Shown here one piece after another: positions 1 to 64,000 of a stretch of DNA of 64,000 nt. This stretch comes from Gammaproteobacteria bacterium. Lineage in GTDB: Bacteria > Pseudomonadota > Gammaproteobacteria > JBCCGL01. The DNA is taken from positions 160,001 through 224,000 of the forward strand of contig OZ255836.1 in assembly GCA_965277715.1 (NCBI GenBank). Direction: 5' to 3'. Made by a program: the position numbers and the translations under genes. Below the pieces are notes generated by a model. That model was given only the letters and a program-made list of their open reading frames with translations, made no database searches and had not been told where the DNA came from. Numbering within the stretch: position 1 is the first letter of the stretch; every line of letters starts with the position of its first letter.

Positions 1-1
1 C

Positions 2-529
2 ATGCCTAGTTTCTTTGATAGTCTGATCAAAGCGCTGGAGATCACGGTTTTGATTATGTTCCTGGTTGCCGCATCGAACTTCTTTGGCGCCGAATTCAGT
101 GCCTTGGGCACGCCAAAGATGATGACTGAGTTGCTACTTGGCCTCGATATGTCGCCTTACTTGATACTGTTATTGGTCATGGCATTGATCTTCCTGCTCG
201 GATGGCCACTGGAGTGGGTGCCTATTGTTCTGATCGTTGTGCCAATTTTGCTACCGACGGTCGAGGCGTTGGAAGTCCATGGACTGGGTCGCTACGACCT
301 AATGGTCTGGTTTGGCATTCTGGTCGCGGTGAACCTGCAGACCGCATGGCTATCTCCACCTGTGGCTTTGTCAGCTTACTTCCTGAAGGGTGTTGTGCCG
401 GATTGGGATCTCAAGGACATCTATCTAGGCATGATGCAGTTCATGGTGATTCAACTCGTCGGTCTCATCCTGCTGTTTTCCTTTCCACAACTGGTGCTTT
501 GGCTACCCAAAGTAATGTCTGGTGGGTAA
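2..529 (+). CDS. TRAP transporter large permease (DctM-like), C-terminal part, 5' end outside window
   Basis: Hydrophobic protein with 'WFGILVAVNLQTAWLSPPVALSAYFLKGV', the typical DctM C-terminal motif. Confidence 0.9.
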   Translation: MPSFFDSLIKALEITVLIMFLVAASNFFGAEFSALGTPKMMTELLLGLDMSPYLILLLVMALIFLLGWPLEWVPIVLIVVPILLPTVEALEVHGLGRYDLMVWFGILVAVNLQTAWLSPPVALSAYFLKGVVPDWDLKDIYLGMMQFMVIQLVGLILLFSFPQLVLWLPKVMSGG

Positions 530-612
530 ATCATAGTGCATCTCCTTCGGTTTACCTTGTCCTGGGTAAGCACCCGACATGATGATATATATCCTGGCAA
601 AGGCCGGGATGT

Positions 613-870
613 ATGAAACGCGAACGCGGCTCCTCGATCGATCGGTGCTCGATATTCTCGACACCGTCACCGCATCGACGAAGCCGCTTAGCGCAACCGA
701 TATCAACGAGGCGCTGAACCTGCCCAAGGTAACCACGCATCGGTTTTGAGCCAAGCTCGAAGCGCGGAGATACTTGCTCAAGAGAGTCGATAGTAAAAGT
801 TATCAGGTCGGCAATCGCCTTTTTGCTGTTGCTGTTGGAGTCCTGGCCAGTTCTCGTTCGACAACCAGGA
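613..870 (+). pseudogene. IclR-family regulator remnant (HTH only)
   Basis: Manual translation MKRERGSSIDR/VLDILDTVTASTKPLSATDINEALNLPKVTTHRF*AKLEARRYLLKRVDSKSYQVGNRLF; one frameshift, one in-frame stop, effector domain missing. Confidence 0.75.
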
Positions 871-1108
871 ACTTTATGATGATGTTGTCGCCATCGCGGT
901 ACTTATCAAGGACAAGCGAGGCAGATATTATAGTTCGCTCGCGATCCAGGCTCCGGCGTCGCGTCTCTCCATCAATTATAGTGAACGTTACCTGCCATTG
1001 TTGTGTGAGGCTGCTAACGAATTAGCGATGCTGGCCGAAGACGAGGAACAGGGAAAAATCCAGGCAAGCCTGGCTGATCCATATGAAAAAAGCAAAGAAA
1101 GCAAGAAA

Positions 1109-1732
1109 GACAGGCACTATATAAAAAATATAAAAACAACTTGAAAATAAAAATAGTATCGAGAGTATCCGAGTCTGGATTTTTTACCTATCTTGGAGGG
1201 TATTCAGTGTAATTATCCAATCATTGAGTCTTGTTTTAGCAAGAAATATTTTTTTCAGGAAAATGAAAACAGCCGATTTGAATCGGTTGAGAAAATCCAG
1301 AGAGTTGAAACAGTGGAACGGCTGAATGGCTATCCCGTATCAGCAGCAATGATCTTATTAGCCAACGCCTTCCAATAACGCGATTCAAAGTATTGGGTGT
1401 TGTTTAGCCAGTTTTCTCTGCCAATGTTGAGCCGTTGTAATATTGGTGGTAGATCTTGAGAAATGTAGCCCCGCTTGTCTTGTCGAATAGCTTTACCCGT
1501 CCAGTCAACCAAATTCAAACTATTGGTGATGGTATTCATAATCGCGTTGAGTGAGCAGATCCAGCCCGCAGAGAAAGGTGCGCCGTACACAGCGTGATAC
1601 GATGTGGTAGTAGGGGGTGTCTGATAGTGAGGTTTGGTCTTTGCGGGGCGGGTCATGATCAGTTCCTTTAACGCTGGCTGGGTTCCATCCTAAAAGAGAG
1701 TAAGGCTATCTGTTAATTATTCGATGCCTGTC
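1109..1732 (-). mobile_element. Internally deleted RAYT-like (Y1 HUH) transposase remnant with short terminal inverted repeats
   Basis: Frameshift-corrected N-terminus [31 protein letters not shown] joined to C-terminal LVDWTGKAIRQDKRGYI...PILQRLNI; GACAGGCA (1109-1116) and TGCCTGTC (1725-1732) are inverted. Confidence 0.7.
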
Positions 1733-1813
1733 CTAGTAGCTATACTACCGGTAGTATACTCAAAAACCTGATATAGAGTTTAACCTCTAGCTCATTTAAA
1801 GTACTATCAGGCC

Positions 1814-2677
1814 ATGCAAACGGGCATCGAACATTTACCTGCGGAAAAACAAACTGAGTTAAAACAGCTTGCTACTATCGTTCGTCGGCATACCGACGAT
1901 GTAGAGATGATCATATTGTTTGGTTCTTATGCTCGCGGGGAATACAAAGAAGAAAAAGATTTAAAGCCAGATCGTAAATCGGGCCATGCCTCTGATTATG
2001 ATATTTTAGTAGTCACTAAAAACCGAGATACCGTTGATAACAGTGAATTATGGAAAACCATTAATGATGATTGCTATGCCCAACAGTTTAGTGCTGTGCC
2101 ACGTTTCATTGTACATGACATCCAACAATTAAATACTAAACTGGCTCAAGCACATTATTTTTATACAGAAGCAACTGAAGAGGGTTGTTTCCTTTATAAT
2201 TCTGAGCAGTTTACTTTAGCAAAAAAATGTGAGTTGTTACCAGAAGAGCGTAAGCGCTTAGCTCAAGAGCATTATGATTCTTGTTTCAATAGCGCAGTTG
2301 ATTTTTTTGAGGGTTATGAATTTTATTTAAACAAAGCCAAATTTTCCAAAGCGGCTTTTCTACTTAATCAATCCACTGAATCTGCGTACAAAACAATTTT
2401 ACTTGTCTTTACCAATTACGCTCCTCATGAGCATTATTTATCATTATTGGGTAATTACGCTGTAGATGAGCATAAGTTGTTTGCTGATATTTTTCCATTA
2501 GATACTAAAGCGCAGCGAGATAGGTTTAATTTATTGGATTATGCTTATATCGGTGCCAGATATGACCCGGCATTTAAGGTTGGAAAAGGCGATTTAGAGT
2601 TGTTAGCTGAATGTGTCAAAAAGCTCATAGAACTGGCAAAGAAAATATGTGAAGAGAAAATTCAAAGTTTTGCATAA
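1814..2677 (+). CDS. Fused minimal nucleotidyltransferase (MNT) + HEPN domain protein
   Basis: ILFGSYARG...SDYDILVV NTase motif; HEPN-like AAFLLNQSTESAYK...AYIGARY. Confidence 0.88.
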   Translation: MQTGIEHLPAEKQTELKQLATIVRRHTDDVEMIILFGSYARGEYKEEKDLKPDRKSGHASDYDILVVTKNRDTVDNSELWKTINDDCYAQQFSAVPRFIVHDIQQLNTKLAQAHYFYTEATEEGCFLYNSEQFTLAKKCELLPEERKRLAQEHYDSCFNSAVDFFEGYEFYLNKAKFSKAAFLLNQSTESAYKTILLVFTNYAPHEHYLSLLGNYAVDEHKLFADIFPLDTKAQRDRFNLLDYAYIGARYDPAFKVGKGDLELLAECVKKLIELAKKICEEKIQSFA

Positions 2678-2691
2678 TAGTTTAGCAACAA

Positions 2692-2739
2692 ATTTAACAA
2701 AGCATTCCAGCGGGTTAACCGCTGAATGCGACGTTAGCA
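2692..2739 (+). repeat. Short (48 bp) attC-like integron recombination site
   Basis: ATTTAAC-N5-ATTCCAGC-GGGTTAACC-GCTGAAT-N5-GTTAGCA: R'', L'' with an extra base, L', R'. Confidence 0.65.
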
Positions 2740-2744
2740 ACTAA

Positions 2745-2978
2745 GCTGTGATTTGAAGGGAATCGTCGCTTGGTTATACTCAAAAAAGCGTGGGTGGGAA
2801 AGTTTCGCTGCTGTGATTTGAAGGGAATCGTCGCTTGGTTATACTGGAATATGCTGAACCAAGAGAGGGTGTGGGGCTGTGATTTGAAGGGAATCGTCGC
2901 TTGGTTATACTAAGTTTAGATGATTTAAAGTCTGCTCATCAAGCTGTGATTTGAAGGGAATCGTCGCTTGGTTATACT
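2745..2978 (+). CRISPR. Type II-C CRISPR array, 4 identical 36-bp repeats, 3 spacers (29, 30, 31 bp)
   Basis: GCTGTGATTTGAAGGGAATCGTCGCTTGGTTATACT at 2745, 2810, 2876, 2943; next to cas2; strand inferred from tracrRNA complementarity. Confidence 0.97.
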
Positions 2979-3026
2979 ACCTGTTCTGTAAGTGGTTGAA
3001 TCGACAATAGAAAAGTATTCAATCGC

Positions 3027-3356
3027 TTAGAACATTTCGATCTGCGAGGGCGCCTTTTCCGGCGCCCCTCGGCTTTTTCCATGAAAAATTTCCATCTTGC
3101 CATACTGTACATCTGTTAAACTCATTACCCTTACTTCACCATCTGGTGGTAAGGCTTGTTTGATGCGCTTACGGTGAACCATGGCTTTTTCTTCCCCCGG
3201 GCAGTATCTGGCGTACACGGAATACTGCAGCATACTAAAACCGTTTTTCAGTAATTGTTTGCGAAAATCTGTATACGCCCGGCGGGCTTTCGGCGTATCC
3301 GTCGGGAGATCAAATAATGCGATGAGCCACACGGCCTGATAAGGCGAAATCGCCAT
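3027..3356 (-). CDS. cas2: CRISPR-associated endonuclease Cas2
   Basis: WLIALFDLPT...FRKQLLKNGFSMLQYSVYAR, type II Cas2 signature. Confidence 0.97.
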   Translation of the reverse strand: MAISPYQAVWLIALFDLPTDTPKARRAYTDFRKQLLKNGFSMLQYSVYARYCPGEEKAMVHRKRIKQALPPDGEVRVMSLTDVQYGKMEIFHGKSRGAPEKAPSQIEMF

Positions 3357-4247
3357 CTATACCGTTGGCAGCATAAGCGTTTTCCTTTCGCCCAGCATAA
3401 CCTGCGCCAATGACTGAGCGGACTTTTGAATAGCCCCCTGTAAAGTAAGTTGCTCTTCGTTTACGGTAACTTTGTAACTTATCAGCTCCAATAGCTGGCG
3501 TCTCAATTCCTGATCCAGCTCGGCGTTAGCGTCACACGCTTGTATCAACTGCCAGACATGCAAATCCACATAAGGCCGGTAAGGTTCCATTACATCGTCT
3601 GATAGGCAATAGGCGTTGTAGCGGTTGTGATGATGTATACCCAACGACGGGTGTAGCCCCGCAGCACACAAGGAGCGACTGACCAAAGCGCGCAAGATAG
3701 CGTAGCCATAATTGAGAAAGCGGTTTTGATCCGGTGCGTCTCTATCTCTTTTAAAACCTTCGCCCTTAAACAGGCGGCTCCAATAGCGACGGGCCGCCTG
3801 AGCCTCGATATTGGCAGGGTCGCCGGAACGCACCTTTTTTACCAACACTGACAAACCAGCGTCATTTCCCGTAAGGTCTTGCAAAACGCGGCCTTGAAAG
3901 CGGATTTTGGCCTGAATCAGTTGCTTCCATAGTGCCTTTTTCACGGGTTTCTGCAGTTCCACTTGTGCGGCAAAGCGTTCGGTTTGTAAGGTATTACTGT
4001 CCAGCGGCATAAACAGGCCAATAGGGTGATGGCTCTGGTTACTGCTGATCACCATCACATTTGCCTGTACCAGCTCACTCAAACAATATTGAGTAATCAG
4101 TGTTTGCGGATGGTCGATAATCACCGCAGAGAGGTCTTCTATGGGCACGGAGCCAATCTGTTGCTTATCGCGTTCGATAATCAGTTGCTGATGGCGGTAG
4201 CTGAGATAGCAGCCTTCTGTGCCGATTTCGATAATCCGCTTACTCAT
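3357..4247 (-). CDS. cas1: Type II CRISPR-associated endonuclease Cas1
   Basis: NIEAQAARRYW, LNYGYAILR, LGIHHHN..NAYCLSDDVMEPYRP. Confidence 0.97.
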   Translation of the reverse strand: MSKRIIEIGTEGCYLSYRHQQLIIERDKQQIGSVPIEDLSAVIIDHPQTLITQYCLSELVQANVMVISSNQSHHPIGLFMPLDSNTLQTERFAAQVELQKPVKKALWKQLIQAKIRFQGRVLQDLTGNDAGLSVLVKKVRSGDPANIEAQAARRYWSRLFKGEGFKRDRDAPDQNRFLNYGYAILRALVSRSLCAAGLHPSLGIHHHNRYNAYCLSDDVMEPYRPYVDLHVWQLIQACDANAELDQELRRQLLELISYKVTVNEEQLTLQGAIQKSAQSLAQVMLGERKTLMLPTV

Positions 4248-7200
4248 GGGGGGTGGCCACTTTTCCTAGCGGGCTTATCGTTAACAGTCTTGCTCCAGAC
4301 TGCCTGAGTGTTTCAGGGGTTTTATAAATAAATTTCTGCGAATCCTGACTTGCATCCGTATGAGTACGTAATGCGATAAGACCGTTTTGATCAAATTTCT
4401 GCACCCGGCAAATTAAAGCCTGGCCTTGATGGTTTAGTGAGAATACATCTTCTTTGTGTACAGTCATAACAAAGCGCTCATCTTTGCCATGTTGGATTGT
4501 TACCACGGGCTGACCGTGCCGTTTACGAGTGGCTGCTTCCAGCATGTTCACCACTTCGCCACGCCATTTAAGCCTGCCTTTTACGTCGGTAAATTCAATA
4601 ATCTCAATATGATGATTGTTGCGCGTCCAGACGTTACGTTGATGCCTGATGCTTTCATCATTGCTGCCAATAGTGGCGATAGTGCGTTGATAAACCAACC
4701 GGACTTTTTTGATGGGGCGAGTTACACGGCCCTGTTTATCCCGAAAACCGAAAGGATTTTCGGGGTTGGCGAAAGCGTCTTTGAAGTTTTGTGACCTGGC
4801 AAAGTGCTCTAACGCCATTTGCCGGATTTTAGGGTCACGGATATGGTGCAGATCCTTTTGCTTGCTTAATTCCACCAGCGGTTTGCGTATAACAACTTCT
4901 GGCACGCCTTTGGTGTCGGTGTTGCCGGTAAGCCCGTAGAGAAACTCTTTGTGTAATGCGCCTTGCACCTTGCGATTGGTTTTGTGGGAGACCGTGATTT
5001 TCCCCACCGCTTTGGTGGCGTGTTGACGCAGGTCAGTGATAGGTTCCGGGTAGTTTTCTATGCGTAGACCGCGATATGAAAGGGTGTGATAGCGACTGAG
5101 CCGCTGCACTGCTCGCCTATCTGTCAAGGCAACCACTAACGCATCTATAGCATGGTGGCGGTGGTCCTCTCGCGTTTTTTCACCATCATTGCTAAGAATG
5201 CCATTAAGTGCCCAGGCGCGCCTTAAGAGTGCAGTGGTGCCTCCTTTAACCGGTTGTACGTTTACGCCAAGCTGCCCTAAAAAGGTAACGGTTTGCCGCG
5301 CAATATAGCGGGTTTCATTTAACTGCTGGCTGACAAAGTCCACGTCGTCAAGATTTTCCATAGTGAAGCGTTTGCGCTTTGGGTAAGGCAACTTTTTTAC
5401 ACGTGCCAATATTTCACCGTATATCACTTGGTTACCAGAATAGTGTTCATAAGGCGTATGGTTTGCTTTGCGCTCGTTTTCGCCTTTTTCACACAAGGTT
5501 TTGTTCATAAAGCTGTCATCCAGACTGCGAGAATAGGGGATGATGTGTTCGATATCAAAGCGCGGGGAATCACCGAACAGTGCGTCCATGCTAATAGTCT
5601 TACCTGTATAGGGGCACAGGTGTTCGCATTCCTCCCAGAGTTTGTATTTGATGATATCGTTTCGCGTGGGGTTAAGGCCGTATTCGCCTAGTCTTTCCTC
5701 TGCTATTTTATTTTTCTTTTCATTTTCTTTATTGCGCCGGTCATCTTCCGCACGCTGCTTGGCGTTGGCTTTAAGGTCACGCGCCATTTCTACCCGGATA
5801 ATATCGGTTGCCGTAGGTTTTGATAATGGCATTCACTACCTTACGCACCTGATATAAAGCGCGTTCCACCATGGGGTTGCGCAGATCACCGATACACATA
5901 GGGCCGTCAGTCAAGTCATCGGCGTGATTGGCAGAGTTGATTACTGTGCCGTCTTTTTTCTCTTTACGCCGGGCGGCTTTACCGGGAAAAGGCAGTGCAT
6001 CGAAACACTTTTCAGGTTCCGGTTTAGTATGCATATAACCAGCACGCTCGCAGGCTTGGTTGTAGGTGTATCCACGATTCTCTGGAGTGGAAACTTCACT
6101 CAAAAACGACAGAATATCGCGGATCGCCTTGTGTGATAAGTGCATATACCCTTTGGGTAGACGAAGGTTGAGCAGCTTATCAATAGTAGATTCTTCAAAG
6201 CGCCAGTATTTCCGCAGGCGATTTTTGAGGGGCTGTTCTTCGGCGATATTAATCAGGTCGGATACCAAGTCCTCCTTCTGTCGATTCGACAGTGACTGCC
6301 AGGTTTTTTTGGTCAGCGCGCTGGAGAGCATAGCGGCGGTTTGGTTGCCTAGCAGGCCGGATTTGCGCACCCGCTCCAGGTTCAAGTGGCTGGATTTGTC
6401 GGGAAGACTCAGGGCTTTTTTCACCTTTTCCCAGGACATTTGCTTACTGGTGCCAAGTTTGCTGTGCAGAATCAGTCGCTCTTTGTCGGTGAGAAAACGT
6501 TCTTTACCATCGGCAAAAATAACCTTTAGGTTGTTCAGGTTTTGCCACAACCTAAATTCCTGAGCAGCCAGGGTTGCCGCTGCCGCTCGTTTACGTTGAG
6601 TAAACTCACAACTGCCTATCAGATGCTTTTGTATTTTTAATGGCCGCTGGTCAAAAATTGCCGCCCTTATACGCTTACGTGATGTTGGGGTCATGGCCTT
6701 GGGGTGATGTGTCTCCTGTGCCAGCCAAATCTCATCAAACTCCTTTTCATACATGCGTCGGGCGGTATAGTTGCCACGGATACGGGTTTTATGCGGGTCG
6801 AGTGAATAGAAATACTCGCCGAGGCTACGGTAGCGACCCTCTCGCATCGCTGTATCTATTTCACCGATGCCGCTACTGACTGCGCCGTCTTCTTTGTCAT
6901 TGCCCACTTTCCGATTGGAAAGATAGCCACGCCGCTGGCCCAGATGGTATAAAGCTCTGCCCAGGTGGTAAGCGGATAACGGTTTGTCCAGCGCCTGAGC
7001 GCGTAAGGCGTAGGGATCAAGCTGAAACACTTCTGCCAACTCGACAGGTTTTTTAGGTAACAGGCGACTGTCTTGCAGAGCATGTAACAGCTTCTGCTTG
7101 CGGCGCACCCGGCGATAACCCTGCCGCCTTAGCGAACGCGCCTCACGGCGCTCCTGGTTCAGTGATTTTTCGCCATTACTGCGGTCCACCCCTTCAGGGA

Positions 7201-7309
7201 AGATACGCACGCCCATATCGACTATGGACTGCGGTGTGGGGTCAACGTCAATCAGGCACCAACCAACTGAGCTGGTACCAAGGTCGAGGCCGAGAATGGT
7301 TTTTTTCAT
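4240..7309 (-). pseudogene. cas9: Type II-C Cas9 (~1020 aa if repaired), split into two ORFs by one frameshift at ~5806-5809
   Basis: RuvC-I ILGLDLGTSSVGW, bridge helix and REC in 5777-7309; RuvC-II IIRVEMARD, HNH DIEHIIPYS...N...N and RuvC-III HHAIDA in 4240-5832; no csn2 or cas4. Confidence 0.93.
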
Positions 7310-7328
7310 TCCTGTACTCCTTATGTAA

Positions 7329-7409
7329 GTTTATTAGGTTTAGTGTTGCAGTTTTTGTAGGAATAGAAAAATTGCTTTGTCGTTTATTAGATTTTAGTGC
7401 AGTTTTTGT
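7329..7409. repeat. Pair of imperfect ~29-bp direct repeats upstream of cas9
   Basis: GTTTATTAGGTTTAGTGTTGCAGTTTTTGT (7329-7358) and GTTTATTAGATTTTAGTGCAGTTTTTGT (7382-7409). Confidence 0.7.
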
Positions 7410-8836
7410 TTTCGTGTGATTTTACTCAAGGTTGCCCGATTTCACAGTTACTAATTTTTGTTATGAAAATAGCTGTAAATGCCCTTGAATAGTCTGGCTA
7501 TGATGTGCTTTTCAGTTTGTTTTCCCCTGGAATCGCTAATGTTTAGGCTGATGTCTGTTCCCGGTGGCGCACTCACTGCTATTCTGATGGGTTCATCATT
7601 TGCTTTAGAGGGGATTATTTCTTTGTTCATAGAAAAACATCAGTGTTTCAAAATTCCTGGCTGTCGAGGTTTTAAATGCCTCACTAAGCTATGCATAATA
7701 GTTCTAAGGGACTTTCTTGTCATTATTGCATTTTGCAGAGAGCGGATGGTGAATGAGCATATACGGGTAATTCTAGCGTAAAAAAACAATGGATTAACAA
7801 AGCCGCCTTTTTTCTGGGCAATTTGTTGTCTCTTATCAAGCATTTTAGTGTATTTTTTATCAGATGGATGAATACATTCCAGGTTCTTTGTTTTTGATGT
7901 TTCTTCAAAAATACGCATGATATTATAGGCCATGGCAGTAAAACGCATTTGACTGTTCAGCGCATTCAGGTTTGAAGACCAGGCTTTTCTTTCGGTGAAA
8001 TCACTTTTACTATTGTTGAATGATTTTTCTATCGTCCAACGCTTGTAATAGAGCATAGCAATAGTGCCTTGGTTAATTGACTCTGGTAGCGTTGAAATAA
8101 ATTGATGTAATTGACCTGTTTCTGGGTCGCGGTATTTAACAATATGAAATTGGACCTTTTTATTTTTATATACACTATAGCCTTCAACCCCTGTATTAAT
8201 TTCACTACCCTGGTCATAGGGTATAGAGTTGACAAAAGTTGCAACTGCATTTTCTTTGAGTACTGAAATCATAAAATTCTGATGCTGTTTTTGCTTTTCC
8301 CACCATGCATAATCAGTCACCGCCTTATCGTATATATAGAGGTGCTTTTGCCAAGTCTCTTTTTCGCCACAACGTTGTTCAATATAAGAACGTAACGCGG
8401 GTATTTCCTGGTGCCGTTCAGTACCGTTAGTCACGACACAAAGTGGTCTTAGAAGTCCATTTCTGAGGTTCAAGGCATGAATAAAGCCTGCTGCGAAGAC
8501 GTTGCCCTGACGATTTTTCTCTGTGTGACAAGCATGCTGTATAAAATGACCATCAGCTGCTTCTACTCGATATTCTTCAAGTTCAGGAAATTGTTTTAAA
8601 TAATCAATGTCCAAAGAAGATAATTTCTCACTTTGCAGTTGATAGCTTTGCTTTTCCATGGCTTCCATCATCTTCATCCGTCTTGTCGACTTTAATGCGT
8701 TAAAATAGCTTGAATGACAAATTGTCTCGTCGTATATTTCATCCGTAACCTGTAGATAGTCCCCCTGTGTCAGGGTAGTTGTCCCCCTCCCTAAATTGGG
8801 ATTCAATAAGTTATTACAGGAGGCAAAGAGAGAGAT

Positions 8837-9331
8837 ATGGGTTATCCAATAGAAAGAAAGGCCGCTGTTTTAAAGAAGATGCTGCCGCCGAACAATCAGA
8901 CAATTTCCCGGTTAGCCAAAGAAGAAGGCATTGCACAAGGTACGCTTTATAGTTGGCGAGCCCAAGCAAGAGCGAAAGGCGAACTCATGCCAGATGGCGA
9001 TTTGACACCAGCAGGTTGGGGTTCTTCGGATAAGTTTGCAGCGGTACTGGAAAGTGCGTCATTAAGCGAAACAGACCTTTCAGCTTATTGCCGTCATCGT
9101 GGTTTGTACCCTGATCAGATTAAGGCGTGGCGAATGGCTTGTGAACAAGCCAATGACTGGGATCGCGCCCAAACGAAGCGTTTACAAACCAGTCGTAGAG
9201 AAGCGGATAGACGTATTAAACGTCTCGAACAAGAACTGCACCGAAAGGAGAAAGCGTTAGCCGAAACAGCCGCTTTGCTGGTGCTTAGAAAAAAGGCCCA
9301 AGCGATCTGGGGGGAGGTAGAGGACGAATGA
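8837..9331 (+). CDS. IS3 transposase OrfA
   Basis: HTH plus coiled coil ending ALAETAALLVLRKK; A6G slippery site at 9289-9295. Confidence 0.9.
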   Translation: MGYPIERKAAVLKKMLPPNNQTISRLAKEEGIAQGTLYSWRAQARAKGELMPDGDLTPAGWGSSDKFAAVLESASLSETDLSAYCRHRGLYPDQIKAWRMACEQANDWDRAQTKRLQTSRREADRRIKRLEQELHRKEKALAETAALLVLRKKAQAIWGEVEDE

Positions 9332-10407
9332 CCTGCCATTCAGATCGCCAAAATAGTATCCGTTTAATCAAAGAGGCCGTTGTCGCTGGCGCTACATTAA
9401 GCAAAGCTTGCAAAGTGCTTGAATTACACCCTAAGACGTACCGACGCTGGGCAAACGCGGGTACTGTCCGCGCTGATGGCAGACCCAGCGCTCATCGACA
9501 GGCGCCTGGTAATAAGTTCACAGCAGAAGAGCGGGCATTGATCGTCACCACTTGTAATGAAGCGAAATACCAAGCGCTACCCCCCTCGCAAATTGTGCCC
9601 AAATTGGCGGATGAAGGTGTGTATATTGGATCAGAGTCAAGCTTCTATCGGGTGTTAAAGTCGGAAAACCAACTGCAGCGGCGAGGTAAGGCGGCGGCGC
9701 CTAAAAAACGGCACAAACCTAACAGCTACCTGGCATCAAGGCCAAACGAGGTGTGGTCTTGGGATATTACCTTTTTGAAATCGAACATAACCGGGTGGTT
9801 TTACCGGCTTTATATGATGATGGATATTTACAGTCGTAAAATTGTTGCCTGGGAAGTACATGACAGTGAATCGGCTGATCTGGCAGCGGCGCTGATCCAG
9901 CGTGCCTGTTTAGCGGAGGGATGCAGCCAGAGTCAATTGGTATTACACGCGGATAATGGTGGCCCGATGAAAGGTGCTACCATGTTAGCAAAACTGCAAT
10001 GGTTGGGTGTGATACCTTCGTTTAGCAGGCCATCGGTAAGCGATGATAACCCTTATTCAGAAAGCCTGTTTAGAACCTTAAAATACACGCCTGCCTATCC
10101 GTCAAAGCCATTTGATAGTTTAGCCTCTGCCCGAAACTGGGTGCATGGATTTGTGCAATGGTACAACGACTCTCATTGCCATAGCGGCATTGGGTTTGTG
10201 ACACCAACCTCACGTCATAAAGGCGAAGACCACGCGATACTGGCAGCCAGAAAAGCAGTTTATGAACAAGCAAAGGCCAAACACCCTGAACGCTGGAGTC
10301 AGGATATTAAACACCTCGAACCGGTATCGGGGGTGTGGTTAAACCCGGAAAAGGAAGGCTTGGTTATGAGACAAAAGCACAATGGAATTGAAGAGCAAGT
10401 AGCATAG
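9328..10407 (+). CDS. IS3 transposase OrfB (integrase core)
   Basis: WSWDIT, LHADNG, DNPYSESLFRTLKY DDE triad. Confidence 0.92.
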   Translation: MTCHSDRQNSIRLIKEAVVAGATLSKACKVLELHPKTYRRWANAGTVRADGRPSAHRQAPGNKFTAEERALIVTTCNEAKYQALPPSQIVPKLADEGVYIGSESSFYRVLKSENQLQRRGKAAAPKKRHKPNSYLASRPNEVWSWDITFLKSNITGWFYRLYMMMDIYSRKIVAWEVHDSESADLAAALIQRACLAEGCSQSQLVLHADNGGPMKGATMLAKLQWLGVIPSFSRPSVSDDNPYSESLFRTLKYTPAYPSKPFDSLASARNWVHGFVQWYNDSHCHSGIGFVTPTSRHKGEDHAILAARKAVYEQAKAKHPERWSQDIKHLEPVSGVWLNPEKEGLVMRQKHNGIEEQVA

Positions 10408-10884
10408 TAAAACGGACAACTACCTTGACAAACACCGTAGTGACGACCACTATGTACAAGACTTATACAGCGAAGTAACCCATGGCGAGAAAAAGCTACG
10501 TCATCAATGGCATCGCATGATCTTTTCCATAAAGGGAAGCGTTCAGCAGCAATTGCTTTTTCCATACTTATTTTACAGTGTTCGGTGATATATTCTTCAA
10601 CGGTCATCATTTCGTTCATATTCAATTTGCCCATTTAATCAGATATTAAATGGGTATTTTAAAAAAAATTCTGCTGGTGAATGCAAGTGTTTTTTTGGAT
10701 AATTTTATTTATTTTATGAATTATAAAGCGTGTTATCGGTTTATAAAAAAACAGTACAAATATTATAAAAAATACTATTTGTAGCTTATGGCGGCTCTTT
10801 TCAGGTGTTATTCATTGCGTTATTAGCTTCCTGGTAGGATTCTAGTGGTACACCCATGTAGAAAAATGGAATATTCTTGACGTG

Positions 10885-10920
10885 GCCGTGATTAGGCGAA
10901 AACCGTCTCTTGGATATATT
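10885..10920 (+). repeat. Degenerate solitary CRISPR repeat upstream of the tracrRNA
   Basis: GCCGTGATTAGGCGAAAACCGTCTCTTGGATATATT, 26/36 ungapped identity to the array repeat. Confidence 0.8.
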
Positions 10921-10923
10921 GAG

Positions 10924-10951
10924 TTGAAAACATCGTGTAAATTGCTACACT
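10924..10951 (+). promoter_or_regulatory. Putative sigma70 promoter of the tracrRNA
   Basis: TTGAAA-16 bp-TACACT with extended -10 TG, 7 nt before the anti-repeat. Confidence 0.65.
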
Positions 10952-10958
10952 TATAACC

Positions 10959-11089
10959 AGTATAACCAAGCGACGGTTTCCTACTTATCACAGTAAGACA
11001 GATTCTGTCGTGGGCTCTGCACGTTAGTGCAACCCGCCAGTGCCGAGGCACAACCAGTAGAGAACCCCATCTGATCAATGGGGTTTTTT
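10959..11089 (+). ncRNA. tracrRNA
   Basis: Anti-repeat 10959-10994 matches the repeat reverse complement 30/36 (3 of 6 differences are G-U compatible), then GACAG-ATT-CTGTC hairpin, two more hairpins and terminator AACCCCAT...ATGGGGTT-T tract. Confidence 0.9.
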
Positions 11090-11149
11090 ATTTTCTGATG
11101 CCGATAAAATTATTATTTAGGCTTGATATCAAAAGCGTGCTTGTTGTAC

Positions 11150-11410
11150 GCATCAGCTCTCTATCGACCTCACTCGGTGCGACTGTCCTGCAACTTCGCC
11201 GCGTGCATGGAAAACGCCCGAAACTCGAAGGTACGCGCCTATCGATGCGGTCTTCGCGTGGCGATAGGCCAGTGTCGCGGCGGAATAAACGCTCCAATTG
11301 ATGCTGTGATCGGTTAACGCAGCGGCGACGGTGGGGATGGGTAAGAGGGTGTTCCAAATGGCGCTTCATTATCACAATAGCTTTGCGCCAACTATCGGAG
11401 ATAGGTACTT
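11150..11410 (-). pseudogene. GlxA/AraC-family regulator C-terminal HTH fragment
   Basis: IMKRHLEHPL...NRSQHQLERLFRRDTGLSP with frameshifts; boundaries approximate. Confidence 0.55.
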
Positions 11411-11424
11411 TCTACTCTTTCTAC

Positions 11425-11784
11425 GTAAGCGCCAATATATGGGCGTACTACCCGTTTGACAGTTGGGTTCGGATAATAAAAGCCTTATCCATTGAAGGCA
11501 CCTATGAATTCATCAATAATGCCATTTAATCAATCGTCCAGTAAGCAAGTTTTTTGGCAGAAACATCTTCAAGACCAGCGTGAATCAGGCCTAAGTCAGC
11601 ACAGTTATTGCCAAGCTCACAACCTGAAAGCCCATCAATTTTCGTATTGGAAGAAGGCGAATTATTTAATGAAGCCGAGGCATTAAGTGAAACGGATGGG
11701 GGGATAACGGCGTTTGATGAGTTACAAGGTAATACAACATCGACAAAACGTAAAGATCGCAAAGAACTTGAAATGGGCGCTTAC
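11425..11784 (+). mobile_element. Internally deleted IS66 element (360 bp)
   Basis: IRs GTAAGCGCCAATAT / AAATGGGCGCTTAC; TnpA N-terminus (WQKHL..Q.ESGLSQ..YC..H.L...QFSYWKK) plus TnpC-like fragment GELFNEAE; no target duplication. Confidence 0.8.
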
Positions 11785-11879
11785 ATTTATGGTGGCCAGG
11801 TTAATAGATTTAGGTCGCCCACAAAATCTCCACAAATTTCCCAGATAATTCTTCATCTGAATTTCGTAGGTATCACTAA

Positions 11880-13058
11880 ATGAATAGAAGAGATTTCACC
11901 CGCATGTGCGCCATTTTGGGAATAGGAGCACCCATTATTGGTTGCGGTAGTTCGCCTAGCACTACTAATACACCCAGCACGCAAAGCTTTAACACCAACG
12001 CTGGGCCTGTGTTGATTATTGGTGCTGGCGCCGCAGGCATGTCTGCCGGTTATTTACTTGGGCAGCGCGGTATTGAGTATCAAATTCTAGAGGCCAGCTC
12101 AGTGGTGGGTGGTCGTATGCGCGTAAATGAATCCTTTACTGATTTTCCTATTCCATTAGGAGGCGAATGGATTCATAGTCAAGTTAGCATTCTGGAAGAG
12201 GCTGTTAATAACAGTAGTGTTTCTATTACTACACAAACTCAAGGCTATTCGCCTAGTGATATGGGTGGTGTGTGGAATGGTAGCAGTTTTGAAACCTATA
12301 CCATTGGTGCCTATAGTGATCTGAAGTTTGTCGGCTCGTCCTGGTTTAACTTTTTTGAAGAGTACATATTGCCCACTGTGCAAAACAATATTTTGTTTGA
12401 TTCGGTCGTATCCAATATCAATTACTCTGGCAATTCGGTCACCGTCACCACCGCTGCTGGTCCTATATATACAGGCTCCCGTGTGATTGTTGCTGTACCA
12501 CTTAAAATTTTGCAGGAAGGCGATATTACTTTCACCCCCGCCTTGCCTGCTAACAAAACCAACGCCATTTCACAGACGCTGGTATGGCCAGGTTTAAAAG
12601 CGTTCTTTGAATTCTCTGGCGAGTTCTATCCAACCTTTATCAGTTTTACTGATACTGATGGAAGCAATGGTGAGCGTATTTATTACGATGCTGCCTATGC
12701 ACAAACCTCTGATAGAAACATATTGGGTTTTTTTACGGTAGGTACTGCTGCCGACCCCTACATCAATATGACAGCTGATGAGTTGCGAGATAACTTGTTG
12801 GCAGAGCTAGATACTATTTTTGACGGTGCAGCCAGTGCTAACTTCGTGCAGTTTTTACACCAGAACTGGCAACAGCAACCCTATGCTCAAGCTGCCTATG
12901 TGCAAGATTTTGAAGGTTCAGGTCGAATGACTACATTGGGGCAACCGGTGAATAACATAATGTATTTTGCTGGCGATGCTTATTTTGATGGCAGTGATTG
13001 GTCTAGTGTTCATGTGGCGGTAAGATCCGCCCGACGCGCAGTAGACGCTTTCACCTGA
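11880..13058 (+). CDS. Flavin monoamine oxidase-family lipoprotein with Tat signal
   Basis: MNRRDF...IIGC; IIGAGAAG FAD motif; GGRM; YFAGDA. Confidence 0.85.
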   Translation: MNRRDFTRMCAILGIGAPIIGCGSSPSTTNTPSTQSFNTNAGPVLIIGAGAAGMSAGYLLGQRGIEYQILEASSVVGGRMRVNESFTDFPIPLGGEWIHSQVSILEEAVNNSSVSITTQTQGYSPSDMGGVWNGSSFETYTIGAYSDLKFVGSSWFNFFEEYILPTVQNNILFDSVVSNINYSGNSVTVTTAAGPIYTGSRVIVAVPLKILQEGDITFTPALPANKTNAISQTLVWPGLKAFFEFSGEFYPTFISFTDTDGSNGERIYYDAAYAQTSDRNILGFFTVGTAADPYINMTADELRDNLLAELDTIFDGAASANFVQFLHQNWQQQPYAQAAYVQDFEGSGRMTTLGQPVNNIMYFAGDAYFDGSDWSSVHVAVRSARRAVDAFT

Positions 13059-13377
13059 GTTAAACCGGTTTAGGCGGCATGAAAAAATGACCCAAAAACG
13101 CGTATTGATGATTTATAAAACCTGCTCTCTTACCCGCAGTGTTAGCAATGTCAATTGCATCTGGTCTCTGGGTATACCGATCAACTCCCCGCTCCGCTTT
13201 GTAGCACCTCTGTTAGCCTATCATGGAATCAGTGATGGATTATTCATAGAAAGTGGTGTAGCTTTGTTCATAGCGTACTCACGTTGAGATAGTTGTTGAT
13301 AAGTAAATTTCAACAAAGTACGTTATTTTTTTTATTATCATTCACCCGATTCGAATATAGCTCAAGCACTTCACTAC

Positions 13378-14094
13378 ATGTCTTCGCTTGAAAACTCTCT
13401 ACTATCCAACAAAGTCGCCTTGATCGTTGAAGACGATCCCGACATTCTTCGTATACTTCGACAGTATACCAAGCAGGTAGGCATGCGTGTGCATAGTGCA
13501 GGTGACGGCGAAATGGCACTGAAAATTCACCACATGGCCAAGCCGGATATCATTTTGCTGGATATCGGCATACCCAAATTGGATGGTTTTGAAGTGCTGA
13601 AAGTAATCAATCAGAACACCAAGACGCCCACTATTGTTATTAGCGCTCGTGTCGAAGACGAAGACAAGCTGCTTGGCCTGGGTTTAGGTGCCGATGACTA
13701 TGTTGTAAAGCCGTTTAACCCGCAAGAAGTTATGGCGCGCATAGAAGCGGTCTTGAGAAGAACAGAACCCAAAAATAAACCCAAACTATTAAGATTTGGG
13801 GATTTGTGCGTTGATTTAAATACGGGTGAAGCCTCAGTGGAAAAGGACTCAGGTATGCAAGCTATCAATTTAACACCCAGTGAGTTCCTGTTGTTGACCA
13901 AGTTAATGGCAGCGCCCAATAAAACACATAGTCGATTAGAGCTGATTGAAACTTGCTTTCTTGACAGCGATGCGCTGGTCAGAACCATTGATAGCCACTT
14001 AAGCCATCTACGCAAAAAGCTGTCTGTTGCTGGAGCTGGCAATTGCCTAACCGTGGTGCGCGGTCTGGGTTATCGGCTGCAAGGCGTGGAATAG
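13378..14094 (+). CDS. OmpR-family response regulator (AdeR/BaeR-like)
   Basis: LIVEDD, ILLDI, GADDYVVKPF, RTIDSHLSHLRKKL, VRGLGY. Confidence 0.92.
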   Translation: MSSLENSLLSNKVALIVEDDPDILRILRQYTKQVGMRVHSAGDGEMALKIHHMAKPDIILLDIGIPKLDGFEVLKVINQNTKTPTIVISARVEDEDKLLGLGLGADDYVVKPFNPQEVMARIEAVLRRTEPKNKPKLLRFGDLCVDLNTGEASVEKDSGMQAINLTPSEFLLLTKLMAAPNKTHSRLELIETCFLDSDALVRTIDSHLSHLRKKLSVAGAGNCLTVVRGLGYRLQGVE

Positions 14095-14113
14095 AGTCAA
14101 GGGCTGCAAAAAA

Positions 14114-15355
14114 GTGTATCAGCCCAGGTCCAGATCATCTTTGCGGCGCCAGTTAACGCTGACAATCTGTGCTTTTTTTTTTGACATCAGTAACTTTAAT
14201 TATTGGTGGCACATATATTTATGTATATTTGGGCTTTTCACGATTTATAGACTCGCTTTCTCCGGAAGCACAAGACGCGTACTACACCAACTGGACTGAA
14301 GAAGGCCTACCCGCACCGTATCTGGTGGATGAGATCAGTATTGCTGAAGAGACTATGTTGAATCCAATATATGAAAACGAGTTGACGGTGGCGTTACTAC
14401 TGACGGTGATTACTTTTTGTTTGGTAGTGGTCATCGCACCCGTGGTTGCGCGAAGACTTACCCAGCCACTGGAACAGGCAGCAGCTTCTGCACAGGAAAT
14501 CGCCGATGGTAATTTTGATCACCGTATAGAGCTGTCATCACATAGGAGTGCTGAAGTGTCATCACTTAATGAAAGCTTTACAGCGATGGCAGCTTCACTT
14601 CAGAAAAAAATGCTGAAGTGAAATATGGCACAGCCTCTGTCGCTCATGAGCTGCGCACACCTATGACAATCGTGCAAGGTTATCTGCAGGGTATCCGCGA
14701 TGGCATTTTTACCGCCGACGAAGCGCAACTGGATTTAATGCTCAAACAGATGGATAGCTTGGGAAATTTGGTAGATGATTTGAAAACCATCTCGCTGGCA
14801 GATTCGGGGCAGCTTAAATTGAATCTGGAATCTGTCAATTTGGCTGACATCGCTCAGCAGACCGTGGAAATCATTCGGCCAGAGTATCCAGACATTGATA
14901 TTCGCTTTGACAGCAATGATCATGCTGAATTTATCACCCGCTGCGACTCTGATCGTGTCAAACAACTGTTGATGGGGCTTATCAATAATTCTGCCCGCTA
15001 TGGTGGCACTGAGGTACTAATTAGCTTAGCTAATTTTGGTGATGGAGACATCCACCTATCTGTCGCAGATAACGGTCCCGGTTTTAGTGATCAAGCACTA
15101 CAAAGAGGCACCGAGCGCTTTTGGCGCGATGAAGGCTCTCGTTCCAGGGATATGGGCGGATCTGGTTTTGGGTTAGCTATTGCAGATGCGGTGATGATCG
15201 CACATAGAGGGAGCCTGCAGTTAATGAACACAGCGACGCAAAAACATGGCGCTATTGTTCATTGCAGTTTTAATGGCGTGCTGCGTTTAAAGGTTTCTTA
15301 TAGCTTTCACTCCGCTGATAGGTACAGGTACGGTAGGCGCGGCTGCCGTGCCTGA
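14114..15355 (+). pseudogene. HAMP sensor histidine kinase (AdeS/BaeS-like), two homopolymer frameshifts
   Basis: AHELRTP H-box, DNGPG, GGSGFGL; frame breaks at T10 (14173-14182) and A7 (14604-14610). Confidence 0.82.
15325..15354. repeat. GC-rich hairpin, REP-like (GTAG followed by palindrome)
   Basis: CAGGTACGGTAG-GCGCGG-CTGCCGTGCCTG. Confidence 0.4.
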
Positions 15356-15737
15356 TTTAGCCATTAATAAATTCAATCGTACCTCCTTTCCCTCCGTTTC
15401 TTCCCTAAATTCCGTATAATCTCATTGGCTTGCTTTAGCATATTGGTCGACCAGTTTATCTTGAGACAAAAAAATTATCGAGCTAAATCAAAATTTCCAG
15501 CTAAGAAATACCCTACAGCTACGAATTCTGGATAACCACCCTATCGTCTAACCCCGCTCTTTGATTAAAAGAACGATTACAATTGAATGACATTCTGCGC
15601 TCAAAATATTATCCTTTTACTTACGGTGTTGCTCTAACGACTATCAGTGAGTACAAAGAATCCATAAAAACTATTGAGATAGCTGTTTATTATGAAAGCC
15701 AGCAATGTAATAGGTCTGTACAACGTGCCATCTAAAT

Positions 15738-15826
15738 GTATAACAAAAGTGTTATGTTCGCCCGCAAAAAGCGCGGGCTGGGATGGTTTACGCTATCGCT
15801 CCAGCCGCCCCATACTGGCGTTAGGC
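15738..15826 (+). repeat. attC site 1 of cassette array
   Basis: GTATAAC...GTTAGGC with internal imperfect palindrome. Confidence 0.75.
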
Positions 15827-15849
15827 GATACCGTTACTAAGGAGCAGCA

Positions 15850-16194
15850 GTGAAAGTTCACTACTTGGAAATTGTTTCTCATGATGTCGAGGCAGTGTGC
15901 AAGTCATATGAAATAGCCAATTCTGTCAGTTTTAACGAACCAGATGAATTTCTCGGTGGAACTAGAACATGCGCTTTAGCCGATGGTTCAGTCGTCGGTG
16001 TAAGAGCGCCACTACGGGATACCGAGGAACCCGTGGTTCGGCCTTATTGGCTAGTTGACGACATTGAGAAAGCCGTAGCTAAGATAGAGGCAGAGGGAGC
16101 ACAAATAGCCGTACCACCGATGGAAATTCCAGGGAAAGGAAAATTTGCAATTTATGTTCTTGGGTCTAACGATCATGGACTCTGGCAACTATGA
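15850..16194 (+). CDS. VOC/glyoxalase-family protein (integron cassette)
   Basis: HYLEIV...PYWLVDDIEKAV...PPMEIPGKGKFA; SD AAGGAG; flanked by attC sites. Confidence 0.85.
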   Translation: MKVHYLEIVSHDVEAVCKSYEIANSVSFNEPDEFLGGTRTCALADGSVVGVRAPLRDTEEPVVRPYWLVDDIEKAVAKIEAEGAQIAVPPMEIPGKGKFAIYVLGSNDHGLWQL

Positions 16195-16203
16195 GCTTGT
16201 ATC

Positions 16204-16276
16204 GCCTAACAAGCGCATGCAGTCGGACAGCCAAACCGCTACGCGCTTTGTCCGCCGCTGATGCGAAGCGTTATGG
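16204..16276 (+). repeat. attC site 2
   Basis: GCCTAAC (exact complement of the preceding GTTAGGC)...GCATGCAG...CTGATGC...GTTATGG. Confidence 0.88.
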
Positions 16277-16301
16277 TTGTAAAAAAGCACCGATATTTAA
16301 T

Positions 16302-16955
16302 ATGAACTTAAAAGAACAGTTGAAAGCCAAACGTACCGAATCTGAATCTGGTCGTGACAAGATTCAAGTCGACACAATGAGAGATGCTACCGAACGGCTT
16401 ATAAGAGAAGGAATTGAAAAAAATGCATTAGGTGTCGGAGATAAAATTCCTTCATTCCAGTTGCCAAATATTCATGGGCAATCGGTCGAGATACGTGACT
16501 TGCTTGTAAGTGGCCCACACATTCTGATATTTTATCGAGGTAGTTGGTGCCCTTACTGTAATTTGGAATTAAGAGCCTACCAGAAAAAATTGGCAACAAT
16601 TAAGTCACTTGGCGCTCAAATCGTTGCAATCTCACCAGAACTGCCAGATAGCTCCCTTTCCAATGCAGAAAAACTTGCCTTGGACTTTGAAGTGCTCAGT
16701 GATATTGGTAATGAGGTTGCAAGAGAGTTTGGGTTAGTATTTAAAGTGCCAAATGACTTAGCAGAGATTTATAAGCAGCTAAACAGTGATATTACAAAAT
16801 ATAACGGAGATAACAGTTGGGAGCTTCCAATACCAGCGACTTATGTTGTTGACCCCGACGGAATAATTACCTTTTCATTTGTTAATGCCGACTACTTGAC
16901 GCGGGCTGATCCACAACAAGTAATTTCGGCGCTCACTGAGTTGTCAGCGAAATAG
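16302..16955 (+). CDS. AhpC/TSA peroxiredoxin-like protein (integron cassette)
   Basis: FYRGSWCPYCNLEL, LPIPATYVVD; start moved to the ATG after attC 2. Confidence 0.88.
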   Translation: MNLKEQLKAKRTESESGRDKIQVDTMRDATERLIREGIEKNALGVGDKIPSFQLPNIHGQSVEIRDLLVSGPHILIFYRGSWCPYCNLELRAYQKKLATIKSLGAQIVAISPELPDSSLSNAEKLALDFEVLSDIGNEVAREFGLVFKVPNDLAEIYKQLNSDITKYNGDNSWELPIPATYVVDPDGIITFSFVNADYLTRADPQQVISALTELSAK

Positions 16956-16969
16956 TGAAAGTCCATGAG

Positions 16970-17035
16970 CTATAACAAAGTATTTCACACGGATTTACTC
17001 GCTGTTCTCGCTCTCCGGTGAATGTAGTGTTATGT
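16970..17035 (+). repeat. attC site 3
   Basis: CTATAAC...TTCACACGG...CCGGTGAA...GTTATGT. Confidence 0.8.
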
Positions 17036-17049
17036 TTCAAAAGGTTAAT

Positions 17050-17514
17050 ATGGTTACATTAAAAGTAGATCGAGATAGTGTTCACGCTGGAGATGATATG
17101 TCATCACATGAAATATCTATAGACGTGACCGAAGGTATGAGTATCAAAGAACTTTTAATCTTTGCAGTACAAAAATGTGTTTTACCTGATATTTCTGGTG
17201 GTATGGGTATGTGGTTTACTTATGTAGAATCAGAACTAAAAAAATATCTTGGTGTACTTGCTCAACAATGGAAAAATACCAAGCTTCTTGTAAACTCCGC
17301 CACTACGGTAGGGGTAATATATTCAAAAGAGCAAATCAAGCTAATTTTTCGCTACTGGTGCCAGGTAGGCCCAGATCTAGTTTTTAAATCATTAGCTAAC
17401 AATACTGTTAAATACATTCCAACCGAAAAAAGCGCGACTTCCATTGGGCTGGCTACGCGTTGCTTCGCCAGCCGTTTACAGTGGTGTTATGCGGTAGCGA
17501 TATTCCAGCATTAA
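17050..17514 (+). CDS. Hypothetical cassette protein; reading frame runs through attC 4, so probably 3'-truncated
   Basis: AT-rich ORF starting just after attC 3. Confidence 0.55.
   Translation: MVTLKVDRDSVHAGDDMSSHEISIDVTEGMSIKELLIFAVQKCVLPDISGGMGMWFTYVESELKKYLGVLAQQWKNTKLLVNSATTVGVIYSKEQIKLIFRYWCQVGPDLVFKSLANNTVKYIPTEKSATSIGLATRCFASRLQWCYAVAIFQH
17394..17492 (+). repeat. attC site 4
   Basis: AGCTAAC-AATACTGTTAAA...TTTACAGTGGT-GTTATGC. Confidence 0.72.
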
Positions 17515-17549
17515 CCATCGATACTGAATTTAATTCCGGGTAATTCGAA

Positions 17550-19157
17550 ATGTCTGACAAACCAAACGTTATTTTGATACTTGTGGATGACATGGGGTTT
17601 GCAGACCTCGGGATCACAGGTTCAGAAATCCGTACACCAAACATCGATCATCTTGCTGGGAATGGTGCCTTACTGACAGCGATGTATAACTGTGCCCGTT
17701 GCTGCCCAACGCGCGCCTCACTGCTGACCGGGTTGTACCCGCATAACGCCGGTGTCGGCCATATGGGCGCAAACCTCGGAACACCGGCCTACCAGGGCTT
17801 TTTACGCAACGACAGCGCCACCATTGCGGAAGTACTGCGCGCATCTGGCTATCGGACAGCAATGTCGGGTAAGTGGCATGTAGCGGGTGACTTCATGGCA
17901 CGCGAGGTCGATAGCTGGCGTGTCGGCGATATCGATCATCCCACTCCCCGGCAACGCGGTTTCGATCGTTTTTACGGCATTGTCGATGGCGTTACCAATT
18001 TCTTCTCACCGCATTTCATTCTGGAGGACGACGACCGGGTCGAAGTCTTTGCCGACGATTTCTATTTTACCGATGCGATTACCGATAAAGCCATCACCAT
18101 GATGGAGGAATCGGTTGCAGACGATCAGCCCTTTTTTCTCTATCTCGCCCATGCGGCGCCACATTGGCCGTTGCACGCACCGGCCGAAGACATCGCCCGC
18201 TATGACGGAGTTTATAACCAGGGCTGGGACGCCGTTCGGACCGCACGCCATGAAGCGTTAAACGGTCGCGCCGTACTGCGCGCCAACTGGGATATTTCAC
18301 CGCGTGACAATGATGTACTTCCATGGGAGGCGATCAAACACAAAGACTGGGAGGCCAGCAAAATGGCTGCCTATGCCGCAATGGTCGATCATATGGATCA
18401 GTCTATTGGTCGACTGCTTAACGCCTTGAAACAAATCGACCAGTATGACGATACGCTAATTCTGTTTCTGTCCGACAATGGCGGCTGCGCCGAATTCATG
18501 GCCGAGGACGGCTGGGCTCAGTTCTATCCCGATACGACACTTGATGGACGGAAGATCACCATGGGTAATATTCCCGGGCTGCACCCCGGTGGAGAGTTAA
18601 CTTACCAAAGTTATGACAAACCCTGGGCGAATGTTTCGAACGCGCCTTTCCGGTTGTTTAAGCACTATGTGCATGAAGGTGGTATTTCGACGCCACTGAT
18701 TGCACACTGGCCGCGCCAAATAGCCGCAGGCCAGGTCGCACACGAACCCTGTCATGTCGTTGATGTGTTACCCACTATATTGCAAGCAACGGGCAGCGAC
18801 TATTTATCCGAGATCGGTGGAAATGCAATTCAACCCTTGCAAGGGGAGTCATTTCTGGATCTCTTGACTGAAAAGAATTGGACGCGTGAACAACCGATAT
18901 TCTTCGAACACGAAGGCAATAGCGCGATTCGTTTCGGCAACTTTAAGCTAGTGCGTAAGCATGAATCTGACTGGGAGCTTTACGACATGGACGCTGATCG
19001 CACTGAGCTGAATAACCTGGCGGGCCGAAATCGTCCACTGGAGTCAGATTTGCTTAAGCAGTATCAGGAATGGGCCGATAAAACGGGCGTGCTAGACTGG
19101 AACACGGTGTTACCGATACTGCTGGAAGCCTGGAATCTTCAAAGTGAAGAAGGGTGA
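17550..19157 (+). CDS. Arylsulfatase (Cys-type formylglycine sulfatase)
   Basis: PNVILILVDDMG, CCPTRASLLTG, GKWH. Confidence 0.93.
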   Translation: MSDKPNVILILVDDMGFADLGITGSEIRTPNIDHLAGNGALLTAMYNCARCCPTRASLLTGLYPHNAGVGHMGANLGTPAYQGFLRNDSATIAEVLRASGYRTAMSGKWHVAGDFMAREVDSWRVGDIDHPTPRQRGFDRFYGIVDGVTNFFSPHFILEDDDRVEVFADDFYFTDAITDKAITMMEESVADDQPFFLYLAHAAPHWPLHAPAEDIARYDGVYNQGWDAVRTARHEALNGRAVLRANWDISPRDNDVLPWEAIKHKDWEASKMAAYAAMVDHMDQSIGRLLNALKQIDQYDDTLILFLSDNGGCAEFMAEDGWAQFYPDTTLDGRKITMGNIPGLHPGGELTYQSYDKPWANVSNAPFRLFKHYVHEGGISTPLIAHWPRQIAAGQVAHEPCHVVDVLPTILQATGSDYLSEIGGNAIQPLQGESFLDLLTEKNWTREQPIFFEHEGNSAIRFGNFKLVRKHESDWELYDMDADRTELNNLAGRNRPLESDLLKQYQEWADKTGVLDWNTVLPILLEAWNLQSEEG

Positions 19158-19215
19158 CTGTTTTTTGCATTTTTCTTTACCTCGATTGTTCTATTTGGTA
19201 TTTGGGTAATCATCG

Positions 19216-20352
19216 CTATCCAACAACAAATTCAGGATTGTGGTCGATAAGGAAGTCGCAAACGGGCATTACGCGAATCCCATCCTTTGTGGACCACTTG
19301 CGTTCGAGGTGGTGAACTATTTGTATGGCATCAATGCTTGTAAAGCCATTGGCGAAATGTGCCAATGAGCGGCTGATATCGGTATCGCTCAATTTAACCT
19401 CTACTAACTGTTTCGGTTGCCTATCCACCAAGGTTAGAAAATCAACTTCTCGGCCTTGCTTATCGCGCACGTAGCGCAAGTCGGCATCTACGCCTTCGGT
19501 GTTGAGCAAAAAGTCCATCTCCGCACGCAAGCCGCATGCTACCGCGTTTTCCAACCGTAGGCCCTCTTTCGCTGGCAACGCGCCGCAGTCGTAAAAGTAA
19601 TACTTAGGCATTTTCAAAATCGCCCTGGCGATATTGCGGTGATAGGGGTAGACGGGAAACACGACATACAAGCTTTCCAATATCGATAGCCAATGCTTAA
19701 TGGTATGTGACGATACCTGTAAGTCATTGGCTAAGCTGGTGTAAGAAAGCGGGGAACCGACTCGTTCGCCGAGTAACTCCACCAGAATCTCGATGGATTT
19801 AATGTCGCGCACTCGCTCCAGGTCGAGCAAGTCTTCGCGCAAAATCCTCTCCAAATGGGATTTGCGCCAACGCCTGGCGAACCGTTCCTCACCCTTTAAC
19901 AAGGGTTCGGGAAAGCCACCAAACCGGAGAATAGAGGATAACGCTTCTTTCGCTGGCGCTTGCTCGCGCAGTTCCTTAACTGTAACGGGGTGTAATTGGT
20001 AGGAATGATGGCGTCCAGCTAGGGAATCACCGCCTTTTTTATAGGTATCCATTCTCGCTGAACCTGTTACCAGCAACCCAGGTGGAATGCTCTCAGTATC
20101 GAAAACACCTTTTAACCAACGCTTCCAGCCCTTTATCTTGTGCAATTCATCAAAAATGACTAACTCACTCTGTCTATCCCACATAGTGGCCAGCATTCGC
20201 TGGTGCTCAGCCTGTTTATCGGCGTTCAGATAATCGTGGTTAGCGAATAATTGCAGGGATAAAGTAGTCTTTCCCACCTGGCGCGGGCCGGACAGCAAAA
20301 CCAATTTGTCTTTGAGGTCGTCTTTGATAGGCTCTTCTAGTAGGCGATTCAT
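19216..20352 (-). CDS. AAA+ ATPase with DUF4143 / PD-(D/E)XK-like C-terminus
   Basis: GPRQVGKT, IFDELH, SLAGR, GGFPE, EVDF...VEVK. Confidence 0.88.
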   Translation of the reverse strand: MNRLLEEPIKDDLKDKLVLLSGPRQVGKTTLSLQLFANHDYLNADKQAEHQRMLATMWDRQSELVIFDELHKIKGWKRWLKGVFDTESIPPGLLVTGSARMDTYKKGGDSLAGRHHSYQLHPVTVKELREQAPAKEALSSILRFGGFPEPLLKGEERFARRWRKSHLERILREDLLDLERVRDIKSIEILVELLGERVGSPLSYTSLANDLQVSSHTIKHWLSILESLYVVFPVYPYHRNIARAILKMPKYYFYDCGALPAKEGLRLENAVACGLRAEMDFLLNTEGVDADLRYVRDKQGREVDFLTLVDRQPKQLVEVKLSDTDISRSLAHFANGFTSIDAIQIVHHLERKWSTKDGIRVMPVCDFLIDHNPEFVVG

Positions 20353-20561
20353 GCTTAACTATTTTGAAGTGTACTTCAAAATAGTCAAGACTTTTTTGAA
20401 GTTCACTTCAAAAAAGTCATTTTATATTACTGTAATTCGAATATGTGGCTGGAATTTCTCGATGACGAAAATAGACAATAAAAGCGCTAGAATAGACACC
20501 CTTTCCACAGCCCTATGGCACAAATTTGCGCGGTAGTTCAACCGTTGGAGTTATCCTTATT

Positions 20562-21707
20562 ATGCCTTCGCTATTCAGCACCGCCGATTACCAGCGATTA
20601 TCCCAAGGGTTTGATTTCGATAGGCCCGCACGTTCACATTCGATCCACGCTGACTGCTACCGCCAACCAAAGTTTTTGCGCGTTGAGCAAGCGCAAGTAT
20701 TTCACAAAAGCTGGCAGTTTCTCTGCCACGAAGAAAAGTTGCGCGAACCCGGCAGTTACGTTGCGGCTGATGTCCAGGGGCAAAGCATTTTCGCCTGCCG
20801 CGATGGCAGCAGTGAGCTGCGCGCCTTTTACAACGTGTGTAAACACCGTGGCCACGAGTTGTTGTTTGGCGAGGGCGTTGCCAAGTCCATTATCTGCCCC
20901 TACCACGCTTGGGTTTACAGCTTGGGCGGCCAGCTAATCAATGTGCGCCGCGAAGAATACATCGAAAACTTTGACAAGAAAGACGTTTGCCTCGACGCGG
21001 TTAGAGTGGAGGTTTTCTGCCACCTCGTGTTTGTCAATCTCGATCCTCAGGCGATGCCCCTTGCCGAACAGTCCGGTGAGTTAGCCAACGAAATAATGTC
21101 CTATGCGCCTGACCTCGCCGGGCTGACCTTCGCCCACCGGTTAACCTACAACATCAAAGCGAATTGGAAATCGGTGGTGGACAACTTTCTCGAGTGTTAC
21201 CACTGTCCAGTGGCGCACAAAGACTTTTGCAGCCTGGTGGAAATGGATACCTACAAAGTCAAGACCCACGGCATCTATTCCAGCCATATGGCCAAGGCGG
21301 GGCGCGGCGATAATAATGCCTATTCGGTGGGTGACGCCAGTGTGACGGATCATGCCGTTTGGTTTTTGTGGCCCAACATTACACTGATGCGCTACCCCGG
21401 TCGCGGCAACTTCATGGTTTGGCGGTTTTACCCCGACGGCCCGGAAAGTACTTACGAAGTGTTCGATTTTTTTCTGGCGTCAGCCGAACCCAACGAGGCT
21501 GAGGTCGAAGCGATAAAATTTATTGATGAAGTGTTGCAGCCCGAAGATATCGGCCTGGTAGAGAGCGTCCAGCGCGGCATGCAAACGCCAGCGTTTAACC
21601 GTGGGCGCTATATGGTCGATCCTGCCGGTAGCGGGTTGAGCGAACACGCAGTGCATCACTTCCATAAATTACTACTCAAAGCCTATCAATCTGGAGTGAC
21701 CGAATGA
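20562..21707 (+). CDS. Rieske non-heme iron oxygenase alpha subunit (carnitine/choline monooxygenase-like)
   Basis: CKHRG...CPYHAW Rieske motif; NWK..VDNFLECYHC..AH iron site. Confidence 0.85.
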   Translation: MPSLFSTADYQRLSQGFDFDRPARSHSIHADCYRQPKFLRVEQAQVFHKSWQFLCHEEKLREPGSYVAADVQGQSIFACRDGSSELRAFYNVCKHRGHELLFGEGVAKSIICPYHAWVYSLGGQLINVRREEYIENFDKKDVCLDAVRVEVFCHLVFVNLDPQAMPLAEQSGELANEIMSYAPDLAGLTFAHRLTYNIKANWKSVVDNFLECYHCPVAHKDFCSLVEMDTYKVKTHGIYSSHMAKAGRGDNNAYSVGDASVTDHAVWFLWPNITLMRYPGRGNFMVWRFYPDGPESTYEVFDFFLASAEPNEAEVEAIKFIDEVLQPEDIGLVESVQRGMQTPAFNRGRYMVDPAGSGLSEHAVHHFHKLLLKAYQSGVTE

Positions 21708-22474
21708 ATACCCCTAGTGCGGTGCGTGAGAATTATTTACAGGGCAAGACCGCGTATGTCACTGGTGGCATTGGACAGGCGATTTGCGCCCGGTTCGCTC
21801 GCGAAGGTGCGCGGGTGTACGCCGCCGACCTCGCCGAATCGCATTCGCTGGCGGATGGTGTAACATTTATCCGTCAGGACGTCACTAGCGAAGAGGACGC
21901 GATAGCGGCGATGGAATGCATCAATGACGATGTCGGCCAGTTGGATATTCTGGTTAACGCCGCCGGGATCGAGATCGAAACGACTATCGAAGACACCACG
22001 TTGGCGGAGTGGAACCGCATATTCGCCATCAACGTTACCGGCACGTTTCTCACCGCAAAATATGCCCTGCCGCTGATGCGCAAAGCGGACGCCGGTTCGA
22101 TCATCAACTTCGGCTCCTACGATGGCTTTATCGCCGACCCATCGCTAGCGGCCTACTGTGCGACCAAGGGCGCAGTGCACGCGCTGACCCGCGCCATGGC
22201 CTGCGACTACGGGCCAGAAGGTATTCGCGTCAATGCCATCTGCCCAGGCTATGTCGATACGCCAATGTTGCAGAGCTTTTTTGGCGGCGCGGGGGATATT
22301 GCAAGCCTCCAACAGGCGGTGCGCGACGTCCACCCGCTGCGCACTTATGGCTCGCCGGAGGATATTGCTAACCTGGTCAACTGGTTAGCGGGCGACGAGG
22401 CGCGCTACGCCTCCGGGCAGTTGTGGGTGATTGATGGCGGTTTGTCTGCGCAAGTACAACAAATGCGTTTGTAA
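21704..22474 (+). CDS. SDR oxidoreductase with shortened glycine-rich motif
   Basis: YCATK catalytic motif, VNAICPG; N-terminal VTGGIG. Confidence 0.85.
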   Translation: MNTPSAVRENYLQGKTAYVTGGIGQAICARFAREGARVYAADLAESHSLADGVTFIRQDVTSEEDAIAAMECINDDVGQLDILVNAAGIEIETTIEDTTLAEWNRIFAINVTGTFLTAKYALPLMRKADAGSIINFGSYDGFIADPSLAAYCATKGAVHALTRAMACDYGPEGIRVNAICPGYVDTPMLQSFFGGAGDIASLQQAVRDVHPLRTYGSPEDIANLVNWLAGDEARYASGQLWVIDGGLSAQVQQMRL

Positions 22475-22588
22475 GCTGGAAAACTGTTATGGCTAAGCCC
22501 GTCAGCGCCCGGCACTAAAAGGCATCGATAACGTCAATATTTGAGGTGAAGTAATGCAAACCAAACAACTAATCCCTGGGAACCGCCC

Positions 22589-23353
22589 GTGAGCCGCCTG
22601 CATGGCAAGGCCGCCATCGTAACGGGTGGCGGCAGCGGCATCGGGCGCGCCATTGTCGAACGGTTCGTCGCCGAAGGTGCGCACGTGTTGACCTGTGGCA
22701 GGCGTGATGAGCCGACGGATCTACCTGGGGGAGTGCAGTGGCTGAGCGCCGATGTTTCCTGTACGACCGATGTCAGGGCCTTGGTACAAACCGCTCGCGA
22801 TGACTTTGGTCGCCTGGATATTCTGGTTAACAACGCTGGGGTGCAAATCGAAAAGACTGTGCTGGAAACCACCGATGAAGATTGGGAATTGCTGATGGGT
22901 GCCAACGCTAAAGGCGTATTCTTGTGCTGCCGTGAAGCCATGCCGCTGATGATCGAAAACGGTGGTGGTGCGATCATCAACATCGGTTCGATAGCGGGCA
23001 ATATTGCCGATATTGGCTTAGCGATTTACAACGGCTCGAAAGCCTTCGTCCACGGCTTAACCCGTTCAATCGCCACCGATCACGGTAAACAGGGAATCCG
23101 TTGTAACGCTATCTGCCCTGGCTGGATCATGACCGAGATGGCCGACGCCGCCTTCGCTGCAGCTAACGACCCCGAGGCGGCCATGCGAGATGCGTTAGCG
23201 CGGCACGCCTGTGATCGTTTCGGCCAACCAGGCGATATCGCCAATATGGCGACATGGTTGGCCAGTGACGAATCGCGGTTCGCCAACGGCCAAGAATTTA
23301 CCGTCGATGGTGGGCTTACCGCCGCCTCGCCACTCAATCCGGGATTATTTTGA
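22589..23353 (+). CDS. SDR oxidoreductase
   Basis: TGGGSGIG, NNAG, YNGSK. Confidence 0.92.
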   Translation: MSRLHGKAAIVTGGGSGIGRAIVERFVAEGAHVLTCGRRDEPTDLPGGVQWLSADVSCTTDVRALVQTARDDFGRLDILVNNAGVQIEKTVLETTDEDWELLMGANAKGVFLCCREAMPLMIENGGGAIINIGSIAGNIADIGLAIYNGSKAFVHGLTRSIATDHGKQGIRCNAICPGWIMTEMADAAFAAANDPEAAMRDALARHACDRFGQPGDIANMATWLASDESRFANGQEFTVDGGLTAASPLNPGLF

Positions 23354-23562
23354 TGGGGTGATATTACTACCGTGGGGTAATCGGTACGGGCGTTATACGC
23401 CGAGATCAAACCACACCTGGATACCGGCGTGGTCGTGGCGTCATCCGCGCCTGGCCTAATGGTGAGCGAAATGCAGCAGGGCTGGCGCGCTCCATCGCGC
23501 TTCCTTCTGGCACTATTTGACAGTAGCTGGTACATACTTTACCAATCGCGTACTATCGCGCC

Positions 23563-24459
23563 ATGCAAATCGCTAACCCAATCTACGATGTAGTATTTAA
23601 ATATTTGATGGCCGATGAGCGTGCCGCCAAACTGATTATTAGCGAAATCATCGGCATGGACGTGGTTGACATCGCGCTGCAACCGCAAGAGCGATTGGCC
23701 AATCTGCCTGAAAAAAATCTCACTGTTTATCGTCTCGGTTTTTCTGCCAGGATTAAAACCAACGATGGACAATTCAAACAAGTCATCATAGAAATTCAAA
23801 AAGCCAAATATTCCAGCGATATCATGCGCTTTCGACGCTACCTTGAGCAGCAATATAGCGATGAAAAGAATGCCCACGAAACCACTTCGGCTACGGGGTT
23901 TAGCACATTTCAGGCGCTACCTATTATTACCATTTACTTTTTGGGCCATACACTCAACCACTGCACGGCCTCCGCTATCAAAGTAGGCCGGGTGTATACC
24001 GATATTATTACTGGTGAAACACTGACGCAAAAAGAACCTTTTATCGAAAGCCTCACTCACGACAGTTATGTCGTGCAAATCCCCTACCTGAAGGCGCAAC
24101 GCCGTAACGACCTGGAAAAGCTGTTGACCATTTTCGACCAGGATCTACAAGTGCATGACAAACACAGGTTAGCGATTGACGAAAAGACATTTCCGCAGAA
24201 ATACCGCCTATTGATCAGGCGTTTGCAGGCAGCGATTAGCGAACCAGAGATTATCGATACCATGCAAATTGAAGACGAGATACTGCTGGAACTGCAAAAT
24301 AAGGAACGTGAAATCGAAGCAAAAGAGCAACTCGTCGAGGCACAAAGCAAAGCGCTTGAAGAGAAAGACCAAGTAATTGAGGGAAAAGACCAAGCACTTA
24401 AAGATAAAGACAAATTGATCGATGAGTTAAAAAATAAACTTAACCGGCTATCTGAATAA
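23563..24459 (+). CDS. Rpn-like PD-(D/E)XK nuclease family protein with coiled-coil tail
   Basis: IANPIYDVVFKYLM, IIEIQKAK, repetitive EEKDQ tail. Confidence 0.7.
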   Translation: MQIANPIYDVVFKYLMADERAAKLIISEIIGMDVVDIALQPQERLANLPEKNLTVYRLGFSARIKTNDGQFKQVIIEIQKAKYSSDIMRFRRYLEQQYSDEKNAHETTSATGFSTFQALPIITIYFLGHTLNHCTASAIKVGRVYTDIITGETLTQKEPFIESLTHDSYVVQIPYLKAQRRNDLEKLLTIFDQDLQVHDKHRLAIDEKTFPQKYRLLIRRLQAAISEPEIIDTMQIEDEILLELQNKEREIEAKEQLVEAQSKALEEKDQVIEGKDQALKDKDKLIDELKNKLNRLSE

Positions 24460-24534
24460 ATAGGTTTCAAAACCCAATCGATTTCAACGGTGATCTCAGC
24501 AGTTCTCGCCACGATTTAACTGAAGCGTTGAGTT

Positions 24535-25248
24535 TTACGGTATTTTACCCGTTAAAAAATTTCGTATCCACAACGCCCAGGTATCTGCATCAGTCGGCAT
24601 ATCTTGCATACTGCGCTCAGCTTCATCAAGTCGTTGATGGTCAATAGTCTTACGCGTTGCCCTGATAAAATTACGCATTGAATCGATACCCTGTTCCGGG
24701 TGGCCCTGAATGCAAAAAATACGGTCCTCAAAGCACCAGGCGGCGTAGCGACAATTGGGCGCTGTGCCCAGGTGTTTTGCCTCCACGGGTAATGTAGCGA
24801 CTTGATCCTGGTTAAAATAATAGATGTGTGTGTCGGTCAGCGGGGGTGTCATCCACGGCTGGTGATCGATAACGGTGAGCGGGTGCCGACCAATCAGCCA
24901 GCCGGTTTGACTGCGCTCGACGCGGGCGCCGAGGCAGCGGGCGATAAATTGATGGCCAAAGCAAATACCGGCTAACCTTATCTTCTGCTGGATAATTTTA
25001 CCGATCAGTATGGTAAAGCGCGGTGTCCAGTCATATACCAGATTGGCGCTGCACGGGCTGCCAGAAACCAGATAGGCATCGTAACTATCGACGGCAGCGG
25101 GCCAGTCGTCTTTTGTAATACAGTGCACCGTCAGCGTGGCATCAATGCCTGTTTTCTGTAGCATAGCGGCGAATTTGTCGCCATCATTGCGGCCTTCATC
25201 GTCGGCCCAGTGAACTTCGGGTACTACATCGAGAATCGCTATTTTCAT
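24535..25248 (-). CDS. Type 1 glutamine amidotransferase
   Basis: SGSP, GICFGHQ, QGHPE. Confidence 0.9.
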   Translation of the reverse strand: MKIAILDVVPEVHWADDEGRNDGDKFAAMLQKTGIDATLTVHCITKDDWPAAVDSYDAYLVSGSPCSANLVYDWTPRFTILIGKIIQQKIRLAGICFGHQFIARCLGARVERSQTGWLIGRHPLTVIDHQPWMTPPLTDTHIYYFNQDQVATLPVEAKHLGTAPNCRYAAWCFEDRIFCIQGHPEQGIDSMRNFIRATRKTIDHQRLDEAERSMQDMPTDADTWALWIRNFLTGKIP

Positions 25249-25263
25249 CTTTAGAGCAACCTT

Positions 25264-25824
25264 ATGAATAGTCAGTCATTGATCGAACGCCTTGAGGGCT
25301 ACCGACAGCGATACCCACAGCAAACAGAAATGGTGGATGATTTTATCGACTTTCTGCAGAGAAACCAGCACGACAGCTTTAAGCGTGAATTACAAGAGGG
25401 GCATGTTACGGCGTCCTGTTGGTTGCTGGATACAACGCAATCGCATGTTTTGCTAACCCACCACAAGAAACTAAACCGATGGCTTCAATTGGGTGGGCAC
25501 GCCGATGGTGAAGCCGATGTGCAAAAGGTGGCGCTAACCGAGGCCAGGGAGGAGTCGTCAATAGCCAGGTTGCAACTATTACTCGATGGTGAAATCTTCG
25601 ACATTGATAAACACCGCATTCCCGCCAGAAAAAACGAACCCGCACACGTTCACTATGATTTTCGCTTTGTCCTGCGTGCAGTAGCGAGCGACAGCTTTGT
25701 GGTCAGCGATGAATCACACGATCTGCAATGGGTGGCGATTGATCGGCTCGACGAATATACCAACGATGAATCGGTATTGCGCATGGGGCAAAAGTGGCTA
25801 CAGCAGGTGGCTACTGTTGAATAA
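25264..25824 (+). CDS. NUDIX hydrolase
   Basis: GGHADGE...ALTEAREES Nudix box. Confidence 0.9.
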   Translation: MNSQSLIERLEGYRQRYPQQTEMVDDFIDFLQRNQHDSFKRELQEGHVTASCWLLDTTQSHVLLTHHKKLNRWLQLGGHADGEADVQKVALTEAREESSIARLQLLLDGEIFDIDKHRIPARKNEPAHVHYDFRFVLRAVASDSFVVSDESHDLQWVAIDRLDEYTNDESVLRMGQKWLQQVATVE

Positions 25825-26095
25825 CATCCAGTAGCGCGCGTATCCATTCGCCGATGATCGGCAGAAACTCAAATTGCCCTAAAATATAGACCAACACCGA
25901 TACAACAAATGTCGCGCCAACCACACTGCCCAGGCCAAATGCGATGCCTTTTAGGAACATAAAGAACAACAATGAGGGTAGTGCGTTGTAAACGCGAATC
26001 AATCGGTGCGTGTTTAACTGAGCCAACTCATCGCCAATAAGGCGTATTTCACGGTGTATTTCGTCGATTCGGTCTCGTGTATTGATTGGTTTCAT
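25811..26095 (-). CDS. Small membrane protein (DUF5665-like)
   Basis: FLKGIAFGLGSVVGAT...LPIIGEW. Confidence 0.7.
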   Translation of the reverse strand: MKPINTRDRIDEIHREIRLIGDELAQLNTHRLIRVYNALPSLLFFMFLKGIAFGLGSVVGATFVVSVLVYILGQFEFLPIIGEWIRALLDVIQQ

Positions 26096-26225
26096 CTTGC
26101 CTGTTTTTGCCTTTTTACAAATGCCCTCTATGTTACCCTGCAACCGATTGTTAGGTTAATGTCGTTGGCAAAGAGAACATGTTGCTTTTATTTTTGTCCG
26201 AAACGGTTAATTGAGGATTATCGAA

Positions 26226-28259
26226 ATGGGCCAATCGATGACGAAAAATACCCGAAAAATACCATCACCACTATCACTTAAACACTGGCGTCTGACTATC
26301 GATACTGCCGGGATATTCTGGCTGTACTGCGATTGTGCCGAGGAAACAACCAACACTCTGGGCAATGCAGTGATGCTGGAACTGGAGCGGGTTGTCGATC
26401 TGGCCTATTCGCACCCAGCCAAGGGGATGGTGTTTTTATCGGCCAGGGAAAACGGTTTTATCGCCGGTGCTGATATCCGTGAGTTCGACGGGGTTGATGT
26501 TGAGCAGGTCGCTGAGGTGATTCGCCAGGGGCACGCTATTTTTGACAAAATCGAACAGTTGCCCTGTCCCACTGTCGCCGCTATTCATGGTTTTTGCCTG
26601 GGGGGTGGTTTAGAGCTGGCACTGTGCTGTGACTACCGTATCGCCCGTGATATACCCTCGACTAAGATAGGTTTACCGGAAGTGAAGATTGGTATTTACC
26701 CTGGCTTGGGTGGCTCAGTGCGATTGACTGAACGGGTCGGTGGTTTAAAGGGAATGGAATTGATGTTAACCGGCAGAGCACTCGGCGCGGGGGCAGCCCG
26801 TGTGGTTGGCGTGGTTGATGAGCTGGTGGGCCAACACGCTGAACTGTATTGGCATGCACGCCGCGCCGTATTGCAAAAGCGCCGTGCTAAGGCGCCGGGC
26901 CTGCTGGCGCGCTTGAGCAATACATGGTTGCTGCGGCCTTTTTTAGCCCGTATTTTTTACCGGCAAACGGTAAAAAAAGCTAACCCGGATCACTACCCGG
27001 CACCGTTTGCATTGATCGATGCGTGGCGGGCGTTTCGTGGTGATCGTGCGCGGTTATTTCAGGCGGAGGTTGAACAGGTCAGCCAGTTGATTGTGGGGGA
27101 AACGGCGGTCAACCTGCGCCGCGTATTCCGCTTGATGGAAAATCTTAAGGGTCTGGCCAAAAAAGAAGCGGTCAAGGTTCGCCGGGTGCACGTTATTGGT
27201 GCCGGGGTTATGGGGGGCGATATTGCCGCTGTGTGCGCGGCACGCGGTATGCAGGTGACCTTGCAGGATCGGGAGATGCAGTATATTCAGCCCGCACTGG
27301 ATCGCGCTAAAACCACGTTTAAAAAAATCCTGAAAAAACCACTGGCTGTTAAAGCTGCGCTAACCCGGCTGAGCGCTGATGTCGATGGTGCAGGTGTCGC
27401 CTGTGCCGATGTGGTTATCGAGGCCATTTTTGAAGATGTTGAAGCGAAAAAAGCGCTGTTTCAAACACTCGAACCCAACATGAAGGCGGGCGCACTGCTG
27501 GCGAGTAATACTTCGGCGATTCCGCTGGAGGCGTTATCTAAGGTTTTACAGCACCCGGAACGCCTGATTGGCCTGCACTTTTTTAATCCGGTGGCAAAAA
27601 TGCCATTGGTGGAAGTGGTGCAAAGCGCAAACGTCGACCACCGGGAAATTGCCAGAGGGTGTGCTTTTTGTGCACAGATTGGCAAGCTGCCGCTGCCGGT
27701 AAAAAGCAGCCCGGGTTTTTTGGTTAACCGAGTGTTGGCACCGTATATGATGAAAGCGCTATCGCTGCACCTTGAGGGTCGTTCAAAATCGTTGCTCGAT
27801 GCCGCCGCTACCGGCTTTGGTATGCCGATGGGGCCTATCGAGTTGGCTGATACAGTTGGCCTTGATGTGTGTTTGAAAGTCGCCGAAACCCTGGTCGCTG
27901 AAACTCTGGTCGCTGGCACGCAGGATGATGGAGTGGCTGGTGCGGCTACGCTTGAAAAAGAGCGCGCTATGCTGGAGAAACTGATCGCCGCTGGCCATCT
28001 TGGCAAGAAAACCGGCAAGGGTTTATATCTATGGGAGAAGGGCAAGCCCATCCGTACTGGAAGCACCATTGTTTACGATCAACATCTACAAGCCCTGGCC
28101 GGGCGGTTGTTGCAGCCGTTTTTCGACGAGTGCCGGGCCTGCCTCGCCGATGGTATTGTCGGGGATGCCGATTTGCTGGACGCCGGGATTATTTTTGGTA
28201 CTGGTTTTGCGCCGTTCCGTGGTGGTCCGATGCAGTATCTGGCCAGTGAAGCGACTTAA
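26226..28259 (+). CDS. fadJ: 3-hydroxyacyl-CoA dehydrogenase / enoyl-CoA hydratase (FadJ-like)
   Basis: FIAGADI, GGGLE, PEVKIG, IGAGVMG, GLHFFNPV. Confidence 0.85.
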   Translation: MGQSMTKNTRKIPSPLSLKHWRLTIDTAGIFWLYCDCAEETTNTLGNAVMLELERVVDLAYSHPAKGMVFLSARENGFIAGADIREFDGVDVEQVAEVIRQGHAIFDKIEQLPCPTVAAIHGFCLGGGLELALCCDYRIARDIPSTKIGLPEVKIGIYPGLGGSVRLTERVGGLKGMELMLTGRALGAGAARVVGVVDELVGQHAELYWHARRAVLQKRRAKAPGLLARLSNTWLLRPFLARIFYRQTVKKANPDHYPAPFALIDAWRAFRGDRARLFQAEVEQVSQLIVGETAVNLRRVFRLMENLKGLAKKEAVKVRRVHVIGAGVMGGDIAAVCAARGMQVTLQDREMQYIQPALDRAKTTFKKILKKPLAVKAALTRLSADVDGAGVACADVVIEAIFEDVEAKKALFQTLEPNMKAGALLASNTSAIPLEALSKVLQHPERLIGLHFFNPVAKMPLVEVVQSANVDHREIARGCAFCAQIGKLPLPVKSSPGFLVNRVLAPYMMKALSLHLEGRSKSLLDAAATGFGMPMGPIELADTVGLDVCLKVAETLVAETLVAGTQDDGVAGAATLEKERAMLEKLIAAGHLGKKTGKGLYLWEKGKPIRTGSTIVYDQHLQALAGRLLQPFFDECRACLADGIVGDADLLDAGIIFGTGFAPFRGGPMQYLASEAT

Positions 28260-28294
28260 GAATATTGTTAGGTTTGGTTAAGCAGGTATAAATT

Positions 28295-29578
28295 ATGGCT
28301 CGAAAAACGATACGCCCTGTCGCTATTATTGGCGGCATTCGCACGCCATTTTGTCGTTCTAATAGCGCGTATTCGGCGTTGACTAATCTGGATATGATGT
28401 CGACGGCAATACAGGCCCTGTCTGAGAAATACGCCCTTAAAGGCGAGCTGATTGACGAGGTGATCGGTGGTGCCGTTATCTCTCATGCCAAAGACTGGAA
28501 CCTCGCCCGCGAGGCCTTACAAAGCACCGACCTATCGCCTTTATCGCCTGCGATTACACTGCAGCAGGCTTGTGGCACCAGCTTGCAGGCGGTATTGACC
28601 AGCGCCGCGAAAATTGCCACCGGGCAGATCGAGTGCGCCGTTGCGGCGGGCAGTGATACCACCAGTGACTCACCCATTGTATTCAGCCGCAAATTTGCCC
28701 AGCGTTTGATCGACCTGGGTCGGGCGCGTGATATAAAATCCAAACTGGCTGTGTTTAAAGGCTTTCGTTTGCGTGAGCTGGCACCTCAGCCACCCGCGAT
28801 TAACGAACCGCGCACATTGTTGAGTATGGGGCAGCATTGCGAGCTGATGGCGCAGGCGTGGGGTATCGACCGCGCCGCGCAGGATCGGCTTGCCGTCGCC
28901 AGCCACCACAAGGCGGCGGCGGCGTATACCGAAGGTTTTTTTGACGATTTACTTACACCCTGTGCAGGGATTTTGCGCGATAACAATGTGCGTGCAGAAA
29001 CCAGTACAGCGCAAATGGCCGGTTTGCGCACTGTATTTGATAAGAGTGATGCGGCGACGTTAACCGCCGGGAACAGCACCCCCTTAACCGATGGTGCCGC
29101 CAGTGTATTGATCGCCTCTGAGCAATGGGCGAAAAAGCACGATCTGCCGGTGCTCGCCTGGTTGACCCACAGCAAAACCGCTGCAGTCGACTACGTGGCG
29201 GGCGAGGGCTTACTGATGGCGCCCGCTATCGCGGTGAGTGATATGCTGAAGCAAGCCCGGCTGGGCTTTGATGATTTCACCCACTTTGAAATCCATGAAG
29301 CCTTTGCCGCCCAGGTGTTATGCACACTTAAAGCCTGGGAGTCGGAGACATTCTGCCAGCAACGGCTGAAGAGAAAAGTGCCACTGGGGGCTATTGACCC
29401 TGAAAAACTTAATATCAAAGGCAGCAGCCTGGCGGTTGGCCACCCGTTTGCCGCGACGGGTGCGCGCATCGTGGCAACACTGGCGAAAATTCTCGACCAG
29501 GCTGAGTCTGGTCGGGGGTTGATTTCGGTGTGCACAGCGGGTGGGATGGGCTTATCTGCAATACTGGAACGCAATTGA
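28295..29578 (+). CDS. fadI: Acetyl-CoA C-acyltransferase (FadI-like thiolase)
   Basis: QACGTS, HEAFA, GHPFAATG, CTAGG. Confidence 0.85.
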   Translation: MARKTIRPVAIIGGIRTPFCRSNSAYSALTNLDMMSTAIQALSEKYALKGELIDEVIGGAVISHAKDWNLAREALQSTDLSPLSPAITLQQACGTSLQAVLTSAAKIATGQIECAVAAGSDTTSDSPIVFSRKFAQRLIDLGRARDIKSKLAVFKGFRLRELAPQPPAINEPRTLLSMGQHCELMAQAWGIDRAAQDRLAVASHHKAAAAYTEGFFDDLLTPCAGILRDNNVRAETSTAQMAGLRTVFDKSDAATLTAGNSTPLTDGAASVLIASEQWAKKHDLPVLAWLTHSKTAAVDYVAGEGLLMAPAIAVSDMLKQARLGFDDFTHFEIHEAFAAQVLCTLKAWESETFCQQRLKRKVPLGAIDPEKLNIKGSSLAVGHPFAATGARIVATLAKILDQAESGRGLISVCTAGGMGLSAILERN

Positions 29579-29819
29579 AGCAGATGTCGAAAAACGACTG
29601 TATTCGCAAGGTTTTCCGAGCGCTTATAAACACCGGGAAAAAACGCTAAAAAGCGCTATTTTGGCATTGCTGGCAAACGGCAAAAACGGTAGCATTCAGC
29701 CCTTTTTTACCCTCTCTTAATCGAGGGTGTCAGAAAGCGCAGTAGTTTTCCGGCACCTTCTATTGCGTTTTTGAGGGATCTTTTTTCACCCACAGTATGA
29801 AATGCGAGGAAGGCCTGAA

Positions 29820-30569
29820 ATGAAAGTGCTTGTCGCGGTAAAGCGCGTGCTTGACTACAACGTTAAAGTACGTGTGAAAGCCGATAATTCCGGTGTCGAA
29901 TTGGCGAACGTTAAAATGTCGATGAACCCATTTGACGAAATTGCCGTCGAAGAGGCCATCCGGCTTCAGGAGGCGGGCATTGCCAGCGAGCTGGTCGCGG
30001 TATCGCTGGGGGTTACACAGAGCCAGGAAACCATCCGCACGGCACTGGCCATGGGCATTGAACGCGGTATTCTGGTCGAGACGGATCAGGAACTGGAGCC
30101 GCTGGCCGTTGCCAAGCTGTTAAAAGCAGTAGTCGAAAAAGAACAACCGCAAATCGTTATTCTCGGCAAGCAGGCAATCGATGACGATTGCAACCAAACA
30201 GGCCAAATGCTGGCGGCATTATTAGGCTGGCCTCAAGCCACCTACGCCTCAAACGTTGAGGTTACCGACGGTGCGATGGCGGTTACCCGCGAAGTCGATG
30301 GTGGGCTGGAAACCCTCAACTACACACTGCCCACGATTATCACCACCGACCTGCGTTTAAATGAGCCGCGTTACGCCAAGCTGCCAAACATTATGAAAGC
30401 GAAGAAAAAACCGCTGGATATTATCCCGGTTGCCGATTTGGGCGTCGATATTACGCCGCGTTTAAAAACGGTTAAAGTCGAAGAGCCGCCCGCTCGTCAG
30501 TCGGGCGTTATTGTTGGCAGCGTGGCGGAATTAGTCGCCAAGCTGAAAGACGAAGCCAAGGTCATTTAA
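29820..30569 (+). CDS. etfB: Electron transfer flavoprotein beta subunit
   Basis: [30 protein letters not shown]. Confidence 0.96.
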
Positions 30570-30579
30570 GGGGATCGGC

Positions 30580-31512
30580 ATGAGCGTATTAGTTGTAGCA
30601 GAACACGATAACGCGTCGCTGGCCGACGCAAGTTTAAACACGGTGAGTGCCGCCACCCAGCTGGGTGATGTCACTGTTTTGGTCGCTGGCGATGCGTGCA
30701 GCGCGGTGGCAACCGCTGCCGCTACTGTTGTTGGCGTTGATAAAGTATTGATTGCGGAACATACCGGCTACGATCACGGTGTGGCTGAAAATATCGCTGC
30801 GTTAGTGGTGGGCATGGCTGATAGTTATAGCCATATCCTCTTTCCGGCTACCGCCTACGGTAAAAATATTATGCCACGCGTAGCGGCATTGTTAGATGTG
30901 GCGGGTATTTCTGACATTACCAGCATCGAATCTGCCGATACCTTTGTGCGCCCAATCTATGCGGGTAACGCAATGGCGACCGTGCAAAGTACCGATAGCA
31001 TCAAGGTGATTTCAGTGCGCACCACTTCGTTTGAAGCGGCGGCTGCCGAAGGTGGCAGTGCGGTGAGTGAGTCAATCGCTGCTGCGGACATCAGTGATCT
31101 AGTGCACTTTGTCGGTGAAGACCTGACCGTATCTGAGCGCCCTGAGTTGACCAGTGCACGTATCGTCGTCTCCGGTGGTCGGGGTATGCAAAGCGGTGAT
31201 AATTTCCCCATGCTTGACTCGATTGCCGACAAATTGGGCGCGGCGGTTGGTGCATCGCGGGCCGCTGTCGATGCCGGGTTTGTGCCCAACGACTACCAAG
31301 TAGGGCAAACTGGCAAAATCGTTGCGCCTGATCTGTATATTGCCGTGGGTATATCCGGTGCCATCCAGCATTTGGCCGGGATGAAAGACAGCAAAGTCAT
31401 TGTCGCTATCAACAAAGATGAAGAGGCGCCTATTTTTCAGGTGGCCGATTACGGTCTGGTTGCCGACTTGTTTGAAGCTGTTCCCGAGCTGGATGCTGCA
31501 CTTAGCAGTTAA
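30580..31512 (+). CDS. etfA: Electron transfer flavoprotein alpha subunit
   Basis: [31 protein letters not shown]. Confidence 0.96.
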
Positions 31513-31527
31513 GTACACCCACCTCTA

Positions 31528-31558
31528 AATCGCGTGGCGCATTCTGCGCTGCGCGATT
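31528..31558 (+). terminator. Hairpin downstream of etfA (terminator or REP-like)
   Basis: AATCGCGTGGCGCA-TTC-TGCGCTGCGCGATT. Confidence 0.5.
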
Positions 31559-31576
31559 GTGGTTTGATGCACTGTT

Positions 31577-31680
31577 TATCAGGGCGAACTTGCCTGATAC
31601 CCCGGTAGATTGTTACTTATCAAGGCAAATTTGCCTGATTTACTGAGTAATATCCAATATCAGGGCAAATTGGCCTGATA
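31577..31680. repeat. Three 23-bp palindromic repeats at 41/40-bp period
   Basis: TATCAGGGCGAACTTGCCTGATA, TATCAAGGCAAATTTGCCTGATT, TATCAGGGCAAATTGGCCTGATA. Confidence 0.85.
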
Positions 31681-31721
31681 CTAATTGTTAGCGTTATAAG
31701 ATACTTCGATATAGGTAAACC

Positions 31722-31926
31722 ATGTCTGAAATCGATTCTCAAATTCTGGCTTGGGGTGCTCGTCGTTTCCGACATTTCCCTGGTAGGTTGGTTGCTGACC
31801 AATGTCGGCAAAGAACTCGATCTTAAAACCGCAGGTGCTATATTTGGCGTACTAATCATCACTTCTGCGGTATTATTCGTACACAGACGAATTGAGCGTT
31901 TAATATCTAAATTAGAGGGTTTATAG
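31722..31926 (+). pseudogene. Small membrane protein in cassette, frameshifted near the start
   Basis: MSEID/LKFWLGVLVVSDISLVGWLL...HRRIERLISKLEGL*. Confidence 0.55.
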
Positions 31927-31927
31927 C

Positions 31928-32017
31928 ATGGATATTTTGACCACTATTATCTTAGTTGCAGTTGCTTCAGTTTTTGCATTTATAACGTACGATGCTGCCA
32001 CAGCAAATAATCGCTAA
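31928..32017 (+). CDS. 29-aa single-TM peptide ending in the attC R'' box
   Basis: MDILTTIILVAVASVFAFITYDAATANNR*; SD-like GAGG upstream; TAA inside CGCTAAC. Confidence 0.5.
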   Translation: MDILTTIILVAVASVFAFITYDAATANNR

Positions 32018-32083
32018 CAAGGCGTTCGTTCGGACGCAAACTACGCTGCGCTTCGTTTGCGCCGCACAGCTCTGTCGTTAGGC
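32012..32083 (+). repeat. attC site
   Basis: CGCTAAC...GCAAAC..GTTTGC...GTTAGGC; R'' is the exact complement of GTTAGCG at 31687-31693. Confidence 0.82.
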
Positions 32084-32180
32084 GAAGAAAAGAGGCAATA
32101 GCATGGATTTAGATAAGTATGATTTGAGAAATCAAATAAGAGTACTTCCGCTCGGCCACAGATTGGCTGGGCTAATGCTA

Positions 32181-32359
32181 GGGCCTGTTGACGTTTCACA
32201 TGGGTAACCAAAGAAAGGAGCATGCCGAGGCGAGCATGCTCCGATAATTCCGCTTCAACTTATCATATCGAGTGGCAATCGCTCGAAAATGCTTCAATCG
32301 AGCAAACACATTTTTCAACCAGGCGTCGGTATTTGTATAAACACCAGTCGATGTAGAAG
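32181..32359 (-). mobile_element. IS5-family 3' remnant
   Basis: DWCLYKYRRLVE/NVFARLKHFRAIATRYDKL; end GGGCCTGTTGAC after TA. Confidence 0.8.
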
Positions 32360-34107
32360 TGTGATTACCAAGGGATTGTGTCGGTCTAACTACCGAGCGA
32401 CTTTGTCGTAGATAGGATATCATCCAGTTGCTACACTGGCTATGGTTTACGCACTTTTCTGAGAGCTTGCGATTTCTCTACTCTTAAAGCCGTGGTATTC
32501 ATATTTTGCCGCAGCCATATACCGCGAACACCACCTGGGCTTATATCAGCACCCAGAGCGGCAGAGAGTTTCAAGGCCACCTTTTGTTGACCAAGATGAG
32601 GATGTTCGACAGAGAATTGCACAACGGCATCCTCAATTGCCTTATCCACGCAGTTTTTATGCCGTATGTTGGGTGTTTCTTGTCGTTTTAAGGTCTCTAC
32701 ACCGCCTTGTTTAACCCGCTTTAAATGGCGATAAATGGTGTCACGTGAGACGCCACTCAAACGAGATACTTCAGATACGTTACCCAACCTTTTAACTAAA
32801 GCCAACACCTCTAATTTCTTCTGTACAGCTAAGTCTTCGGTAGCTAGTTTGCTTGGTTCAGTGACTTCTGATATCTCAAGTTTTCGCCCAGCGAAGTGGG
32901 CAGTGAAGCCTTTCTTGTGGGTATTTCTGATTTCGATTTTTTGATTTGCAATAGAATATTTAAGCGGTGAATCAATCAAGTAAAACTTATTTCCATAGCT
33001 GAAGGTGTGGTCGTTGCGTATTTTTCGATGGTCTTTGATGACGCAGATGTCATCAAGATTGGCGTATCTTGGCAAGGGCGTAAATTCAGAAGGTAGCTGT
33101 TTTGCTTTGACTTGAATATGATTTTGCCAGAATTGGGGAATAAATACGTGTTTTAGATATGTGTTGGCACTTGCAATGTCTTTGATGTTGCTAAGTCTTA
33201 GCTCAGGCACAAGGCGGTCTTGGAAAGTATCGAAGGCACGTTCAATACGCCCTTTTCCTTGTGGTGAATTGGCGAAGATAATCTCAATACCTAATTCTTC
33301 ACAGGCCCGCTGCATTTGTGAAAAGTTACAACGCTTAGGGCCACCGAAGATACCCGCTCTATCCACATAAAGCGTTTTAAATAATCCCTTCGTTTCAATG
33401 CAATCTCGCATGACCTTCAAGCAACCAACGGTGGTTTCAGAGGGGAAGAACTCTGCATACACTTCACTGGTGGCATCATCAATCATGGCAATTAAACAGT
33501 GTTTCTTATCGCCAAACCAACGATGCGGGCTACCATCCATCTGCATCATTAAGCCCGGTGCTTCCATACGCTCTCTGCGTTTACGGGCTTTACCGCGCCT
33601 ACGTTTAGCGCGTTTTACATGGTGGATATCGTGCGCCCAACCGCGCAGAGTTTCGCGCTTTACCATAATATGATCATTCGCCTTAAGCTTTTCAGCAAGA
33701 TGCAGCAAATTTAAATCAAAATACTTGTCTTTGATTAAGGCTTGCACCGCTTTTTTTATCGACACTGGTATTTTATTCTGCGGCGGCTTACCGCTGTTAC
33801 CATGCACGGCAAACTGAATACCGACTTGCTGATATCGCTTCACATAACGTTCAATGCTGCGTCGAGACTTACTGAGTAATTTAGCCGCATTGGCAATCGT
33901 TATTCTGCCTTCAACTACTTTAGCAATTATATCAACGGTGAGTTGCGTTTTAGAATCCATCATGATCATCCTCAACATGCCTCTAGCATTCAAAAAAAGA
34001 ACACTAACAAACATGTAAAAAAGAGACCGACAGTTTCCCTTGGTAATTAGCGATTACGACAGAATCGCTTGGTAATTAAGGTACGACAAAGTCGCTTGGT
34101 GTTAACA
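32360..34107 (-). mobile_element. IS1202-like (ISNCY) element with TGT termini and repeated subterminal sites
   Basis: TGTGATTACCAAGGGATTGTGTCG vs TGTTAACACCAAGCGACTTTGTCG (18/24); three CGACA-N-CTTGGT repeats at ~34028-34100; no target duplication. Confidence 0.82.
32440..34014 (-). CDS. ISNCY/IS1202-type DDE transposase with extra C-terminal HTH
   Basis: QMDGSPHRWF, IDDAT, YVDR, SPQGKGRIERAFDTFQDRL. Confidence 0.88.
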   Translation of the reverse strand: MFVSVLFLNARGMLRMIMMDSKTQLTVDIIAKVVEGRITIANAAKLLSKSRRSIERYVKRYQQVGIQFAVHGNSGKPPQNKIPVSIKKAVQALIKDKYFDLNLLHLAEKLKANDHIMVKRETLRGWAHDIHHVKRAKRRRGKARKRRERMEAPGLMMQMDGSPHRWFGDKKHCLIAMIDDATSEVYAEFFPSETTVGCLKVMRDCIETKGLFKTLYVDRAGIFGGPKRCNFSQMQRACEELGIEIIFANSPQGKGRIERAFDTFQDRLVPELRLSNIKDIASANTYLKHVFIPQFWQNHIQVKAKQLPSEFTPLPRYANLDDICVIKDHRKIRNDHTFSYGNKFYLIDSPLKYSIANQKIEIRNTHKKGFTAHFAGRKLEISEVTEPSKLATEDLAVQKKLEVLALVKRLGNVSEVSRLSGVSRDTIYRHLKRVKQGGVETLKRQETPNIRHKNCVDKAIEDAVVQFSVEHPHLGQQKVALKLSAALGADISPGGVRGIWLRQNMNTTALRVEKSQALRKVRKP

Positions 34108-34108
34108 C

Positions 34109-34732
34109 ACTTTACTGCACTGGGTTGCATTTTTTTCGGCTGTCGTTCTTTTAGAACTTTCTCCTGGTGCTGATATGGCTTTCATGCTTGGCCAAACTGT
34201 TCGCAACGGGCGCATAGCCGGGTTTGCAGCATTGTTCGGGAGTTTAGCTGCCACATTTTTCCACATTGCGATGGCAGCTATTGGTCTATCTGCAGTAATA
34301 GCCACATCCGCAATCGCTTTTTCAATCATAAAATGGGCCGGTGTTATTTACCTGATTTGGCTTGGGTGCCAGGCATTGTTTTCTAATGAAAAAAATAAAA
34401 CGACAGCGGTAATCAAGTCACCGACGACAAGTTCAATCTTCTTACAAGGGGCGCTAATTTCTGCCCTTAATCCTAAAGTCGCAATCTTTTTCTTGGCATT
34501 CCTTCCTCAGTTTGTAGTAGAAGGTGCTGGTCCAGTGAGCTTGCAATTGCTACTACACGGAGCACTGATAGTTGTAGTCGGCTGTTTGCTACAAACACCC
34601 TTAATACTTATGGGATCACGGATAGCTTCTACGTTGAGAGGAAACCAAAATCTTCGACTTTGGTTTGATCGTTGCCTTGGAGCATTGTACTTCACGTTAG
34701 GCATTCGACTTGCAATTAGCAAAATGAATTAA
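34109..34732 (+). pseudogene. LysE/RhtB translocator, start codon removed at the IS end
   Basis: In-frame TLLHWVAFFSAVVLLELSPGAD precedes the annotated Met; LNPKVAIFFLAFLPQF. Confidence 0.75.
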
Positions 34733-34747
34733 TACGGCTGGTTTTTC

Positions 34748-34807
34748 GCATAAAAAGCGCATGCAGTGGGCTGCCGATTCGCTGCGCGCTTTGTCAGCCG
34801 CTGATGC
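34748..34807 (+). repeat. Degenerate, truncated attC related to attC 2 (16204-16276)
   Basis: Shares AAGCGCATGCAGT...CGCGCTTTGTC.GCCGCTGATGC; R' box missing. Confidence 0.7.
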
Positions 34808-34920
34808 CTGTCCTGCCCAATTGTTACTTTGTGCACACAGTTGTCGTTGGCAACACTGCATTGTTTACCACTATAATTAGTTATTCTATATTCCCATCTA
34901 TATTGCTGGAGTTTCAGCCT

Positions 34921-36693
34921 ATGGCTTACCAAGTTCCCCTTGCCGATATAGCATTTGCCCTAGAAGTGGCCGGTGCCGAGACTATCTCTCGCCTACCAGG
35001 TTATGAAGAGGTTACGCCCGATTTAATCAATACCATTGTCGAAGAGGCTGGAAAGTTTGCCACTGACGTATTGGCCCCCCTTAATGCGCCGGGCGATCAG
35101 CAAGGGGCAAAGTGGCACGAAGAGGGTGTAACAACCGTTGAAGGCTGGCAGCAAGCTTATGCACAATTTGCTGCAAATGGCTGGGGTAGCCTGGGTTTTG
35201 ATCCTGAGTACGGTGGGCAGGGTTTGCCCATGTTGGCCTCAACGGCGGTAATGGAATTGTGGAGTTCATCGAATATGGCATTTGGCTTATGCCCACTGTT
35301 GACTCAAGGGGCCATTGATGCGATTTACAGTCATGGTTCTGAGGCGATGAAAAGCACCTACCTGCCAAAGATGATATCAGGCGAATGGACAGGTACTATG
35401 AATTTGACTGAAGCGCAGGCGGGTTCTGATTTGGCGGCGATTCGCAGTAGCGCAACCCCTAGCGGGGATCACTATTTAATTAAAGGGCAAAAGATCTATA
35501 TCACCTACGGCGAGCACGATCTTGCAGAAAATATTATTCATCTGGTATTGGCGCGCACCCCGGATGCACCACAGGGTGTGAAGGGTATTTCCCTGTTTGT
35601 CGTGCCAAAATTCTTAGTCCAGGCAGATGGCTCTCCCGGCGAACGCAACGATCTGCGCTGTGTATCGATTGAGCACAAACTCGGTATTCACGCCAGCCCC
35701 ACGGCGGTAATGGCATACGGTGATAATGAGGGTGCGGTTGGTTATCTGGTTGGTGAGGAAAACAAGGGATTGATTTATATGTTCACCATGATGAATATCG
35801 CCCGTCACAGTGTGGGCGTACAAGGCTATGCCCTGGCCGAGCGCGCCTACCAGCAAGCGCGGGATTTTTCCCGTGAACGCACCCAGGGGGCCACGGTATT
35901 AGCGGGCGATAGCGGCAGTAAAACCATTATTAACCACCCGGATATCCGCCGTATTTTGTTGTTGATGCGTTCACAAACAGAAGCGATGCGGGCTTTGGCA
36001 TTTGAGTGTGCGGTTGCTTTTGATCACGCAGGCAAACACCCTGATGCCGATGTGCGCGCATTTTTCCAGCGCCGTGGTGAATTGCTAACACCGTTGGTCA
36101 AAGGGTGGTCGACTGAAATAGGTGTGGAGATATGCTCCCTGGGGGTTCAGGTGCATGGTGGTATGGGTTTTATTGAGGAGACGGGTGCTGCGCAGCATCT
36201 GCGCGATGTGCGTATAACGCCTATTTATGAGGGCACCACGGGTATTCAGGCAAACGATCTGATTGGCCGCAAGCTCGCCCGTGATGGTGGGCAGGGGGTG
36301 CGCGAGTTGGTGGCGGCGATGCGTGAATGCCAGGCTGCACTGCCCGATACCCTCGATGTTGCTATTGCCACTTCGCTTGAAGATTGTGTCAATGCGATAG
36401 AGACAACGACTGAGTGGATGTTGTCGCAAGACGATCCGGCGTTACCGGCTGCTGCATCGGTTAATTATTTAATGTTAATGGGGATTGCCAGTGGGTACTG
36501 GATGATGGCACGGGGAGCCGCACTCGCCAGTAAACATCAACTGGAGCAGTGTGGGGATGTTGACTACCTCAAGGCCCGTTGTGTGACTGCTCATTTTTAT
36601 GCGGTGCATGTGGTGCCGAGGGTGGTTGCTTTGAAGGAGATCATTTTGCATGGTTCGGTGGTAGCGATTAAGCTGGATGAAGCGCAGTATTGA
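34921..36693 (+). CDS. Acyl-CoA dehydrogenase (DmdC/AidB-like long type)
   Basis: TMNLTEAQAGSDL, EHKLGIHASPT, QVHGGMGFIEE, IYEGTTGIQ. Confidence 0.9.
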   Translation: MAYQVPLADIAFALEVAGAETISRLPGYEEVTPDLINTIVEEAGKFATDVLAPLNAPGDQQGAKWHEEGVTTVEGWQQAYAQFAANGWGSLGFDPEYGGQGLPMLASTAVMELWSSSNMAFGLCPLLTQGAIDAIYSHGSEAMKSTYLPKMISGEWTGTMNLTEAQAGSDLAAIRSSATPSGDHYLIKGQKIYITYGEHDLAENIIHLVLARTPDAPQGVKGISLFVVPKFLVQADGSPGERNDLRCVSIEHKLGIHASPTAVMAYGDNEGAVGYLVGEENKGLIYMFTMMNIARHSVGVQGYALAERAYQQARDFSRERTQGATVLAGDSGSKTIINHPDIRRILLLMRSQTEAMRALAFECAVAFDHAGKHPDADVRAFFQRRGELLTPLVKGWSTEIGVEICSLGVQVHGGMGFIEETGAAQHLRDVRITPIYEGTTGIQANDLIGRKLARDGGQGVRELVAAMRECQAALPDTLDVAIATSLEDCVNAIETTTEWMLSQDDPALPAAASVNYLMLMGIASGYWMMARGAALASKHQLEQCGDVDYLKARCVTAHFYAVHVVPRVVALKEIILHGSVVAIKLDEAQY

Positions 36694-36886
36694 TTTAGAT
36701 TTGACGTTGCTCTATCTCCTGTATCCGTACAGTCGTCGGTAACTGCTCCTGTGGACAGCAGGCTTACACTAATTGTTAATTGCTGGTTGCTTGTGGTTGT
36801 GTCTCTGGGGTATTGGTTGTTTACTTAGGTGGCTTTGTTATTGTGAGTTACCTTCATGCTGGCAAGGCGCAGTGAGTTGTAGTTAT

Positions 36887-37618
36887 TTAATTGGATAGTT
36901 GTAATAAATACCCCGTGCCACCAAGTGCGCGCATTTGCTTCAATATCCAGCGCTGCCGTTTTAGGGTATAGGCGGAAGGCTGGTCAACCCGGTAGATCGC
37001 TGGGTTGGGCAATACGGCGGCAAGCAGTGCCGCTTCCCACCGGTTAAGGTTTGAGGCATTTTTGGCAAAGTAGTACTCACTGGCCGCCTGTGCGCCAAAT
37101 TGCCTGTCTCCCCATTGGGCAATGTTGAGGTAAACCTCCAATATGCGTTGTTTGGGCCACAGTGATTCAATCAGTACGGTCAACCACGCTTCGATGCCTT
37201 TGCGTATCCAGGATTGTGCCGGCCATAAAAATAGATTTTTCGCCACCTGCTGGGAAATCGTGCTGGCCCCGCGACGACTCTCCCCACGTTGGCGTGCCTT
37301 GAGGGCCTGTTTGATGGACTCAATATCGAAACCAGTGTGTTGTGCAAATAACTGATCTTCTGCGGCGATTACGGCAATTTTTAGCTGAGGGGATAACCGT
37401 TGCCAGTCTACCCACTGGTAGTGTAGTGCCGTTTGGTTTGCGTCGATAAACCCGCTGGGCCATTGGTGTTGTAGCATGAACGATGTGGTGGGAGGGTTTA
37501 CCCACCGGAACGCCAGGATGGTCAGTGCACTGAATAGCATTAAACACAGTGGCAAAAAAAACAGCCACTTTATAAATGGGCGGCGTTTTTTTGTGGATTT
37601 ATTTTTCCTGCGGTACAT
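36887..37618 (-). CDS. mtgA: Monofunctional peptidoglycan transglycosylase
   Basis: AAEDQ.F..H.GFD, RGASTISQQVAKNLFLW, KQRILEVYLN. Confidence 0.95.
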   Translation of the reverse strand: MYRRKNKSTKKRRPFIKWLFFLPLCLMLFSALTILAFRWVNPPTTSFMLQHQWPSGFIDANQTALHYQWVDWQRLSPQLKIAVIAAEDQLFAQHTGFDIESIKQALKARQRGESRRGASTISQQVAKNLFLWPAQSWIRKGIEAWLTVLIESLWPKQRILEVYLNIAQWGDRQFGAQAASEYYFAKNASNLNRWEAALLAAVLPNPAIYRVDQPSAYTLKRQRWILKQMRALGGTGYLLQLSN

Positions 37619-37662
37619 CTATAATACTTGGTCGATCAATAAGTTGCCTATAAGAATAACAC

Positions 37663-37709
37663 TCAAAAATACGCATGATATTATAGGCCATAGCAGTAAA
37701 ACGCATTTG
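37663..37709. repeat. 47-bp copy of IS4-like transposase interior (7905-7951)
   Basis: 46/47 identity. Confidence 0.9.
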
Positions 37710-37749
37710 CTTGATGCCTGTCAGATTTTAAATTTTTGGAGCTAATCTT

Positions 37750-38526
37750 TTGAACTACGAAAATATTTTACTGGAAATCCACGATGCAGTCGGGCTGATT
37801 ACATTGCATCGCCCCAAAGCAATGAATGCCCTGTCCAGTGTGCTGATGGGGGAAATGACCCATGCGCTAGATGCACTGGAGGCAGACGATGCGATTGGTG
37901 CGATTGTCATTACAGGTAGTGAAAAGGCCTTTGCTGCTGGTGCCGACATTAAAGAGATGAGGGATAAGACCTTTATGCAGGCGTATAAAGAGAATTTTAT
38001 TACCGTTGGCTGGGAGCGGATCACCCGCTGCCGCAAACCCGTTATCGCGGCGGTGGCAGGCTATGCTCTCGGTGGTGGGTGTGAAACAGCGATGATGTGT
38101 GATTTTATTATTGCCGCCGATAACGCAAAATTTGGCCAGCCTGAGGTGACTATTGGCACCATTCCCGGCGCGGGAGGGACTCAGCGTTTAACGCGTCTGG
38201 TGGGTAAAGCCAAGGCGATGGAAATGTGCCTGACCGGGCGTATGATGGATGCCGAAGAAGCGGAGCGGGCGGGGTTGGTCAGTCGTATTGTGCCACTGGA
38301 TCAGCTATTGGATGAAGCGCTGAAAACGGCCGCGAAGATTGCTGCGTTCTCGCGGCCTATTGTGATGATGATAAAAGAGTCGGTAGACAGTGCATTGGAA
38401 ACCAGCTTGCACGAAGGTATCAAAATCGAAAGGCGTTTGTTTCACGCTGCGTTTGCCACCGAAGACCAAAAAGAGGGTATGGCGGCGTTTGCAGAAAAAC
38501 GATCACCGGCGTTTACGCATCAATAA
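37750..38526 (+). CDS. Enoyl-CoA hydratase (PaaF/EchA8-like), TTG start
   Basis: [30 protein letters not shown]. Confidence 0.93.
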
Positions 38527-38718
38527 GTAAGGCGTGAGTGACAACAACTTCTGACACCCTCTCTGGAGGGTGCCGAAAAAGCCCTTCTCTCTGAGGGTGA
38601 GGGGCTTTTAAAACGCCCTCTTCAGGAATAACGACAGTGCAGGCAAACGATAATACGATCAGCAGTGATCGGCAGAAAATGATTGTTTACTTTACGCCGT
38701 TTAAATTAAAGCGCTGAT

Positions 38719-40395
38719 ATGACAGAAAAAATGCAAACTGGTGGGCAGCTCCTGGTCGAATGCCTGAAACAACTGGGCGCTAAAAAATGCTTCGGCGTAC
38801 CGGGTGAGAGTTATCTGGATGTGCTTAATGCGCTATACGATACCCAGGGCGAGCTCGATTTTATTCTCTGCCGTAACGAGGGGGGCGCCGCCTTTATGGC
38901 GGAGGCTTTTGGCAAACTTACAGGCACACCGGGTATTTGTCTGGTAACCCGTGGGCCAGGGGCTACCAATGCCTCAATCGGGGTGCACACGGCCATGCAG
39001 GGTTCAACGCCCATGATCCTGTTTGTCGGTCAGGTGGGCACGGGTATGCAAGGCCGCGAGGCGTTCCAGGAGATAGACTATCGCGCCTTTTACGGCGGTG
39101 TGGCGAAATGGGTGGTTGAGATCGATCGGGTTGACCGCATTCCCGAACTGCTCAGCCGCGCCTGGTCGACGGCATTGTCCGGTCGGCCCGGCCCCGTGAT
39201 AGTGGCTCTGCCAGAAGATATGCTGACCTCGACGAGCGCTATCGCCCCTTGTCGGCCTCTACGTATTGCAGAACCCTCACCCTCCAGTACCGAGGTGAGT
39301 GAAATAGTGGGCTTGCTGGCAACGGCCAAACGGCCTCTGGTGCTGGCTGGCGGTGGTCGATGGGACACCAAAGGGCGTGAGGCCTTGCAGTATTTTATCG
39401 AGGCGAATGACCTGCCACTGGCCGCCGCATTCCGGTTTCAGGATGTGTGTAATAACCACAGCCCGTGTTATGTAGGGGATGCCGGTGTGGGCATGATCCC
39501 CTCGGTTAAAGCCCTGATCCGCGATGCCGATGTGATTCTCGCCCTGGGCATTCGTTTTGGTGAAATGAGCACGGATGCCTATACCCTGCTCGATGTGCCC
39601 CACCCCTCGGCGAAACTGATTCATATTCACGCCTCTGATCGTGAGCTGGGTAAAGTGTACGCCGCTGATTTGCCTGTGCACGCCGGGCCTAACCAGGTGG
39701 CGCTGGCGTTGCGGCAGCTTGTGCTGCCGGTTAGCTGGTCGGCATGGCGGTCGCGGGCGCGTGATGCTTACCTCAGCAGTTTTCGCGATGCGCCGGTACA
39801 GCCTGGCCCGGTCGATATGGTGGCGGTGATGGCCTGGTTGCGTGAACGGCTGGGTGATGATGTGATTGTCACTAATGGCGCGGGTAACTTTGCTGTCTGG
39901 CCTAATAAATTCTTTCAATTCGGCCCTGGCCAGCGTTTATTGGCACCCCAGAGTGGAGCGATGGGCTACGGCGTGCCAGCGGCTGTCGCCGCCAAGCTGG
40001 CAGAACCTGAACATACCGTTATCTGTTTTGCCGGCGATGGGGATTTTCAGATGAACTGCCAGGAGCTGGGCACCGCGCTGCAAGCGGGCTGTCAGCCGAT
40101 TATTCTGATTTTGAATAATGGCAGTTATGGGACAATTCGCATGCACCAGGAGCGCCACTACCCGGCGCGGGTATCGGGCACTGATCTGGTCAATCCCGAT
40201 TTTGTCGCGCTGGCCCAGGCCTATGGTTTTTATGCGGAGAGGGTGGCATCAACGGCAGATTTTGCCGGGGCATTTGCGCGTGCCCAGGCATCAGAATCAG
40301 GGGCTGTGCTCGATTTGGCGATAGCGACTGAGGCGTTGACACCCCGCCAAACGCTTAGCCAGATTCGTGCGGCGGCTATGGGCGGAAAGTTATAA
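38719..40395 (+). CDS. Thiamine diphosphate-dependent enzyme (acetolactate synthase-like)
   Basis: FGVPGESY, RNEGGA, GDGDF...NN. Confidence 0.9.
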   Translation: MTEKMQTGGQLLVECLKQLGAKKCFGVPGESYLDVLNALYDTQGELDFILCRNEGGAAFMAEAFGKLTGTPGICLVTRGPGATNASIGVHTAMQGSTPMILFVGQVGTGMQGREAFQEIDYRAFYGGVAKWVVEIDRVDRIPELLSRAWSTALSGRPGPVIVALPEDMLTSTSAIAPCRPLRIAEPSPSSTEVSEIVGLLATAKRPLVLAGGGRWDTKGREALQYFIEANDLPLAAAFRFQDVCNNHSPCYVGDAGVGMIPSVKALIRDADVILALGIRFGEMSTDAYTLLDVPHPSAKLIHIHASDRELGKVYAADLPVHAGPNQVALALRQLVLPVSWSAWRSRARDAYLSSFRDAPVQPGPVDMVAVMAWLRERLGDDVIVTNGAGNFAVWPNKFFQFGPGQRLLAPQSGAMGYGVPAAVAAKLAEPEHTVICFAGDGDFQMNCQELGTALQAGCQPIILILNNGSYGTIRMHQERHYPARVSGTDLVNPDFVALAQAYGFYAERVASTADFAGAFARAQASESGAVLDLAIATEALTPRQTLSQIRAAAMGGKL

Positions 40396-40580
40396 TGTGT
40401 GGGGTTTTTTTGCTTTGAAGCTACGTTTCACCAAGTTGATAGCGAATTCAATAACCAGACATCCTTTATCACGGCGATATTTTGTTGCTGGCTTTAGAAT
40501 ATACACAGTGATGCTTTAGTCTTCAGACAAAATATCTTCTGGATTAAATCAAGCGTTTTTGGGTGTGTTTGTTAATCCTG

Positions 40581-40734
40581 TTTAAAAATGCGCAAGGTGT
40601 GGCTTTATCACCTGCAACATCGCATGAAAAATTTTGGGGTTAGCCGCCACTACCTGCTTACCGTGTAACCAGTCTTCACCGCCACTGAAATCGCCAACCA
40701 GGCCACCCGCTTCACGGATGATTAAACTCCCGGC
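40581..40734 (-). repeat. Duplicated 3' end of suhB (154 bp), probable island boundary
   Basis: 145/154 identity to 47708-47861, including the stop codon. Confidence 0.92.
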
Positions 40735-41707
40735 AGGAGCCATTGTCACCAGCCACGCCAATTGAGTGAAGAAGAACGTTCTGTGGTATTGAATACGCTC
40801 AATAATTGGGAATTCTATGATCAACCACCAGCACAGGTCTACCACACCCTGCTCAGTCGCTGTATTTATCTCTGCTCCATCAGCACCCTGCACCGACTGC
40901 TGCGCCAGTCCGATCAGTCAGGGGAACGCCGAAGACAGCGCCCTGGGCAAGCCAACGCGGTGCCAAGGCTTTCAGCCAGCCAACCTAATGAGGTCTGGAC
41001 GTGGGACATTACAAAACTCGCCACCGTTGAGTGCGGTGTTTACTTATCGCTTTATGTAGTGATGGATTGATTCAGTCGCTATATTGTGGCTTGGATGCTT
41101 TCTCATAAAGAAAACAGCGCACTGGCACAGCCGCTCATTCAAGAGGCCAATACACGTTACGCGATTAGACCCGGCCAGTTGACGCGGCATCAAGATCGCG
41201 GGACTCCGATGACAGCACATTGCTACCTGGACTTATTGGTCGAGTTGGCAGTCACTGCAAGCCACAGCAGACCCCGCGTGAGTAATGATAACCCTCACAG
41301 TGAAAGCCAATTCTGAACACTGAAGTATCAGCCTGACTACCTGCGTCGCTTTGACCATTATCGCCATGCTAACAGGTGGTGCACTGAGTATGTCGATTGG
41401 TACAACCATCAGCACTGCCACAGTGCCTTAGAGGGCTTCACGCCTTGTCAGGTATTGACTGCACAGCACCTGTCTCTCGGTCAAGTTTGTCAACAGGCGC
41501 TGGATAAAAAGTATGCCCAACATCCAGAGCGATTCGTACATCAGCGGCCTCTTGTCAGGATGCCGCCTGCGAAGATCTACATTAACCCCGTACACGATGA
41601 ACTGGGGAATATAGAACACGATGCGCACGTCAACTTTCCAACTCTAAATCGAGCTAAATCTATGCTAACTTGAATAACTATGGCTTGAAACAGGTTGACA
41701 CCTTCCG
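40735..41707 (+). mobile_element. IS3-family orfB remnant with stops, right end only
   Basis: WTWDITKL, HQDRG, SRPRVSNDNPHSESQF*; ends ...TTGACA-CCTTCCG. Confidence 0.85.
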
Positions 41708-41780
41708 TATACTTTTCCTGCCTTAAAATATTTTAATTAAGGAAAAACTCATGTTTGTGACTAATTGGGGATAAGACACC

Positions 41781-44700
41781 ATGCTATGCAGGTATACCAA
41801 CAAAGGGTTGTTGCTGATTGTATTTTCATTGCTGATAACGGCGTGTGGTGGCGAAAACGCCTCAACACTACCGCTACCACCACCTGCTGGCGATTCAACT
41901 AGCGGCTCCCAGGTCATCCTTGGCCCTATTGTCGGGGCAACAGTCAGTGCAGCGCTGGCCAGTAATACCGCCAACACTATCGAAACCACCACCACTACCG
42001 GAAGTGCCACCAACTTGAATAGTGCAGGCCGCTTTTCTCTACAGTTGACCGGTGTCACTGATGGTGTCTGGGTGCTGGTCAGTGTGACGGGGGGTAATGA
42101 CATCGATGCTGACGATAATGGCGTGCTGGATGCCACCCCCACCGCCAACCAAGGCACAATAAGGGCACTGGGCAAAGCGGCGGACTGGCGCTCTGGCAAC
42201 GCCAATATCACCGTTCTTTCAGAAATACTGGTCAACCGTCTGCTCAATGGCGGGATTGATCTCAATACCCTCACCGATAGCCAGGTCGAAAGTGGGTTGA
42301 ATGCCACCAGTGTGCAATTACTACAAACCAATGCCGATGTTAACGGTGACAATATCAGCAACTATCAGGACATCCTCGGCTTTACTCCGCAAAATCAAAA
42401 CTACCCGGCTAGCGTGGCATTGGCTGATCTCAACACTATTGCTGTCATGCTGGAAAGCGGTAACGCTGCACAAACAGATAATCTAATCACGGCGTTGCTT
42501 AATCAGCCACCGGTGGCCAATGCGGGCAGTGACCAGGTTGTTGCTGAAGGTAGCACGGTGAGCCTCAACGCCACCGGCACGGATACGGATGGCACTATCG
42601 ACCGTTATGCCTGGGTGCAAAACGCGGGCACCACTGTTACCTTAACAGGGGCTGCCACAGCGGCAGCCACCTTCGTCGCGCCCCTATTGCCCGCCAATAC
42701 TGCCACCGAGACCTTGAGTTTTACCCTGACAGTTACCGATAACCTCGGCGCCAGCGCCACAGATACAGTGGTCGTCACCCTCCAGGACAGCAATAACAAT
42801 GCACCTGTAATAACCAGCGCCAACAGCGCCAGCGTCAGTGAAAATACCACTGCTGTACTCACCCTCACCGCCAGTGACGCGGATACGACGGGTGAAACCA
42901 CCACTTACGCGCTCAGTGGCGATAACGCCAGCTTATTTACCCTTAACGGTTCGGCGTTGGCCTTCCAGAATATGCCGGATTTTGAGGTGCGTCCCTGTGG
43001 TGTCGATAACATCTGTAACCTAATAATAACCCCCAGCGATGGTACCAATACCGGGCCTGGACAGACATTTGCCGTCACCCTGGTGGATGTCAACGACAGT
43101 GCCCCGATCATTACCAGTGGCAGTACCGTTAGCGTTTTGGAAAATACCACGGTGGTACTCACCCTCACCGCCAGTGACGCGGATACGACGGGTGAAACCA
43201 CCACTTACGCGCTCAGTGGCGATAACGCCAGCTTATTTACCCTTAACGGTTCGGCGTTGGCCTTCCAGAATATGCCAGATTTTGAGGTGCGTCCCTGTGG
43301 TGTCGATAACATCTGTAACCTAATAATAACCCCCAGCGATGGTATCAATACCGGGCCTGGACAGACATTTGCCGTCACCCTGGTGGATGTCAACGACAGT
43401 GCGCCGGTAATGACCAGCGCCAGTACGGTCAGTGTCGACGAAAACACCACGGTGGTACTCACCCTCACCGCCAGTGATGCCGACAGCACCGGCGAGGCGA
43501 TAGACTTCACGCTTGGTGGTAGTGATGCATCGAGTTTTCGTCTTGTGGGTTCAGCGTTGAGTTTTAGCAGCGCGCCCGACTTTGAAACCCCGGTATGCGG
43601 TGATAATGTCTGTACGATTACCCTCACGCCCAGCGATGGGCTTAATACCGGCAGTGGGCAAACTGTAACGGTTAGTGTCCAGGATCTGAACGACACTGCG
43701 CCGGTAATGAGCAGCGCCAGTACGGTCAGTGTCGACGAAAACACCACGGTGGTACTCACCCTCACCGCCAGCGATGCCGACAGCACCGGCGAGACGATAA
43801 GCTTCACGCTTGGTGGTAGTGATGCATCGAGTTTTCGTCTTGTGGGTTCAGTGTTGAGTTTTAGCAGCGCGCCCGACTTTGAAACCCCGGTATGCGGTGA
43901 TAATGTCTGTACGATTACCCTCACGCCCAGCGATGGGCTTAATACCGGCAGTGGGCAAACTGTAACGGTTAGCGTCCAGGATCTGAACGACACTGCGCCG
44001 GTAATGACCAGCGCCAGTACGGTCAGTGTCGACGAAAACATCACGGTGGTACTCACCCTCACCGCCAGTGACGCGGATACGACAGGTGAAACCACCACTT
44101 ACGCGCTCAGTGGCGATAACGCCAGCTTATTTACCCTTAACGGTTCGGCGTTGGCCTTCCAGAATATGCCGGATTTTGAGGTGCGTCCCTGTGGTGTCGA
44201 TAACATCTGTAACCTAATAATAACCCCTAGCGATGGTATCAATACCGGGCTTGGACAGACATTTGCCGTCACCCTGGTGGATGTCAACGACAGTGCGCCG
44301 GTAATGAGCAGCGCCAGTACGGTCAGTGTCGACGAAAACACCACGGTGGTACTCACCCTCACCGCCAGTGATGCCGACAGCACCGGCGAGGCGATAGACT
44401 TCACGCTTGGTGGTAGTGATGCATCGAGTTTTCGTCTTGTGGATTCAGCGTTGAGTTTTAGCAGCGCGCCCGACTTTGAAACCCCGGTATGCGGTAATAA
44501 TATCTGTACTATCACCATTACCCCCAGTGACGGCGTCAATATTGGCAGCGCACAAACGATCACAGTAACCGTTAACGACCTCGCCGCCATCACTCTGGCG
44601 AATAGCAATATCAACGAGGGAAACAGCGGTACGACAGTAGTCAATGTCAACGTTAGCCTCGCGTCGATAGCTACCGCCAGTGTCAGTTTCAGTGTGAGCG

Positions 44701-45620
44701 ACGGCACAGCGACTACAGCAGATAATGACTACAGCGTAGCCAACAGCACCGGCACCCTTAACTTTACCGGTGGCTCGACAACCGCAGTGGTAGCTATCAC
44801 CATCAATGGCGACACACAAGTAGAGAGCGATGAAACCCTCAGCATTGTACTAAGTAACCCCATCAACGCCGAACTACAGGGCATTAGCACAGCAATATTG
44901 ACGATCAACAACGATGATTCAGCAGCCCCAACGCTTAACGACACCGGCGTTGTGTTTGGTGCAGACACCAACCTGAACAACAGTGGTTGCACCAGCGCCG
45001 ATACGGTTATCGCCCAGCAGGATTGTTCGCGGGGCCGGGATGTCACCAATAACGACGCCAGCGATGGCCACGCGGGGTTTAGTTTCACCAAAATCAGCAG
45101 CACAGGTCAACCCCTGGCGGCTAGTGCTAGCGCTTGGGCCTGTACACAGGACAATATCACCGGTCTGATGTGGGAGGTAAAAACCAATGATAACGGCCTA
45201 CACGATAGGGGTGATATGTACACTTGGTATAGCACCGACAGTAGCAATAATGGTGGCAATGCGGGTACCGAAAATACTACAACCAGCTGCTTTGGCTACA
45301 ATAATGCCGATGCAGCGACCTTTTGCAACACCCAGGCGTATGTGGCACGCATTAACGCGGCGGGCCTATGCGGTTTTACTGATTGGATCTTGCCGGGCCG
45401 TGAACAACTGCGCTCGATAGCCAATCGCAATAGTTTTAATCCGGCTATCGATACCGCTTATTTTCCAAATACCCGATCCGATAATTTTTATTGGTCGTCG
45501 TCGCCCCTCGCCAACAACAATGCCAACGCGTGGGACTTCTTCTTCTTCGACGGCAGCGATAGCAACTTCTTCAGCAAGAGTAGCAACCATTTTGTTCGTG
45601 TTGTTCGCGCCAGTCAGTAG
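41781..45620 (+). CDS. Large surface lipoprotein/adhesin: PKD-like domain, six cadherin-like repeats, Calx-beta, C-terminal DUF1566 (Lcl); DGR target
   Basis: LITAC lipobox; DVND.AP/PDFE repeats; DNITGLMWE...LP..EQL.S...YWSSS Lcl motifs. Confidence 0.88.
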   Translation: MLCRYTNKGLLLIVFSLLITACGGENASTLPLPPPAGDSTSGSQVILGPIVGATVSAALASNTANTIETTTTTGSATNLNSAGRFSLQLTGVTDGVWVLVSVTGGNDIDADDNGVLDATPTANQGTIRALGKAADWRSGNANITVLSEILVNRLLNGGIDLNTLTDSQVESGLNATSVQLLQTNADVNGDNISNYQDILGFTPQNQNYPASVALADLNTIAVMLESGNAAQTDNLITALLNQPPVANAGSDQVVAEGSTVSLNATGTDTDGTIDRYAWVQNAGTTVTLTGAATAAATFVAPLLPANTATETLSFTLTVTDNLGASATDTVVVTLQDSNNNAPVITSANSASVSENTTAVLTLTASDADTTGETTTYALSGDNASLFTLNGSALAFQNMPDFEVRPCGVDNICNLIITPSDGTNTGPGQTFAVTLVDVNDSAPIITSGSTVSVLENTTVVLTLTASDADTTGETTTYALSGDNASLFTLNGSALAFQNMPDFEVRPCGVDNICNLIITPSDGINTGPGQTFAVTLVDVNDSAPVMTSASTVSVDENTTVVLTLTASDADSTGEAIDFTLGGSDASSFRLVGSALSFSSAPDFETPVCGDNVCTITLTPSDGLNTGSGQTVTVSVQDLNDTAPVMSSASTVSVDENTTVVLTLTASDADSTGETISFTLGGSDASSFRLVGSVLSFSSAPDFETPVCGDNVCTITLTPSDGLNTGSGQTVTVSVQDLNDTAPVMTSASTVSVDENITVVLTLTASDADTTGETTTYALSGDNASLFTLNGSALAFQNMPDFEVRPCGVDNICNLIITPSDGINTGLGQTFAVTLVDVNDSAPVMSSASTVSVDENTTVVLTLTASDADSTGEAIDFTLGGSDASSFRLVDSALSFSSAPDFETPVCGNNICTITITPSDGVNIGSAQTITVTVNDLAAITLANSNINEGNSGTTVVNVNVSLASIATASVSFSVSDGTATTADNDYSVANSTGTLNFTGGSTTAVVAITINGDTQVESDETLSIVLSNPINAELQGISTAILTINNDDSAAPTLNDTGVVFGADTNLNNSGCTSADTVIAQQDCSRGRDVTNNDASDGHAGFSFTKISSTGQPLAASASAWACTQDNITGLMWEVKTNDNGLHDRGDMYTWYSTDSSNNGGNAGTENTTTSCFGYNNADAATFCNTQAYVARINAAGLCGFTDWILPGREQLRSIANRNSFNPAIDTAYFPNTRSDNFYWSSSPLANNNANAWDFFFFDGSDSNFFSKSSNHFVRVVRASQ

Positions 45621-45633
45621 CCTTGGTTTTTGG
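45489..45633 (+). repeat. DGR variable region 1 plus IMH-like tail
   Basis: Shares framework with 46579-46724; differences are at codon positions 1-2. Confidence 0.85.
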
Positions 45634-45651
45634 TGAGGTGAGGGTGCCGAA

Positions 45652-46127
45652 ATGAATCCGTTTATGCCGACGATTGTCCGAGATGTCGAGCGCCTTAGCT
45701 ATTGGGGGCATTACAGTCATGCTAATAGTTTTCGCCTACGTCAGCAACTGATGCAGCAATTTCCCTGGTTACCCGTTTTATTTTCAAGCCATCAGGGAAA
45801 GCTGATACGCAAGTATTACCCACCCAAACAACTTCATTGGTGTGAAGGCAGGGCTAATCTTGTCAGTCAGTTGCAGTATTTTCGCCACTTTTACCCACAG
45901 GTGTTGTTGTGTTAGTACAGTTGGGCTATCAGATGTTGCTGGTAACGCCTGATATGGCGATCGGTGATATCTTGCAAAAAGCCCCGCGTTATCAATGGAA
46001 CAAAGCCATAAAACCCACGCAATCGGCAGTATGGGTTAGTGAACAAGGCTATCTTCAAAACGGTGGTCGCCACCGTATCGCCACCCATTTTACCAACTAT
46101 ATTTCCCCCCTCAATAGTTATGACTAA
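45652..46127 (+). pseudogene. DGR core remnant: 15 Avd-like N-terminal residues fused to an RT C-terminus, then frameshifted
   Basis: MNPFMPTIVRDVERL / SYWGHYSHANSFRLRQQL (RT thumb-like); tail LVQLG...VSEQGYLQNGGRHR; no YxDD motif. Confidence 0.65.
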
Positions 46128-46146
46128 CCACCTGGAGGCAGTGACC

Positions 46147-46710
46147 ATGCCCGGATTAGAACACCCCAAAGTAACGCAATTACGTTACGCGCTAGTATTA
46201 CTGCTCTGCTGTGTGGCAAGCGGTATCGCTAGCGCAACGTGCAATAGCAATATCGTGCGTACAGCGCCAGACAACCGCTACCAGATTCAAGCAGGGGGCG
46301 CAGAGGTGCTGGATACACAAACCAATTTGATCTGGCAACGCTGTAGTCTAGGGCAAACCTTTAATAATCTAGGCACCGCAGAGACCAGCGATGATCGCTG
46401 TGATAACAGCGCCACAGCTTACACCTGGCAGGGGGCGTTACAGGCAGCGCAGGGTATTGCGACTAATAGTGGTCAGGCGTGGTTTTTGCCGAATATCAAC
46501 GAGCTGGCCAGTCTTGTCGAGCTGGCGTGTAGCCCGGTTATCAATGAAACCGTTTTTCCTGACACACCATCGTCTACTTATTGGTCGTCGTCGCCCGTCG
46601 CCTCCAACAATATCGCCGCGTGGATCCTCGACTTCAGCAGCGGCGGCGATGACTTCAGCAGCAAGAATGACAACAGCCGTTTTGTTCGTGTTGTTCGCGC
46701 CAGCCAGTAG
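46147..46710 (+). CDS. Secreted DUF1566 (Lcl) protein; second DGR target
   Basis: SD GGAGG; signal peptide; DTQTNLIWQRC, WFLPNINELASL, YWSSS. Confidence 0.9.
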   Translation: MPGLEHPKVTQLRYALVLLLCCVASGIASATCNSNIVRTAPDNRYQIQAGGAEVLDTQTNLIWQRCSLGQTFNNLGTAETSDDRCDNSATAYTWQGALQAAQGIATNSGQAWFLPNINELASLVELACSPVINETVFPDTPSSTYWSSSPVASNNIAAWILDFSSGGDDFSSKNDNSRFVRVVRASQ

Positions 46711-46724
46711 CCTTGGTTTTTTGG
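46579..46724 (+). repeat. DGR variable region 2 plus IMH-like tail
   Basis: Same framework as variable region 1. Confidence 0.85.
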
Positions 46725-46812
46725 AAGGGGAGTGTAAAAGGTGGAGGGTTGAACAATTTGGATACACCCATAAGCCCACTTTCTAGCCCCCATGTATTTA
46801 CTTGTATGCAAG

Positions 46813-46998
46813 CTAATACAAGGTAGGCGGTGCTCCATTGTATATATGGAGTATTTCGACAATGCCATGTGGCTCGTCGATATGGTAGTACACATGATAA
46901 CGCCGGTATACCAGCATACGTATGTGCGGATACTGTGCGTATCGTGCCACGTTCGCATGAGGAAAAAGCGGTAGCGTATCTTCAATAAAACAGACACC
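46813..46998 (-). pseudogene. RelE/ParE-family toxin C-terminal fragment
   Basis: Manual translation FIEDTLPLFPH...IRMLVYRRYHVYYHIDEPHGIVEILHIYNGA; no start codon. Confidence 0.5.
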
Positions 46999-47177
46999 CT
47001 AGCATGAGAAGAGTTTTCGCCAATTGTGCGTGATGTGATTCTCTTTGACAGAATAGTTTGCAAAAAACGGGCGCAAAAAAGAGGCAAATCGGCTTTTCTG
47101 TAGTAGAGCAGTCTTGAACCCGACAGGCTCCTCGCCCTGATATCGCGCTTTTGTCAAATTCACGTTACAGTACCTAG

Positions 47178-47423
47178 ATGGCTACTATGATTTCTGAAGT
47201 TTATGAGGCGTTCCGTGTCGTAGGCGTACCGGAAGATAAGGCCCGTGAGGCGGCAGAGGCTCTTTCTGCTGAGAGTTTGGCGACTAAAGGGGATATTCAA
47301 TCGCTTAAAGAACAAACGAAACCTGACATTGCCCGATTGGAGACTAAAATTACCCTGTTGCAATGGATGGTCGGTCTGGTGATTGTGGTTGAAATATTGC
47401 CTTTGCTGAAGACGCTGTTTTAG
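47178..47423 (+). CDS. Small coiled-coil membrane-anchored protein (CCDC90/DUF1640-like)
   Basis: GVPEDKAREAAEA...LATKGDI...LLQWMVG plus TM helix. Confidence 0.7.
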   Translation: MATMISEVYEAFRVVGVPEDKAREAAEALSAESLATKGDIQSLKEQTKPDIARLETKITLLQWMVGLVIVVEILPLLKTLF

Positions 47424-47708
47424 GTTCTTATTAACCATTGAAATAGACGCAACTTCAAGAGCCTCAACCGCCTTATTCGTTTTTTTGCGCTAATCAGTAG
47501 CCTTGGTTTTTTTGGGGAGGGGTGTGAAGGGTTGGCGTGATATTTGTGGTGCACAAATCCAGTTCAGTTTGTTTTGTTCGACCGGACTTCCTAAGCCAAT
47601 TCAAAATTTCTACTAGCTTATGAATGCCCCATTTCCCTTTTTCTCCTGGGCAGGAAATAGTATTAATTATGAGATGAGGCCATGGAAATATTCATATATT
47701 GATCATAT

Positions 47709-48497
47709 TTAAAAATGCGCAAGGTGTGGTTTTATCACCTGCAACATAGCATGGAAAATTTTGGGGTTGGCCGCCACTATCTGCTTACCGTGTAACCAAT
47801 CTTCACCGCCACTGAAATCGCCAATTAAGCCACCCGCTTCACGGATGATTAAACTCCCGGCGGCAATGTCCCAGGGGTTTAACCCGGTTTCCCAAAAGCC
47901 GTCGAGCCTGCCAGAGGCAACATAAGCCAGATCAAGCGCCGCCGCACCCGGTCGCCGGATACCGGTGGTGTGCTGGATAAAATCACGTAACAATGCCATG
48001 TAATGGTCGGTATTTTGTGTTTCAAGGTAGGGAAAACCCGTGCCAAGCAGGCTGTTTTCCAGTGTGCGGTGGTTGGATACGCGCAGGCGTTTGTTATCCA
48101 GCCAGGCGCCGCGCCCGCGTGAAGCGGTGAATAGTTCCTGGCTGACTGGATCATAGATAACTGCCTGTTCGAGCTTGCCGGATTTTTGCAATGCAATGGA
48201 TACGGCAAATTGTGGGAATCCGTGCAGGTAGTTGGTCGTGCCATCCAGTGGGTCGATAATCCACACGTAATCACTGTTACCCGATGCACCGGATTCCTCT
48301 GCCAAAACCGCGTGGTCGGGGTAGGACTGGTGTAGCGTCTGGATGATTTTTTCCTCGGCCTGCCGGTCGACATTCGAGACAAAATCATTGTGTTGTTTTT
48401 TTTCTATCGTCAGTGTATCGATGCGTTCGAATTGACGCATAATAACGTTGCCAGCGGCGCGGGCAGCGCGGATGGCAATATTCAACATAGGATGCAT
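47709..48497 (-). CDS. suhB: Inositol monophosphatase SuhB
   Basis: MHPMLNIAIRAARAAG, WIIDPLDGTTN, PWDIAAG; divergent from trmJ. Confidence 0.96.
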   Translation of the reverse strand: MHPMLNIAIRAARAAGNVIMRQFERIDTLTIEKKQHNDFVSNVDRQAEEKIIQTLHQSYPDHAVLAEESGASGNSDYVWIIDPLDGTTNYLHGFPQFAVSIALQKSGKLEQAVIYDPVSQELFTASRGRGAWLDNKRLRVSNHRTLENSLLGTGFPYLETQNTDHYMALLRDFIQHTTGIRRPGAAALDLAYVASGRLDGFWETGLNPWDIAAGSLIIREAGGLIGDFSGGEDWLHGKQIVAANPKIFHAMLQVIKPHLAHF

Positions 48498-48555
48498 GTC
48501 GCAGACAACAGGTGATTTGGAAGGGGCGGCATGATAGCAGAATTTGAGGTGATCA

Positions 48556-49278
48556 ATGCAGCAAAACGTGCGTTTTGTGCTGGTGGAAACATCGCACCCC
48601 GGCAATATCGGTGCCGCCGCCAGGGCGATGAAAAATATGCAGTGCAGTCAGCTTTACCTGGTGCGGCCCCGGTTTTTTCCACACGCCGATGCCACTGCGC
48701 GCGCAGCGGGTGCAGATGATATTCTGGCGCAGGCTCAGGTGTGTGAATCGCTGGAGCAGGCTTTGCAGGGCTGTCATCTGGTGTATGGTGCCTCGGCGCG
48801 ATTGCGCAGTATTGCCTGGCCATTGGAAACCCCGCGCCAGTGTGCCAGTGCTATCGCTGCAAACCGTGAACAAAGCACCCCGGCAATTGTATTTGGTCGC
48901 GAGCGCACGGGCTTGACCAATGAAGAGCTCGATCTATGCCACAAGATGCTGCATATCCCCTGTAACCCGGACTACAGTTCACTCAACATTGCGGCGGCAT
49001 TGCAAGTGGTTGCGTATGAACTCTTTGTGGCAAATGCCGAACCGGAGGTACAAACTGACCACTATGAAACCGGTGAGCGCGCTGCCACGCTTGAAGAAAT
49101 GACGCTGTTTTACGCACACCTTGAGCGCACTATCACCGCAACACAGTTTCTGGACCCGGATAACCCCCGCCAACTGCCGCGTCGTCTACGTCGTTTTTTT
49201 AATCGCAGTAAACCGAGTAACGTGGAGCTTAATATTCTGCGCGGTATTTTAACTTCGGTCGAAAAACACACAGGCTAA
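48556..49278 (+). CDS. trmJ: tRNA (C32/U32-2'-O)-methyltransferase
   Basis: TSHPGNIGAAARAMKNM, FGRERTGL, YSSLN. Confidence 0.95.
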   Translation: MQQNVRFVLVETSHPGNIGAAARAMKNMQCSQLYLVRPRFFPHADATARAAGADDILAQAQVCESLEQALQGCHLVYGASARLRSIAWPLETPRQCASAIAANREQSTPAIVFGRERTGLTNEELDLCHKMLHIPCNPDYSSLNIAAALQVVAYELFVANAEPEVQTDHYETGERAATLEEMTLFYAHLERTITATQFLDPDNPRQLPRRLRRFFNRSKPSNVELNILRGILTSVEKHTG

Positions 49279-49358
49279 GAAAGGCGGTTTTATATTGCCA
49301 GTGGATGTGATCGGCGTAGAATAACCTACTAATTTAGTCAAGTATTTGAGTGGTACAT

Positions 49359-50120
49359 ATGTTCAGTTATTTGAAGGAAGACATTGGGTGTGTTTTTGAC
49401 CGCGACCCCGCATCGAGGAATACGTTTGAAGTCATCACAACGTACCCTGGAGTGCACGCCATTATTTTTTACCGTGTTGCCAACCGACTTTGGCGGTGTG
49501 GTTGCAAGTGGCTGGCCCGCATGGTGTCGCATATTGCGCGTTGGCTGACGGGCATTGAAATTCACCCCGGTGCGACTATTGGGCGGCGGTTTTTTATCGA
49601 CCACGGTATGGGGACAGTGATCGGTGAAACAGCCGAAATAGGTAACGATGTGACGCTCTATCAAGGTGTGACACTGGGTGGTACTTCACCAATGGGCGAT
49701 AAGCGCGGCGATAAGCGCCATCCCACACTTGAAGATGGTGTGATCGTGGGGGCCGGTGCCAAAATACTTGGCCCGTTCAATGTGGGGCGTGGCGCCCGCG
49801 TTGGTTCTAATGCGGTTGTTATCAAGCCTGTTCCGCCCGGTGCTACTGTAGTCGGTATACCTGGGCGGGTCGTTGCGCCTAAATCCGGTACGGAAAAGCG
49901 TGATGCTCTGGCGAGAAAGGTGGGCTTTGATGCCTATGCAACAACACCGGATATGCCCGACCCCGTCGCCAATGCAATCAGCGGCCTGCTGGATCATATC
50001 CAGGCAATGGATAAACGCATGGAAGAGATGTGCTGTGCACTGAAAGCCATGGGTTCGCCTGTGGCAGAACTGCCCCCTTGCGATGTGGTGTTTTCAGAGG
50101 AGACAAATAAAGGTGAATAA
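49359..50120 (+). CDS. cysE: Serine O-acetyltransferase
   Basis: [23 protein letters not shown]. Confidence 0.95.
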
Positions 50121-50221
50121 TGACCGACCGGTGTAGTGCGCCTGGCAAGCCCGTAAAAAACCCCAGCATTGATGAGCACCTCGCTATAATCATTCAACTG
50201 AAAATAAAAAAGCCCTCTTTC

Positions 50222-51415
50222 ATGCCCAGCCATCATACCGACTTTATTTTTATAGACGAACAAGACACGTTCAACGACTTTTGCCAGCGCATAAAAGAAA
50301 ACGAGTGGGTGGCGCTGGATACAGAGTTTATCCGGGAAAAAACCTACTACCCACAACTGTGCCTGGTACAAATTGCGACGCCCAATAGCAGCAAATCCAA
50401 TGGCCAGGTCGCCTGTATTGATACACCGGCTATTAGTGATCTATCGCCCTTTATCGATATTCTGTTAAATCCCAATATCCGCAAAGTACTGCACGCCGGA
50501 TCACAGGATATGGAAATATTCTGCACACTTTGTGGACAGTCTCCCGTCAATGTGTTCGATACACAAATTGCTGCGCCACTGTTTGGCTATCCAGAACAAA
50601 TGGGTTATGCGGCCTTAGTTGAAAAGCGTTTGGGTGTTAATCTGCCAAAAAACCAATCCCGTACCAATTGGGCGGCGCGCCCACTCACGGCAAAACAATT
50701 GCGTTATGCGGCGGATGATGTGGTTTATCTGGCAGAATTATTTCCGGCTATGTATGAAGAGCTGCACACCAAACAGCGCCTCGACTGGCTGCGCGACGAG
50801 TTCGATACACTGTGCAGCACGGATACGTATCAAAAGCCCCCTGAAGATGCATGGCAACGCGTGCGCGGTGTCGACAAACTGCGCGGACATTCGCTGGCTT
50901 TCGCGCAGGCACTCGCTGAGTGGCGGGAAATTGCGGTGCGCAAGCGCGATTTACCCAAGAGCTGGCTATTAAAAGATGACACCATTATCGATATTGCCCG
51001 CTTAAAACCGACATCAGAAAAAGACCTGCAATCACTGCGTGGGCTGGGCCGGTTTGTGAGTGAAAAATACGCTAAAGACATCGTAGCCTTATGCGTTAAA
51101 GCACAATCGTGCCAGCCCAAACCACTGCCTCCACGGTTTGCCAGGCGCAAGCTAAATGCGCGGGAGGATGCATTGACTGATTTACTCAGTGCTGTCGCTA
51201 AACTGTACGCCGATCAACACGCGATCAACCATGCCGTACTGGCCCCGCGCAAGGAGCTGGAAAAACTGGTTATGAGGGAAGATGAATCGCGTGTGCTGAA
51301 TGGCTGGCGCGGGCAGTTTGTCGGGCAGCCACTCCAGCAATTACTGCGTGGTGAGCTGTCATTGTCGGTTGATGTGCAGGGGAAAATAGCACTGCTGGGA
51401 AAATCTGGCATATAG
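50222..51415 (+). CDS. rnd: Ribonuclease D
   Basis: ALDTEFIREKTYYPQLCLVQ, FDTQIAA, YAADDV, HRDC domain. Confidence 0.94.
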   Translation: MPSHHTDFIFIDEQDTFNDFCQRIKENEWVALDTEFIREKTYYPQLCLVQIATPNSSKSNGQVACIDTPAISDLSPFIDILLNPNIRKVLHAGSQDMEIFCTLCGQSPVNVFDTQIAAPLFGYPEQMGYAALVEKRLGVNLPKNQSRTNWAARPLTAKQLRYAADDVVYLAELFPAMYEELHTKQRLDWLRDEFDTLCSTDTYQKPPEDAWQRVRGVDKLRGHSLAFAQALAEWREIAVRKRDLPKSWLLKDDTIIDIARLKPTSEKDLQSLRGLGRFVSEKYAKDIVALCVKAQSCQPKPLPPRFARRKLNAREDALTDLLSAVAKLYADQHAINHAVLAPRKELEKLVMREDESRVLNGWRGQFVGQPLQQLLRGELSLSVDVQGKIALLGKSGI

Positions 51416-51533
51416 CAAAGGAAAACACCCGCTGAGATACCAAAAGAAGTGGTTTTAAACCATCTGTTTCCTGGCTTTCGGGTACAATTTGTATTTTTCG
51501 CGATACGTAAACCGGACAGCAAGAGCCACCACC

Positions 51534-52607
51534 ATGAACGAAGTAAAACTTGAAGACATCAATATTGATGAAGAGCTGGCATTGATTACGCCAGAAGCGC
51601 TACACCGCAATTTCCCATTGAGTGATACGGGCCGCGCTACGGTACAAGCGGGGCGCCAGGAGATTGAAGCAATTCTCGATCGCAAAGACCACCGTCTGAT
51701 TGTCGTTGCCGGGCCTTGCTCAATCCACGATGTGACGGCTGCCCACGAATACGCGGGCCGTTTATTGGCGCTGCGCGAGGCATTGGGGGATACGCTGTGT
51801 ATTGTTATGCGGGTTTACTTTGAAAAACCGCGCACCACTGTCGGCTGGAAAGGGTTGATCAATGACCCACGGCTCGATGGTTCTTTTCGCATTGAAGAAG
51901 GCTTGCAGACAGCCCGTGAGTTACTGGTGTCGCTGGCCGATCAGGGCATGCCCACGGGCACCGAAGTACTCGACCCGATCAGCCCGCAATACCTCGACGA
52001 TTTGTTCAGTTGGTCGGCCATCGGCGCCCGTACCACCGAGTCGCAAACCCACCGTGAAATTGCCAGTGGCCTATCGACCCCGGTCGGGTTTAAAAATGGC
52101 ACCGATGGTGGCCTTGGTGTGGCGATTAATGCGATGGAGTCCGCCGCCAGTGGGCATAGCTTTCTGGGCATTAATCATGCGGGTAAGGTATCGGTTATTC
52201 GCACGGCGGGAAACCCCCACGGCCATGTGATTTTGCGTGGCGGCAGGAAACCTAACTACGATTCGGTGAATGTGACACTGTGCGAGCAGGCGCTGGAAAA
52301 AGCCGGTTTGCCCGGTAATATTATTGTCGATTGCAGTCACGCCAACTCGCACAAAAAACCTGAGCTGCAACCCCTGGTGGCTGAAAATGTCGCCAATCAG
52401 ATTCTCGATGGCAATCGCTCGATTGTCGGTATTATGCTGGAGAGTCATTTGCAGGCAGGTGCACAAAAAATACCCGCAGAAGGGGTGTCTGGATTGCAAT
52501 ACGGTATGTCGATCACCGATGGTTGCATCGATTGGGATACAACGGAGAAAGCGTTGCGCGATCTCTCCAATAAAGTGGCTGGTGCGTTAAAGTCCCGCAT
52601 TGTTTAG
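51534..52607 (+). CDS. Class I DAHP synthase (AroF/G/H family)
   Basis: GPCSIHD, EKPRTTVGWKG, IGARTTESQ, DCSHAN. Confidence 0.95.
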   Translation: MNEVKLEDINIDEELALITPEALHRNFPLSDTGRATVQAGRQEIEAILDRKDHRLIVVAGPCSIHDVTAAHEYAGRLLALREALGDTLCIVMRVYFEKPRTTVGWKGLINDPRLDGSFRIEEGLQTARELLVSLADQGMPTGTEVLDPISPQYLDDLFSWSAIGARTTESQTHREIASGLSTPVGFKNGTDGGLGVAINAMESAASGHSFLGINHAGKVSVIRTAGNPHGHVILRGGRKPNYDSVNVTLCEQALEKAGLPGNIIVDCSHANSHKKPELQPLVAENVANQILDGNRSIVGIMLESHLQAGAQKIPAEGVSGLQYGMSITDGCIDWDTTEKALRDLSNKVAGALKSRIV

Positions 52608-53080
52608 TGTTCTGGCGGGTGTAATTGTTTGCGCATGTAAATCCGCTGGTAGCCTTTAACTGTTTTGCGCTCAAACGCGCTGTATCCCCGCTTCTCGTAG
52701 TAGGGGATGTTTTCTGTCATTCGTTCGTGGGTGTACAGCTCGATATGCTGAAAACCTCGCCTGCCCGCTTCGCTTTCTGCCAGGTTTAGCAGTTGCTGAC
52801 CAATACCCGCACCCTGCATAGCGGGGTCGACGGCGACATTATCGAGTAGCAGGCCATCTGCTGTTTGTATAAGTACCAGCACGCCGACAATAGACGCCTG
52901 ATTATCGATAGGGCTATCAATCACAAAAACACTGTGCTGCTGGATGACCTCGGTGTAGTTATCCAGCATCGGCCCCGGTGGCTTACCGATGCGTTCAATG
53001 TAATGTGAATAGGCGCGCTCAACGCAGTGGGCTACCCCGTCTGCATCGTCGGCGGTTGCTGTGCGTATTGGAAATGTCAT
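52604..53080 (-). CDS. GNAT N-acetyltransferase
   Basis: NVAVDP.MQG.GIG motif A. Confidence 0.88.
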   Translation of the reverse strand: MTFPIRTATADDADGVAHCVERAYSHYIERIGKPPGPMLDNYTEVIQQHSVFVIDSPIDNQASIVGVLVLIQTADGLLLDNVAVDPAMQGAGIGQQLLNLAESEAGRRGFQHIELYTHERMTENIPYYEKRGYSAFERKTVKGYQRIYMRKQLHPPEH

Positions 53081-53115
53081 TGAACCCTCCATCGTCACCT
53101 CTATTGCCTGAACCG

Positions 53116-53430
53116 TTACCCTATCCACTGCAAGAGTAAAAACAGCGCCATACCGGGCACAATCGTCAACAGCAGATTGCGTGTTTTCCAGGCGATTACG
53201 ACCGATGCACAGGTCGCCAATAAAAAGGGGTTGTCAACACTGATGGCCCATTCACCGTTGCGGGTCAGCGCCATTGGCATAACAATGGCGCTCAACACGG
53301 CTACGGGCACAAACGTTAAGGCATTTAATACAGCGGCAGGCAGTTGTGCACGGCTCAATAGGGCGAGTACCGGGTAGCGCACGCCAAATGTGACTAATAG
53401 CATACCGATGATCAATAACCACTCGTTCAC
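53116..53430 (-). CDS. AzlD-family membrane protein
   Basis: Small hydrophobic ORF overlapping an AzlC gene; GTG start. Confidence 0.85.
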
Positions 53431-54134
53431 GATTCTACCTTTCTGTTCATTAAATAACCCACTGTAACCCCTGCCAGTGCACCGAGCATTAGGCCAAGCT
53501 GGTGTGGCAGGTCACGCAGTAAACAGGCTGTTATTCCCGCTACCAGGGCGCAGGCTAACATGGGCCTGGAAACCAGCATCGGCACGACAATGCCAATAAA
53601 TGACACGACCATCGCGAATTCCAACCCCCACTCGGCGATACCCTGTAGTTGTTGACCGGCGACAATGCCCAGTGCGGTACACAACTGCCAATTGGTGTAC
53701 ATAGCCAGTGCTGAGCCGAGAAAGTACCAGTGTTTGAAAGGGGCAGAATCTTTTTGCCGGTAGCGGTTGATGACGACGGCATAGGTTTCATCGGTCAGCC
53801 AAAAACCCAGGGGCAACAGCCAGCGCTGTGGCAGTTGCCGGGTATAGGGAGCGAGTGAGGCGCTGTATAACGCGTGGCGCAAATTGACAATGAGCGTTGT
53901 CAGTACAATCAAGGCGACACCGGTGCCCTGCGCGATCAGCCCGGTGGCGACAAATTGCGAAGAACCGGCAAATACAAACAATGACATGCCCATAGTGGCC
54001 AGGGGTGATAAACCACTGGCAATGGCCAGTGCACCAAAAATGATGCCGAATGGCATTGCGCCCACCAGTAGCGGTACGGTGTCGCGGGTTCCCTGGCACA
54101 ATTCGTTACGGCGTGATGGCGTGGGTGTGGTCAT
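53427..54134 (-). CDS. AzlC-family branched-chain amino acid exporter
   Basis: [21 protein letters not shown]. Confidence 0.92.
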
Positions 54135-54322
54135 TAATAGCGGGTAAACTGAGGGTAAAAACGTGTGGGCGTATTGTGCCTGTTAGCGGTGTCTGGAAGA
54201 AGTATTTTTACGCGCCTCACTATTTTCATTGCATCTGATGCCATGTATTTACCCGTATGCGAGTTAATACACAGAGACTAAAGTCAGTTATCATTCGCTT
54301 TTTGTTTAATAGTGGAACGGGA

Positions 54323-55162
54323 ATGCGCGCACTCACTGAAGTCAACCGGGTAAAAATGTGTGAAGGCTGGTTAATCACCTGCGAACACGAATCGACCAGC
54401 AATCAATGCACTATGCGGTTTTCGGTGTATTTGCCACCACAGGCTGAGCAGGTAAACGTGCCGGGGCTTTACTTTCTCTCTGGCCTCACGTGTACCGATG
54501 AGAATGTGATGGTTAAAGCTGGCGCCCAGCGCTATGCCGCCGAGCACGGTATCGCTTTGATAGCACCGGATACCAGCCCACGCGGTGATGCAGTGCCCGA
54601 TGATGCCGATGCCTATGATTATGGCAAGGGTGCCGGTTTCTATGTCAATGCCACTCAGGCGCCCTGGGCAGATAACTACCAGATGTACGACTATGTGGTC
54701 TCCGAGTTACCGGCGTTGATCGAAAGTGAGCTGCCGATTAACAGCAGGCGCTCCGTTACCGGGCATTCGATGGGGGGGCACGGTGCGTTGGTTGTCGCCT
54801 TGCGCAACCCGGGTATGTACCAGTCGGTATCGGCATTTTCGCCGATTTGTGCGCCGACACAATGCCCCTGGGGTGAGAAAATTTTCTCGGGTTATCTCGG
54901 CAGTGTCGAGGCTGGGGCCACCTACGATGCGGTGCAGTTAGTTGCCAGGGCAGAGGAAAAACTGCCCCTGTTGATCGACCAGGGGGATGATGATGAGTTT
55001 CTGGCGGAGCAGTTAAAACCGGCGTTACTGGAGGCGATGTGTCAGCGGCATAATCATCCACTGAATTTGCGTATGCAGCGCGGTTACGATCACAGTTATT
55101 TCTTTATACATACATTTATTGGCGACCATATTGCGTATCATGCGGCGGCGTTGTGTGGGTAG
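54323..55162 (+). CDS. fghA: S-formylglutathione hydrolase
   Basis: LSGLTC, GHSMGGHGA, YDHSYFF. Confidence 0.92.
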   Translation: MRALTEVNRVKMCEGWLITCEHESTSNQCTMRFSVYLPPQAEQVNVPGLYFLSGLTCTDENVMVKAGAQRYAAEHGIALIAPDTSPRGDAVPDDADAYDYGKGAGFYVNATQAPWADNYQMYDYVVSELPALIESELPINSRRSVTGHSMGGHGALVVALRNPGMYQSVSAFSPICAPTQCPWGEKIFSGYLGSVEAGATYDAVQLVARAEEKLPLLIDQGDDDEFLAEQLKPALLEAMCQRHNHPLNLRMQRGYDHSYFFIHTFIGDHIAYHAAALCG

Positions 55163-55304
55163 TTAAGGAATGTGCGCGAAATAACTTTCGGGATTCGTAA
55201 ATGCATCGATTTACCTTATAACTGAGTTGGCTTCAGTGTGTTACTGACAAATAACTCATTGTTTAAATAATATTATAAAAACGGAATTTATTTCGTGCCT
55301 ATTC

Positions 55305-56486
55305 CTAAGAGTAAAAATTCCCACGGGTTCCCTTGTCCCACCACTTCATCAAAACCGTATCCAGGGTGCTTTGCACGGCAATGCCCAGCTTTTCCGGTAG
55401 CGATTGCTTTTCGACGTATTTGACGGCAAATACATCGGATACATCACACGCTTTGGCAATGTATTCATCGCTGGTGATCAACTCATCAACCAACGCCTGA
55501 TCGATTGCCCGCTGACCAAACCAAACATCGCCATTGGCGACGGCATCAATATCCAATTGCGGGCGGTGCTGGGTGACAAAGGCTTTAAATAGCTGGTGAA
55601 CGTCCTCTATATCCTCGATAAATTTCTCGCGCCCCTTTTCGGTGTTTTCACCAAACATCGTCAGGGTGCGCTTGTGTTCACCGGCGGTGATCATTTCAAA
55701 GTCCACATTGTGTTTTTTCAGTAGGCGGTGAAAATTGGGTAACTGGGCGACCACCCCAATAGAACCGATAATAGCAAAGGGTGCGGCCAGTAGTTTGTTG
55801 GCAACGCACGCCATCATATACCCACCGCTGGCGGCCACTTTGTCGACGCACACGGTGAGTGGCACGCCGCGATCTTTAATGCGTTGCAGTTGCGATGATG
55901 CCAAACCATAGGTGTGCACCATGCCGCCGCCGCTCTCCAGGCGTACCACCACCTCATCATGGGCCTGGGCAAGTGACAGTACGGCGGTAATTTCGCGGCG
56001 CAAACTGGACACTTCTGAGGCTTTAATATCGCCATCAAAATCGAGAACGAAAACCCGTGGCTTTGTACCGTCACCGGCCTTGTTATCCGTTTTAGCATCA
56101 GTATCAGCACTCTGGTCACCTGATGGGTTATCGTCTGCTGACTTATCATCGACGACTTTACTGTTTTCAGCCTTATTATTGGGTGCCTGGCCACTTTTGG
56201 CGAGTTTCTTGAGTGCCTTTTTGCGCGCTTTACGTTCAGCCTTTTCTTCGTTTTTCTTTTGTTTGGCCTGTAACTTATAGGTATCTACATCGATGACTGT
56301 GGCATTGAGGGTTTCGCGCATATAGTCAATTTCATCATTGACCATCGTCACCTCAATATGCCCTTGTGGTGATTTTTTAGCCCGTGCACCGATAGCAATT
56401 GAAACACTCACCACCGCTAAAATGGCAATAACAACGGTTATCGACTTGATAGCGAATAAACCATAATCAAAAAAGAACTCAGCCAT
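55305..56486 (-). CDS. sohB: Protease SohB (S49)
   Basis: LESGGGMVHTYGLASSQL, DKVAASGGYMMACVA. Confidence 0.94.
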   Translation of the reverse strand: MAEFFFDYGLFAIKSITVVIAILAVVSVSIAIGARAKKSPQGHIEVTMVNDEIDYMRETLNATVIDVDTYKLQAKQKKNEEKAERKARKKALKKLAKSGQAPNNKAENSKVVDDKSADDNPSGDQSADTDAKTDNKAGDGTKPRVFVLDFDGDIKASEVSSLRREITAVLSLAQAHDEVVVRLESGGGMVHTYGLASSQLQRIKDRGVPLTVCVDKVAASGGYMMACVANKLLAAPFAIIGSIGVVAQLPNFHRLLKKHNVDFEMITAGEHKRTLTMFGENTEKGREKFIEDIEDVHQLFKAFVTQHRPQLDIDAVANGDVWFGQRAIDQALVDELITSDEYIAKACDVSDVFAVKYVEKQSLPEKLGIAVQSTLDTVLMKWWDKGTRGNFYS

Positions 56487-56556
56487 GTATTTTCTCCAGT
56501 GTCTTTCGGCTAATCGGCGTGCATGATACCCGGGCGCGCCCATGCATGAAACATAA

Positions 56557-58716
56557 TCAATAGGTTATTTCCCAGCAGCGGTGTATACGCGGGTTGCGGG
56601 CGAAATCACGCGGTACGGTTTGTTTGCTGATTTCCCGGCAGGAAAAATGGCTTTCGACGGCACTGTCGAGCTTGAACCGCTGTCGGTTGGTGGAGAAGAG
56701 TAAGCGGCCGCCGTCATTTAAACGCGCCATCGTACAGGCGATCAGGTCCGCGTGATCGCGTTGTACATCCCAGCTAGTGGACATGTTTTTTGAATTGGAA
56801 AAAGTCGGTGGATCTAACAATATCACATCGTACTGCTGTTCTTCGGGGGCCTGATTTAACCAGGCGAGGCAGTCGGCGCGAATAAACGTGTATTTATCCC
56901 CCGACAAACCGTTGAGTGCAAAATTTCTTTTTGCCCAGTCGAGGTAGGTCGATGACATATCCACGGTGGTAACATGGCGGGCGCCCCCTTTTGCCGCGTG
57001 CACACTGGCGGCGCCCGTGTAAGCGAACAGATTGAGCACACGCTTTCCCGCCGCGAGGGCGTGAATTTTCCGGCGTACCTTGCGGTGATCCAGAAATAGA
57101 CCACAGTCGTGGTAGTCGGCCATGTTTACCAGTAGTTGGCAGTCGGCCTCCGCCACGGCGTGATACTGCCCGCGCCGGGCAAGCTTTTGGTATTGTTCGC
57201 TGCCCCGCTGGCGTGTGCGCACTTTTAAGTAAATTTGGCGGGGGTCGCAGTTCAGGGTAGTTGGGATAACCGCCATAATGTTCTGCAGGCGTTGCTCAGC
57301 CCGCTGTGCATCGACGGTTTTTGGTGCGGCATATTCCTGCACATGGACACGCAGTATGGCGTCCTGGCCTGGGTAGAGGTCGATTGCCACGGCGTACTCG
57401 GGCAAGTCGGCATCGTAAACGCGGTAGCAGTGCACACCGGCACTCTTTGCCCAGGCGCCCAGGGATTTGAGGTTTTTTGCCAGCCGGTTGGCAAACATGG
57501 TCGCCCCATCCGTGGTTGCATGGTGCTCCTGTGTATCGGTGGCATTGGTGGGCGTTGAGGTATCCACCTTATAGCATTGCAGTTTGCAGGCAATTTCCCC
57601 ATTGTTGAGGTTCTTTGAGGCGTTTGTCGTCAGCTTTAAACGGTGAGCCATCGCGGGGTTGCCGGTAAATACGGCGGCGTGCCAGCCGGGGTGCTTACGT
57701 ATCGTCCGGCCCAGGGCGGAATAAAGTTTCCCCAGGCCCGTCTCGGCGTCCATGCGTTTGCCGTAGGGCGGATTGACCACGAGCAAACCGGTACTGGACA
57801 AGGTCTTTGGGGTGTAGGTTTCGATGTTACCCCTCGTCACTTGAATGTGCTCGCCAAGGCCGATGTTGGCGATATTGTTGTTGGCAATGCCAACGGCCCG
57901 GGCATCGATGTCAACGCCGTAAATAGCAGGCAGCGACGATATCCCGGTGTCTCTGCGTTGCGTTGCGTCCTCGCGCAATGCCTGCCATAGCGTGGCATCG
58001 TGCTGACGCCAGCCGATAAACCCGTAGTGGCTGCGCTTGAGGCCGGGGGCAATATCGGCGGCCATCATCGCCGCTTCAATCAACAGTGTGCCCGAGCCAC
58101 ACATAGGGTCGATCAGGCTGCCGCCCTGCCTGGCAATAGCGGGCCAGTCGGCAAACAGCAATATTGCCGCCGCCAGGTTCTCCTTTAAGGGCGCGCCGCC
58201 GTCGGACTGTCGGTACGCCCGTCGATGCAGGCTGCCACCTGATAAGTCCAGGCTCAGGCGCAGGCGATTGCGAAACAGGTAGGCATTAATGCGTAGATCG
58301 GGTCGTTCGCGGTCGACGCTGGGGCGCTCACCATCAATCGCACGAAACTGATCGACAATCGCGTCTTTTATCCGTTGTGCAGCGAAGTGTGTGTGGGTAA
58401 TCGTGGATTTGGCGCTGTGCACATTCACCGCCAGCGTCGAGGCGGCACTCATGTGCGCTGACCAGTCCAGTGCACGCACACCGTTGTACAGTGACTGTTC
58501 GTCTGCTGCGGGAAATGCAGCAATGGGTAACAAAATGCGGTTGGCCAATCGTGACCACAGGCAGGCCCGGTAGGCAATGGTTAAATTGCCCGCAAATGAC
58601 ACACCTGCACTGCCAGGTGACACCTGCCGGGCGCCAAGCTGTTTGAGCTCTGTTACCAGTAGTGGCTCCATGCCTTTGGGGGTGGTGGCAAAATAGCTGT
58701 GCTCAATCACTCTCAA
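56557..58716 (-). CDS. rlmKL: Bifunctional 23S rRNA methyltransferase RlmKL
   Basis: THUMP domain, APLKENLAA, DPMCGSGT, NPPYG, YRVYDAD, DPPTFSNSK. Confidence 0.95.
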   Translation of the reverse strand: MRVIEHSYFATTPKGMEPLLVTELKQLGARQVSPGSAGVSFAGNLTIAYRACLWSRLANRILLPIAAFPAADEQSLYNGVRALDWSAHMSAASTLAVNVHSAKSTITHTHFAAQRIKDAIVDQFRAIDGERPSVDRERPDLRINAYLFRNRLRLSLDLSGGSLHRRAYRQSDGGAPLKENLAAAILLFADWPAIARQGGSLIDPMCGSGTLLIEAAMMAADIAPGLKRSHYGFIGWRQHDATLWQALREDATQRRDTGISSLPAIYGVDIDARAVGIANNNIANIGLGEHIQVTRGNIETYTPKTLSSTGLLVVNPPYGKRMDAETGLGKLYSALGRTIRKHPGWHAAVFTGNPAMAHRLKLTTNASKNLNNGEIACKLQCYKVDTSTPTNATDTQEHHATTDGATMFANRLAKNLKSLGAWAKSAGVHCYRVYDADLPEYAVAIDLYPGQDAILRVHVQEYAAPKTVDAQRAEQRLQNIMAVIPTTLNCDPRQIYLKVRTRQRGSEQYQKLARRGQYHAVAEADCQLLVNMADYHDCGLFLDHRKVRRKIHALAAGKRVLNLFAYTGAASVHAAKGGARHVTTVDMSSTYLDWAKRNFALNGLSGDKYTFIRADCLAWLNQAPEEQQYDVILLDPPTFSNSKNMSTSWDVQRDHADLIACTMARLNDGGRLLFSTNRQRFKLDSAVESHFSCREISKQTVPRDFARNPRIHRCWEITY

Positions 58717-59009
58717 AACCCCAGCAAAGTAGCTTGTAGGGGGAAACGAACGCCGGTAACAACACTCTCATTGTGATTCAACTGATTAACCAGGATTTAA
58801 ACGACGGATAATATCACTTCACTGTCTACAGATTCGACCTATACTCAAAAGCTTGCAGGCAAATACAGGGTGCCTACACAGGCATTTTTCGCCGTATTAA
58901 TGAAAAGTGGGTAATGTGTCGTGATATATTTTTACTTTAGAATCGATATGCCGTTTTTATTGCGTAAAAAATTTTATAGCTACTTCTCCCGATGAGAAAA
59001 TAAACAACC

Positions 59010-59441
59010 ATGTCAGACAAACACGATCAAAAACCAGGCACTGGCAGTACAAAAACGGATAAGGAAACAGACAGCCTATACAATCTTGATACCAGTGGTC
59101 TGTCACTCATGTCGAACCACTCTGACCAAAAGCCTGTTGCCCCTGCTACTGATGAGGCAAGCGAGCCTGAATCTGCCAATGATGCGCTTGAATTTGATGC
59201 GCCGGATCTTGCGCTGTTGCCTACCGATTTTGTCGAGGAAGCACCTGAAATACTCCCCGGACAATTTACTGAACACGATAAAACCCTGAAAACCCTTGAG
59301 GAAAAATGGAAGCGGTTTGACCGTCGAAAAATCGTTCGCCGTCAGTGCCCTGATAGGCGCCAGGATATACGCTTTGGTGGCCGGGATCGCCGCCTGGCTA
59401 AATTTGACCGGCGGCGCAGTAAGCGTGGCTTTCTTGGCTAG
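59010..59441 (+). CDS. Hypothetical protein, acidic N-half and repeated DRR motifs at C-terminus
   Basis: 143-aa ATG ORF; DRR occurs four times. Confidence 0.6.
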   Translation: MSDKHDQKPGTGSTKTDKETDSLYNLDTSGLSLMSNHSDQKPVAPATDEASEPESANDALEFDAPDLALLPTDFVEEAPEILPGQFTEHDKTLKTLEEKWKRFDRRKIVRRQCPDRRQDIRFGGRDRRLAKFDRRRSKRGFLG

Positions 59442-59506
59442 ACCCCATGTATTGGCTTGTGTGCAAGTCAATACATGGGGTTTAGAAAACGCTGTTTAGC
59501 GTCTGT

Positions 59507-59725
59507 TTATGCATTATCAGGGTCAATACCTGCCCGCTCCAGCAAAGTACGTAAACGGGCTTGCTCTTGTAGTGCGATTTTCTCGCCTTTTATTGCCGCT
59601 TGCTCCGATTTCAACGCACGATCCAGCAACGATTGCCGCGTCCTTTCTTCACGGATAGCATTTTGTTGGGATCGATACAGATGGTAGTTTTTTTCCTGCT
59701 CAGAAAAGCGTTTCAATATAGACAT
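59507..59725 (-). CDS. Stand-alone Rpn C-terminal-like domain (RpnS-like)
   Basis: (MRQA)MSILKRFSEQEKNYHLY...RLRTLLERAGIDP; GAGG 6 nt before the ATG. Confidence 0.55.
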   Translation of the reverse strand: MSILKRFSEQEKNYHLYRSQQNAIREERTRQSLLDRALKSEQAAIKGEKIALQEQARLRTLLERAGIDPDNA

Positions 59726-59822
59726 GGCTTGCCTCATTTTTCTATATATCAAAATGCCACGCTGGTAAATAACCTGGCGGCATTATACGGCTCGTAGCGA
59801 TAGTTATTTGCCTCAACTACTG

Positions 59823-59994
59823 GGGTGTTCTCAATTACCTGGGCGAGATCTATTGCAAGGTCTTTTTTGTGCTGGCAAGGTGCAATGAAGCATAATAGTG
59901 GTTCTATTACAACGAATTGCAACGCAGTCAGCGCAAAAAATGACTCAAATAGGTCTTTCCCCCCGCTACGAGCGCCTAAACCCGACAGGCTCCT
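59823..59994. mobile_element. MITE-like remnant
   Basis: End AACCCGACAGGCTCCT identical to 47117-47132; internal palindrome AATAG..CTATT; left boundary approximate. Confidence 0.45.
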
Positions 59995-60309
59995 AAGGTA
60001 ATAACTGGTTTGAATACACAGGAAAAAAGACGCTTACTTACCCGGTTATTGAAGATTATGGCGTGGATCATCATCGTGGTGAGTGTCTTTGTGTTTTTTT
60101 AGGTGGTGGCCAGGGGCGCCTATCGGCCAGAGGGCATACCAATCACGCTATGCTTAACCATTGATCAAACACGGATTTAACGGCCTTTTAAGGCATCCTC
60201 TAGGTTATGCGCAAATAATGTTGGTTTTGTCGTATTTGGTATCGTAAACAGCGGTTTAATTGATAATAATCCGCCAGGTTTTGATCCTTTTTAACGATGA
60301 GGCAGTGCA

Positions 60310-61200
60310 ATGAATAACGCGGTTTTTATTACCTGTGCCGTAACCGGCTCTGGCAATACCTTTAATAGACACCCGGCAATTCCGGCCTCACCGGAGCAGA
60401 TTGCCAATGCCGCCATTGAGGCAGCGCAGGCGGGTGCTGCAATCGCCCATATCCATGTGCGCGAGCCGGAGACGGGCGCGCCTTCGCGCAATCCCAAATA
60501 TTACAAAGAGGTGTGTGACCGCGTGCGTGACTCCGGCACCGATGTGATTCTCAATCTTACCGCCGGTATGGGCGGTGATATGGTGTTTGGTGAGGGTGAA
60601 AACCTGTTGCCACTGGCGGCGGGTACGGATATGGCAGGCCCCCTGGAACGCTTGCAGCATGTCGAGGAGTGCCTGCCGGAAATCTGCACGCTGGACTGTG
60701 GCACCATGAACTTTGCTGAAGCCAATTACGTGATGACCAACACGCCGGGGGTGCTTAACACGATGGCAAAACGCGTTAGGGAACTGGGCGTACGACCTGA
60801 ACTGGAGGTTTTCGATACCGGCCACCTGGTCTATGTGAAAGAGATGATTAAGCAGGGCCTGCTCGAAGACCCGATAATGATCCAACTGTGCATGGGGATC
60901 CCCTACGGCGCCCCCGATGATATCAATACGTTTATGGCCCTGGTTAACAACCTGCCACCGAATGCGACCTTTTCAGCTTTTTCCATTGGGCGGCGCCAAT
61001 TGCCCTTTGTGGCGATGGCGATGCTGGCCGGTGGCAATATCCGGGTGGGGCTTGAAGATAATCTGTATCTTGAAAAAGGCGTATATGCGAGTAATGGGTC
61101 ACTGGTTGAGCGCGCCGTAACGATTGCCCGTGCGATGAATGTCGATATTTTAGGCCCGGCGGTGGTGCGTGAAAAATTGTCGCTCAAAGTACAGCACTGA
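60310..61200 (+). CDS. Beta-keto acid cleavage enzyme (DUF849/BKACE; 3-dehydrocarnitine cleavage-like)
   Basis: ITCAVTG, AHIHVR, RVGLEDN; next to carnitine dehydrogenase. Confidence 0.92.
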
Positions 61201-61211
61201 GGTTTATTGGT

Positions 61212-62204
61212 ATGGCGCAAATAAAAAAAGCCGGTTTGATCGGTGGGGGCGTGATCGGTGCGGCGTGGGCGGCGCGGATGATGATCAACGGTATCGATGT
61301 GAGCATCTGTGACCCAGACCCGGAGGCCGGGCGGAAAACCAGCGAGGTACTGCAAAATGCCCTGCGCGCCTATGGCAGATTGATACCGGTACCGCTGGAT
61401 AATATCGGCACTTTTTCGATTACCACCTCGGTTGAAACGGCCTGCGAAGGCGCTGAGTTTATTCAGGAGAGCCTGCCCGAGCGCATTGCCTTAAAACAAC
61501 AGGTACTCGCCAAAGCCAGCGCGGCGGCGGGGGCTGATATTGTTATTGGCTCCTCGACCTCCGGTTTATTGCCCACCGATATGCAGCGCGACTGCCCGCA
61601 CCCGGAGCGCATTGTGGTCGGTCACCCCTTCAACCCGGTGTACCTGATGCCGCTGGTGGAAATCTGTGGCGGTGAAAAAACCAGCGATGACACCAAACAA
61701 CGCGCCAGTGCGTTTTACCAGTCGATTGGTATGCACCCGCTGTTAGTGCGTAAGGAAGTGGATGCGTTTATCGCCGACCGCTTGATGGAGGCCCTGTGGC
61801 GTGAAGCCCTGCACATGATCAAGGATGGCGTTGCCACCACGGATGAAATCGACCAGGCGATGTGCTTTGGGCCGGGTTTGCGCTGGTCGTTTATGGGCAC
61901 TTTTCTGGTGTACCGGTTAGCGGGGGGGGAATCGGGCATGAAACATTTCCTCAATCAGTTTGGCCCCACACTGGAGCTGCCCTGGACCCACCTCAAAGCA
62001 CCCGAGTGGACGGATGAACTGGTCGATACCATTTGTGCGCAATCCGATCAACAGGCGGGTGATGTATCGATTCGCGATTACGAACGCCTGCGTGATGATT
62101 GTCTGGTGTCGGTGATGCAGGGCCTGGCACAGCACGACTATGCGGCGGGCGCGGTGTTAAAGCGCTACGATGCATCGCTGCGCGCACTGCACGGCAAGCC
62201 CTGA
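61212..62204 (+). CDS. L-carnitine 3-dehydrogenase
   Basis: GGGVIG, SSTSGL, GHPFNPVYL, FIADRL.EALWRE, GPGLRW. Confidence 0.88.
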   Translation: MAQIKKAGLIGGGVIGAAWAARMMINGIDVSICDPDPEAGRKTSEVLQNALRAYGRLIPVPLDNIGTFSITTSVETACEGAEFIQESLPERIALKQQVLAKASAAAGADIVIGSSTSGLLPTDMQRDCPHPERIVVGHPFNPVYLMPLVEICGGEKTSDDTKQRASAFYQSIGMHPLLVRKEVDAFIADRLMEALWREALHMIKDGVATTDEIDQAMCFGPGLRWSFMGTFLVYRLAGGESGMKHFLNQFGPTLELPWTHLKAPEWTDELVDTICAQSDQQAGDVSIRDYERLRDDCLVSVMQGLAQHDYAAGAVLKRYDASLRALHGKP

Positions 62205-62206
62205 AC

Positions 62207-62980
62207 ATGCAGCGTGTCGTTATTACAGCCGGTGCCTCCGGTATCGGGCGGGCTATCGCCGAGGCGTTTTTACGTGTGGGCGCACAGGTGTATATCGGTG
62301 ATATTGACGCCGATGCGTTCGCCGCGATGCGCGCCGACAACCCAGCCGCCGCTGGCAGCGTTGTCGATGTTGCCGATGAGCAGGCGGTTGACCGCCTGTT
62401 TGCCGCAGCGCGTGCGCACTTTGCGGGCGCTGTTGATGTGCTGGTCAATTGTGCCGGTATCGGCGGCCCGGCGGCGTTTGTTGAAGACCTGAGCTATGAC
62501 GACTGGCGCCGCTGCCTGGCCGTCAATCTCGATGGCACCTTTCTCTGCACGCGGGCGGTATCGGCGGCAATGAAGGCGGCAGGCAGTGGGTCGATTATCA
62601 ATATTTCCTCCACGGCGGGCCTATACGGCTACCCATTGCGCGCTGCGTATGCATCGGCCAAGTGGGCGATTATCGGTTTTACCAAATCGATGGCGATGGA
62701 AATGGGGCCAAGTGGTGTGCGCGTCAATGCAATTTGCCCCGGCTCGGTAAATGGCACACGGATGGACGCGGTGATTGCCAATGAAGCCAGGGCCAAGGGG
62801 ATCGCCGAGTCGGTGATTCGTCAACGCTACACCAAAACCTGCTCATTGCGTACCTTTATCGATGCCGAAGACATTGCCGATATGGCGGTTTTTTTGGCAT
62901 CCTCTGCGGCGAAACGCATCACAGGACAGGCAATCAGCGTCGATGGGCATATCGAAGACCCCGGTGGCCTGGAAGCGTAG
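62207..62980 (+). CDS. SDR oxidoreductase
   Basis: TAGASGIG, YASAK, VNAICPG. Confidence 0.9.
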   Translation: MQRVVITAGASGIGRAIAEAFLRVGAQVYIGDIDADAFAAMRADNPAAAGSVVDVADEQAVDRLFAAARAHFAGAVDVLVNCAGIGGPAAFVEDLSYDDWRRCLAVNLDGTFLCTRAVSAAMKAAGSGSIINISSTAGLYGYPLRAAYASAKWAIIGFTKSMAMEMGPSGVRVNAICPGSVNGTRMDAVIANEARAKGIAESVIRQRYTKTCSLRTFIDAEDIADMAVFLASSAAKRITGQAISVDGHIEDPGGLEA

Positions 62981-63028
62981 ACGACAAAATCAATTCCCTT
63001 ACCTCTATTATTATCTGTAGGAAACCGT

Positions 63029-64000
63029 ATGGATTTTTCTATTAGCGAAGAACAAACCCTGCTCATCGAATCGGCCAAACGTTTTGTTGAGGAAGAACTT
63101 TACCCCTACGAGGCGCAGGTTGAAAAAGATGACAAGGTGCCGCCGGAGCTGGTCGCGCAAATTACTGCACGCGCCATTGATGTCGGCCTATACGCCGCGA
63201 ATATGCCGGAAGCACTGGGTGGCGGCGGGCTGGATATGGTGACCATGTGTATGCTCGACCGCGAACTGGGGCGCGCCAATATGGCGCTGAATTATATCGT
63301 TGGGCGGCCCAGTAACATCCTACAGGCCTGTGTTGGTGAGCAGCGTGAAAAATACCTGTTTCCGTGTATTAACGGGGAGAAAGTCGACTGCCTGGCGATG
63401 ACCGAGCCGGGGGCGGGGTCTGATGTGCGCTCGATGGCGTGTAGTGCGGTGCGCGATGGCGATGATTTTGTGATCGATGGCAGCAAACACTTTATCAGCC
63501 ACGCCGACCTGGCCGATTTTGTCATCCTGTTCGCCGCTACGGGGGTCACGGAAAGCGCCCGGGGGCCACGTAAAAAAATCACCTCATTTCTGGTGGATAA
63601 AGGCACCCCCGGTTTTACCGTGCGCAAGGGCTACGACAATGTGTCACACCGGGGGTATCACAATTTTATTCTTGAATTTGATCGCTGTCGTTTACCTGCA
63701 TCGCAAGTACTGGGTGAAGTCGATCAGGGTTTTGAGGTCGCCAATGACTGGCTGGGTGCCACCCGATTACAGGTCGCCTCGCTCTGTCTGGGGCGTTGCG
63801 ACAGGGCACTGGAAGCCGCTGCTGAATACGCCGCGACCCGCAAACAGTTTGGCCAGACCATTGGTAAATTCCAGGGAGTAAGTTTTAAACTGGCCGATAT
63901 GGAAGTGCGCCGCCGCGCCGCCGGGCTACTGACCTACCAGGCCGCGTGGAAACACGACCAGGGGCAAATGACCGATATGGACGCCGCCATCGCCAAGCTC
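63029..64000 (+). CDS. Acyl-CoA dehydrogenase, 3' end outside window (not in ORF track)
   Basis: Manual translation MDFSISEEQ...AMTEPGAGSD...RKQFGQTIGKFQGV. Confidence 0.9.
   Translation, partial: MDFSISEEQTLLIESAKRFVEEELYPYEAQVEKDDKVPPELVAQITARAIDVGLYAANMPEALGGGGLDMVTMCMLDRELGRANMALNYIVGRPSNILQACVGEQREKYLFPCINGEKVDCLAMTEPGAGSDVRSMACSAVRDGDDFVIDGSKHFISHADLADFVILFAATGVTESARGPRKKITSFLVDKGTPGFTVRKGYDNVSHRGYHNFILEFDRCRLPASQVLGEVDQGFEVANDWLGATRLQVASLCLGRCDRALEAAAEYAATRKQFGQTIGKFQGVSFKLADMEVRRRAAGLLTYQAAWKHDQGQMTDMDAAIAKL

What the first reader, a model, noticed from the sequence alone, without database searches (positions are those of the whole stretch)
10867..11089. Degenerate CRISPR repeat upstream of the tracrRNA: candidate natural single-guide or scaRNA-like regulator in a II-C system
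Seen: 10885-10920 matches the array repeat 26/36 and the tracr anti-repeat 27/36 (plus 2 G-U). At positions 10, 16 and 19 it agrees with the tracr where the array repeat does not. It is in crRNA orientation 38 nt before the anti-repeat, so one transcript could fold as guide-repeat-loop-antirepeat-nexus-terminator. After removing the IS, a weaker repeat-like stretch (7597-7632, 19/36, tentative) lies 23 nt upstream, framing the pseudo-spacer AAAAATGGAATATTCTTGACGTG. Known: S. pyogenes tracr-L and F. novicida scaRNA use short guides to make Cas9 repress promoters. Inference: an analogous Cas9-guided regulatory module, now disrupted. I found no convincing target in this window.
Basis: partly seen in the sequence, partly recalled or inferred. 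Interest (0 to 1): 0.85.

Follow-up and report, generated by a model that had tools for sequence, protein, structure and literature searches.

The report
Decayed CRISPR repeat beside a tracrRNA
A worn copy of the CRISPR repeat sits just upstream of the tracrRNA gene of a decaying type II-C Cas9 system and could fold into a natural single-guide RNA, but it has no detectable target, promoter or conservation, so it is most likely a leftover rather than a working regulator.

Summary
Window 10885-10920 matches the 36-nt array repeat at 26/36 and the complement of the tracrRNA anti-repeat (10959-10994) at 27/36 plus 2 G-U. The next best unrelated match in the 64 kb is 22/36. RNA 10862-11092 folds with the copy paired to the anti-repeat (-84.6 kcal/mol, z -6.5). 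The tracrRNA's own promoter (10924-10951) lies in the loop, which is the layout of a long-form tracrRNA (tracr-L).

The functional reading failed every test I could run:
- The 12-nt pseudo-guide has no match with 3 or fewer mismatches in the cas9-tracr intergenic DNA.
- It has no 9-nt or longer match anywhere in the window.
- No promoter-like site lies upstream of the copy, with or without the IS.
- The only closer relative I could read (L003, Cas9 54%) has a homologous tracrRNA but no such copy. None of 45 other II-C loci has a comparable full-length partner.

This strain's system is decaying. An IS4-family element carrying a nested IS3 element sits 22 nt upstream of the copy, and cas9 has a 2-nt frameshift. 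Contigs of two other runs lack both lesions.

A 2026 preprint already reports tracr-L in II-C systems. Verdict: most likely a vestigial solo repeat. A working tracr-L or scaRNA-like regulator is not excluded (about 0.25).

The parts
2745..2978 (+). CRISPR array: 4 identical 36-nt repeats (starts 2745, 2810, 2876, 2943) and 3 spacers of 29-31 nt. The + strand is the crRNA sense, antisense to the cas genes. Each repeat holds a promoter-like site TTGAAG-N16-TATACT.
3027..3356 (-). cas2
   Evidence: PF09827, E 2.8e-16
3357..4247 (-). cas1
   Evidence: PF01867, E 2.2e-30
4240..7309 (-). cas9, type II-C size, split into 510-aa and 530-aa frames by a frameshift at about 5807. Contigs of runs X4 and X5 carry 2 more nt there, which restores the family motif YGKPDIIRVEMA. 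X1 and X3 carry the broken form.
   Evidence: (table 4)
7391..7420 (-). Best promoter-like site for cas9 (ATCACA-N18-TAAAAT, 9/12). A consensus match only.
7638..10858 (.). IS4-family element (DDE transposase in two pieces, 10634-10299 and 8806-7640, minus strand), interrupted by a nested IS3-family element (about 8757-10437, orfA/orfB on +). It is flanked by the direct repeat TAGAAAAA (7630-7637 and 10859-10866). It is absent from contigs of X4 and X5.
   Evidence: tables 2, 5, 7
10862..10884 (+). Pseudo-spacer or pseudo-guide directly 5' of the degenerate repeat. No target was found.
10885..10920 (+). Degenerate full-length copy of the CRISPR repeat in crRNA sense: 26/36 to the repeat and 29/36 pairs with the anti-repeat. 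It retains a weak relic of the repeat's promoter (TAGGCG-N16-TATATT, 8/12).
10924..10951 (+). tracrRNA promoter TTGAAA-N16-TACACT (9/12, TG before the second hexamer), ending 7 nt before the anti-repeat. The same arrangement occurs in L003 (TTGAAA-N16-TATACT).
10959..10994 (+). tracrRNA anti-repeat (30 Watson-Crick plus 3 G-U of 36 with the array repeat; duplex -52.2 kcal/mol)
10995..11089 (+). tracrRNA tail: nexus, two hairpins and a terminal hairpin followed by a T run. It is conserved with L003, with 5 compensatory pairs.

Best explanation
10885-10920 is a solo, decayed, full-length copy of the system's own CRISPR repeat. It lies in crRNA orientation 38 nt upstream of the tracrRNA anti-repeat, with the tracrRNA's own promoter in between. 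It has the architecture of a long-form tracrRNA (tracr-L), but here it is most likely a vestige and not an active Cas9 regulator. It could be left over from a repeat recruitment or recombination event at the tracr locus, or from a former guide-repeat module.

The working tracrRNA starts at about 10958, from the 10924-10951 promoter, and does not contain the copy.

Shown: the homology, the pairing potential, the promoter position, the lack of a target, the lack of an upstream promoter-like site, the absence from L003, and the decay of the locus in this strain.

Inferred: that no RNA begins upstream, and that the copy is therefore functionless.
For: 1. The copy is real but worn. It has 10 of 36 substitutions, which is more than the 7 of 36 separating the functional repeats of the window and L003.
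2. Its duplex with the anti-repeat is -31.2 kcal/mol, against -52.2 for the array repeat.
3. Homology stops at the repeat borders. The flanks are unrelated to the array flanks or spacers, with scores at the shuffle median.
4. The 12 nt next to the copy have no match with 3 or fewer mismatches in 7200-7640 or 10855-11100 other than themselves. They have no 9-nt or longer match anywhere in 64 kb. There is one 8-mer, at 41626(-); by my arithmetic about 2 are expected by chance.
5. Between the 49 nt upstream of the copy (IS-less order) and 7200-7605, the only shared word of 8 nt or more is a single 8-mer, with 0.5 expected.
6. A relaxed promoter scan over the IS-less junction (7540-7632 plus 10863-10959) finds only the relic inside the copy and the tracr promoter. 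The + strand site 7441-7470 loses its second hexamer in the intact-cas9 contigs, where 10 nt are left out at 7464.
7. L003 (Cas9 54% identical) shares the repeat (29/36), the tracr promoter, nexus and hairpins, but has no sense copy upstream: best 14/36 identity, 21 pairs.
8. Of 45 other II-C loci with an array and a clear anti-repeat, none has 25 or more of 36 pairs upstream. The maximum is 24, and the maximum identity to the repeat is 21. The window has 29 and 26.
9. Three of the six -35 positions of the repeat's embedded promoter are changed.
Against: 1. The position and orientation are exactly what a natural single guide needs, which would be a coincidence for a random relic.
2. The guide-proximal nine positions are 8/9 identical to the repeat, and 9 of the first 11 positions still pair, the same number as in the native duplex.
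3. Substitutions cluster at positions 10-16, where the native duplex is also partly unpaired. Five of the 10 lie in those 7 positions. This is my own post hoc count.
4. Three changes (16, 19, 35) keep pairing and one (10) gains a pair. By my arithmetic this is not significant (about P 0.1 for 3 or more kept).
5. The copy is still alignable in the IS-less, intact-cas9 contigs. X4 record 16 covers 10863-11600 with 15 differences.
6. Only one closer relative could be read, no whole genome is held, and no RNA data were available. A distant target or an upstream start therefore cannot be excluded.
Confidence: 0.5

Rival explanations
1. It is a working, or until the IS insertion working, natural single guide of the tracr-L or scaRNA kind. 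A long transcript carries a short guide, the repeat-like arm, the loop and the tracrRNA. It loads into Cas9 and represses a promoter without cleavage, at cas9 or elsewhere in the genome.
For: The layout is identical to the tracr-L layout described in passages of the 2026 preprint and of Shmakov 2023. The fold is strong, and the lower stem is as well paired as the native one, 9 of 11. The tracr promoter lies in the loop, as I recall (from no call) for the short-form promoter of S. pyogenes. The preprint states that tracr-L occurs in II-C systems. The IS insertion 22 nt upstream would explain a missing promoter in this strain.
Against: There is no target of 11 of 12 nt, or even 9 of 12, between the tracr and cas9, and no 9-nt or longer seed match in 64 kb. 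No promoter-like site appears in the IS-less arrangement either. The copy is absent from L003. There are two non-canonical pairs in the first 11 (positions 3 and 9), against the preprint's limit of one.
Confidence: 0.25
2. It is a cis-acting element of the tracrRNA gene. Either it is a weak second promoter inherited from the repeat's embedded promoter (TAGGCG-N16-TATATT, start near 10927), or it is an 'anti-anti-repeat' that masks the anti-repeat on read-through transcripts coming from upstream and so limits spurious tracrRNA activity.
For: Every array repeat carries TTGAAG-N16-TATACT, and the copy keeps the second hexamer (TATATT) at the same place. The hairpin is predicted with z -6.5. L029, a distant II-C locus, also has a repeat-like stretch 31 nt upstream of its anti-repeat, with a perfect 12-nt complement.
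Against: The -35 part is the most damaged part of the copy, at 3 of 6 matches to consensus. A stronger promoter sits directly downstream. L003 does without the copy. In L029 the stretch overlaps the ribosome-binding site and start of cas9 on the other strand, so it may be constrained for that reason.
Confidence: 0.15
3. It is a chance resemblance to the repeat.
For: None beyond the fact that short similarities occur. 46 unrelated windows reach 19/36.
Against: 26/36 against a best unrelated 22/36 over both strands of 64 kb. The match is in register over the whole repeat, next to the anti-repeat.
Confidence: 0.01

Closest known systems
tracr-L, the long-form tracrRNA of Streptococcus pyogenes type II-A (Workman et al. 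2021; seen only as described in passages of other papers)
   Same: A repeat-like arm in crRNA sense upstream of and co-linear with the anti-repeat. A large intervening loop. A short stretch upstream in the place of a guide. cas9 nearby and divergent.
   Different: No 11-nt target in the cas9 promoter region, no upstream promoter-like site and no RNA evidence. Subtype II-C. The arm here is a full 36-nt repeat copy.
tracr-L candidates in type II-C systems reported by bioRxiv 10.64898/2026.06.01.729453 (passages and section 27 read; Table S4 not seen, supplements closed)
   Same: Same subtype and same expected architecture.
   Different: Their definition needs at most 1 bad pair in the first 11 bp and a perfect target of 11 nt or more between tracr-L and cas9. 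Here there are 2 bad pairs and no target. I could not check whether this Cas9 clade is in their table.
scaRNA of Francisella novicida type II-B, and the Cas9-regulating scaRNAs of the same preprint
   Same: A degenerate repeat able to pair with the tracrRNA, preceded by a short spacer-like stretch.
   Different: A scaRNA is a separate transcript with a known endogenous target. Here no terminator separates the copy from the tracrRNA in the fold, and no target is known.
[quoted passage not shown]
   Same: A partly degraded repeat outside the array, in an intergenic region of the cas locus. That paper treats such elements without conservation and without a target as probably degraded, non-functional repeats.
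   Different: That survey did not separate sense copies next to the tracrRNA in type II. It reports mini-arrays distinct from tracrRNA in about 6% of type II loci.
Repeat-embedded crRNA promoters of Neisseria meningitidis type II-C (recalled: Zhang et al. 2013; from no call)
   Same: Each repeat here carries a -35/-10-like pair ending at the repeat's 3' end, and the array is antisense to cas9.
   Different: Not tested by RNA here. This concerns the array rather than the finding itself.

Membership tests
tracr-L (long-form tracrRNA acting as a natural sgRNA) | A repeat-like segment in crRNA sense, upstream of and on the same strand as the anti-repeat, able to fold back on it | tested here: met
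   26/36 to the repeat, 27 Watson-Crick plus 2 G-U with the anti-repeat, 38-nt loop; fold z -6.5
tracr-L (long-form tracrRNA acting as a natural sgRNA) | [quoted passage not shown] | tested here: not met
   Two, at positions 3 (C.A) and 9 (U.U). The native crRNA:tracr duplex also has two, at 9 and 10, so the rule may be too strict for this clade. I counted on an ungapped register, not on their covariance model.
tracr-L (long-form tracrRNA acting as a natural sgRNA) | cas9 within 10 kb | tested here: met
   The cas9 start at 7309 is 3.6 kb away with the IS, and about 345 nt from the copy in the IS-less contigs
tracr-L (long-form tracrRNA acting as a natural sgRNA) | A perfect match of at least 11 of the 12 guide nt between the tracrRNA and the cas9 start codon | tested here: not met
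   No match with 3 or fewer mismatches in 7200-7640 or 10855-11100 except the guide's own DNA. Only one 8-mer is shared in the IS-less order, with 0.5 expected.
tracr-L (long-form tracrRNA acting as a natural sgRNA) | A transcript that starts upstream of the repeat-like arm | tested here: inconclusive
   No sigma-70-like site upstream in either arrangement. Consensus scans cannot exclude a start, and RNA data could not be obtained.
tracr-L (long-form tracrRNA acting as a natural sgRNA) | Conservation of the arm in related systems | tested here: not met
   Absent in L003 (0 of 1 relative with Cas9 above 50%). 0 of 45 other II-C loci have a full-length partner. Closer relatives (P0001-P0012) could not be read as DNA.
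scaRNA-type regulator | A separate small transcript with its own promoter and end, pairing with the tracrRNA in trans | tested here: inconclusive
   No promoter-like site upstream. No hairpin with a T run between 10921 and 10958 in the fold.
scaRNA-type regulator | A partial match to an endogenous promoter next to a PAM | not testable with these tools
   No whole genome is held and the PAM is unknown. Within the 64 kb there is only one 8-nt seed match (41626, minus strand), at chance level.
Type II-C CRISPR-Cas | cas9-cas1-cas2 with no csn2 or cas4, a compact Cas9, a tracrRNA with anti-repeat | tested here: met
   Pfam hits for Cas9 lobes, HNH, RuvC-III, Cas1 and Cas2. The ORF list shows nothing between or after them. 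The tracrRNA is confirmed by complementarity, promoter, terminal hairpin and 5 compensatory pairs against L003.
Degenerate solo repeat (standalone repeat-like sequence) | Homology to the array repeat, outside the array, confined to the repeat unit | tested here: met
   26/36 in register over positions 1-36. The flanks are unrelated to the array flanks and spacers.

The most novel reading that the evidence does not exclude
The copy is a young or target-less tracr-L in a type II-C system. One form of this reading is a stage in the birth of Cas9 autoregulation: a repeat unit captured upstream of the tracrRNA before a guide-target pair evolved, as the 'scaRNA insertion' idea of the 2026 preprint would predict. 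The other form is a footprint of the recruitment or 'reset' of an anti-repeat from a repeat unit, as proposed by Faure et al. 2018. Under either form, a natural sgRNA would be made in IS-less strains.
Probability: 0.15. Interest if true: 0.6.

Novelty: new member of a known kind. Interest (0 to 1): 0.3.

Why it matters
If the copy were active, it would be a worked example of Cas9 self-regulation by a natural single guide in a type II-C system of an uncultured bacterium from runs labelled sponge metagenome. It would come with natural 'knock-outs' in the population, since both IS-disrupted and IS-less alleles exist.

As it stands, it mainly documents how a II-C locus decays: an IS insertion between cas9 and the tracrRNA, plus a 2-nt frameshift in cas9. 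It also shows that a repeat copy next to a tracrRNA is not by itself evidence of a regulator. A target, a transcription start and conservation have to be shown.

Tried and rejected
- **Rfam.** A scan of 1-14000 at E up to 1 gave only three sub-threshold hits of unrelated families. One 'mir-2012' hit simply reflects the hairpin.
- **Genome-contig scan with the Cas9 N-terminal half.** It returned only two distant loci, at 30 and 40% identity.
- **Metagenome-contig scan with a 25-sequence alignment.** It returned 80 loci, but only L003 is above 50%.
- **Viral contigs.** A 16-nt tracr nexus word gave 10 hits, none with tracr-like context. The Cas9 alignment found none.
- **Plasmid collection.** Cas9 relatives there are at most 36% identical. 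The IS transposase has only distant IS4-family hits.
- **The genome search.** In 401 genomes of one phylum, 17 had a match, the best 10 places at 35-43% identity, and no taxonomy was told. I dropped this route.
- **Sequencing runs.** No RNA holder is listed for 10800-12300, so expression could not be examined. The contig lay-out lists only 40 of 119 differences, none of them between 10863 and 11100.
- **Lower-stem-only partner scan.** A 14-nt ungapped scan was uninformative, because many native duplexes are out of register at their 3' end.
- **The tracr promoter as a second decayed repeat.** Rejected. Apart from the two hexamers, I counted by eye only about 14/36 identity in L003, and 10916-10951 is not among the 20/36-or-better hits.
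- **7597-7632 as a partner repeat.** Rejected as chance.
- **Terminator scan.** It missed the tracrRNA's evident terminal hairpin, so I rely on the fold.
- **Supplements.** The supplementary tables of the 2026 preprint (Table S4, the tracr-L list) were not opened. They may already list this clade.

Full report
**The locus.** The window holds a type II-C CRISPR-Cas system on the minus strand: cas9 (7309-4240), cas1 (4247-3357) and cas2 (3356-3027), with no csn2 or cas4. Downstream lies an array of four identical 36-nt repeats at 2745-2978. On the other side of cas9, the + strand carries a tracrRNA gene. It consists of an anti-repeat at 10959-10994, a tail with three hairpins, and a terminal hairpin followed by a T run ending near 11089. 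The anti-repeat forms 30 Watson-Crick plus 3 G-U pairs of 36 with the repeat.

A promoter-like site TTGAAA-N16-TACACT (10924-10951) ends 7 nt before the anti-repeat. The crRNA sense is therefore the + strand, antisense to the cas genes. Each repeat carries TTGAAG-N16-TATACT ending at its 3' end. This resembles the repeat-embedded promoters that I recall from Neisseria II-C systems (recalled, from no call).

The tracrRNA assignment is backed by L003, a metagenome locus whose Cas9 is 54% identical. L003 has a homologous repeat (29/36), the same promoter arrangement, a nearly identical nexus, and 5 compensatory base-pair changes in two tail hairpins.

**The observation.** 10885-10920 matches the repeat at 26/36 in register over the whole unit. 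It matches the complement of the anti-repeat at 27/36, with two further G-U pairs. Over both strands of the 64 kb, the best unrelated window reaches 22/36.

RNA 10862-11092 folds with the copy paired to the anti-repeat: -84.6 kcal/mol, z -6.5, and 0 of 200 shuffles as stable. The bimolecular duplex is -31.2 kcal/mol, against -52.2 for the true repeat. Homology is confined to the repeat unit, because the flanks resemble neither the array's flanks nor its spacers.

**The insertion and the state of the locus.** Contigs of four public runs were laid on 2600-11600. Contigs of X4 and X5, which come from two studies labelled sponge metagenome, join 7632 to 10863 and so skip 3230 nt. A second joint, 8756 to 10438, appears in all four runs. 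This shows an IS4-family element (7638-10858, flanked by TAGAAAAA on both sides) that itself carries an IS3-family element. Summed contig depth over the IS is roughly 10-20 times that of the flanks (table 2). The tool warns that this is not a copy number.

The same X4 and X5 contigs carry two extra nucleotides behind 5807. That insertion restores the motif YGKPDIIRVEMA, which is conserved in 24 Cas9 relatives. In the window and in runs X1 and X3, cas9 is therefore frameshifted and the IS is present. In X4 and X5, cas9 is intact and the IS is absent. In the IS-less order, the copy lies about 345 nt from the cas9 start.

52 windows in the 64 kb score as well, 6 of them the real repeat-related ones. 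I treat it as chance.

**Tests of the regulatory reading.** A 2026 preprint (bioRxiv 10.64898/2026.06.01.729453; passages and section 27 read) defines tracr-L by three conditions:
- at most one bad pair in the first 11 bp of the stem;
- cas9 within 10 kb;
- a perfect target of 11 nt or more for the 12-nt guide, between the tracr and the cas9 start.

Here the stem has two bad pairs, at positions 3 and 9. The native duplex also has two. cas9 is near. The target is missing.
- The 12 nt have no match with 3 or fewer mismatches in 7200-7640 or 10855-11100 except their own DNA.
- They have no match of 9 nt or more anywhere in the window.
- A search with the 49 upstream nt in IS-less order found one 8-mer, with 0.5 expected.
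- The single 8-nt seed match elsewhere (41626, minus strand) extends to only 11 of 20 and is at chance level.

No sigma-70-like site lies upstream of the copy, in the present sequence or across the IS-less junction even with relaxed thresholds. The only + strand candidate further upstream (7441-7470) loses its second hexamer in the intact-cas9 contigs, which lack 10 nt at 7464. RNA data could not be obtained for this stretch.

**Conservation.** L003 has no sense repeat copy upstream of its tracrRNA, and its anti-repeat is not paired with upstream sequence in the fold.

I surveyed the 82 fetched Cas9 loci plus the window.
- 57 of the 83 sources have an array of three or more repeats.
- Two of these, with repeats reconstructed shorter than 34 nt, were dropped, leaving 55.
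- Nine more lacked an ungapped anti-repeat of 23/36 or better, leaving 46 including the window.

Among the 45 other loci, the best upstream partner within 200 nt has 24 of 36 pairs and at most 21/36 identity to the repeat. The window has 29 and 26. With gapped duplex energies against 80 control stretches per locus, the window (z -4.2) and L029 (z -3.8) stand out. The other 44 lie between -1.2 and +3.0.

In L029, the partner overlaps the ribosome-binding site and start codon of cas9 on the other strand, and it has lost the guide-proximal part of the repeat. It is therefore not the same thing. All of these loci except L003 are distant (Cas9 30-40% identical). The 56-64% relatives found as proteins could not be read as DNA.

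**Weighing.**
- For a functional natural guide: the exact position and orientation; a lower stem as well paired as the native one; and substitutions concentrated where the native duplex is unpaired anyway. That last point is my own post hoc count.
- Against it: no target, no start signal, no conservation, and a worn sequence. The copy has 10 substitutions, more than the 7 that separate the working repeats of the window and L003.
- The three pair-preserving changes are all transitions and are not significantly more than expected (my arithmetic, about P 0.1).

Faure et al. 2018 (PMC6546382; passages read) propose that anti-repeats arise from recruited repeats and may be 'reset' by recombination with a repeat. 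Such events could leave a repeat copy beside the tracrRNA. Shmakov et al. 2023 (passages read) treat standalone repeats without a target or conservation as probably degraded.

I therefore rate the explanations as follows:
- a vestigial solo repeat: 0.5;
- an active, or until the IS insertion active, tracr-L or scaRNA-like regulator: 0.25;
- a cis role, as a weak relic promoter or as a mask of the anti-repeat on read-through RNA: 0.15;
- chance: 0.01.

**Novelty.** In the library searches, the 2026 preprint states that tracr-L occurs in type II-C systems. A 2025 Nature paper (PMC12477760; passages read) notes that no tracr-L was seen in Neisseria small-RNA data. A II-C natural guide would thus be a new member of a known kind, not a new kind. 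Supplementary Table S4 of the preprint, which I could not open, may already cover this clade.

Noticed in passing
window 5800-5812 (cas9): cas9 is frameshifted in the window and in contigs of runs X1 and X3. Contigs of X4 and X5 have 2 more nt behind 5807, which restores the conserved YGKPDIIRVEMA motif. The break is therefore a real strain difference rather than an assembly slip.
   Followed up: yes
window 7638-10858: A nested insertion: an IS3-family element (about 8757-10437) sits inside an IS4-family element, flanked by TAGAAAAA direct repeats. Summed contig depth over both is about 10-20 times that of the flanks in all four runs, and many loose ends at the IS ends point to other copies.
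   Followed up: partly
window 2745-2978: Every repeat carries a promoter-like TTGAAG-N16-TATACT ending at the repeat's 3' end (4 found against 0.6 expected in shuffles). This suggests that crRNAs are started inside each repeat. Many of the other II-C repeats surveyed also end in TACACT or TACAAT.
   Followed up: partly
window 2943 and leftwards: One contig of run X4 diverges from the window before 2943. The strains therefore share the cas2-proximal repeat but not the spacers further out.
   Followed up: no
window 7464-7473: A 10-nt indel between the strains in the cas9 upstream region. It removes the second hexamer of a + strand promoter-like site in the intact-cas9 contigs.
   Followed up: partly
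L029 about 4903-5005: A distant II-C locus with a repeat-like stretch 31 nt upstream of the anti-repeat. It includes a perfect 12-nt complement to the anti-repeat's 5' end that differs from the array repeat at 2 positions. On the other strand it overlaps the cas9 ribosome-binding site and start codon.
   Followed up: partly
L050 about 4640-4900: A distant II-C locus with the first 15 nt of its repeat (14/15) about 45 nt upstream of the anti-repeat. The 14-nt word just upstream of it recurs as an inverted copy about 80 nt further upstream. This is a possible II-C tracr-L with a target, but the match stops 5 nt short of the repeat.
   Followed up: partly
window 1814-2677: An ORF of 287 aa with an N-terminal nucleotidyltransferase domain and a C-terminal HEPN domain, directly beside the CRISPR array.
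   Followed up: no
45 surveyed II-C loci (L001-L082): In 21 of 45 loci, a sigma-70-like site ends 3-11 nt before the anti-repeat. This suggests that tracrRNAs of this Cas9 family start at or just before the anti-repeat.
   Followed up: partly

What the first reader, a model, noticed from the sequence alone, without database searches (positions are those of the whole stretch)
45489..46724. Two DGR variable regions with an adenine-mutagenesis footprint but no template repeat
Seen: the last 132 nt of two otherwise dissimilar Lcl genes share a framework and the tail CAGTAGCCTTGGTTTTT. In codons 1-24, ten codons differ, always at positions 1-2 with third-position C kept (AAC/TCC, GCC/ATC, TTC/GAC, TTC/AGC); codons 25-34 show the same pattern with offsetting one-codon indels. 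Known: this is what retrohoming from an AAC-rich template yields, and DUF1566 C-type-lectin folds are common DGR targets. Inference: a multi-target DGR varying a large lipoprotein adhesin and a small secreted partner, now frozen or served in trans.
Basis: partly seen in the sequence, partly recalled or inferred. Interest (0 to 1): 0.85.

Follow-up and report, generated by a model that had tools for sequence, protein, structure and literature searches.

The report
Fossil diversity-generating retroelement with frozen targets
Two surface-protein genes of a sponge-associated bacterium still carry the scars of a retroelement that once rewrote their tips, but a deletion has removed the element's template and most of its reverse transcriptase, so the tips now look frozen; this kind of decay is already known.

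Summary
The last 132 nt of a 1279-aa lipoprotein adhesin gene (VR1, 45489-45620) and of a 187-aa secreted Lcl_C gene (VR2, 46579-46710) share exact flanks. They differ almost only at codon positions 1-2, in codons that end in C.

The 526 nt between the two genes hold the C-terminal third of a DGR reverse transcriptase, in two frames (45637-45912 and 45858-46124). A related gammaproteobacterial genome (G079) has the intact layout: large Lcl target, small ORF, AAC-rich template repeat, 499-aa RT, small Lcl target. In the window one deletion removed the accessory ORF, the template and about 350 RT codons.

Contigs from three sponge metagenome studies carry the same truncation. VR1 matched the window in all four runs laid, with one difference in one run unplaced. 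VR2 differs by two bases in two runs and is a different allele in one.

A third decayed VR tail lies at 47440-47530. The block sits between 163-nt duplicates of the suhB 3' end, next to an IS pseudogene.

Verdict: a fossil DGR of the Legionella (DUF1566/CLec) type. It is a new member of a known kind and of modest interest. Service in trans could not be excluded, because the genome is not held.

The parts
40572..40734 (.). Left copy of a 163-nt direct repeat: a displaced duplicate of the suhB 3' end. It marks the left boundary of the block.
   Evidence: family D2: 93% identical to 47699-47861. Pfam Inositol_P matches the frame 40582-40893 (-) weakly.
40726..41673 (+). IS-type transposase pseudogene (integrase core, rve) broken over three frames.
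   Evidence: Weak rve matches on 40762-41070 and 41086-41316. Stop-to-stop frames 40726-41070, 41071-41316 and 41317-41673.
41781..45620 (+). Large target gene. It encodes a 1279-aa lipoprotein (N-terminal ...LITAC lipobox, read by eye) with PKD/Big_9, six cadherin-like repeats of about 300 nt, Calx-beta and a C-terminal Lcl_C domain.
   Evidence: Pfam (Lcl_C 5.1e-25 at residues 1121-1276; Cadherin, Big_9, Calx-beta). Repeats, family D1. Translation.
45489..45620 (+). VR1: former variable region of the large target, 44 codons including the stop.
   Evidence: In one search every difference of X2, X3 and X6 is accounted for outside VR1. In X1, 8 of 9 differences are placed outside it and 1 is unplaced.
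45621..45650 (+). Shared tail downstream of the VR (CCTTGGTTTTT plus G-runs), followed by the deletion junction. There is no GC hairpin.
   Evidence: Fold gives z -0.43. X1-X3 lack 5 nt at 45632.
45637..45912 (+). RT remnant, frame A. It corresponds to the SYWGH region just C-terminal of the polymerase domain (profile columns 355-421).
   Evidence: phmmer over 1.84 billion representatives gave 29 hits at E<=1e-3. 13 of the 14 long hits scanned carry RVT_1, and the P0002 match lies beyond that domain (positions). BLASTP against P0129: 46% over 71 aa, E 3e-16. hhalign: probability 99%, E 2.3e-18.
45858..46127 (+). RT remnant, frame B. It continues into the C-terminal extension (profile columns 411-484) after a frameshift near 45905.
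   Evidence: hhalign: probability 64%, E 6.4e-5, collinear with frame A. BLASTP against P0131: E 3e-4. Two collinear BLASTP matches to P0137, E 0.002 each. No Pfam hit. X3 carries a 23-nt insertion at 46059.
46147..46710 (+). Small target gene. It encodes a 187-aa secreted Lcl_C protein with a signal peptide, then a C-type-lectin-like domain.
   Evidence: Pfam Lcl_C 2e-28. Translation. AlphaFold2 model with pLDDT 86. Best structural match is the Legionella Lcl C-terminal domain 8q4e_A, Z 12.1, rmsd 2.6 A, 113 residues. Mtd 1yu3 scores Z 9.2.
46579..46710 (+). VR2: former variable region of the small target.
   Evidence: Two differences (46598 T>C, 46675 A>G) in X1 and X2, matching protein P0005. 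X3 holds a different allele: its contig leaves the window at 46602 (table 5).
47440..47530 (+). Decayed relic of the 3' end of a third VR plus the shared tail. It looks like a VR (it carries CTC and CGC codons) and is not adenine-rich, so it is not a template repeat.
   Evidence: family D4, alignment. One-base deletion and non-A substitutions read.
47699..47861 (.). Right copy of the 163-nt repeat. It is the 3' end of the intact suhB gene (47709-48605, minus strand).
   Evidence: family D2. Pfam Inositol_P 4.4e-74.

Best explanation
This is the remains of a chromosomal diversity-generating retroelement (DGR) of the Legionella type, whose targets are DUF1566/Lcl_C proteins with a C-type-lectin fold.

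Inferred history, by homology with G079: the element was laid out as large Lcl adhesin gene with VR1, a small accessory ORF, an AAC-rich template repeat, a reverse transcriptase with a long C-terminal extension, and a small secreted Lcl gene with VR2. At least one further target lay downstream. RNA of the template was copied into cDNA with errors opposite adenine. That cDNA replaced the last 132 nt of each target, giving NNC codons that differ at positions 1-2.

Shown: a deletion running from just behind the VR1 tail (about 45645) into the RT gene removed the accessory ORF, the template repeat and about 350 RT codons, including the polymerase domain. The remaining RT tail then took a frameshift.

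Shown or inferred: the two target genes remain open. Their variable tips have been inherited as ordinary DNA since then. They are frozen apart from point changes, codon indels and allele exchange.
For: (1) Footprint. The flanks are exact and unique to the two sites. Of 25 differences, 24 lie at codon positions 1-2, and 21 of 28 variable-zone codons end in C.

(2) RT remnant between the targets. Frame A matches an alignment of 14 RT-family sequences (11 with an RVT_1 match, 3 short ones without) at columns 355-421 (probability 99%, E 2.3e-18). Frame B matches columns 411-484 (E 6.4e-5). 13 of the 14 long phmmer hits that were scanned carry RVT_1, and the P0002 match lies C-terminal of that domain.

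(3) No intact RT. No ORF of 150 aa or more in the 64-kb window has RVT_1: 19 ORFs were scanned and 37. There is no third copy of the flanks.

(4) Intact homologue in G079, contig C276. The order is a 2069-aa Lcl gene, a 124-aa ORF, the template repeat, a 499-aa RT (RVT_1 2.2e-13) and a 227-aa Lcl gene. Template-to-VR mismatches fall on template adenines in 16 of 18 cases (small VR) and 15 of 22 (large VR), while A makes up 29% of the template.

(5) Family-wide pattern. In 121 homologues, the columns that differ between VR1 and VR2 have about 3 bits of entropy and are dominated by Y, N, S, G and D. The framework columns have under 1 bit.

(6) Fold. The model is C-type-lectin-like: Lcl C-terminal domain Z 12.1, Mtd Z 9.2.

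(7) Population data. Contigs of X1, X2 and X3 (three studies) and X6 all run through 45602-46602 with no insertion above 23 nt, so all carry the truncated RT. VR1 shows no placed difference in any of the four. VR2 shows two in X1 and X2.
Against: - The whole genome is not held, so a template and RT elsewhere cannot be excluded.
- X3 carries a clearly different VR2 allele although it shares the RT truncation (table 5). This needs either allele import or a later rewrite. The 3' half of the X3 small gene is also more diverged than its neighbourhood: 6 substitutions and 2 insertions in 46378-46602, against 2 substitutions and a 23-nt insertion in 45602-46378.
- VR1 and VR2 are not collinear. Each has one extra codon at a different place, which plain retrohoming from one template does not give.
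- None of the three tails has the GC hairpin that follows both VRs in G079.
- The frame B match is weak (probability 64%).
- Contigs drop rare variants, so low-level variation would not have been seen.
Confidence: 0.8

Rival explanations
1. The element is still working in trans. A second DGR elsewhere in the genome supplies the template and RT, and VR1 and VR2 are remote targets that are still rewritten.
For: Both targets are intact ORFs with exact 18-nt and 21-nt flanks. X3 has a different VR2 allele despite sharing the cis truncation. Remote targets, and target genes in strains without a core DGR, are described for Treponema denticola (passages of PMC4891356).
Against: VR1 shows no placed difference in four runs from four studies, against a background divergence of roughly 0.4-1%. 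At 212x and about 1000x contig depth, no alternative letters at 10% or more were listed inside the VRs, but contigs hide rare variants. The codon indels between VR1 and VR2 do not fit one template. There is no hairpin. Exact-flank scans of the viral and metagenome collections found no relative.
Confidence: 0.1
2. No retroelement was ever involved. The two Lcl_C tails are ordinary paralogues whose flanks were homogenised by gene conversion and whose binding loops diverged under selection.
For: Lcl_C genes are common without an RT. 52 of 400 sampled gammaproteobacterial genomes have a hit, and only 10 of those 52 also match the RT profile. In G127 the neighbouring large and small Lcl genes are 70% alike over 244 nt with no sharp boundary, and no RT was found in that genome.
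Against: An RT remnant lies exactly between the two genes. 24 of 25 differences are at codon positions 1-2 with C kept at position 3. The same gene order with a working-type template occurs in G079.
Confidence: 0.03
3. The stretch 45637-46127 is not debris but a retained small accessory gene: the RT C-terminal, MutS-like module used on its own.
For: G222 has an open 211-aa gene that joins the RT N-terminus (E 5e-8) directly to the C-terminal part (E 1e-8), with no polymerase core. It sits behind a template repeat and between two Lcl targets. P0131 and P0137 look the same by eye. One RT homologue, P0136, carries a MutS_I domain after this region. Small MutS-like accessory proteins are reported in 16 DGRs, including the Legionella one (passages of PMC5758913).
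Against: In the window the region is split over two frames and lacks the N-terminal part. X3 has a 23-nt insertion in frame B. Pfam gives no hit.
Confidence: 0.05

Closest known systems
Legionella pneumophila DGR (target LdtA): category 'd' targets and the MutS-like (MSL) architecture of Wu et al. 2018 (PMC5758913; passages seen)
   Same: The targets are DUF1566/Lcl_C proteins with the variable region at the extreme C-terminus. One target is a surface lipoprotein. About half of this target class are short DUF1566-only proteins and half carry adhesion domains, and the window has one of each. Related RTs end in a MutS-like part. The model of the small target matches the solved Legionella Lcl C-terminal domain best (Z 12.1).
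   Different: In the window the template repeat, the Avd-position ORF and the polymerase domain are gone. In the relatives found here the MutS-like part is fused to the RT rather than a separate gene. No GC hairpin follows the VRs. The Legionella sequences themselves were not compared here.
[quoted passage not shown]
   Same: Target genes with VR-type sequence persist in strains in which neither RT nor template can be found. The authors read them as remnants of the core element.
   Different: Here the deletion can be placed to within a few bases, because a third of the RT gene survives between the two targets. The host is a sponge-associated gammaproteobacterium, and the targets belong to the DUF1566 class.
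Intact two-target DGR of genome G079, contig C276
   Same: The gene order and orientation are the same: large Lcl gene, then RT, then small Lcl gene. The VR framework is the same (WSSSP ... AW ... F ... G ... VR.VR.SQ stop). The RT has the same SYWGH region and long C-terminal extension.
   Different: G079 keeps a 124-aa ORF, the AAC-rich template and a 499-aa RT, and has 8-bp GC hairpins after both VRs. The small proteins are only 44% identical. Its template is 18 and 21 nt shorter than its two VRs.
Bordetella phage BPP-1 DGR (Mtd)
   Same: The variable residues are displayed on a C-type-lectin fold at the C-terminus of the protein (Mtd 1yu3: Z 9.2, 127 residues aligned). The codon pattern is the one expected from adenine-specific rewriting of AAC-type codons (mechanism as stated in the abstracts listed).
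   Different: BPP-1 is a phage-borne, single-target, complete element. The window has a chromosomal, multi-target, decayed one.

Membership tests
Diversity-generating retroelement (functional cassette) | A DGR-clade reverse transcriptase gene with an intact polymerase domain at the locus | tested here: not met
   Only the C-terminal third survives, in two frames. No RVT_1 match in the 56 window ORFs scanned. The rest of the genome is not held.
Diversity-generating retroelement (functional cassette) | A template repeat homologous to the VR, with adenines at the variable sites | tested here: not met
   The flanks occur only at VR1 and VR2 in the window at up to 3 mismatches. The third tail copy at 47440-47530 is VR-like, not A-rich. 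Not testable outside the 64-kb window.
Diversity-generating retroelement (functional cassette) | VR differences confined to template-adenine positions | tested here: inconclusive
   With no template, only a proxy is available. 24 of 25 VR1/VR2 differences lie at codon positions 1-2, and 21 of 28 codons end in C. The variable columns coincide with the AAC/AAT codons of the G079 template and with the high-entropy columns of 121 homologues.
Diversity-generating retroelement (functional cassette) | Accessory gene (Avd or similar) in the cassette | tested here: not met
   There is no such ORF between or beside the targets. The 124-aa ORF in that position in G079 and the 82-aa ORF in G222 resemble each other by eye, but the G079 ORF has no Pfam hit, and its longer 169-aa frame (P0127) no NCBIfam hit. 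The G222 ORF was not scanned.
Diversity-generating retroelement (functional cassette) | Hairpin or cruciform shortly after the VR | tested here: not met
   The three window tails fold no better than shuffles (z -0.43, +0.36, +0.20). Both G079 VRs are followed by an 8-bp GC stem.
DGR variable (target) protein, C-type-lectin class | VR at the C-terminal end of a C-type-lectin-like fold in a secreted or surface protein | tested here: met
   Pfam Lcl_C scores above the cut-off in both proteins (88.5 and 99.5 bits against 34.9). Model pLDDT is 86. 8q4e_A scores Z 12.1, snake-venom and other C-type lectins about Z 9, Mtd Z 9.2. The signal peptide and lipobox were read.
DGR remnant (former member) | Homologous locus with the same gene order that is a complete DGR | tested here: met
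   G079 contig C276. G222 has a partly decayed version that keeps a template but has an RT without its core.
MSL-containing DGR architecture (Wu et al. 2018) | MutS-like accessory protein or domain | tested here: inconclusive
   One RT homologue of the 14 long hits scanned (P0136) has Pfam MutS_I after the SYWGH region. Window frame B, P0131 and P0137 have no Pfam hit at E<=1.

The most novel reading that the evidence does not exclude
Loss of the polymerase core may be a recurrent and possibly selected end state in this DGR family, not random decay. G222 carries an open 211-aa gene that joins the first 43 or so RT residues directly to the SYWGH and MutS-like C-terminal part. It still sits behind a template repeat and between two Lcl targets. 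Two database proteins, P0131 and P0137, look the same. The window would then hold a later stage of that route. On this reading the C-terminal module has a job that needs no reverse transcription, for example guarding or recombining the VR genes. The VR2 allele change in X3 and the codon indels between VRs could come from RT-independent exchange among VR copies.
Probability: 0.1. Interest if true: 0.6.

Novelty: new member of a known kind. Interest (0 to 1): 0.3.

Why it matters
It shows how a DGR dies and what it leaves behind. The targets stay open. Their binding tips keep the NNC codon signature. The break can be placed almost to the base, because part of the RT survives.

For annotation, such "orphan" variable regions would be missed by tools that start from an RT. 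They mark adhesins whose ligand-binding surface was once tuned at high speed. In a host-associated bacterium, a frozen tip is consistent with a settled partner.

The side observations are leads for people who study DGR turnover: RT genes without a polymerase core, templates shorter than their VRs, and most Lcl_C genes sitting in genomes without this RT. None of this changes what is known about how DGRs work.

Tried and rejected
- Whole-genome search: not possible, because no genome is held for the window.
- Members of the P0005 cluster: the database was switched off.
- My one scan of genome contigs was wasted on too loose a pattern. All 20 hits are in unrelated, mostly Actinomycetota and Planctomycetota records and were treated as chance.
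- The exact 21-nt 3' flank in the metagenome collection gave two chance hits in unrelated contexts, and none in the viral collection.
- The 18-nt 5' flank in the viral collection gave one chance hit. The tail pattern gave none.
- These collections therefore hold no close relative of the VRs. That says nothing about the source genome.
- The first AlphaFold2 model, from 17 sequences, was useless (pLDDT 46). It was replaced by a model from 121 sequences.
- phmmer of P0004 against PDB sequences gave no hit.
- Foldseek alone gave no match at E<=0.001.
- BLASTP of frame B against P0125, P0129 and P0130 was not significant.
- X3 has no contig lying on 46603-46691. I use only the joint in table 5, not the hole. 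I could not read the letters of that contig.
- I considered the relic at 47440-47530 as a truncated template. I rejected this because its surviving codons are VR-like and its differences from the VRs are not at adenines.
- I considered VR1-to-template recombination as the deleting event. I rejected it because that would leave the RT whole.
- Literature: two searches on DGRs with DUF1566 and with sponge symbionts, one on truncated RTs and one on LdtA. No paper among the 7 listed has DGRs in its title, and only one mentions them in its abstract. I read none of them.
- Supplementary tables of PMC5758913, which list every DGR architecture, were not open to me.
Full report
**What is there**

The window carries two genes on the + strand that end in the same 132-nt module.
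- Gene 1 (41781-45620) encodes a 1279-aa protein. It has an N-terminal lipobox (read by eye), PKD/Big_9, cadherin-like, Calx-beta and a C-terminal Lcl_C domain. It contains six repeats of about 300 nt.
- Gene 2 (46147-46710; ATG behind a GGAGG) encodes a 187-aa protein with a signal peptide and one Lcl_C domain.

**Checking the observation**

- The 5' flank of 18 nt and the 3' flank of 21 nt are exact in both modules. At up to 3 mismatches they occur nowhere else in the 64 kb.
- The 17-nt tail behind the stop has a third copy at 47495.
- Ten of the first 24 codons differ, always at positions 1-2.
- With two offsetting one-codon gaps, 25 of 129 positions differ: 13 at position 1, 11 at position 2 and 1 at position 3.
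- 21 of 28 variable-zone codons end in C, against 40% and 27% in the rest of the two genes.
- The 132 nt upstream of the modules are unrelated (27% identity).

**Why there is no template**

The 526 nt between the genes hold two short frames.

Frame A (45637-45912):
- Against 1.84 billion representative proteins it finds 29 proteins at E<=1e-3.
- I scanned 14 of the longer ones. 13 carry Pfam RVT_1, and the match lies C-terminal of that domain.
- It is 46% identical over 71 residues to P0129, a 513-aa RT (E 3e-16).
- It matches columns 355-421 of an alignment of 14 RT-family sequences, 11 of which have an RVT_1 match (probability 99%, E 2.3e-18).

Frame B (45858-46124):
- It matches columns 411-484 of the same alignment (probability 64%, E 6.4e-5).
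- It also gives weak, collinear BLASTP matches to P0131 and P0137.
- It gives no significant match to P0125, P0129 or P0130.

The stretch is therefore the last third of a DGR-type RT gene, with a frameshift near 45905. The first 350 or so codons, with the polymerase domain, are missing. No window ORF of 150 aa or more has RVT_1 (19 scanned, 37).

**The intact relative**

I sampled 400 genomes of the class that holds G001, taken to be Gammaproteobacteria (in the GTDB sense) from L009's Variovorax record title; the tool names no group. The small protein found matches in 52 of them. In several, a large and a small Lcl gene are neighbours.

In G079 (contig C276) an RT lies between them. Read on its coding strand, the locus is:
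1. a 2069-aa Lcl gene with its VR;
2. an 8-bp GC hairpin;
3. a 124-aa ORF in the place where Avd usually sits (no Pfam hit for it; no NCBIfam hit for its longer 169-aa frame P0127);
4. an AAC-rich template repeat;
5. a 499-aa RT (RVT_1 2.2e-13);
6. a 227-aa Lcl gene with its VR and a second hairpin.

Template-to-VR mismatches fall on template adenines in 16 of 18 cases for the small VR and 15 of 22 for the large one. Adenine is 29% of the template.

The window has the same order and orientation, minus everything from the hairpin to RT codon 350 or so. A single deletion from about 45645 into the RT gene explains it. This step is inferred from the comparison. The event itself is not observed.

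**Support from the protein family**

- Of 321 database relatives of the small protein at E<=1e-5 (545 candidates), one cluster is 99% identical and the next is 55% by BLASTP.
- In an alignment of the 120 listed relatives plus the query, framework columns have under about 1 bit of entropy. These are WSSSP, A-W, F, G, K and VR.VR.
- The columns where VR1 and VR2 differ have about 3 bits and are filled with Y, N, S, G and D.
- An AlphaFold2 model built from that alignment has pLDDT 86.
- The model matches the Legionella Lcl C-terminal domain best (8q4e_A: Z 12.1, rmsd 2.6 A, 113 residues).
- Next come Bd2740 (Z 10.8), then many C-type lectins (about Z 9) and the phage variable protein Mtd (1yu3: Z 9.2, 127 residues).
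- Foldseek E-values alone were weak.

**Is it frozen?**

The stretch is held by sponge metagenome runs of three studies (share of words 0.68-0.77) and by runs of a coded organism A (share 1.00), which may be the source. I laid four runs on 44500-48000.
- All four have contigs that run through 45602-46602 with no insertion longer than 23 nt. All therefore carry the truncated RT.
- For VR1, every difference in the X2, X3 and X6 contigs is accounted for outside it. In X1, 8 of 9 differences are placed outside it and one is unplaced.
- VR2 has two placed differences in X1 and X2 (46598 T>C, 46675 A>G) and one unplaced. The 99% protein P0005 shows the same two changes and no other.
- The X3 contig leaves the window's VR2 after 24 nt. 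Its last 55 letters lie best on the 3' part of VR1 (table 5). X3 therefore holds another VR2 allele, whose letters I could not read.
- The 3' half of the X3 small gene is also more diverged than its surroundings. That fits import of a foreign allele as well as it fits a rewrite.
- Background divergence is roughly 0.4-1%.

Taken together, the tips behave like ordinary DNA. Contigs cannot show rare variants, however, and the rest of the genome could not be searched.

**Other anatomy**

- A relic at 47440-47530 keeps the last 70 nt or so of a VR and the shared tail. It has a one-base deletion and non-adenine changes. It is VR-like, not A-rich.
- The whole block, 40572-47861, lies between 163-nt direct repeats (93% identical) that are the 3' end of suhB. 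Inside the left repeat sits a transposase pseudogene in three frames. No integrase was found.
- The three VR tails share CCTTGGTTTTT plus G-runs, but no hairpin.
- VR1 and VR2 each carry one extra codon relative to the family's commonest spacing. VR1 has it before the conserved K and VR2 after it. Only 7 of 121 sequences have a residue at the VR2 extra position.
- Indels are not foreign to this family. The G079 template is 18 and 21 nt shorter than its VRs.

**Comparison with what is known**

- Wu et al. 2018 (PMC5758913; passages) describe a target class overlapping DUF1566. They exemplify it by the Legionella DGR with its surface lipoprotein LdtA.
  - Half of that class are short DUF1566-only proteins and half carry adhesion domains.
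  - About 15% of DGRs have several targets.
  - A MutS-like accessory protein occurs in 16 DGRs, including the Legionella one.
- One RT homologue here (P0136) has MutS_I behind the SYWGH region.
- Nimkulrat et al. 2016 (PMC4891356; passages) report T. denticola isolates that lack RT and template yet keep target genes. They read these genes as remnants.

Orphan variable regions left by a lost DGR are therefore known. The window adds a case in which the break is visible.

**Context counts**

- The RT profile matched 44 of 399 sampled genomes at E<=1e-15. One further genome was not scored. The tally includes two genomes flagged as unpublished, G141 and G308, on which nothing else rests.
- 10 of the 52 genomes with an Lcl hit are among those 44, by my comparison of the two tables. 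These genomes may be incomplete, and at most three candidates per genome were scored.
- G222 has a partly decayed version. It has a target, an 82-aa ORF and a template. Next comes an open 211-aa gene that joins the RT N-terminus (E 5e-8) to its C-terminal part (E 1e-8) without the polymerase core, followed by the small target.

**Verdict**

The element is a fossil DGR of a known type. Its novelty is that of a new, decayed member, and its interest is modest.

Noticed in passing
L040 (G222:C4) 5693-6328; proteins P0131 and P0137: These look like RT genes with the polymerase core cleanly missing. In G222, an open 211-aa frame joins RT residues 5-47 to residues 341-493 (numbering of the G079 RT). 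It lies behind a template repeat and between two Lcl targets. Two database proteins look the same by eye.
   Followed up: partly
L035 (G079:C276) 6270-6405 against 4262-4405 and 6927-7075; L040 5592-5724: The template repeats are shorter than their own variable regions: 18 and 21 nt shorter in G079, and by eye also shorter in G222. The missing codons lie in the run of AAC codons. This may be slippage in the template, and it would mean no homing has happened since.
   Followed up: partly
window 45621-45650, 46711-46745, 47512-47535: All three VR tails are followed by T-runs and then several G-runs instead of the GC hairpin seen in G079. Whether the G-runs form a structure was not tested.
   Followed up: no
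window 46783-46832 and 47071-47132: Short stretches of about 50-60 nt also lie on several other long contigs of every run laid. Summed depth is about 5 times the neighbourhood. They are probably a small dispersed repeat of this genome.
   Followed up: no
window 3357-7309 (minus strand): A type II CRISPR gene set with cas1 (3357-4247) and a cas9 split into two overlapping frames. 4240-5832 carries HNH and RuvC_III. 5777-7309 carries the Cas9 alpha-helical lobe. It is probably a frameshifted cas9.
   Followed up: no
window 7640-10407 and 32440-34014: There are several insertion-sequence genes besides the pseudogene at 40726-41673: DDE_Tnp_1, an HTH_Tnp_1 plus rve pair, and a 524-aa HTH protein. 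The genome region appears rich in mobile elements and broken genes.
   Followed up: no
window 46059 (run X3), 45632 (runs X1-X3): Strain differences inside the RT remnant and its junction: a 23-nt insertion (from its letters probably a duplication of the adjoining sequence) in X3, and a 5-nt loss in a GGTGA tandem in X1-X3. Both fit neutral drift of a dead gene.
   Followed up: partly
L036 (G127:C1) 7329-7572 and 8078-8321: A neighbouring large and small Lcl gene pair in a genome where no RT was found. The two ends are 70% alike over 244 nt with no sharp VR boundary. This is either an older fossil or a pair that never had a DGR.
   Followed up: partly
L035 2288-2386, 3200-3298, 4052-4150, 13396-13464, 13538-13624: A repeat of about 100 nt flanks the G079 DGR on both sides. 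Its nature is unknown.
   Followed up: no

Follow-up and report, generated by a model that had tools for sequence, protein, structure and literature searches.

DGRs of the DUF1566/Fib_succ_major type (CLec2, 'category d') are the described systems to which the present locus is most alike. As characterized by Wu et al. (2018, PMC5758913), these DGRs have avd-TR-RT cores (TR, template repeat), their targets have Lcl_C/DUF1566 variable C-termini and comprise one short protein and one long, multi-domain, adhesin-like protein, and their RT carries a MutS_I-like extension. According to the same source, the extensions that follow the thumb of DGR RTs reach about 150 aa and some of them are MutS_I-like, while MutS likeness is also found in a separate small gene of 112-283 aa, called MSL (MutS-like), which lies beside an intact RT and avd. 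Loss of a DGR core has been described for Treponema denticola, isolates of which keep DGR targets without RT or TR; these were interpreted there as DGR remnants (PMC4891356). The locus presented here shares with the category d systems as described in PMC5758913 the Lcl_C/DUF1566 C-termini, the combination of a short and a long target and the MutS_I-like RT extension, but it has no TR, no RT fingers/palm and no avd past codon 15 and is, in comparison with them, a remnant.

The window, which is the whole stretch of 64,000 nucleotides (64 kb) that was analysed, contains an ORF of 87 aa (ORF1, 45652-45915) between two Lcl_C (DUF1566) genes (Table 1). ORF1 reads MNPFMPTIVRDVERL, then SYWGHYSHANSFRLR...; both the letters and the layout are as the original prediction had described them, namely 15 codons that run into an RT-thumb-like segment between two targets. 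We read the locus, with a probability of roughly 85 %, as a dead DGR in which a deletion of about 1.6 kb has left an Avd(1-15)::RT-tail scar. The ancestral cassette would have had the order target 1 (with variable repeat VR1), avd, TR, RT with a MutS-domain-I-like tail, and target 2 (with VR2). The deletion would have brought avd codon 15 in frame with the serine of the SYWGH motif, at the junction 45696/45697, and would have taken out the remainder of avd, the TR and the fingers and palm of the RT; a frameshift in the surviving tail, at 45907-45915, would have been a later step. With polymerase and template gone in cis, mutagenic retrohoming could not begin at this locus, and both VRs would be inherited as ordinary sequence.

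Table 1 Features of the remnant locus and of its flanking targets (positions are those of the window)
Feature	Position	Strand	Description and basis
Target gene 1	41781..45620	+	1279 aa; cadherin/Ig/Calx-beta repeats, C-terminal Lcl_C (DUF1566)
VR1	45488..45620	+	Variable-repeat end of target 1 including stop codon; direct repeat with 46578-46710
Post-VR element, copy 1	45621..45646	+	Conserved, about 26 nt past the stop codon; repeat families and alignment
Putative avd start, first 15 codons (MNPFMPTIVRDVERL)	45652..45696	+	Start-anchored ungapped match to Avd N-termini
RT thumb motif SYWGH..HANSFRLR..FPWL and start of MutS-I-like extension	45697..45915	+	phmmer and RT profiles; rest of ORF1 including stop codon
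Frameshift, ORF1 frame to ORF2 frame	45907..45915	+	ORF1/ORF2 overlap; both colinear with P0027
ORF2, end of RT C-terminal MutS-domain-I-like extension	45909..46127	+	72 aa, other frame; RT-tail profile
Target gene 2	46147..46710	+	187 aa; hydrophobic N-terminus (by eye) and Lcl_C, Pfam E 1.2e-28
VR2	46578..46710	+	Variable-repeat end of target 2 including stop codon
Post-VR element, copy 2	46711..46740	+	Repeat families and alignment
Orphan third copy	47462..47535	+	Decayed VR end (about the last 30 nt) with its stop codon and a post-VR element; no gene upstream

Both target ORFs are still intact. In target 1, Pfam places Lcl_C at residues 1121-1276 (E 5.1e-25) and also recognizes Cadherin, Big_9 and Calx-beta domains. 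The DGR trait of a VR at the 3' end of a target with a C-type-lectin fold is present in both Lcl_C genes and is recognized indirectly, with no TR left for comparison. The stretches 45488-45645 and 46578-46735, which comprise the last 130 or so nt of each gene and some 26 nt past the stop codon, are direct repeats with an identity of 77-87 %. Over the last 48 codons, mismatches between VR1 and VR2 are distributed over codon positions 1, 2 and 3 as 19/19/6, which is the pattern expected from an AAC-rich template. A hairpin, as known 3' of some VRs, was considered for the post-VR element and found no support (z-scores of -0.63, -0.01 and +2.00). The orphan third copy was found by blastn (79 % over 57 nt, E 1.7e-07); no Lcl_C remnant or third target gene that could precede it was found in 46711-47720, and the copy is probably what remains of such a gene. 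The sequence just 5' of target 1 (40762-41673) holds three short ORFs that differ in frame and by eye resemble fragments of an IS3-type transposase/integrase; none of them has a Pfam match at E 1e-5.

The identity of the larger part of ORF1 was established with phmmer against 1.84 billion representatives (E up to 0.001). Of the 28 non-self matches obtained, 14 carry RVT_1 (12 above the Pfam cut-off), one is a repeat protein (P0002) and 13 are without a family; in all 14 RVT_1 proteins the matched stretch lies C-terminal to RVT_1. The alignments start at ORF1 residue 15 or 16 in 22 of the 28 cases, the others doing so at residue 3 (three matches), 6, 12 and 14. An RT-tail profile of 225 positions was made from 37 RT sequences, 26 of them from loci and 11 from database proteins picked for long matches. 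This profile gave 60.7 bits on the frame-1 piece, over profile positions 70-134 and with a start exactly at S16 (45697), and 8.4 bits on ORF2 (E 0.001 among 36 pieces), over positions 183-214. The two ORFs are also colinear with a single protein, P0027, in which ORF1 residues 12-86 correspond to 288-354 and ORF2 residues 1-57 to 354-421. The 'LRxxLA' that precedes SY in RT relatives is absent from the aligned part of the window. A family profile from an alignment of 31 tail rows (A3), two of which come from the window, has a match in MutS domain I of Thermus MutS (1ewq residues 10-119; E 2.3e-17), in agreement with the extensions reported in PMC5758913. A long RT tail occurs in 26 of the 80 RT loci that were fetched. 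The arrangement of an SYxGH..A..RL thumb followed by a MutS-domain-I-like segment, contiguous with RVT_1 in the relatives, is thus found in the window as well, in a copy that is broken by the frameshift. On these similarities, which go far beyond chance, 45697-46127 is the thumb and MutS-like extension, i.e., the C-terminal 145 or so residues, of a long-tailed DGR-type RT, now frameshifted. An extension after the thumb had been noted and is there; it is not read in one frame throughout but resumes in ORF2 after the frameshift, colinear with the RT C-terminus.

Pfam and NCBIfam gave no families for ORF1, ORF2 or the antisense ORF, with one chance match at E 0.16; a search for homologues of about the length of ORF1 returned only the ORF of the window itself, and of 83 pattern matches to ORF1 peptides in metagenomes none was confirmed. 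On the + strand, no promoter-like site was found within the remnant (45652-46147); the region 45400-47700 has four such sites, at 47164 and 47323 on the + strand and at 46114 and 46520 on the - strand.

Neither the RT fingers/palm nor the Avd body nor a template repeat was found anywhere in the 64-kb window. A full-length RT profile, run over 1856 six-frame pieces of the 64 kb, matched only at 45637-45912, with positions 359-423 of its 514, and RVT_1 was absent from the 50 window ORFs scanned with Pfam. When both VRs were compared by blastn with the 64 kb, only VR1, VR2 and a relic of 57-63 nt, in which the stop codon is kept, were obtained, and no third full repeat. Two traits of a working DGR, an RT with fingers/palm (RVT_1, YxDD) and a TR that differs from the VR at adenines, are therefore both absent within the window. 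That the segment has no YxDD, as had been stated, is true of the ORF itself; an out-of-frame YADD does exist at 45664-45675. As a relic of the RT active site this YADD was rejected, its flanks being unlike those of such a site: 504 of 1000 shuffles attained the best flank score of -6, the profile gave -4.4 bits, and the match is a chance one. A metagenome scan with a 22-nt adenine-free stretch of the VR led to a sole locus (L081), where an unrelated gene matches by chance within its signal peptide.

Other genes in the window also seem to be split. On the - strand, at 3357-7309, a Cas1 ORF adjoins two overlapping ORFs in different frames, one with HNH_4 and RuvC_III (4240-5832) and the other with the Cas9 alpha-helical lobe (5777-7309), and the region looks like a frameshifted type II Cas9. 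At 14169-15355, a sensor histidine kinase is divided over an ORF with HAMP (14169-14621) and an ORF with HisKA/HATPase (14618-15355) in different frames, possibly a further pseudogene, which would match the decay at the DGR.

The layout target-avd-TR-RT-target, which was to be looked for among intact loci, was found exactly, and the comparisons made for the RT tail and for the Avd start both hold. The order VR-avd-TR-RT-VR is present in four loci (L001, L002, L017 and L021), in which avd specifies about 120-140 aa, the small target carries VR2 and the TR abuts or overlaps the start of the RT gene. Mismatches between TR and VR are located at TR adenines in 23 of 23 and 25 of 25 cases for the two VRs of L002, 18 of 19 for each of those of L001, 12 of 14 and 15 of 17 for L021, and 16 of 18 and 16 of 19 for L017. 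In the 36 loci in which both landmarks could be placed, 1346-2139 nt (median 1659 nt) separate avd codon 16 from the SYxGH serine, and the loss of about 1.6 kb was derived from this spacing.

The nearest RT tail among the fetched loci (40 % identity over 67 aa) is that of L012, from a Methylomagnum MAG. As in the window, the RT of L012 is flanked by a large and a small Lcl_C target, with identities of 40 % over the last 336 aa of target 1 and 39 % for target 2, and a conserved element of about 25 nt is present past both VR stop codons. Unlike the window, L012 has kept a full-length RT, and an unrelated ORF of 312 aa (5615-6553) occupies the place of avd and TR. L012 is a second, independent way of disabling the same type of cassette. 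No avd was detectable in L012, L011, L022 or L007; since L012 is without avd, the nearest relative of the tail cannot arbitrate the Avd half of the fusion. The original prediction had one deletion near 45696 take the bulk of avd, the TR and the RT core. Both halves of the fusion hold up, and that a single deletion was involved is inferred from the join, which is clean and in frame; the single event, its size and the absence of another genomic element that acts on the VRs are all inferred in our reading.

The stretch is present in eight public runs from four studies, four of which were compared: X1 (2022), X2 (2018), X3 (2025) and X6 (2025). X6 is near-identical to the window and is probably its source; all four were examined as contigs, which drop rare variants. 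In each of the four runs, a single contig spans 45696/7 without a joint, extending from 45602 (45590 in X2) to 46709 (46602 in X3). Looking for reads across an undeleted allele had been proposed as a check and was carried out on these contigs: the same junction and the same frameshift were seen in all four runs and no undeleted allele, with neither a loose end nor an insertion in any of them and no indel at the frameshift. Populations associated with sponges and dating from 2018, 2022 and 2025 thus share the scar. Over 2.9 kb, X1, X2 and X3 have 18, 17 and 25 substitutions relative to the window, respectively, none of which lies in VR1 or ORF1; VR1 is identical in all four runs. ORF2 carries two to three substitutions and, in X3, also a 23-nt tandem duplication after 46059, which looks like further decay. 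In the spacer between the stop codon of target 1 and the ATG of the fused ORF, a 5-nt tandem duplication (GTGAG, 45632-45636) is present in the window and X6 and missing from X1-X3. Downstream of target 2, short dispersed repeats at 46783-46832 and 47071-47132 coincide in all four runs with a peak in contig depth of up to about 6-fold and with many loose-ended foreign contigs; they may be small hairpin or MITE-like repeats.

VR2 behaves differently from VR1. In X1 and X2 it has two nonsynonymous changes in variable codons, 46598 T>C (codon position 2) and 46675 A>G (position 1), and in X3 its middle has been swapped for 49 letters that fit neither VR, while its last 55 nt are nearer to the tail of VR1. 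The view that the variants had been locked in can consequently be kept for VR1 only: given the block in X3 and the nonsynonymous changes in X1 and X2, 'frozen' would be too firm a word for VR2. All these runs share the deletion, and the changes in VR2 would fit an engine that is dead in cis and VRs that are still being rewritten in trans by another DGR of the same genome; a single TR that serves remote targets is known in Treponema denticola, as described in PMC4891356. VR1, on the other hand, is unchanged in X1, X2 and X3, two changes in 133 nt are not clearly above the background of 0.6 %, and the block in X3 could have arisen by recombination between strains or between VRs. Moreover, depth in X6 is flat across both VRs and no second contig at least 85 % alike was found there, which is weak evidence, as a TR could be less alike. 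Rewriting in trans is, on balance, rather unlikely.

The Avd half of the scar concerns 15 codons. A seed profile was used to collect 58 Avd ORFs in 80 RT loci from genome_contigs; for the six of these that were checked the best family was NF033474, 'DGR protein Avd', with E values of 3e-06 to 8e-12, below the curated cut-off. Against the 58 Avd N-termini, the 15-mer reached a best ungapped score of 35, with L016, with 8 of 15 identities and M1 on M1. Among 1000 shuffles, 1 attained this score and 3 the mean of the top eight; further scores were 26 (L033), 22 (L034), 21 (L077) and 19 (L041). The N-termini of 1283 non-Avd ORFs from the same loci gave a best score of 19 and none above it. The ATG lies 31 nt past the stop codon of target 1, whereas the start of avd in relatives is located 25 to about 190 nt past the stop, so that an Avd-like N-terminus of the NF033474 kind is present at the place expected after a VR. 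A whole Avd, i.e., a four-helix bundle of about 110-150 aa with its gene between VR and TR, is absent, and only the 15 N-terminal codons are there; neither NCBIfam/Pfam nor the 58-sequence Avd profile, the latter run over the whole window, detected this start. The Avds that match best come from loci in which the RT tail is short. Taken together, the comparisons make it very probable that ORF1 residues 1-15 represent the start of Avd, an assignment that had been put forward as tentative on 15 residues and that is supported by the score of 35 and the shuffled and non-Avd controls.

The same residues could have come from the RT itself, as the helix or spacer preceding its thumb, with the left breakpoint at about 45646, right after the post-VR element, and a fortuitous ATG. 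The likeness to other post-VR copies indeed stops at about 45646, which leaves only 5 nt up to the ATG, and 'LPPxxRDALR' precedes the thumb in some RTs. Some alignments also extend into the first 15 residues: those with the short proteins P0012, P0020 and P0022 (3 of the 28 phmmer matches) reach ORF1 residue 3, and BLAST reaches residues 5-6 in P0024, L005 and L004. However, when the 15-mer was compared with the pre-thumb segments of 35 RTs (two of the 37 were dropped, having no recognizable motif), the best score was 14, which 501 of 1000 shuffles attained; for the Avd N-termini the figures are 35 and 1 of 1000. The alignment with the RT-tail profile stops at S16, and in A3 MAFFT gives the window a gap of two residues at the place where every RT row has a hydrophobic and a small residue before SY. 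An origin of the first 15 residues in the RT is therefore considered unlikely, and the fusion of an Avd start to an RT tail remains the preferred reading.

Pieces of RT joined to a thumb and tail occur elsewhere. In P0009, residues 1-30 correspond to RT 183-212 and residues 30-201 to RT 342-498, and in P0011 residues 8-34 correspond to RT 1-27 and residues 31-218 to RT 332-511; inspection by eye of P0005 and P0028 showed that in these, too, an early RT piece is joined directly to the thumb and MutS-like tail. The joins in P0009 and P0011, together with the loss in L012, suggest that this type of cassette breaks often and that the thumb and MutS-like module tends to survive. Stand-alone MutS-like ORFs lie 5' of avd in two loci (L024, 6892-7227, and L040, 1-417) and match only the MutS-like part of the RT-tail profile, at positions of about 117-207; these probably represent the MSL accessory type described by Wu et al. 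(2018), beside RTs that also bear the extension. It is quite doubtful, all the same, that the thumb and MutS-I-like module repeatedly outlives the core by virtue of a function of its own, with MSL genes arising by deletion of the RT core, and that the rewriting of VR2 could still involve this module or else a second DGR.

Least of all is the remnant likely to be a working protein of the small MSL accessory type, with a role of its own for the thumb and MutS-I-like module: although both MSL accessory genes and RT extensions of the MutS_I-like kind are known (PMC5758913), L024 and L040 have stand-alone MutS-like ORFs 5' of avd, P0009 and P0011 fuse RT N-terminal or palm pieces straight to a thumb and tail, and ORF1 is an in-frame fusion without substitutions in X1-X3, the tail is frameshifted in all four runs and further disturbed in X3 by the duplication in ORF2, the stand-alone ORFs have no thumb motif, there is no RT or TR at hand to serve, and 0 substitutions in 264 nt at a divergence of about 0.6 % is not significant. 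ORF1 differs from the MSL class in having an RT thumb motif and in lying where there is no intact RT or avd.

In conclusion, the locus is best read as a DGR the switching-off of which can be resolved to the codon: one in-frame join would have dropped template and polymerase and thereby fixed two surface-protein variants, with the reservation made above for VR2. For annotation, the 87-aa ORF is to be treated as a scar rather than as a gene family. The locus contributes one observation on how DGRs turn over in symbionts and reveals no new mechanism. A literature search yielded no account of an Avd::RT fusion scar or of DGRs of sponge symbionts. The Treponema denticola isolates described in PMC4891356 are like the window in that the core is gone while targets are kept; the loss is tabulated there per isolate, while the window keeps an in-frame scar that allows either breakpoint to be located to the codon. 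What is known from described systems is the loss of the core with the targets kept; what the present case adds is an Avd(1-15)::RT-tail scar, in frame and resolved to the codon, that is common to several sponge-associated populations.
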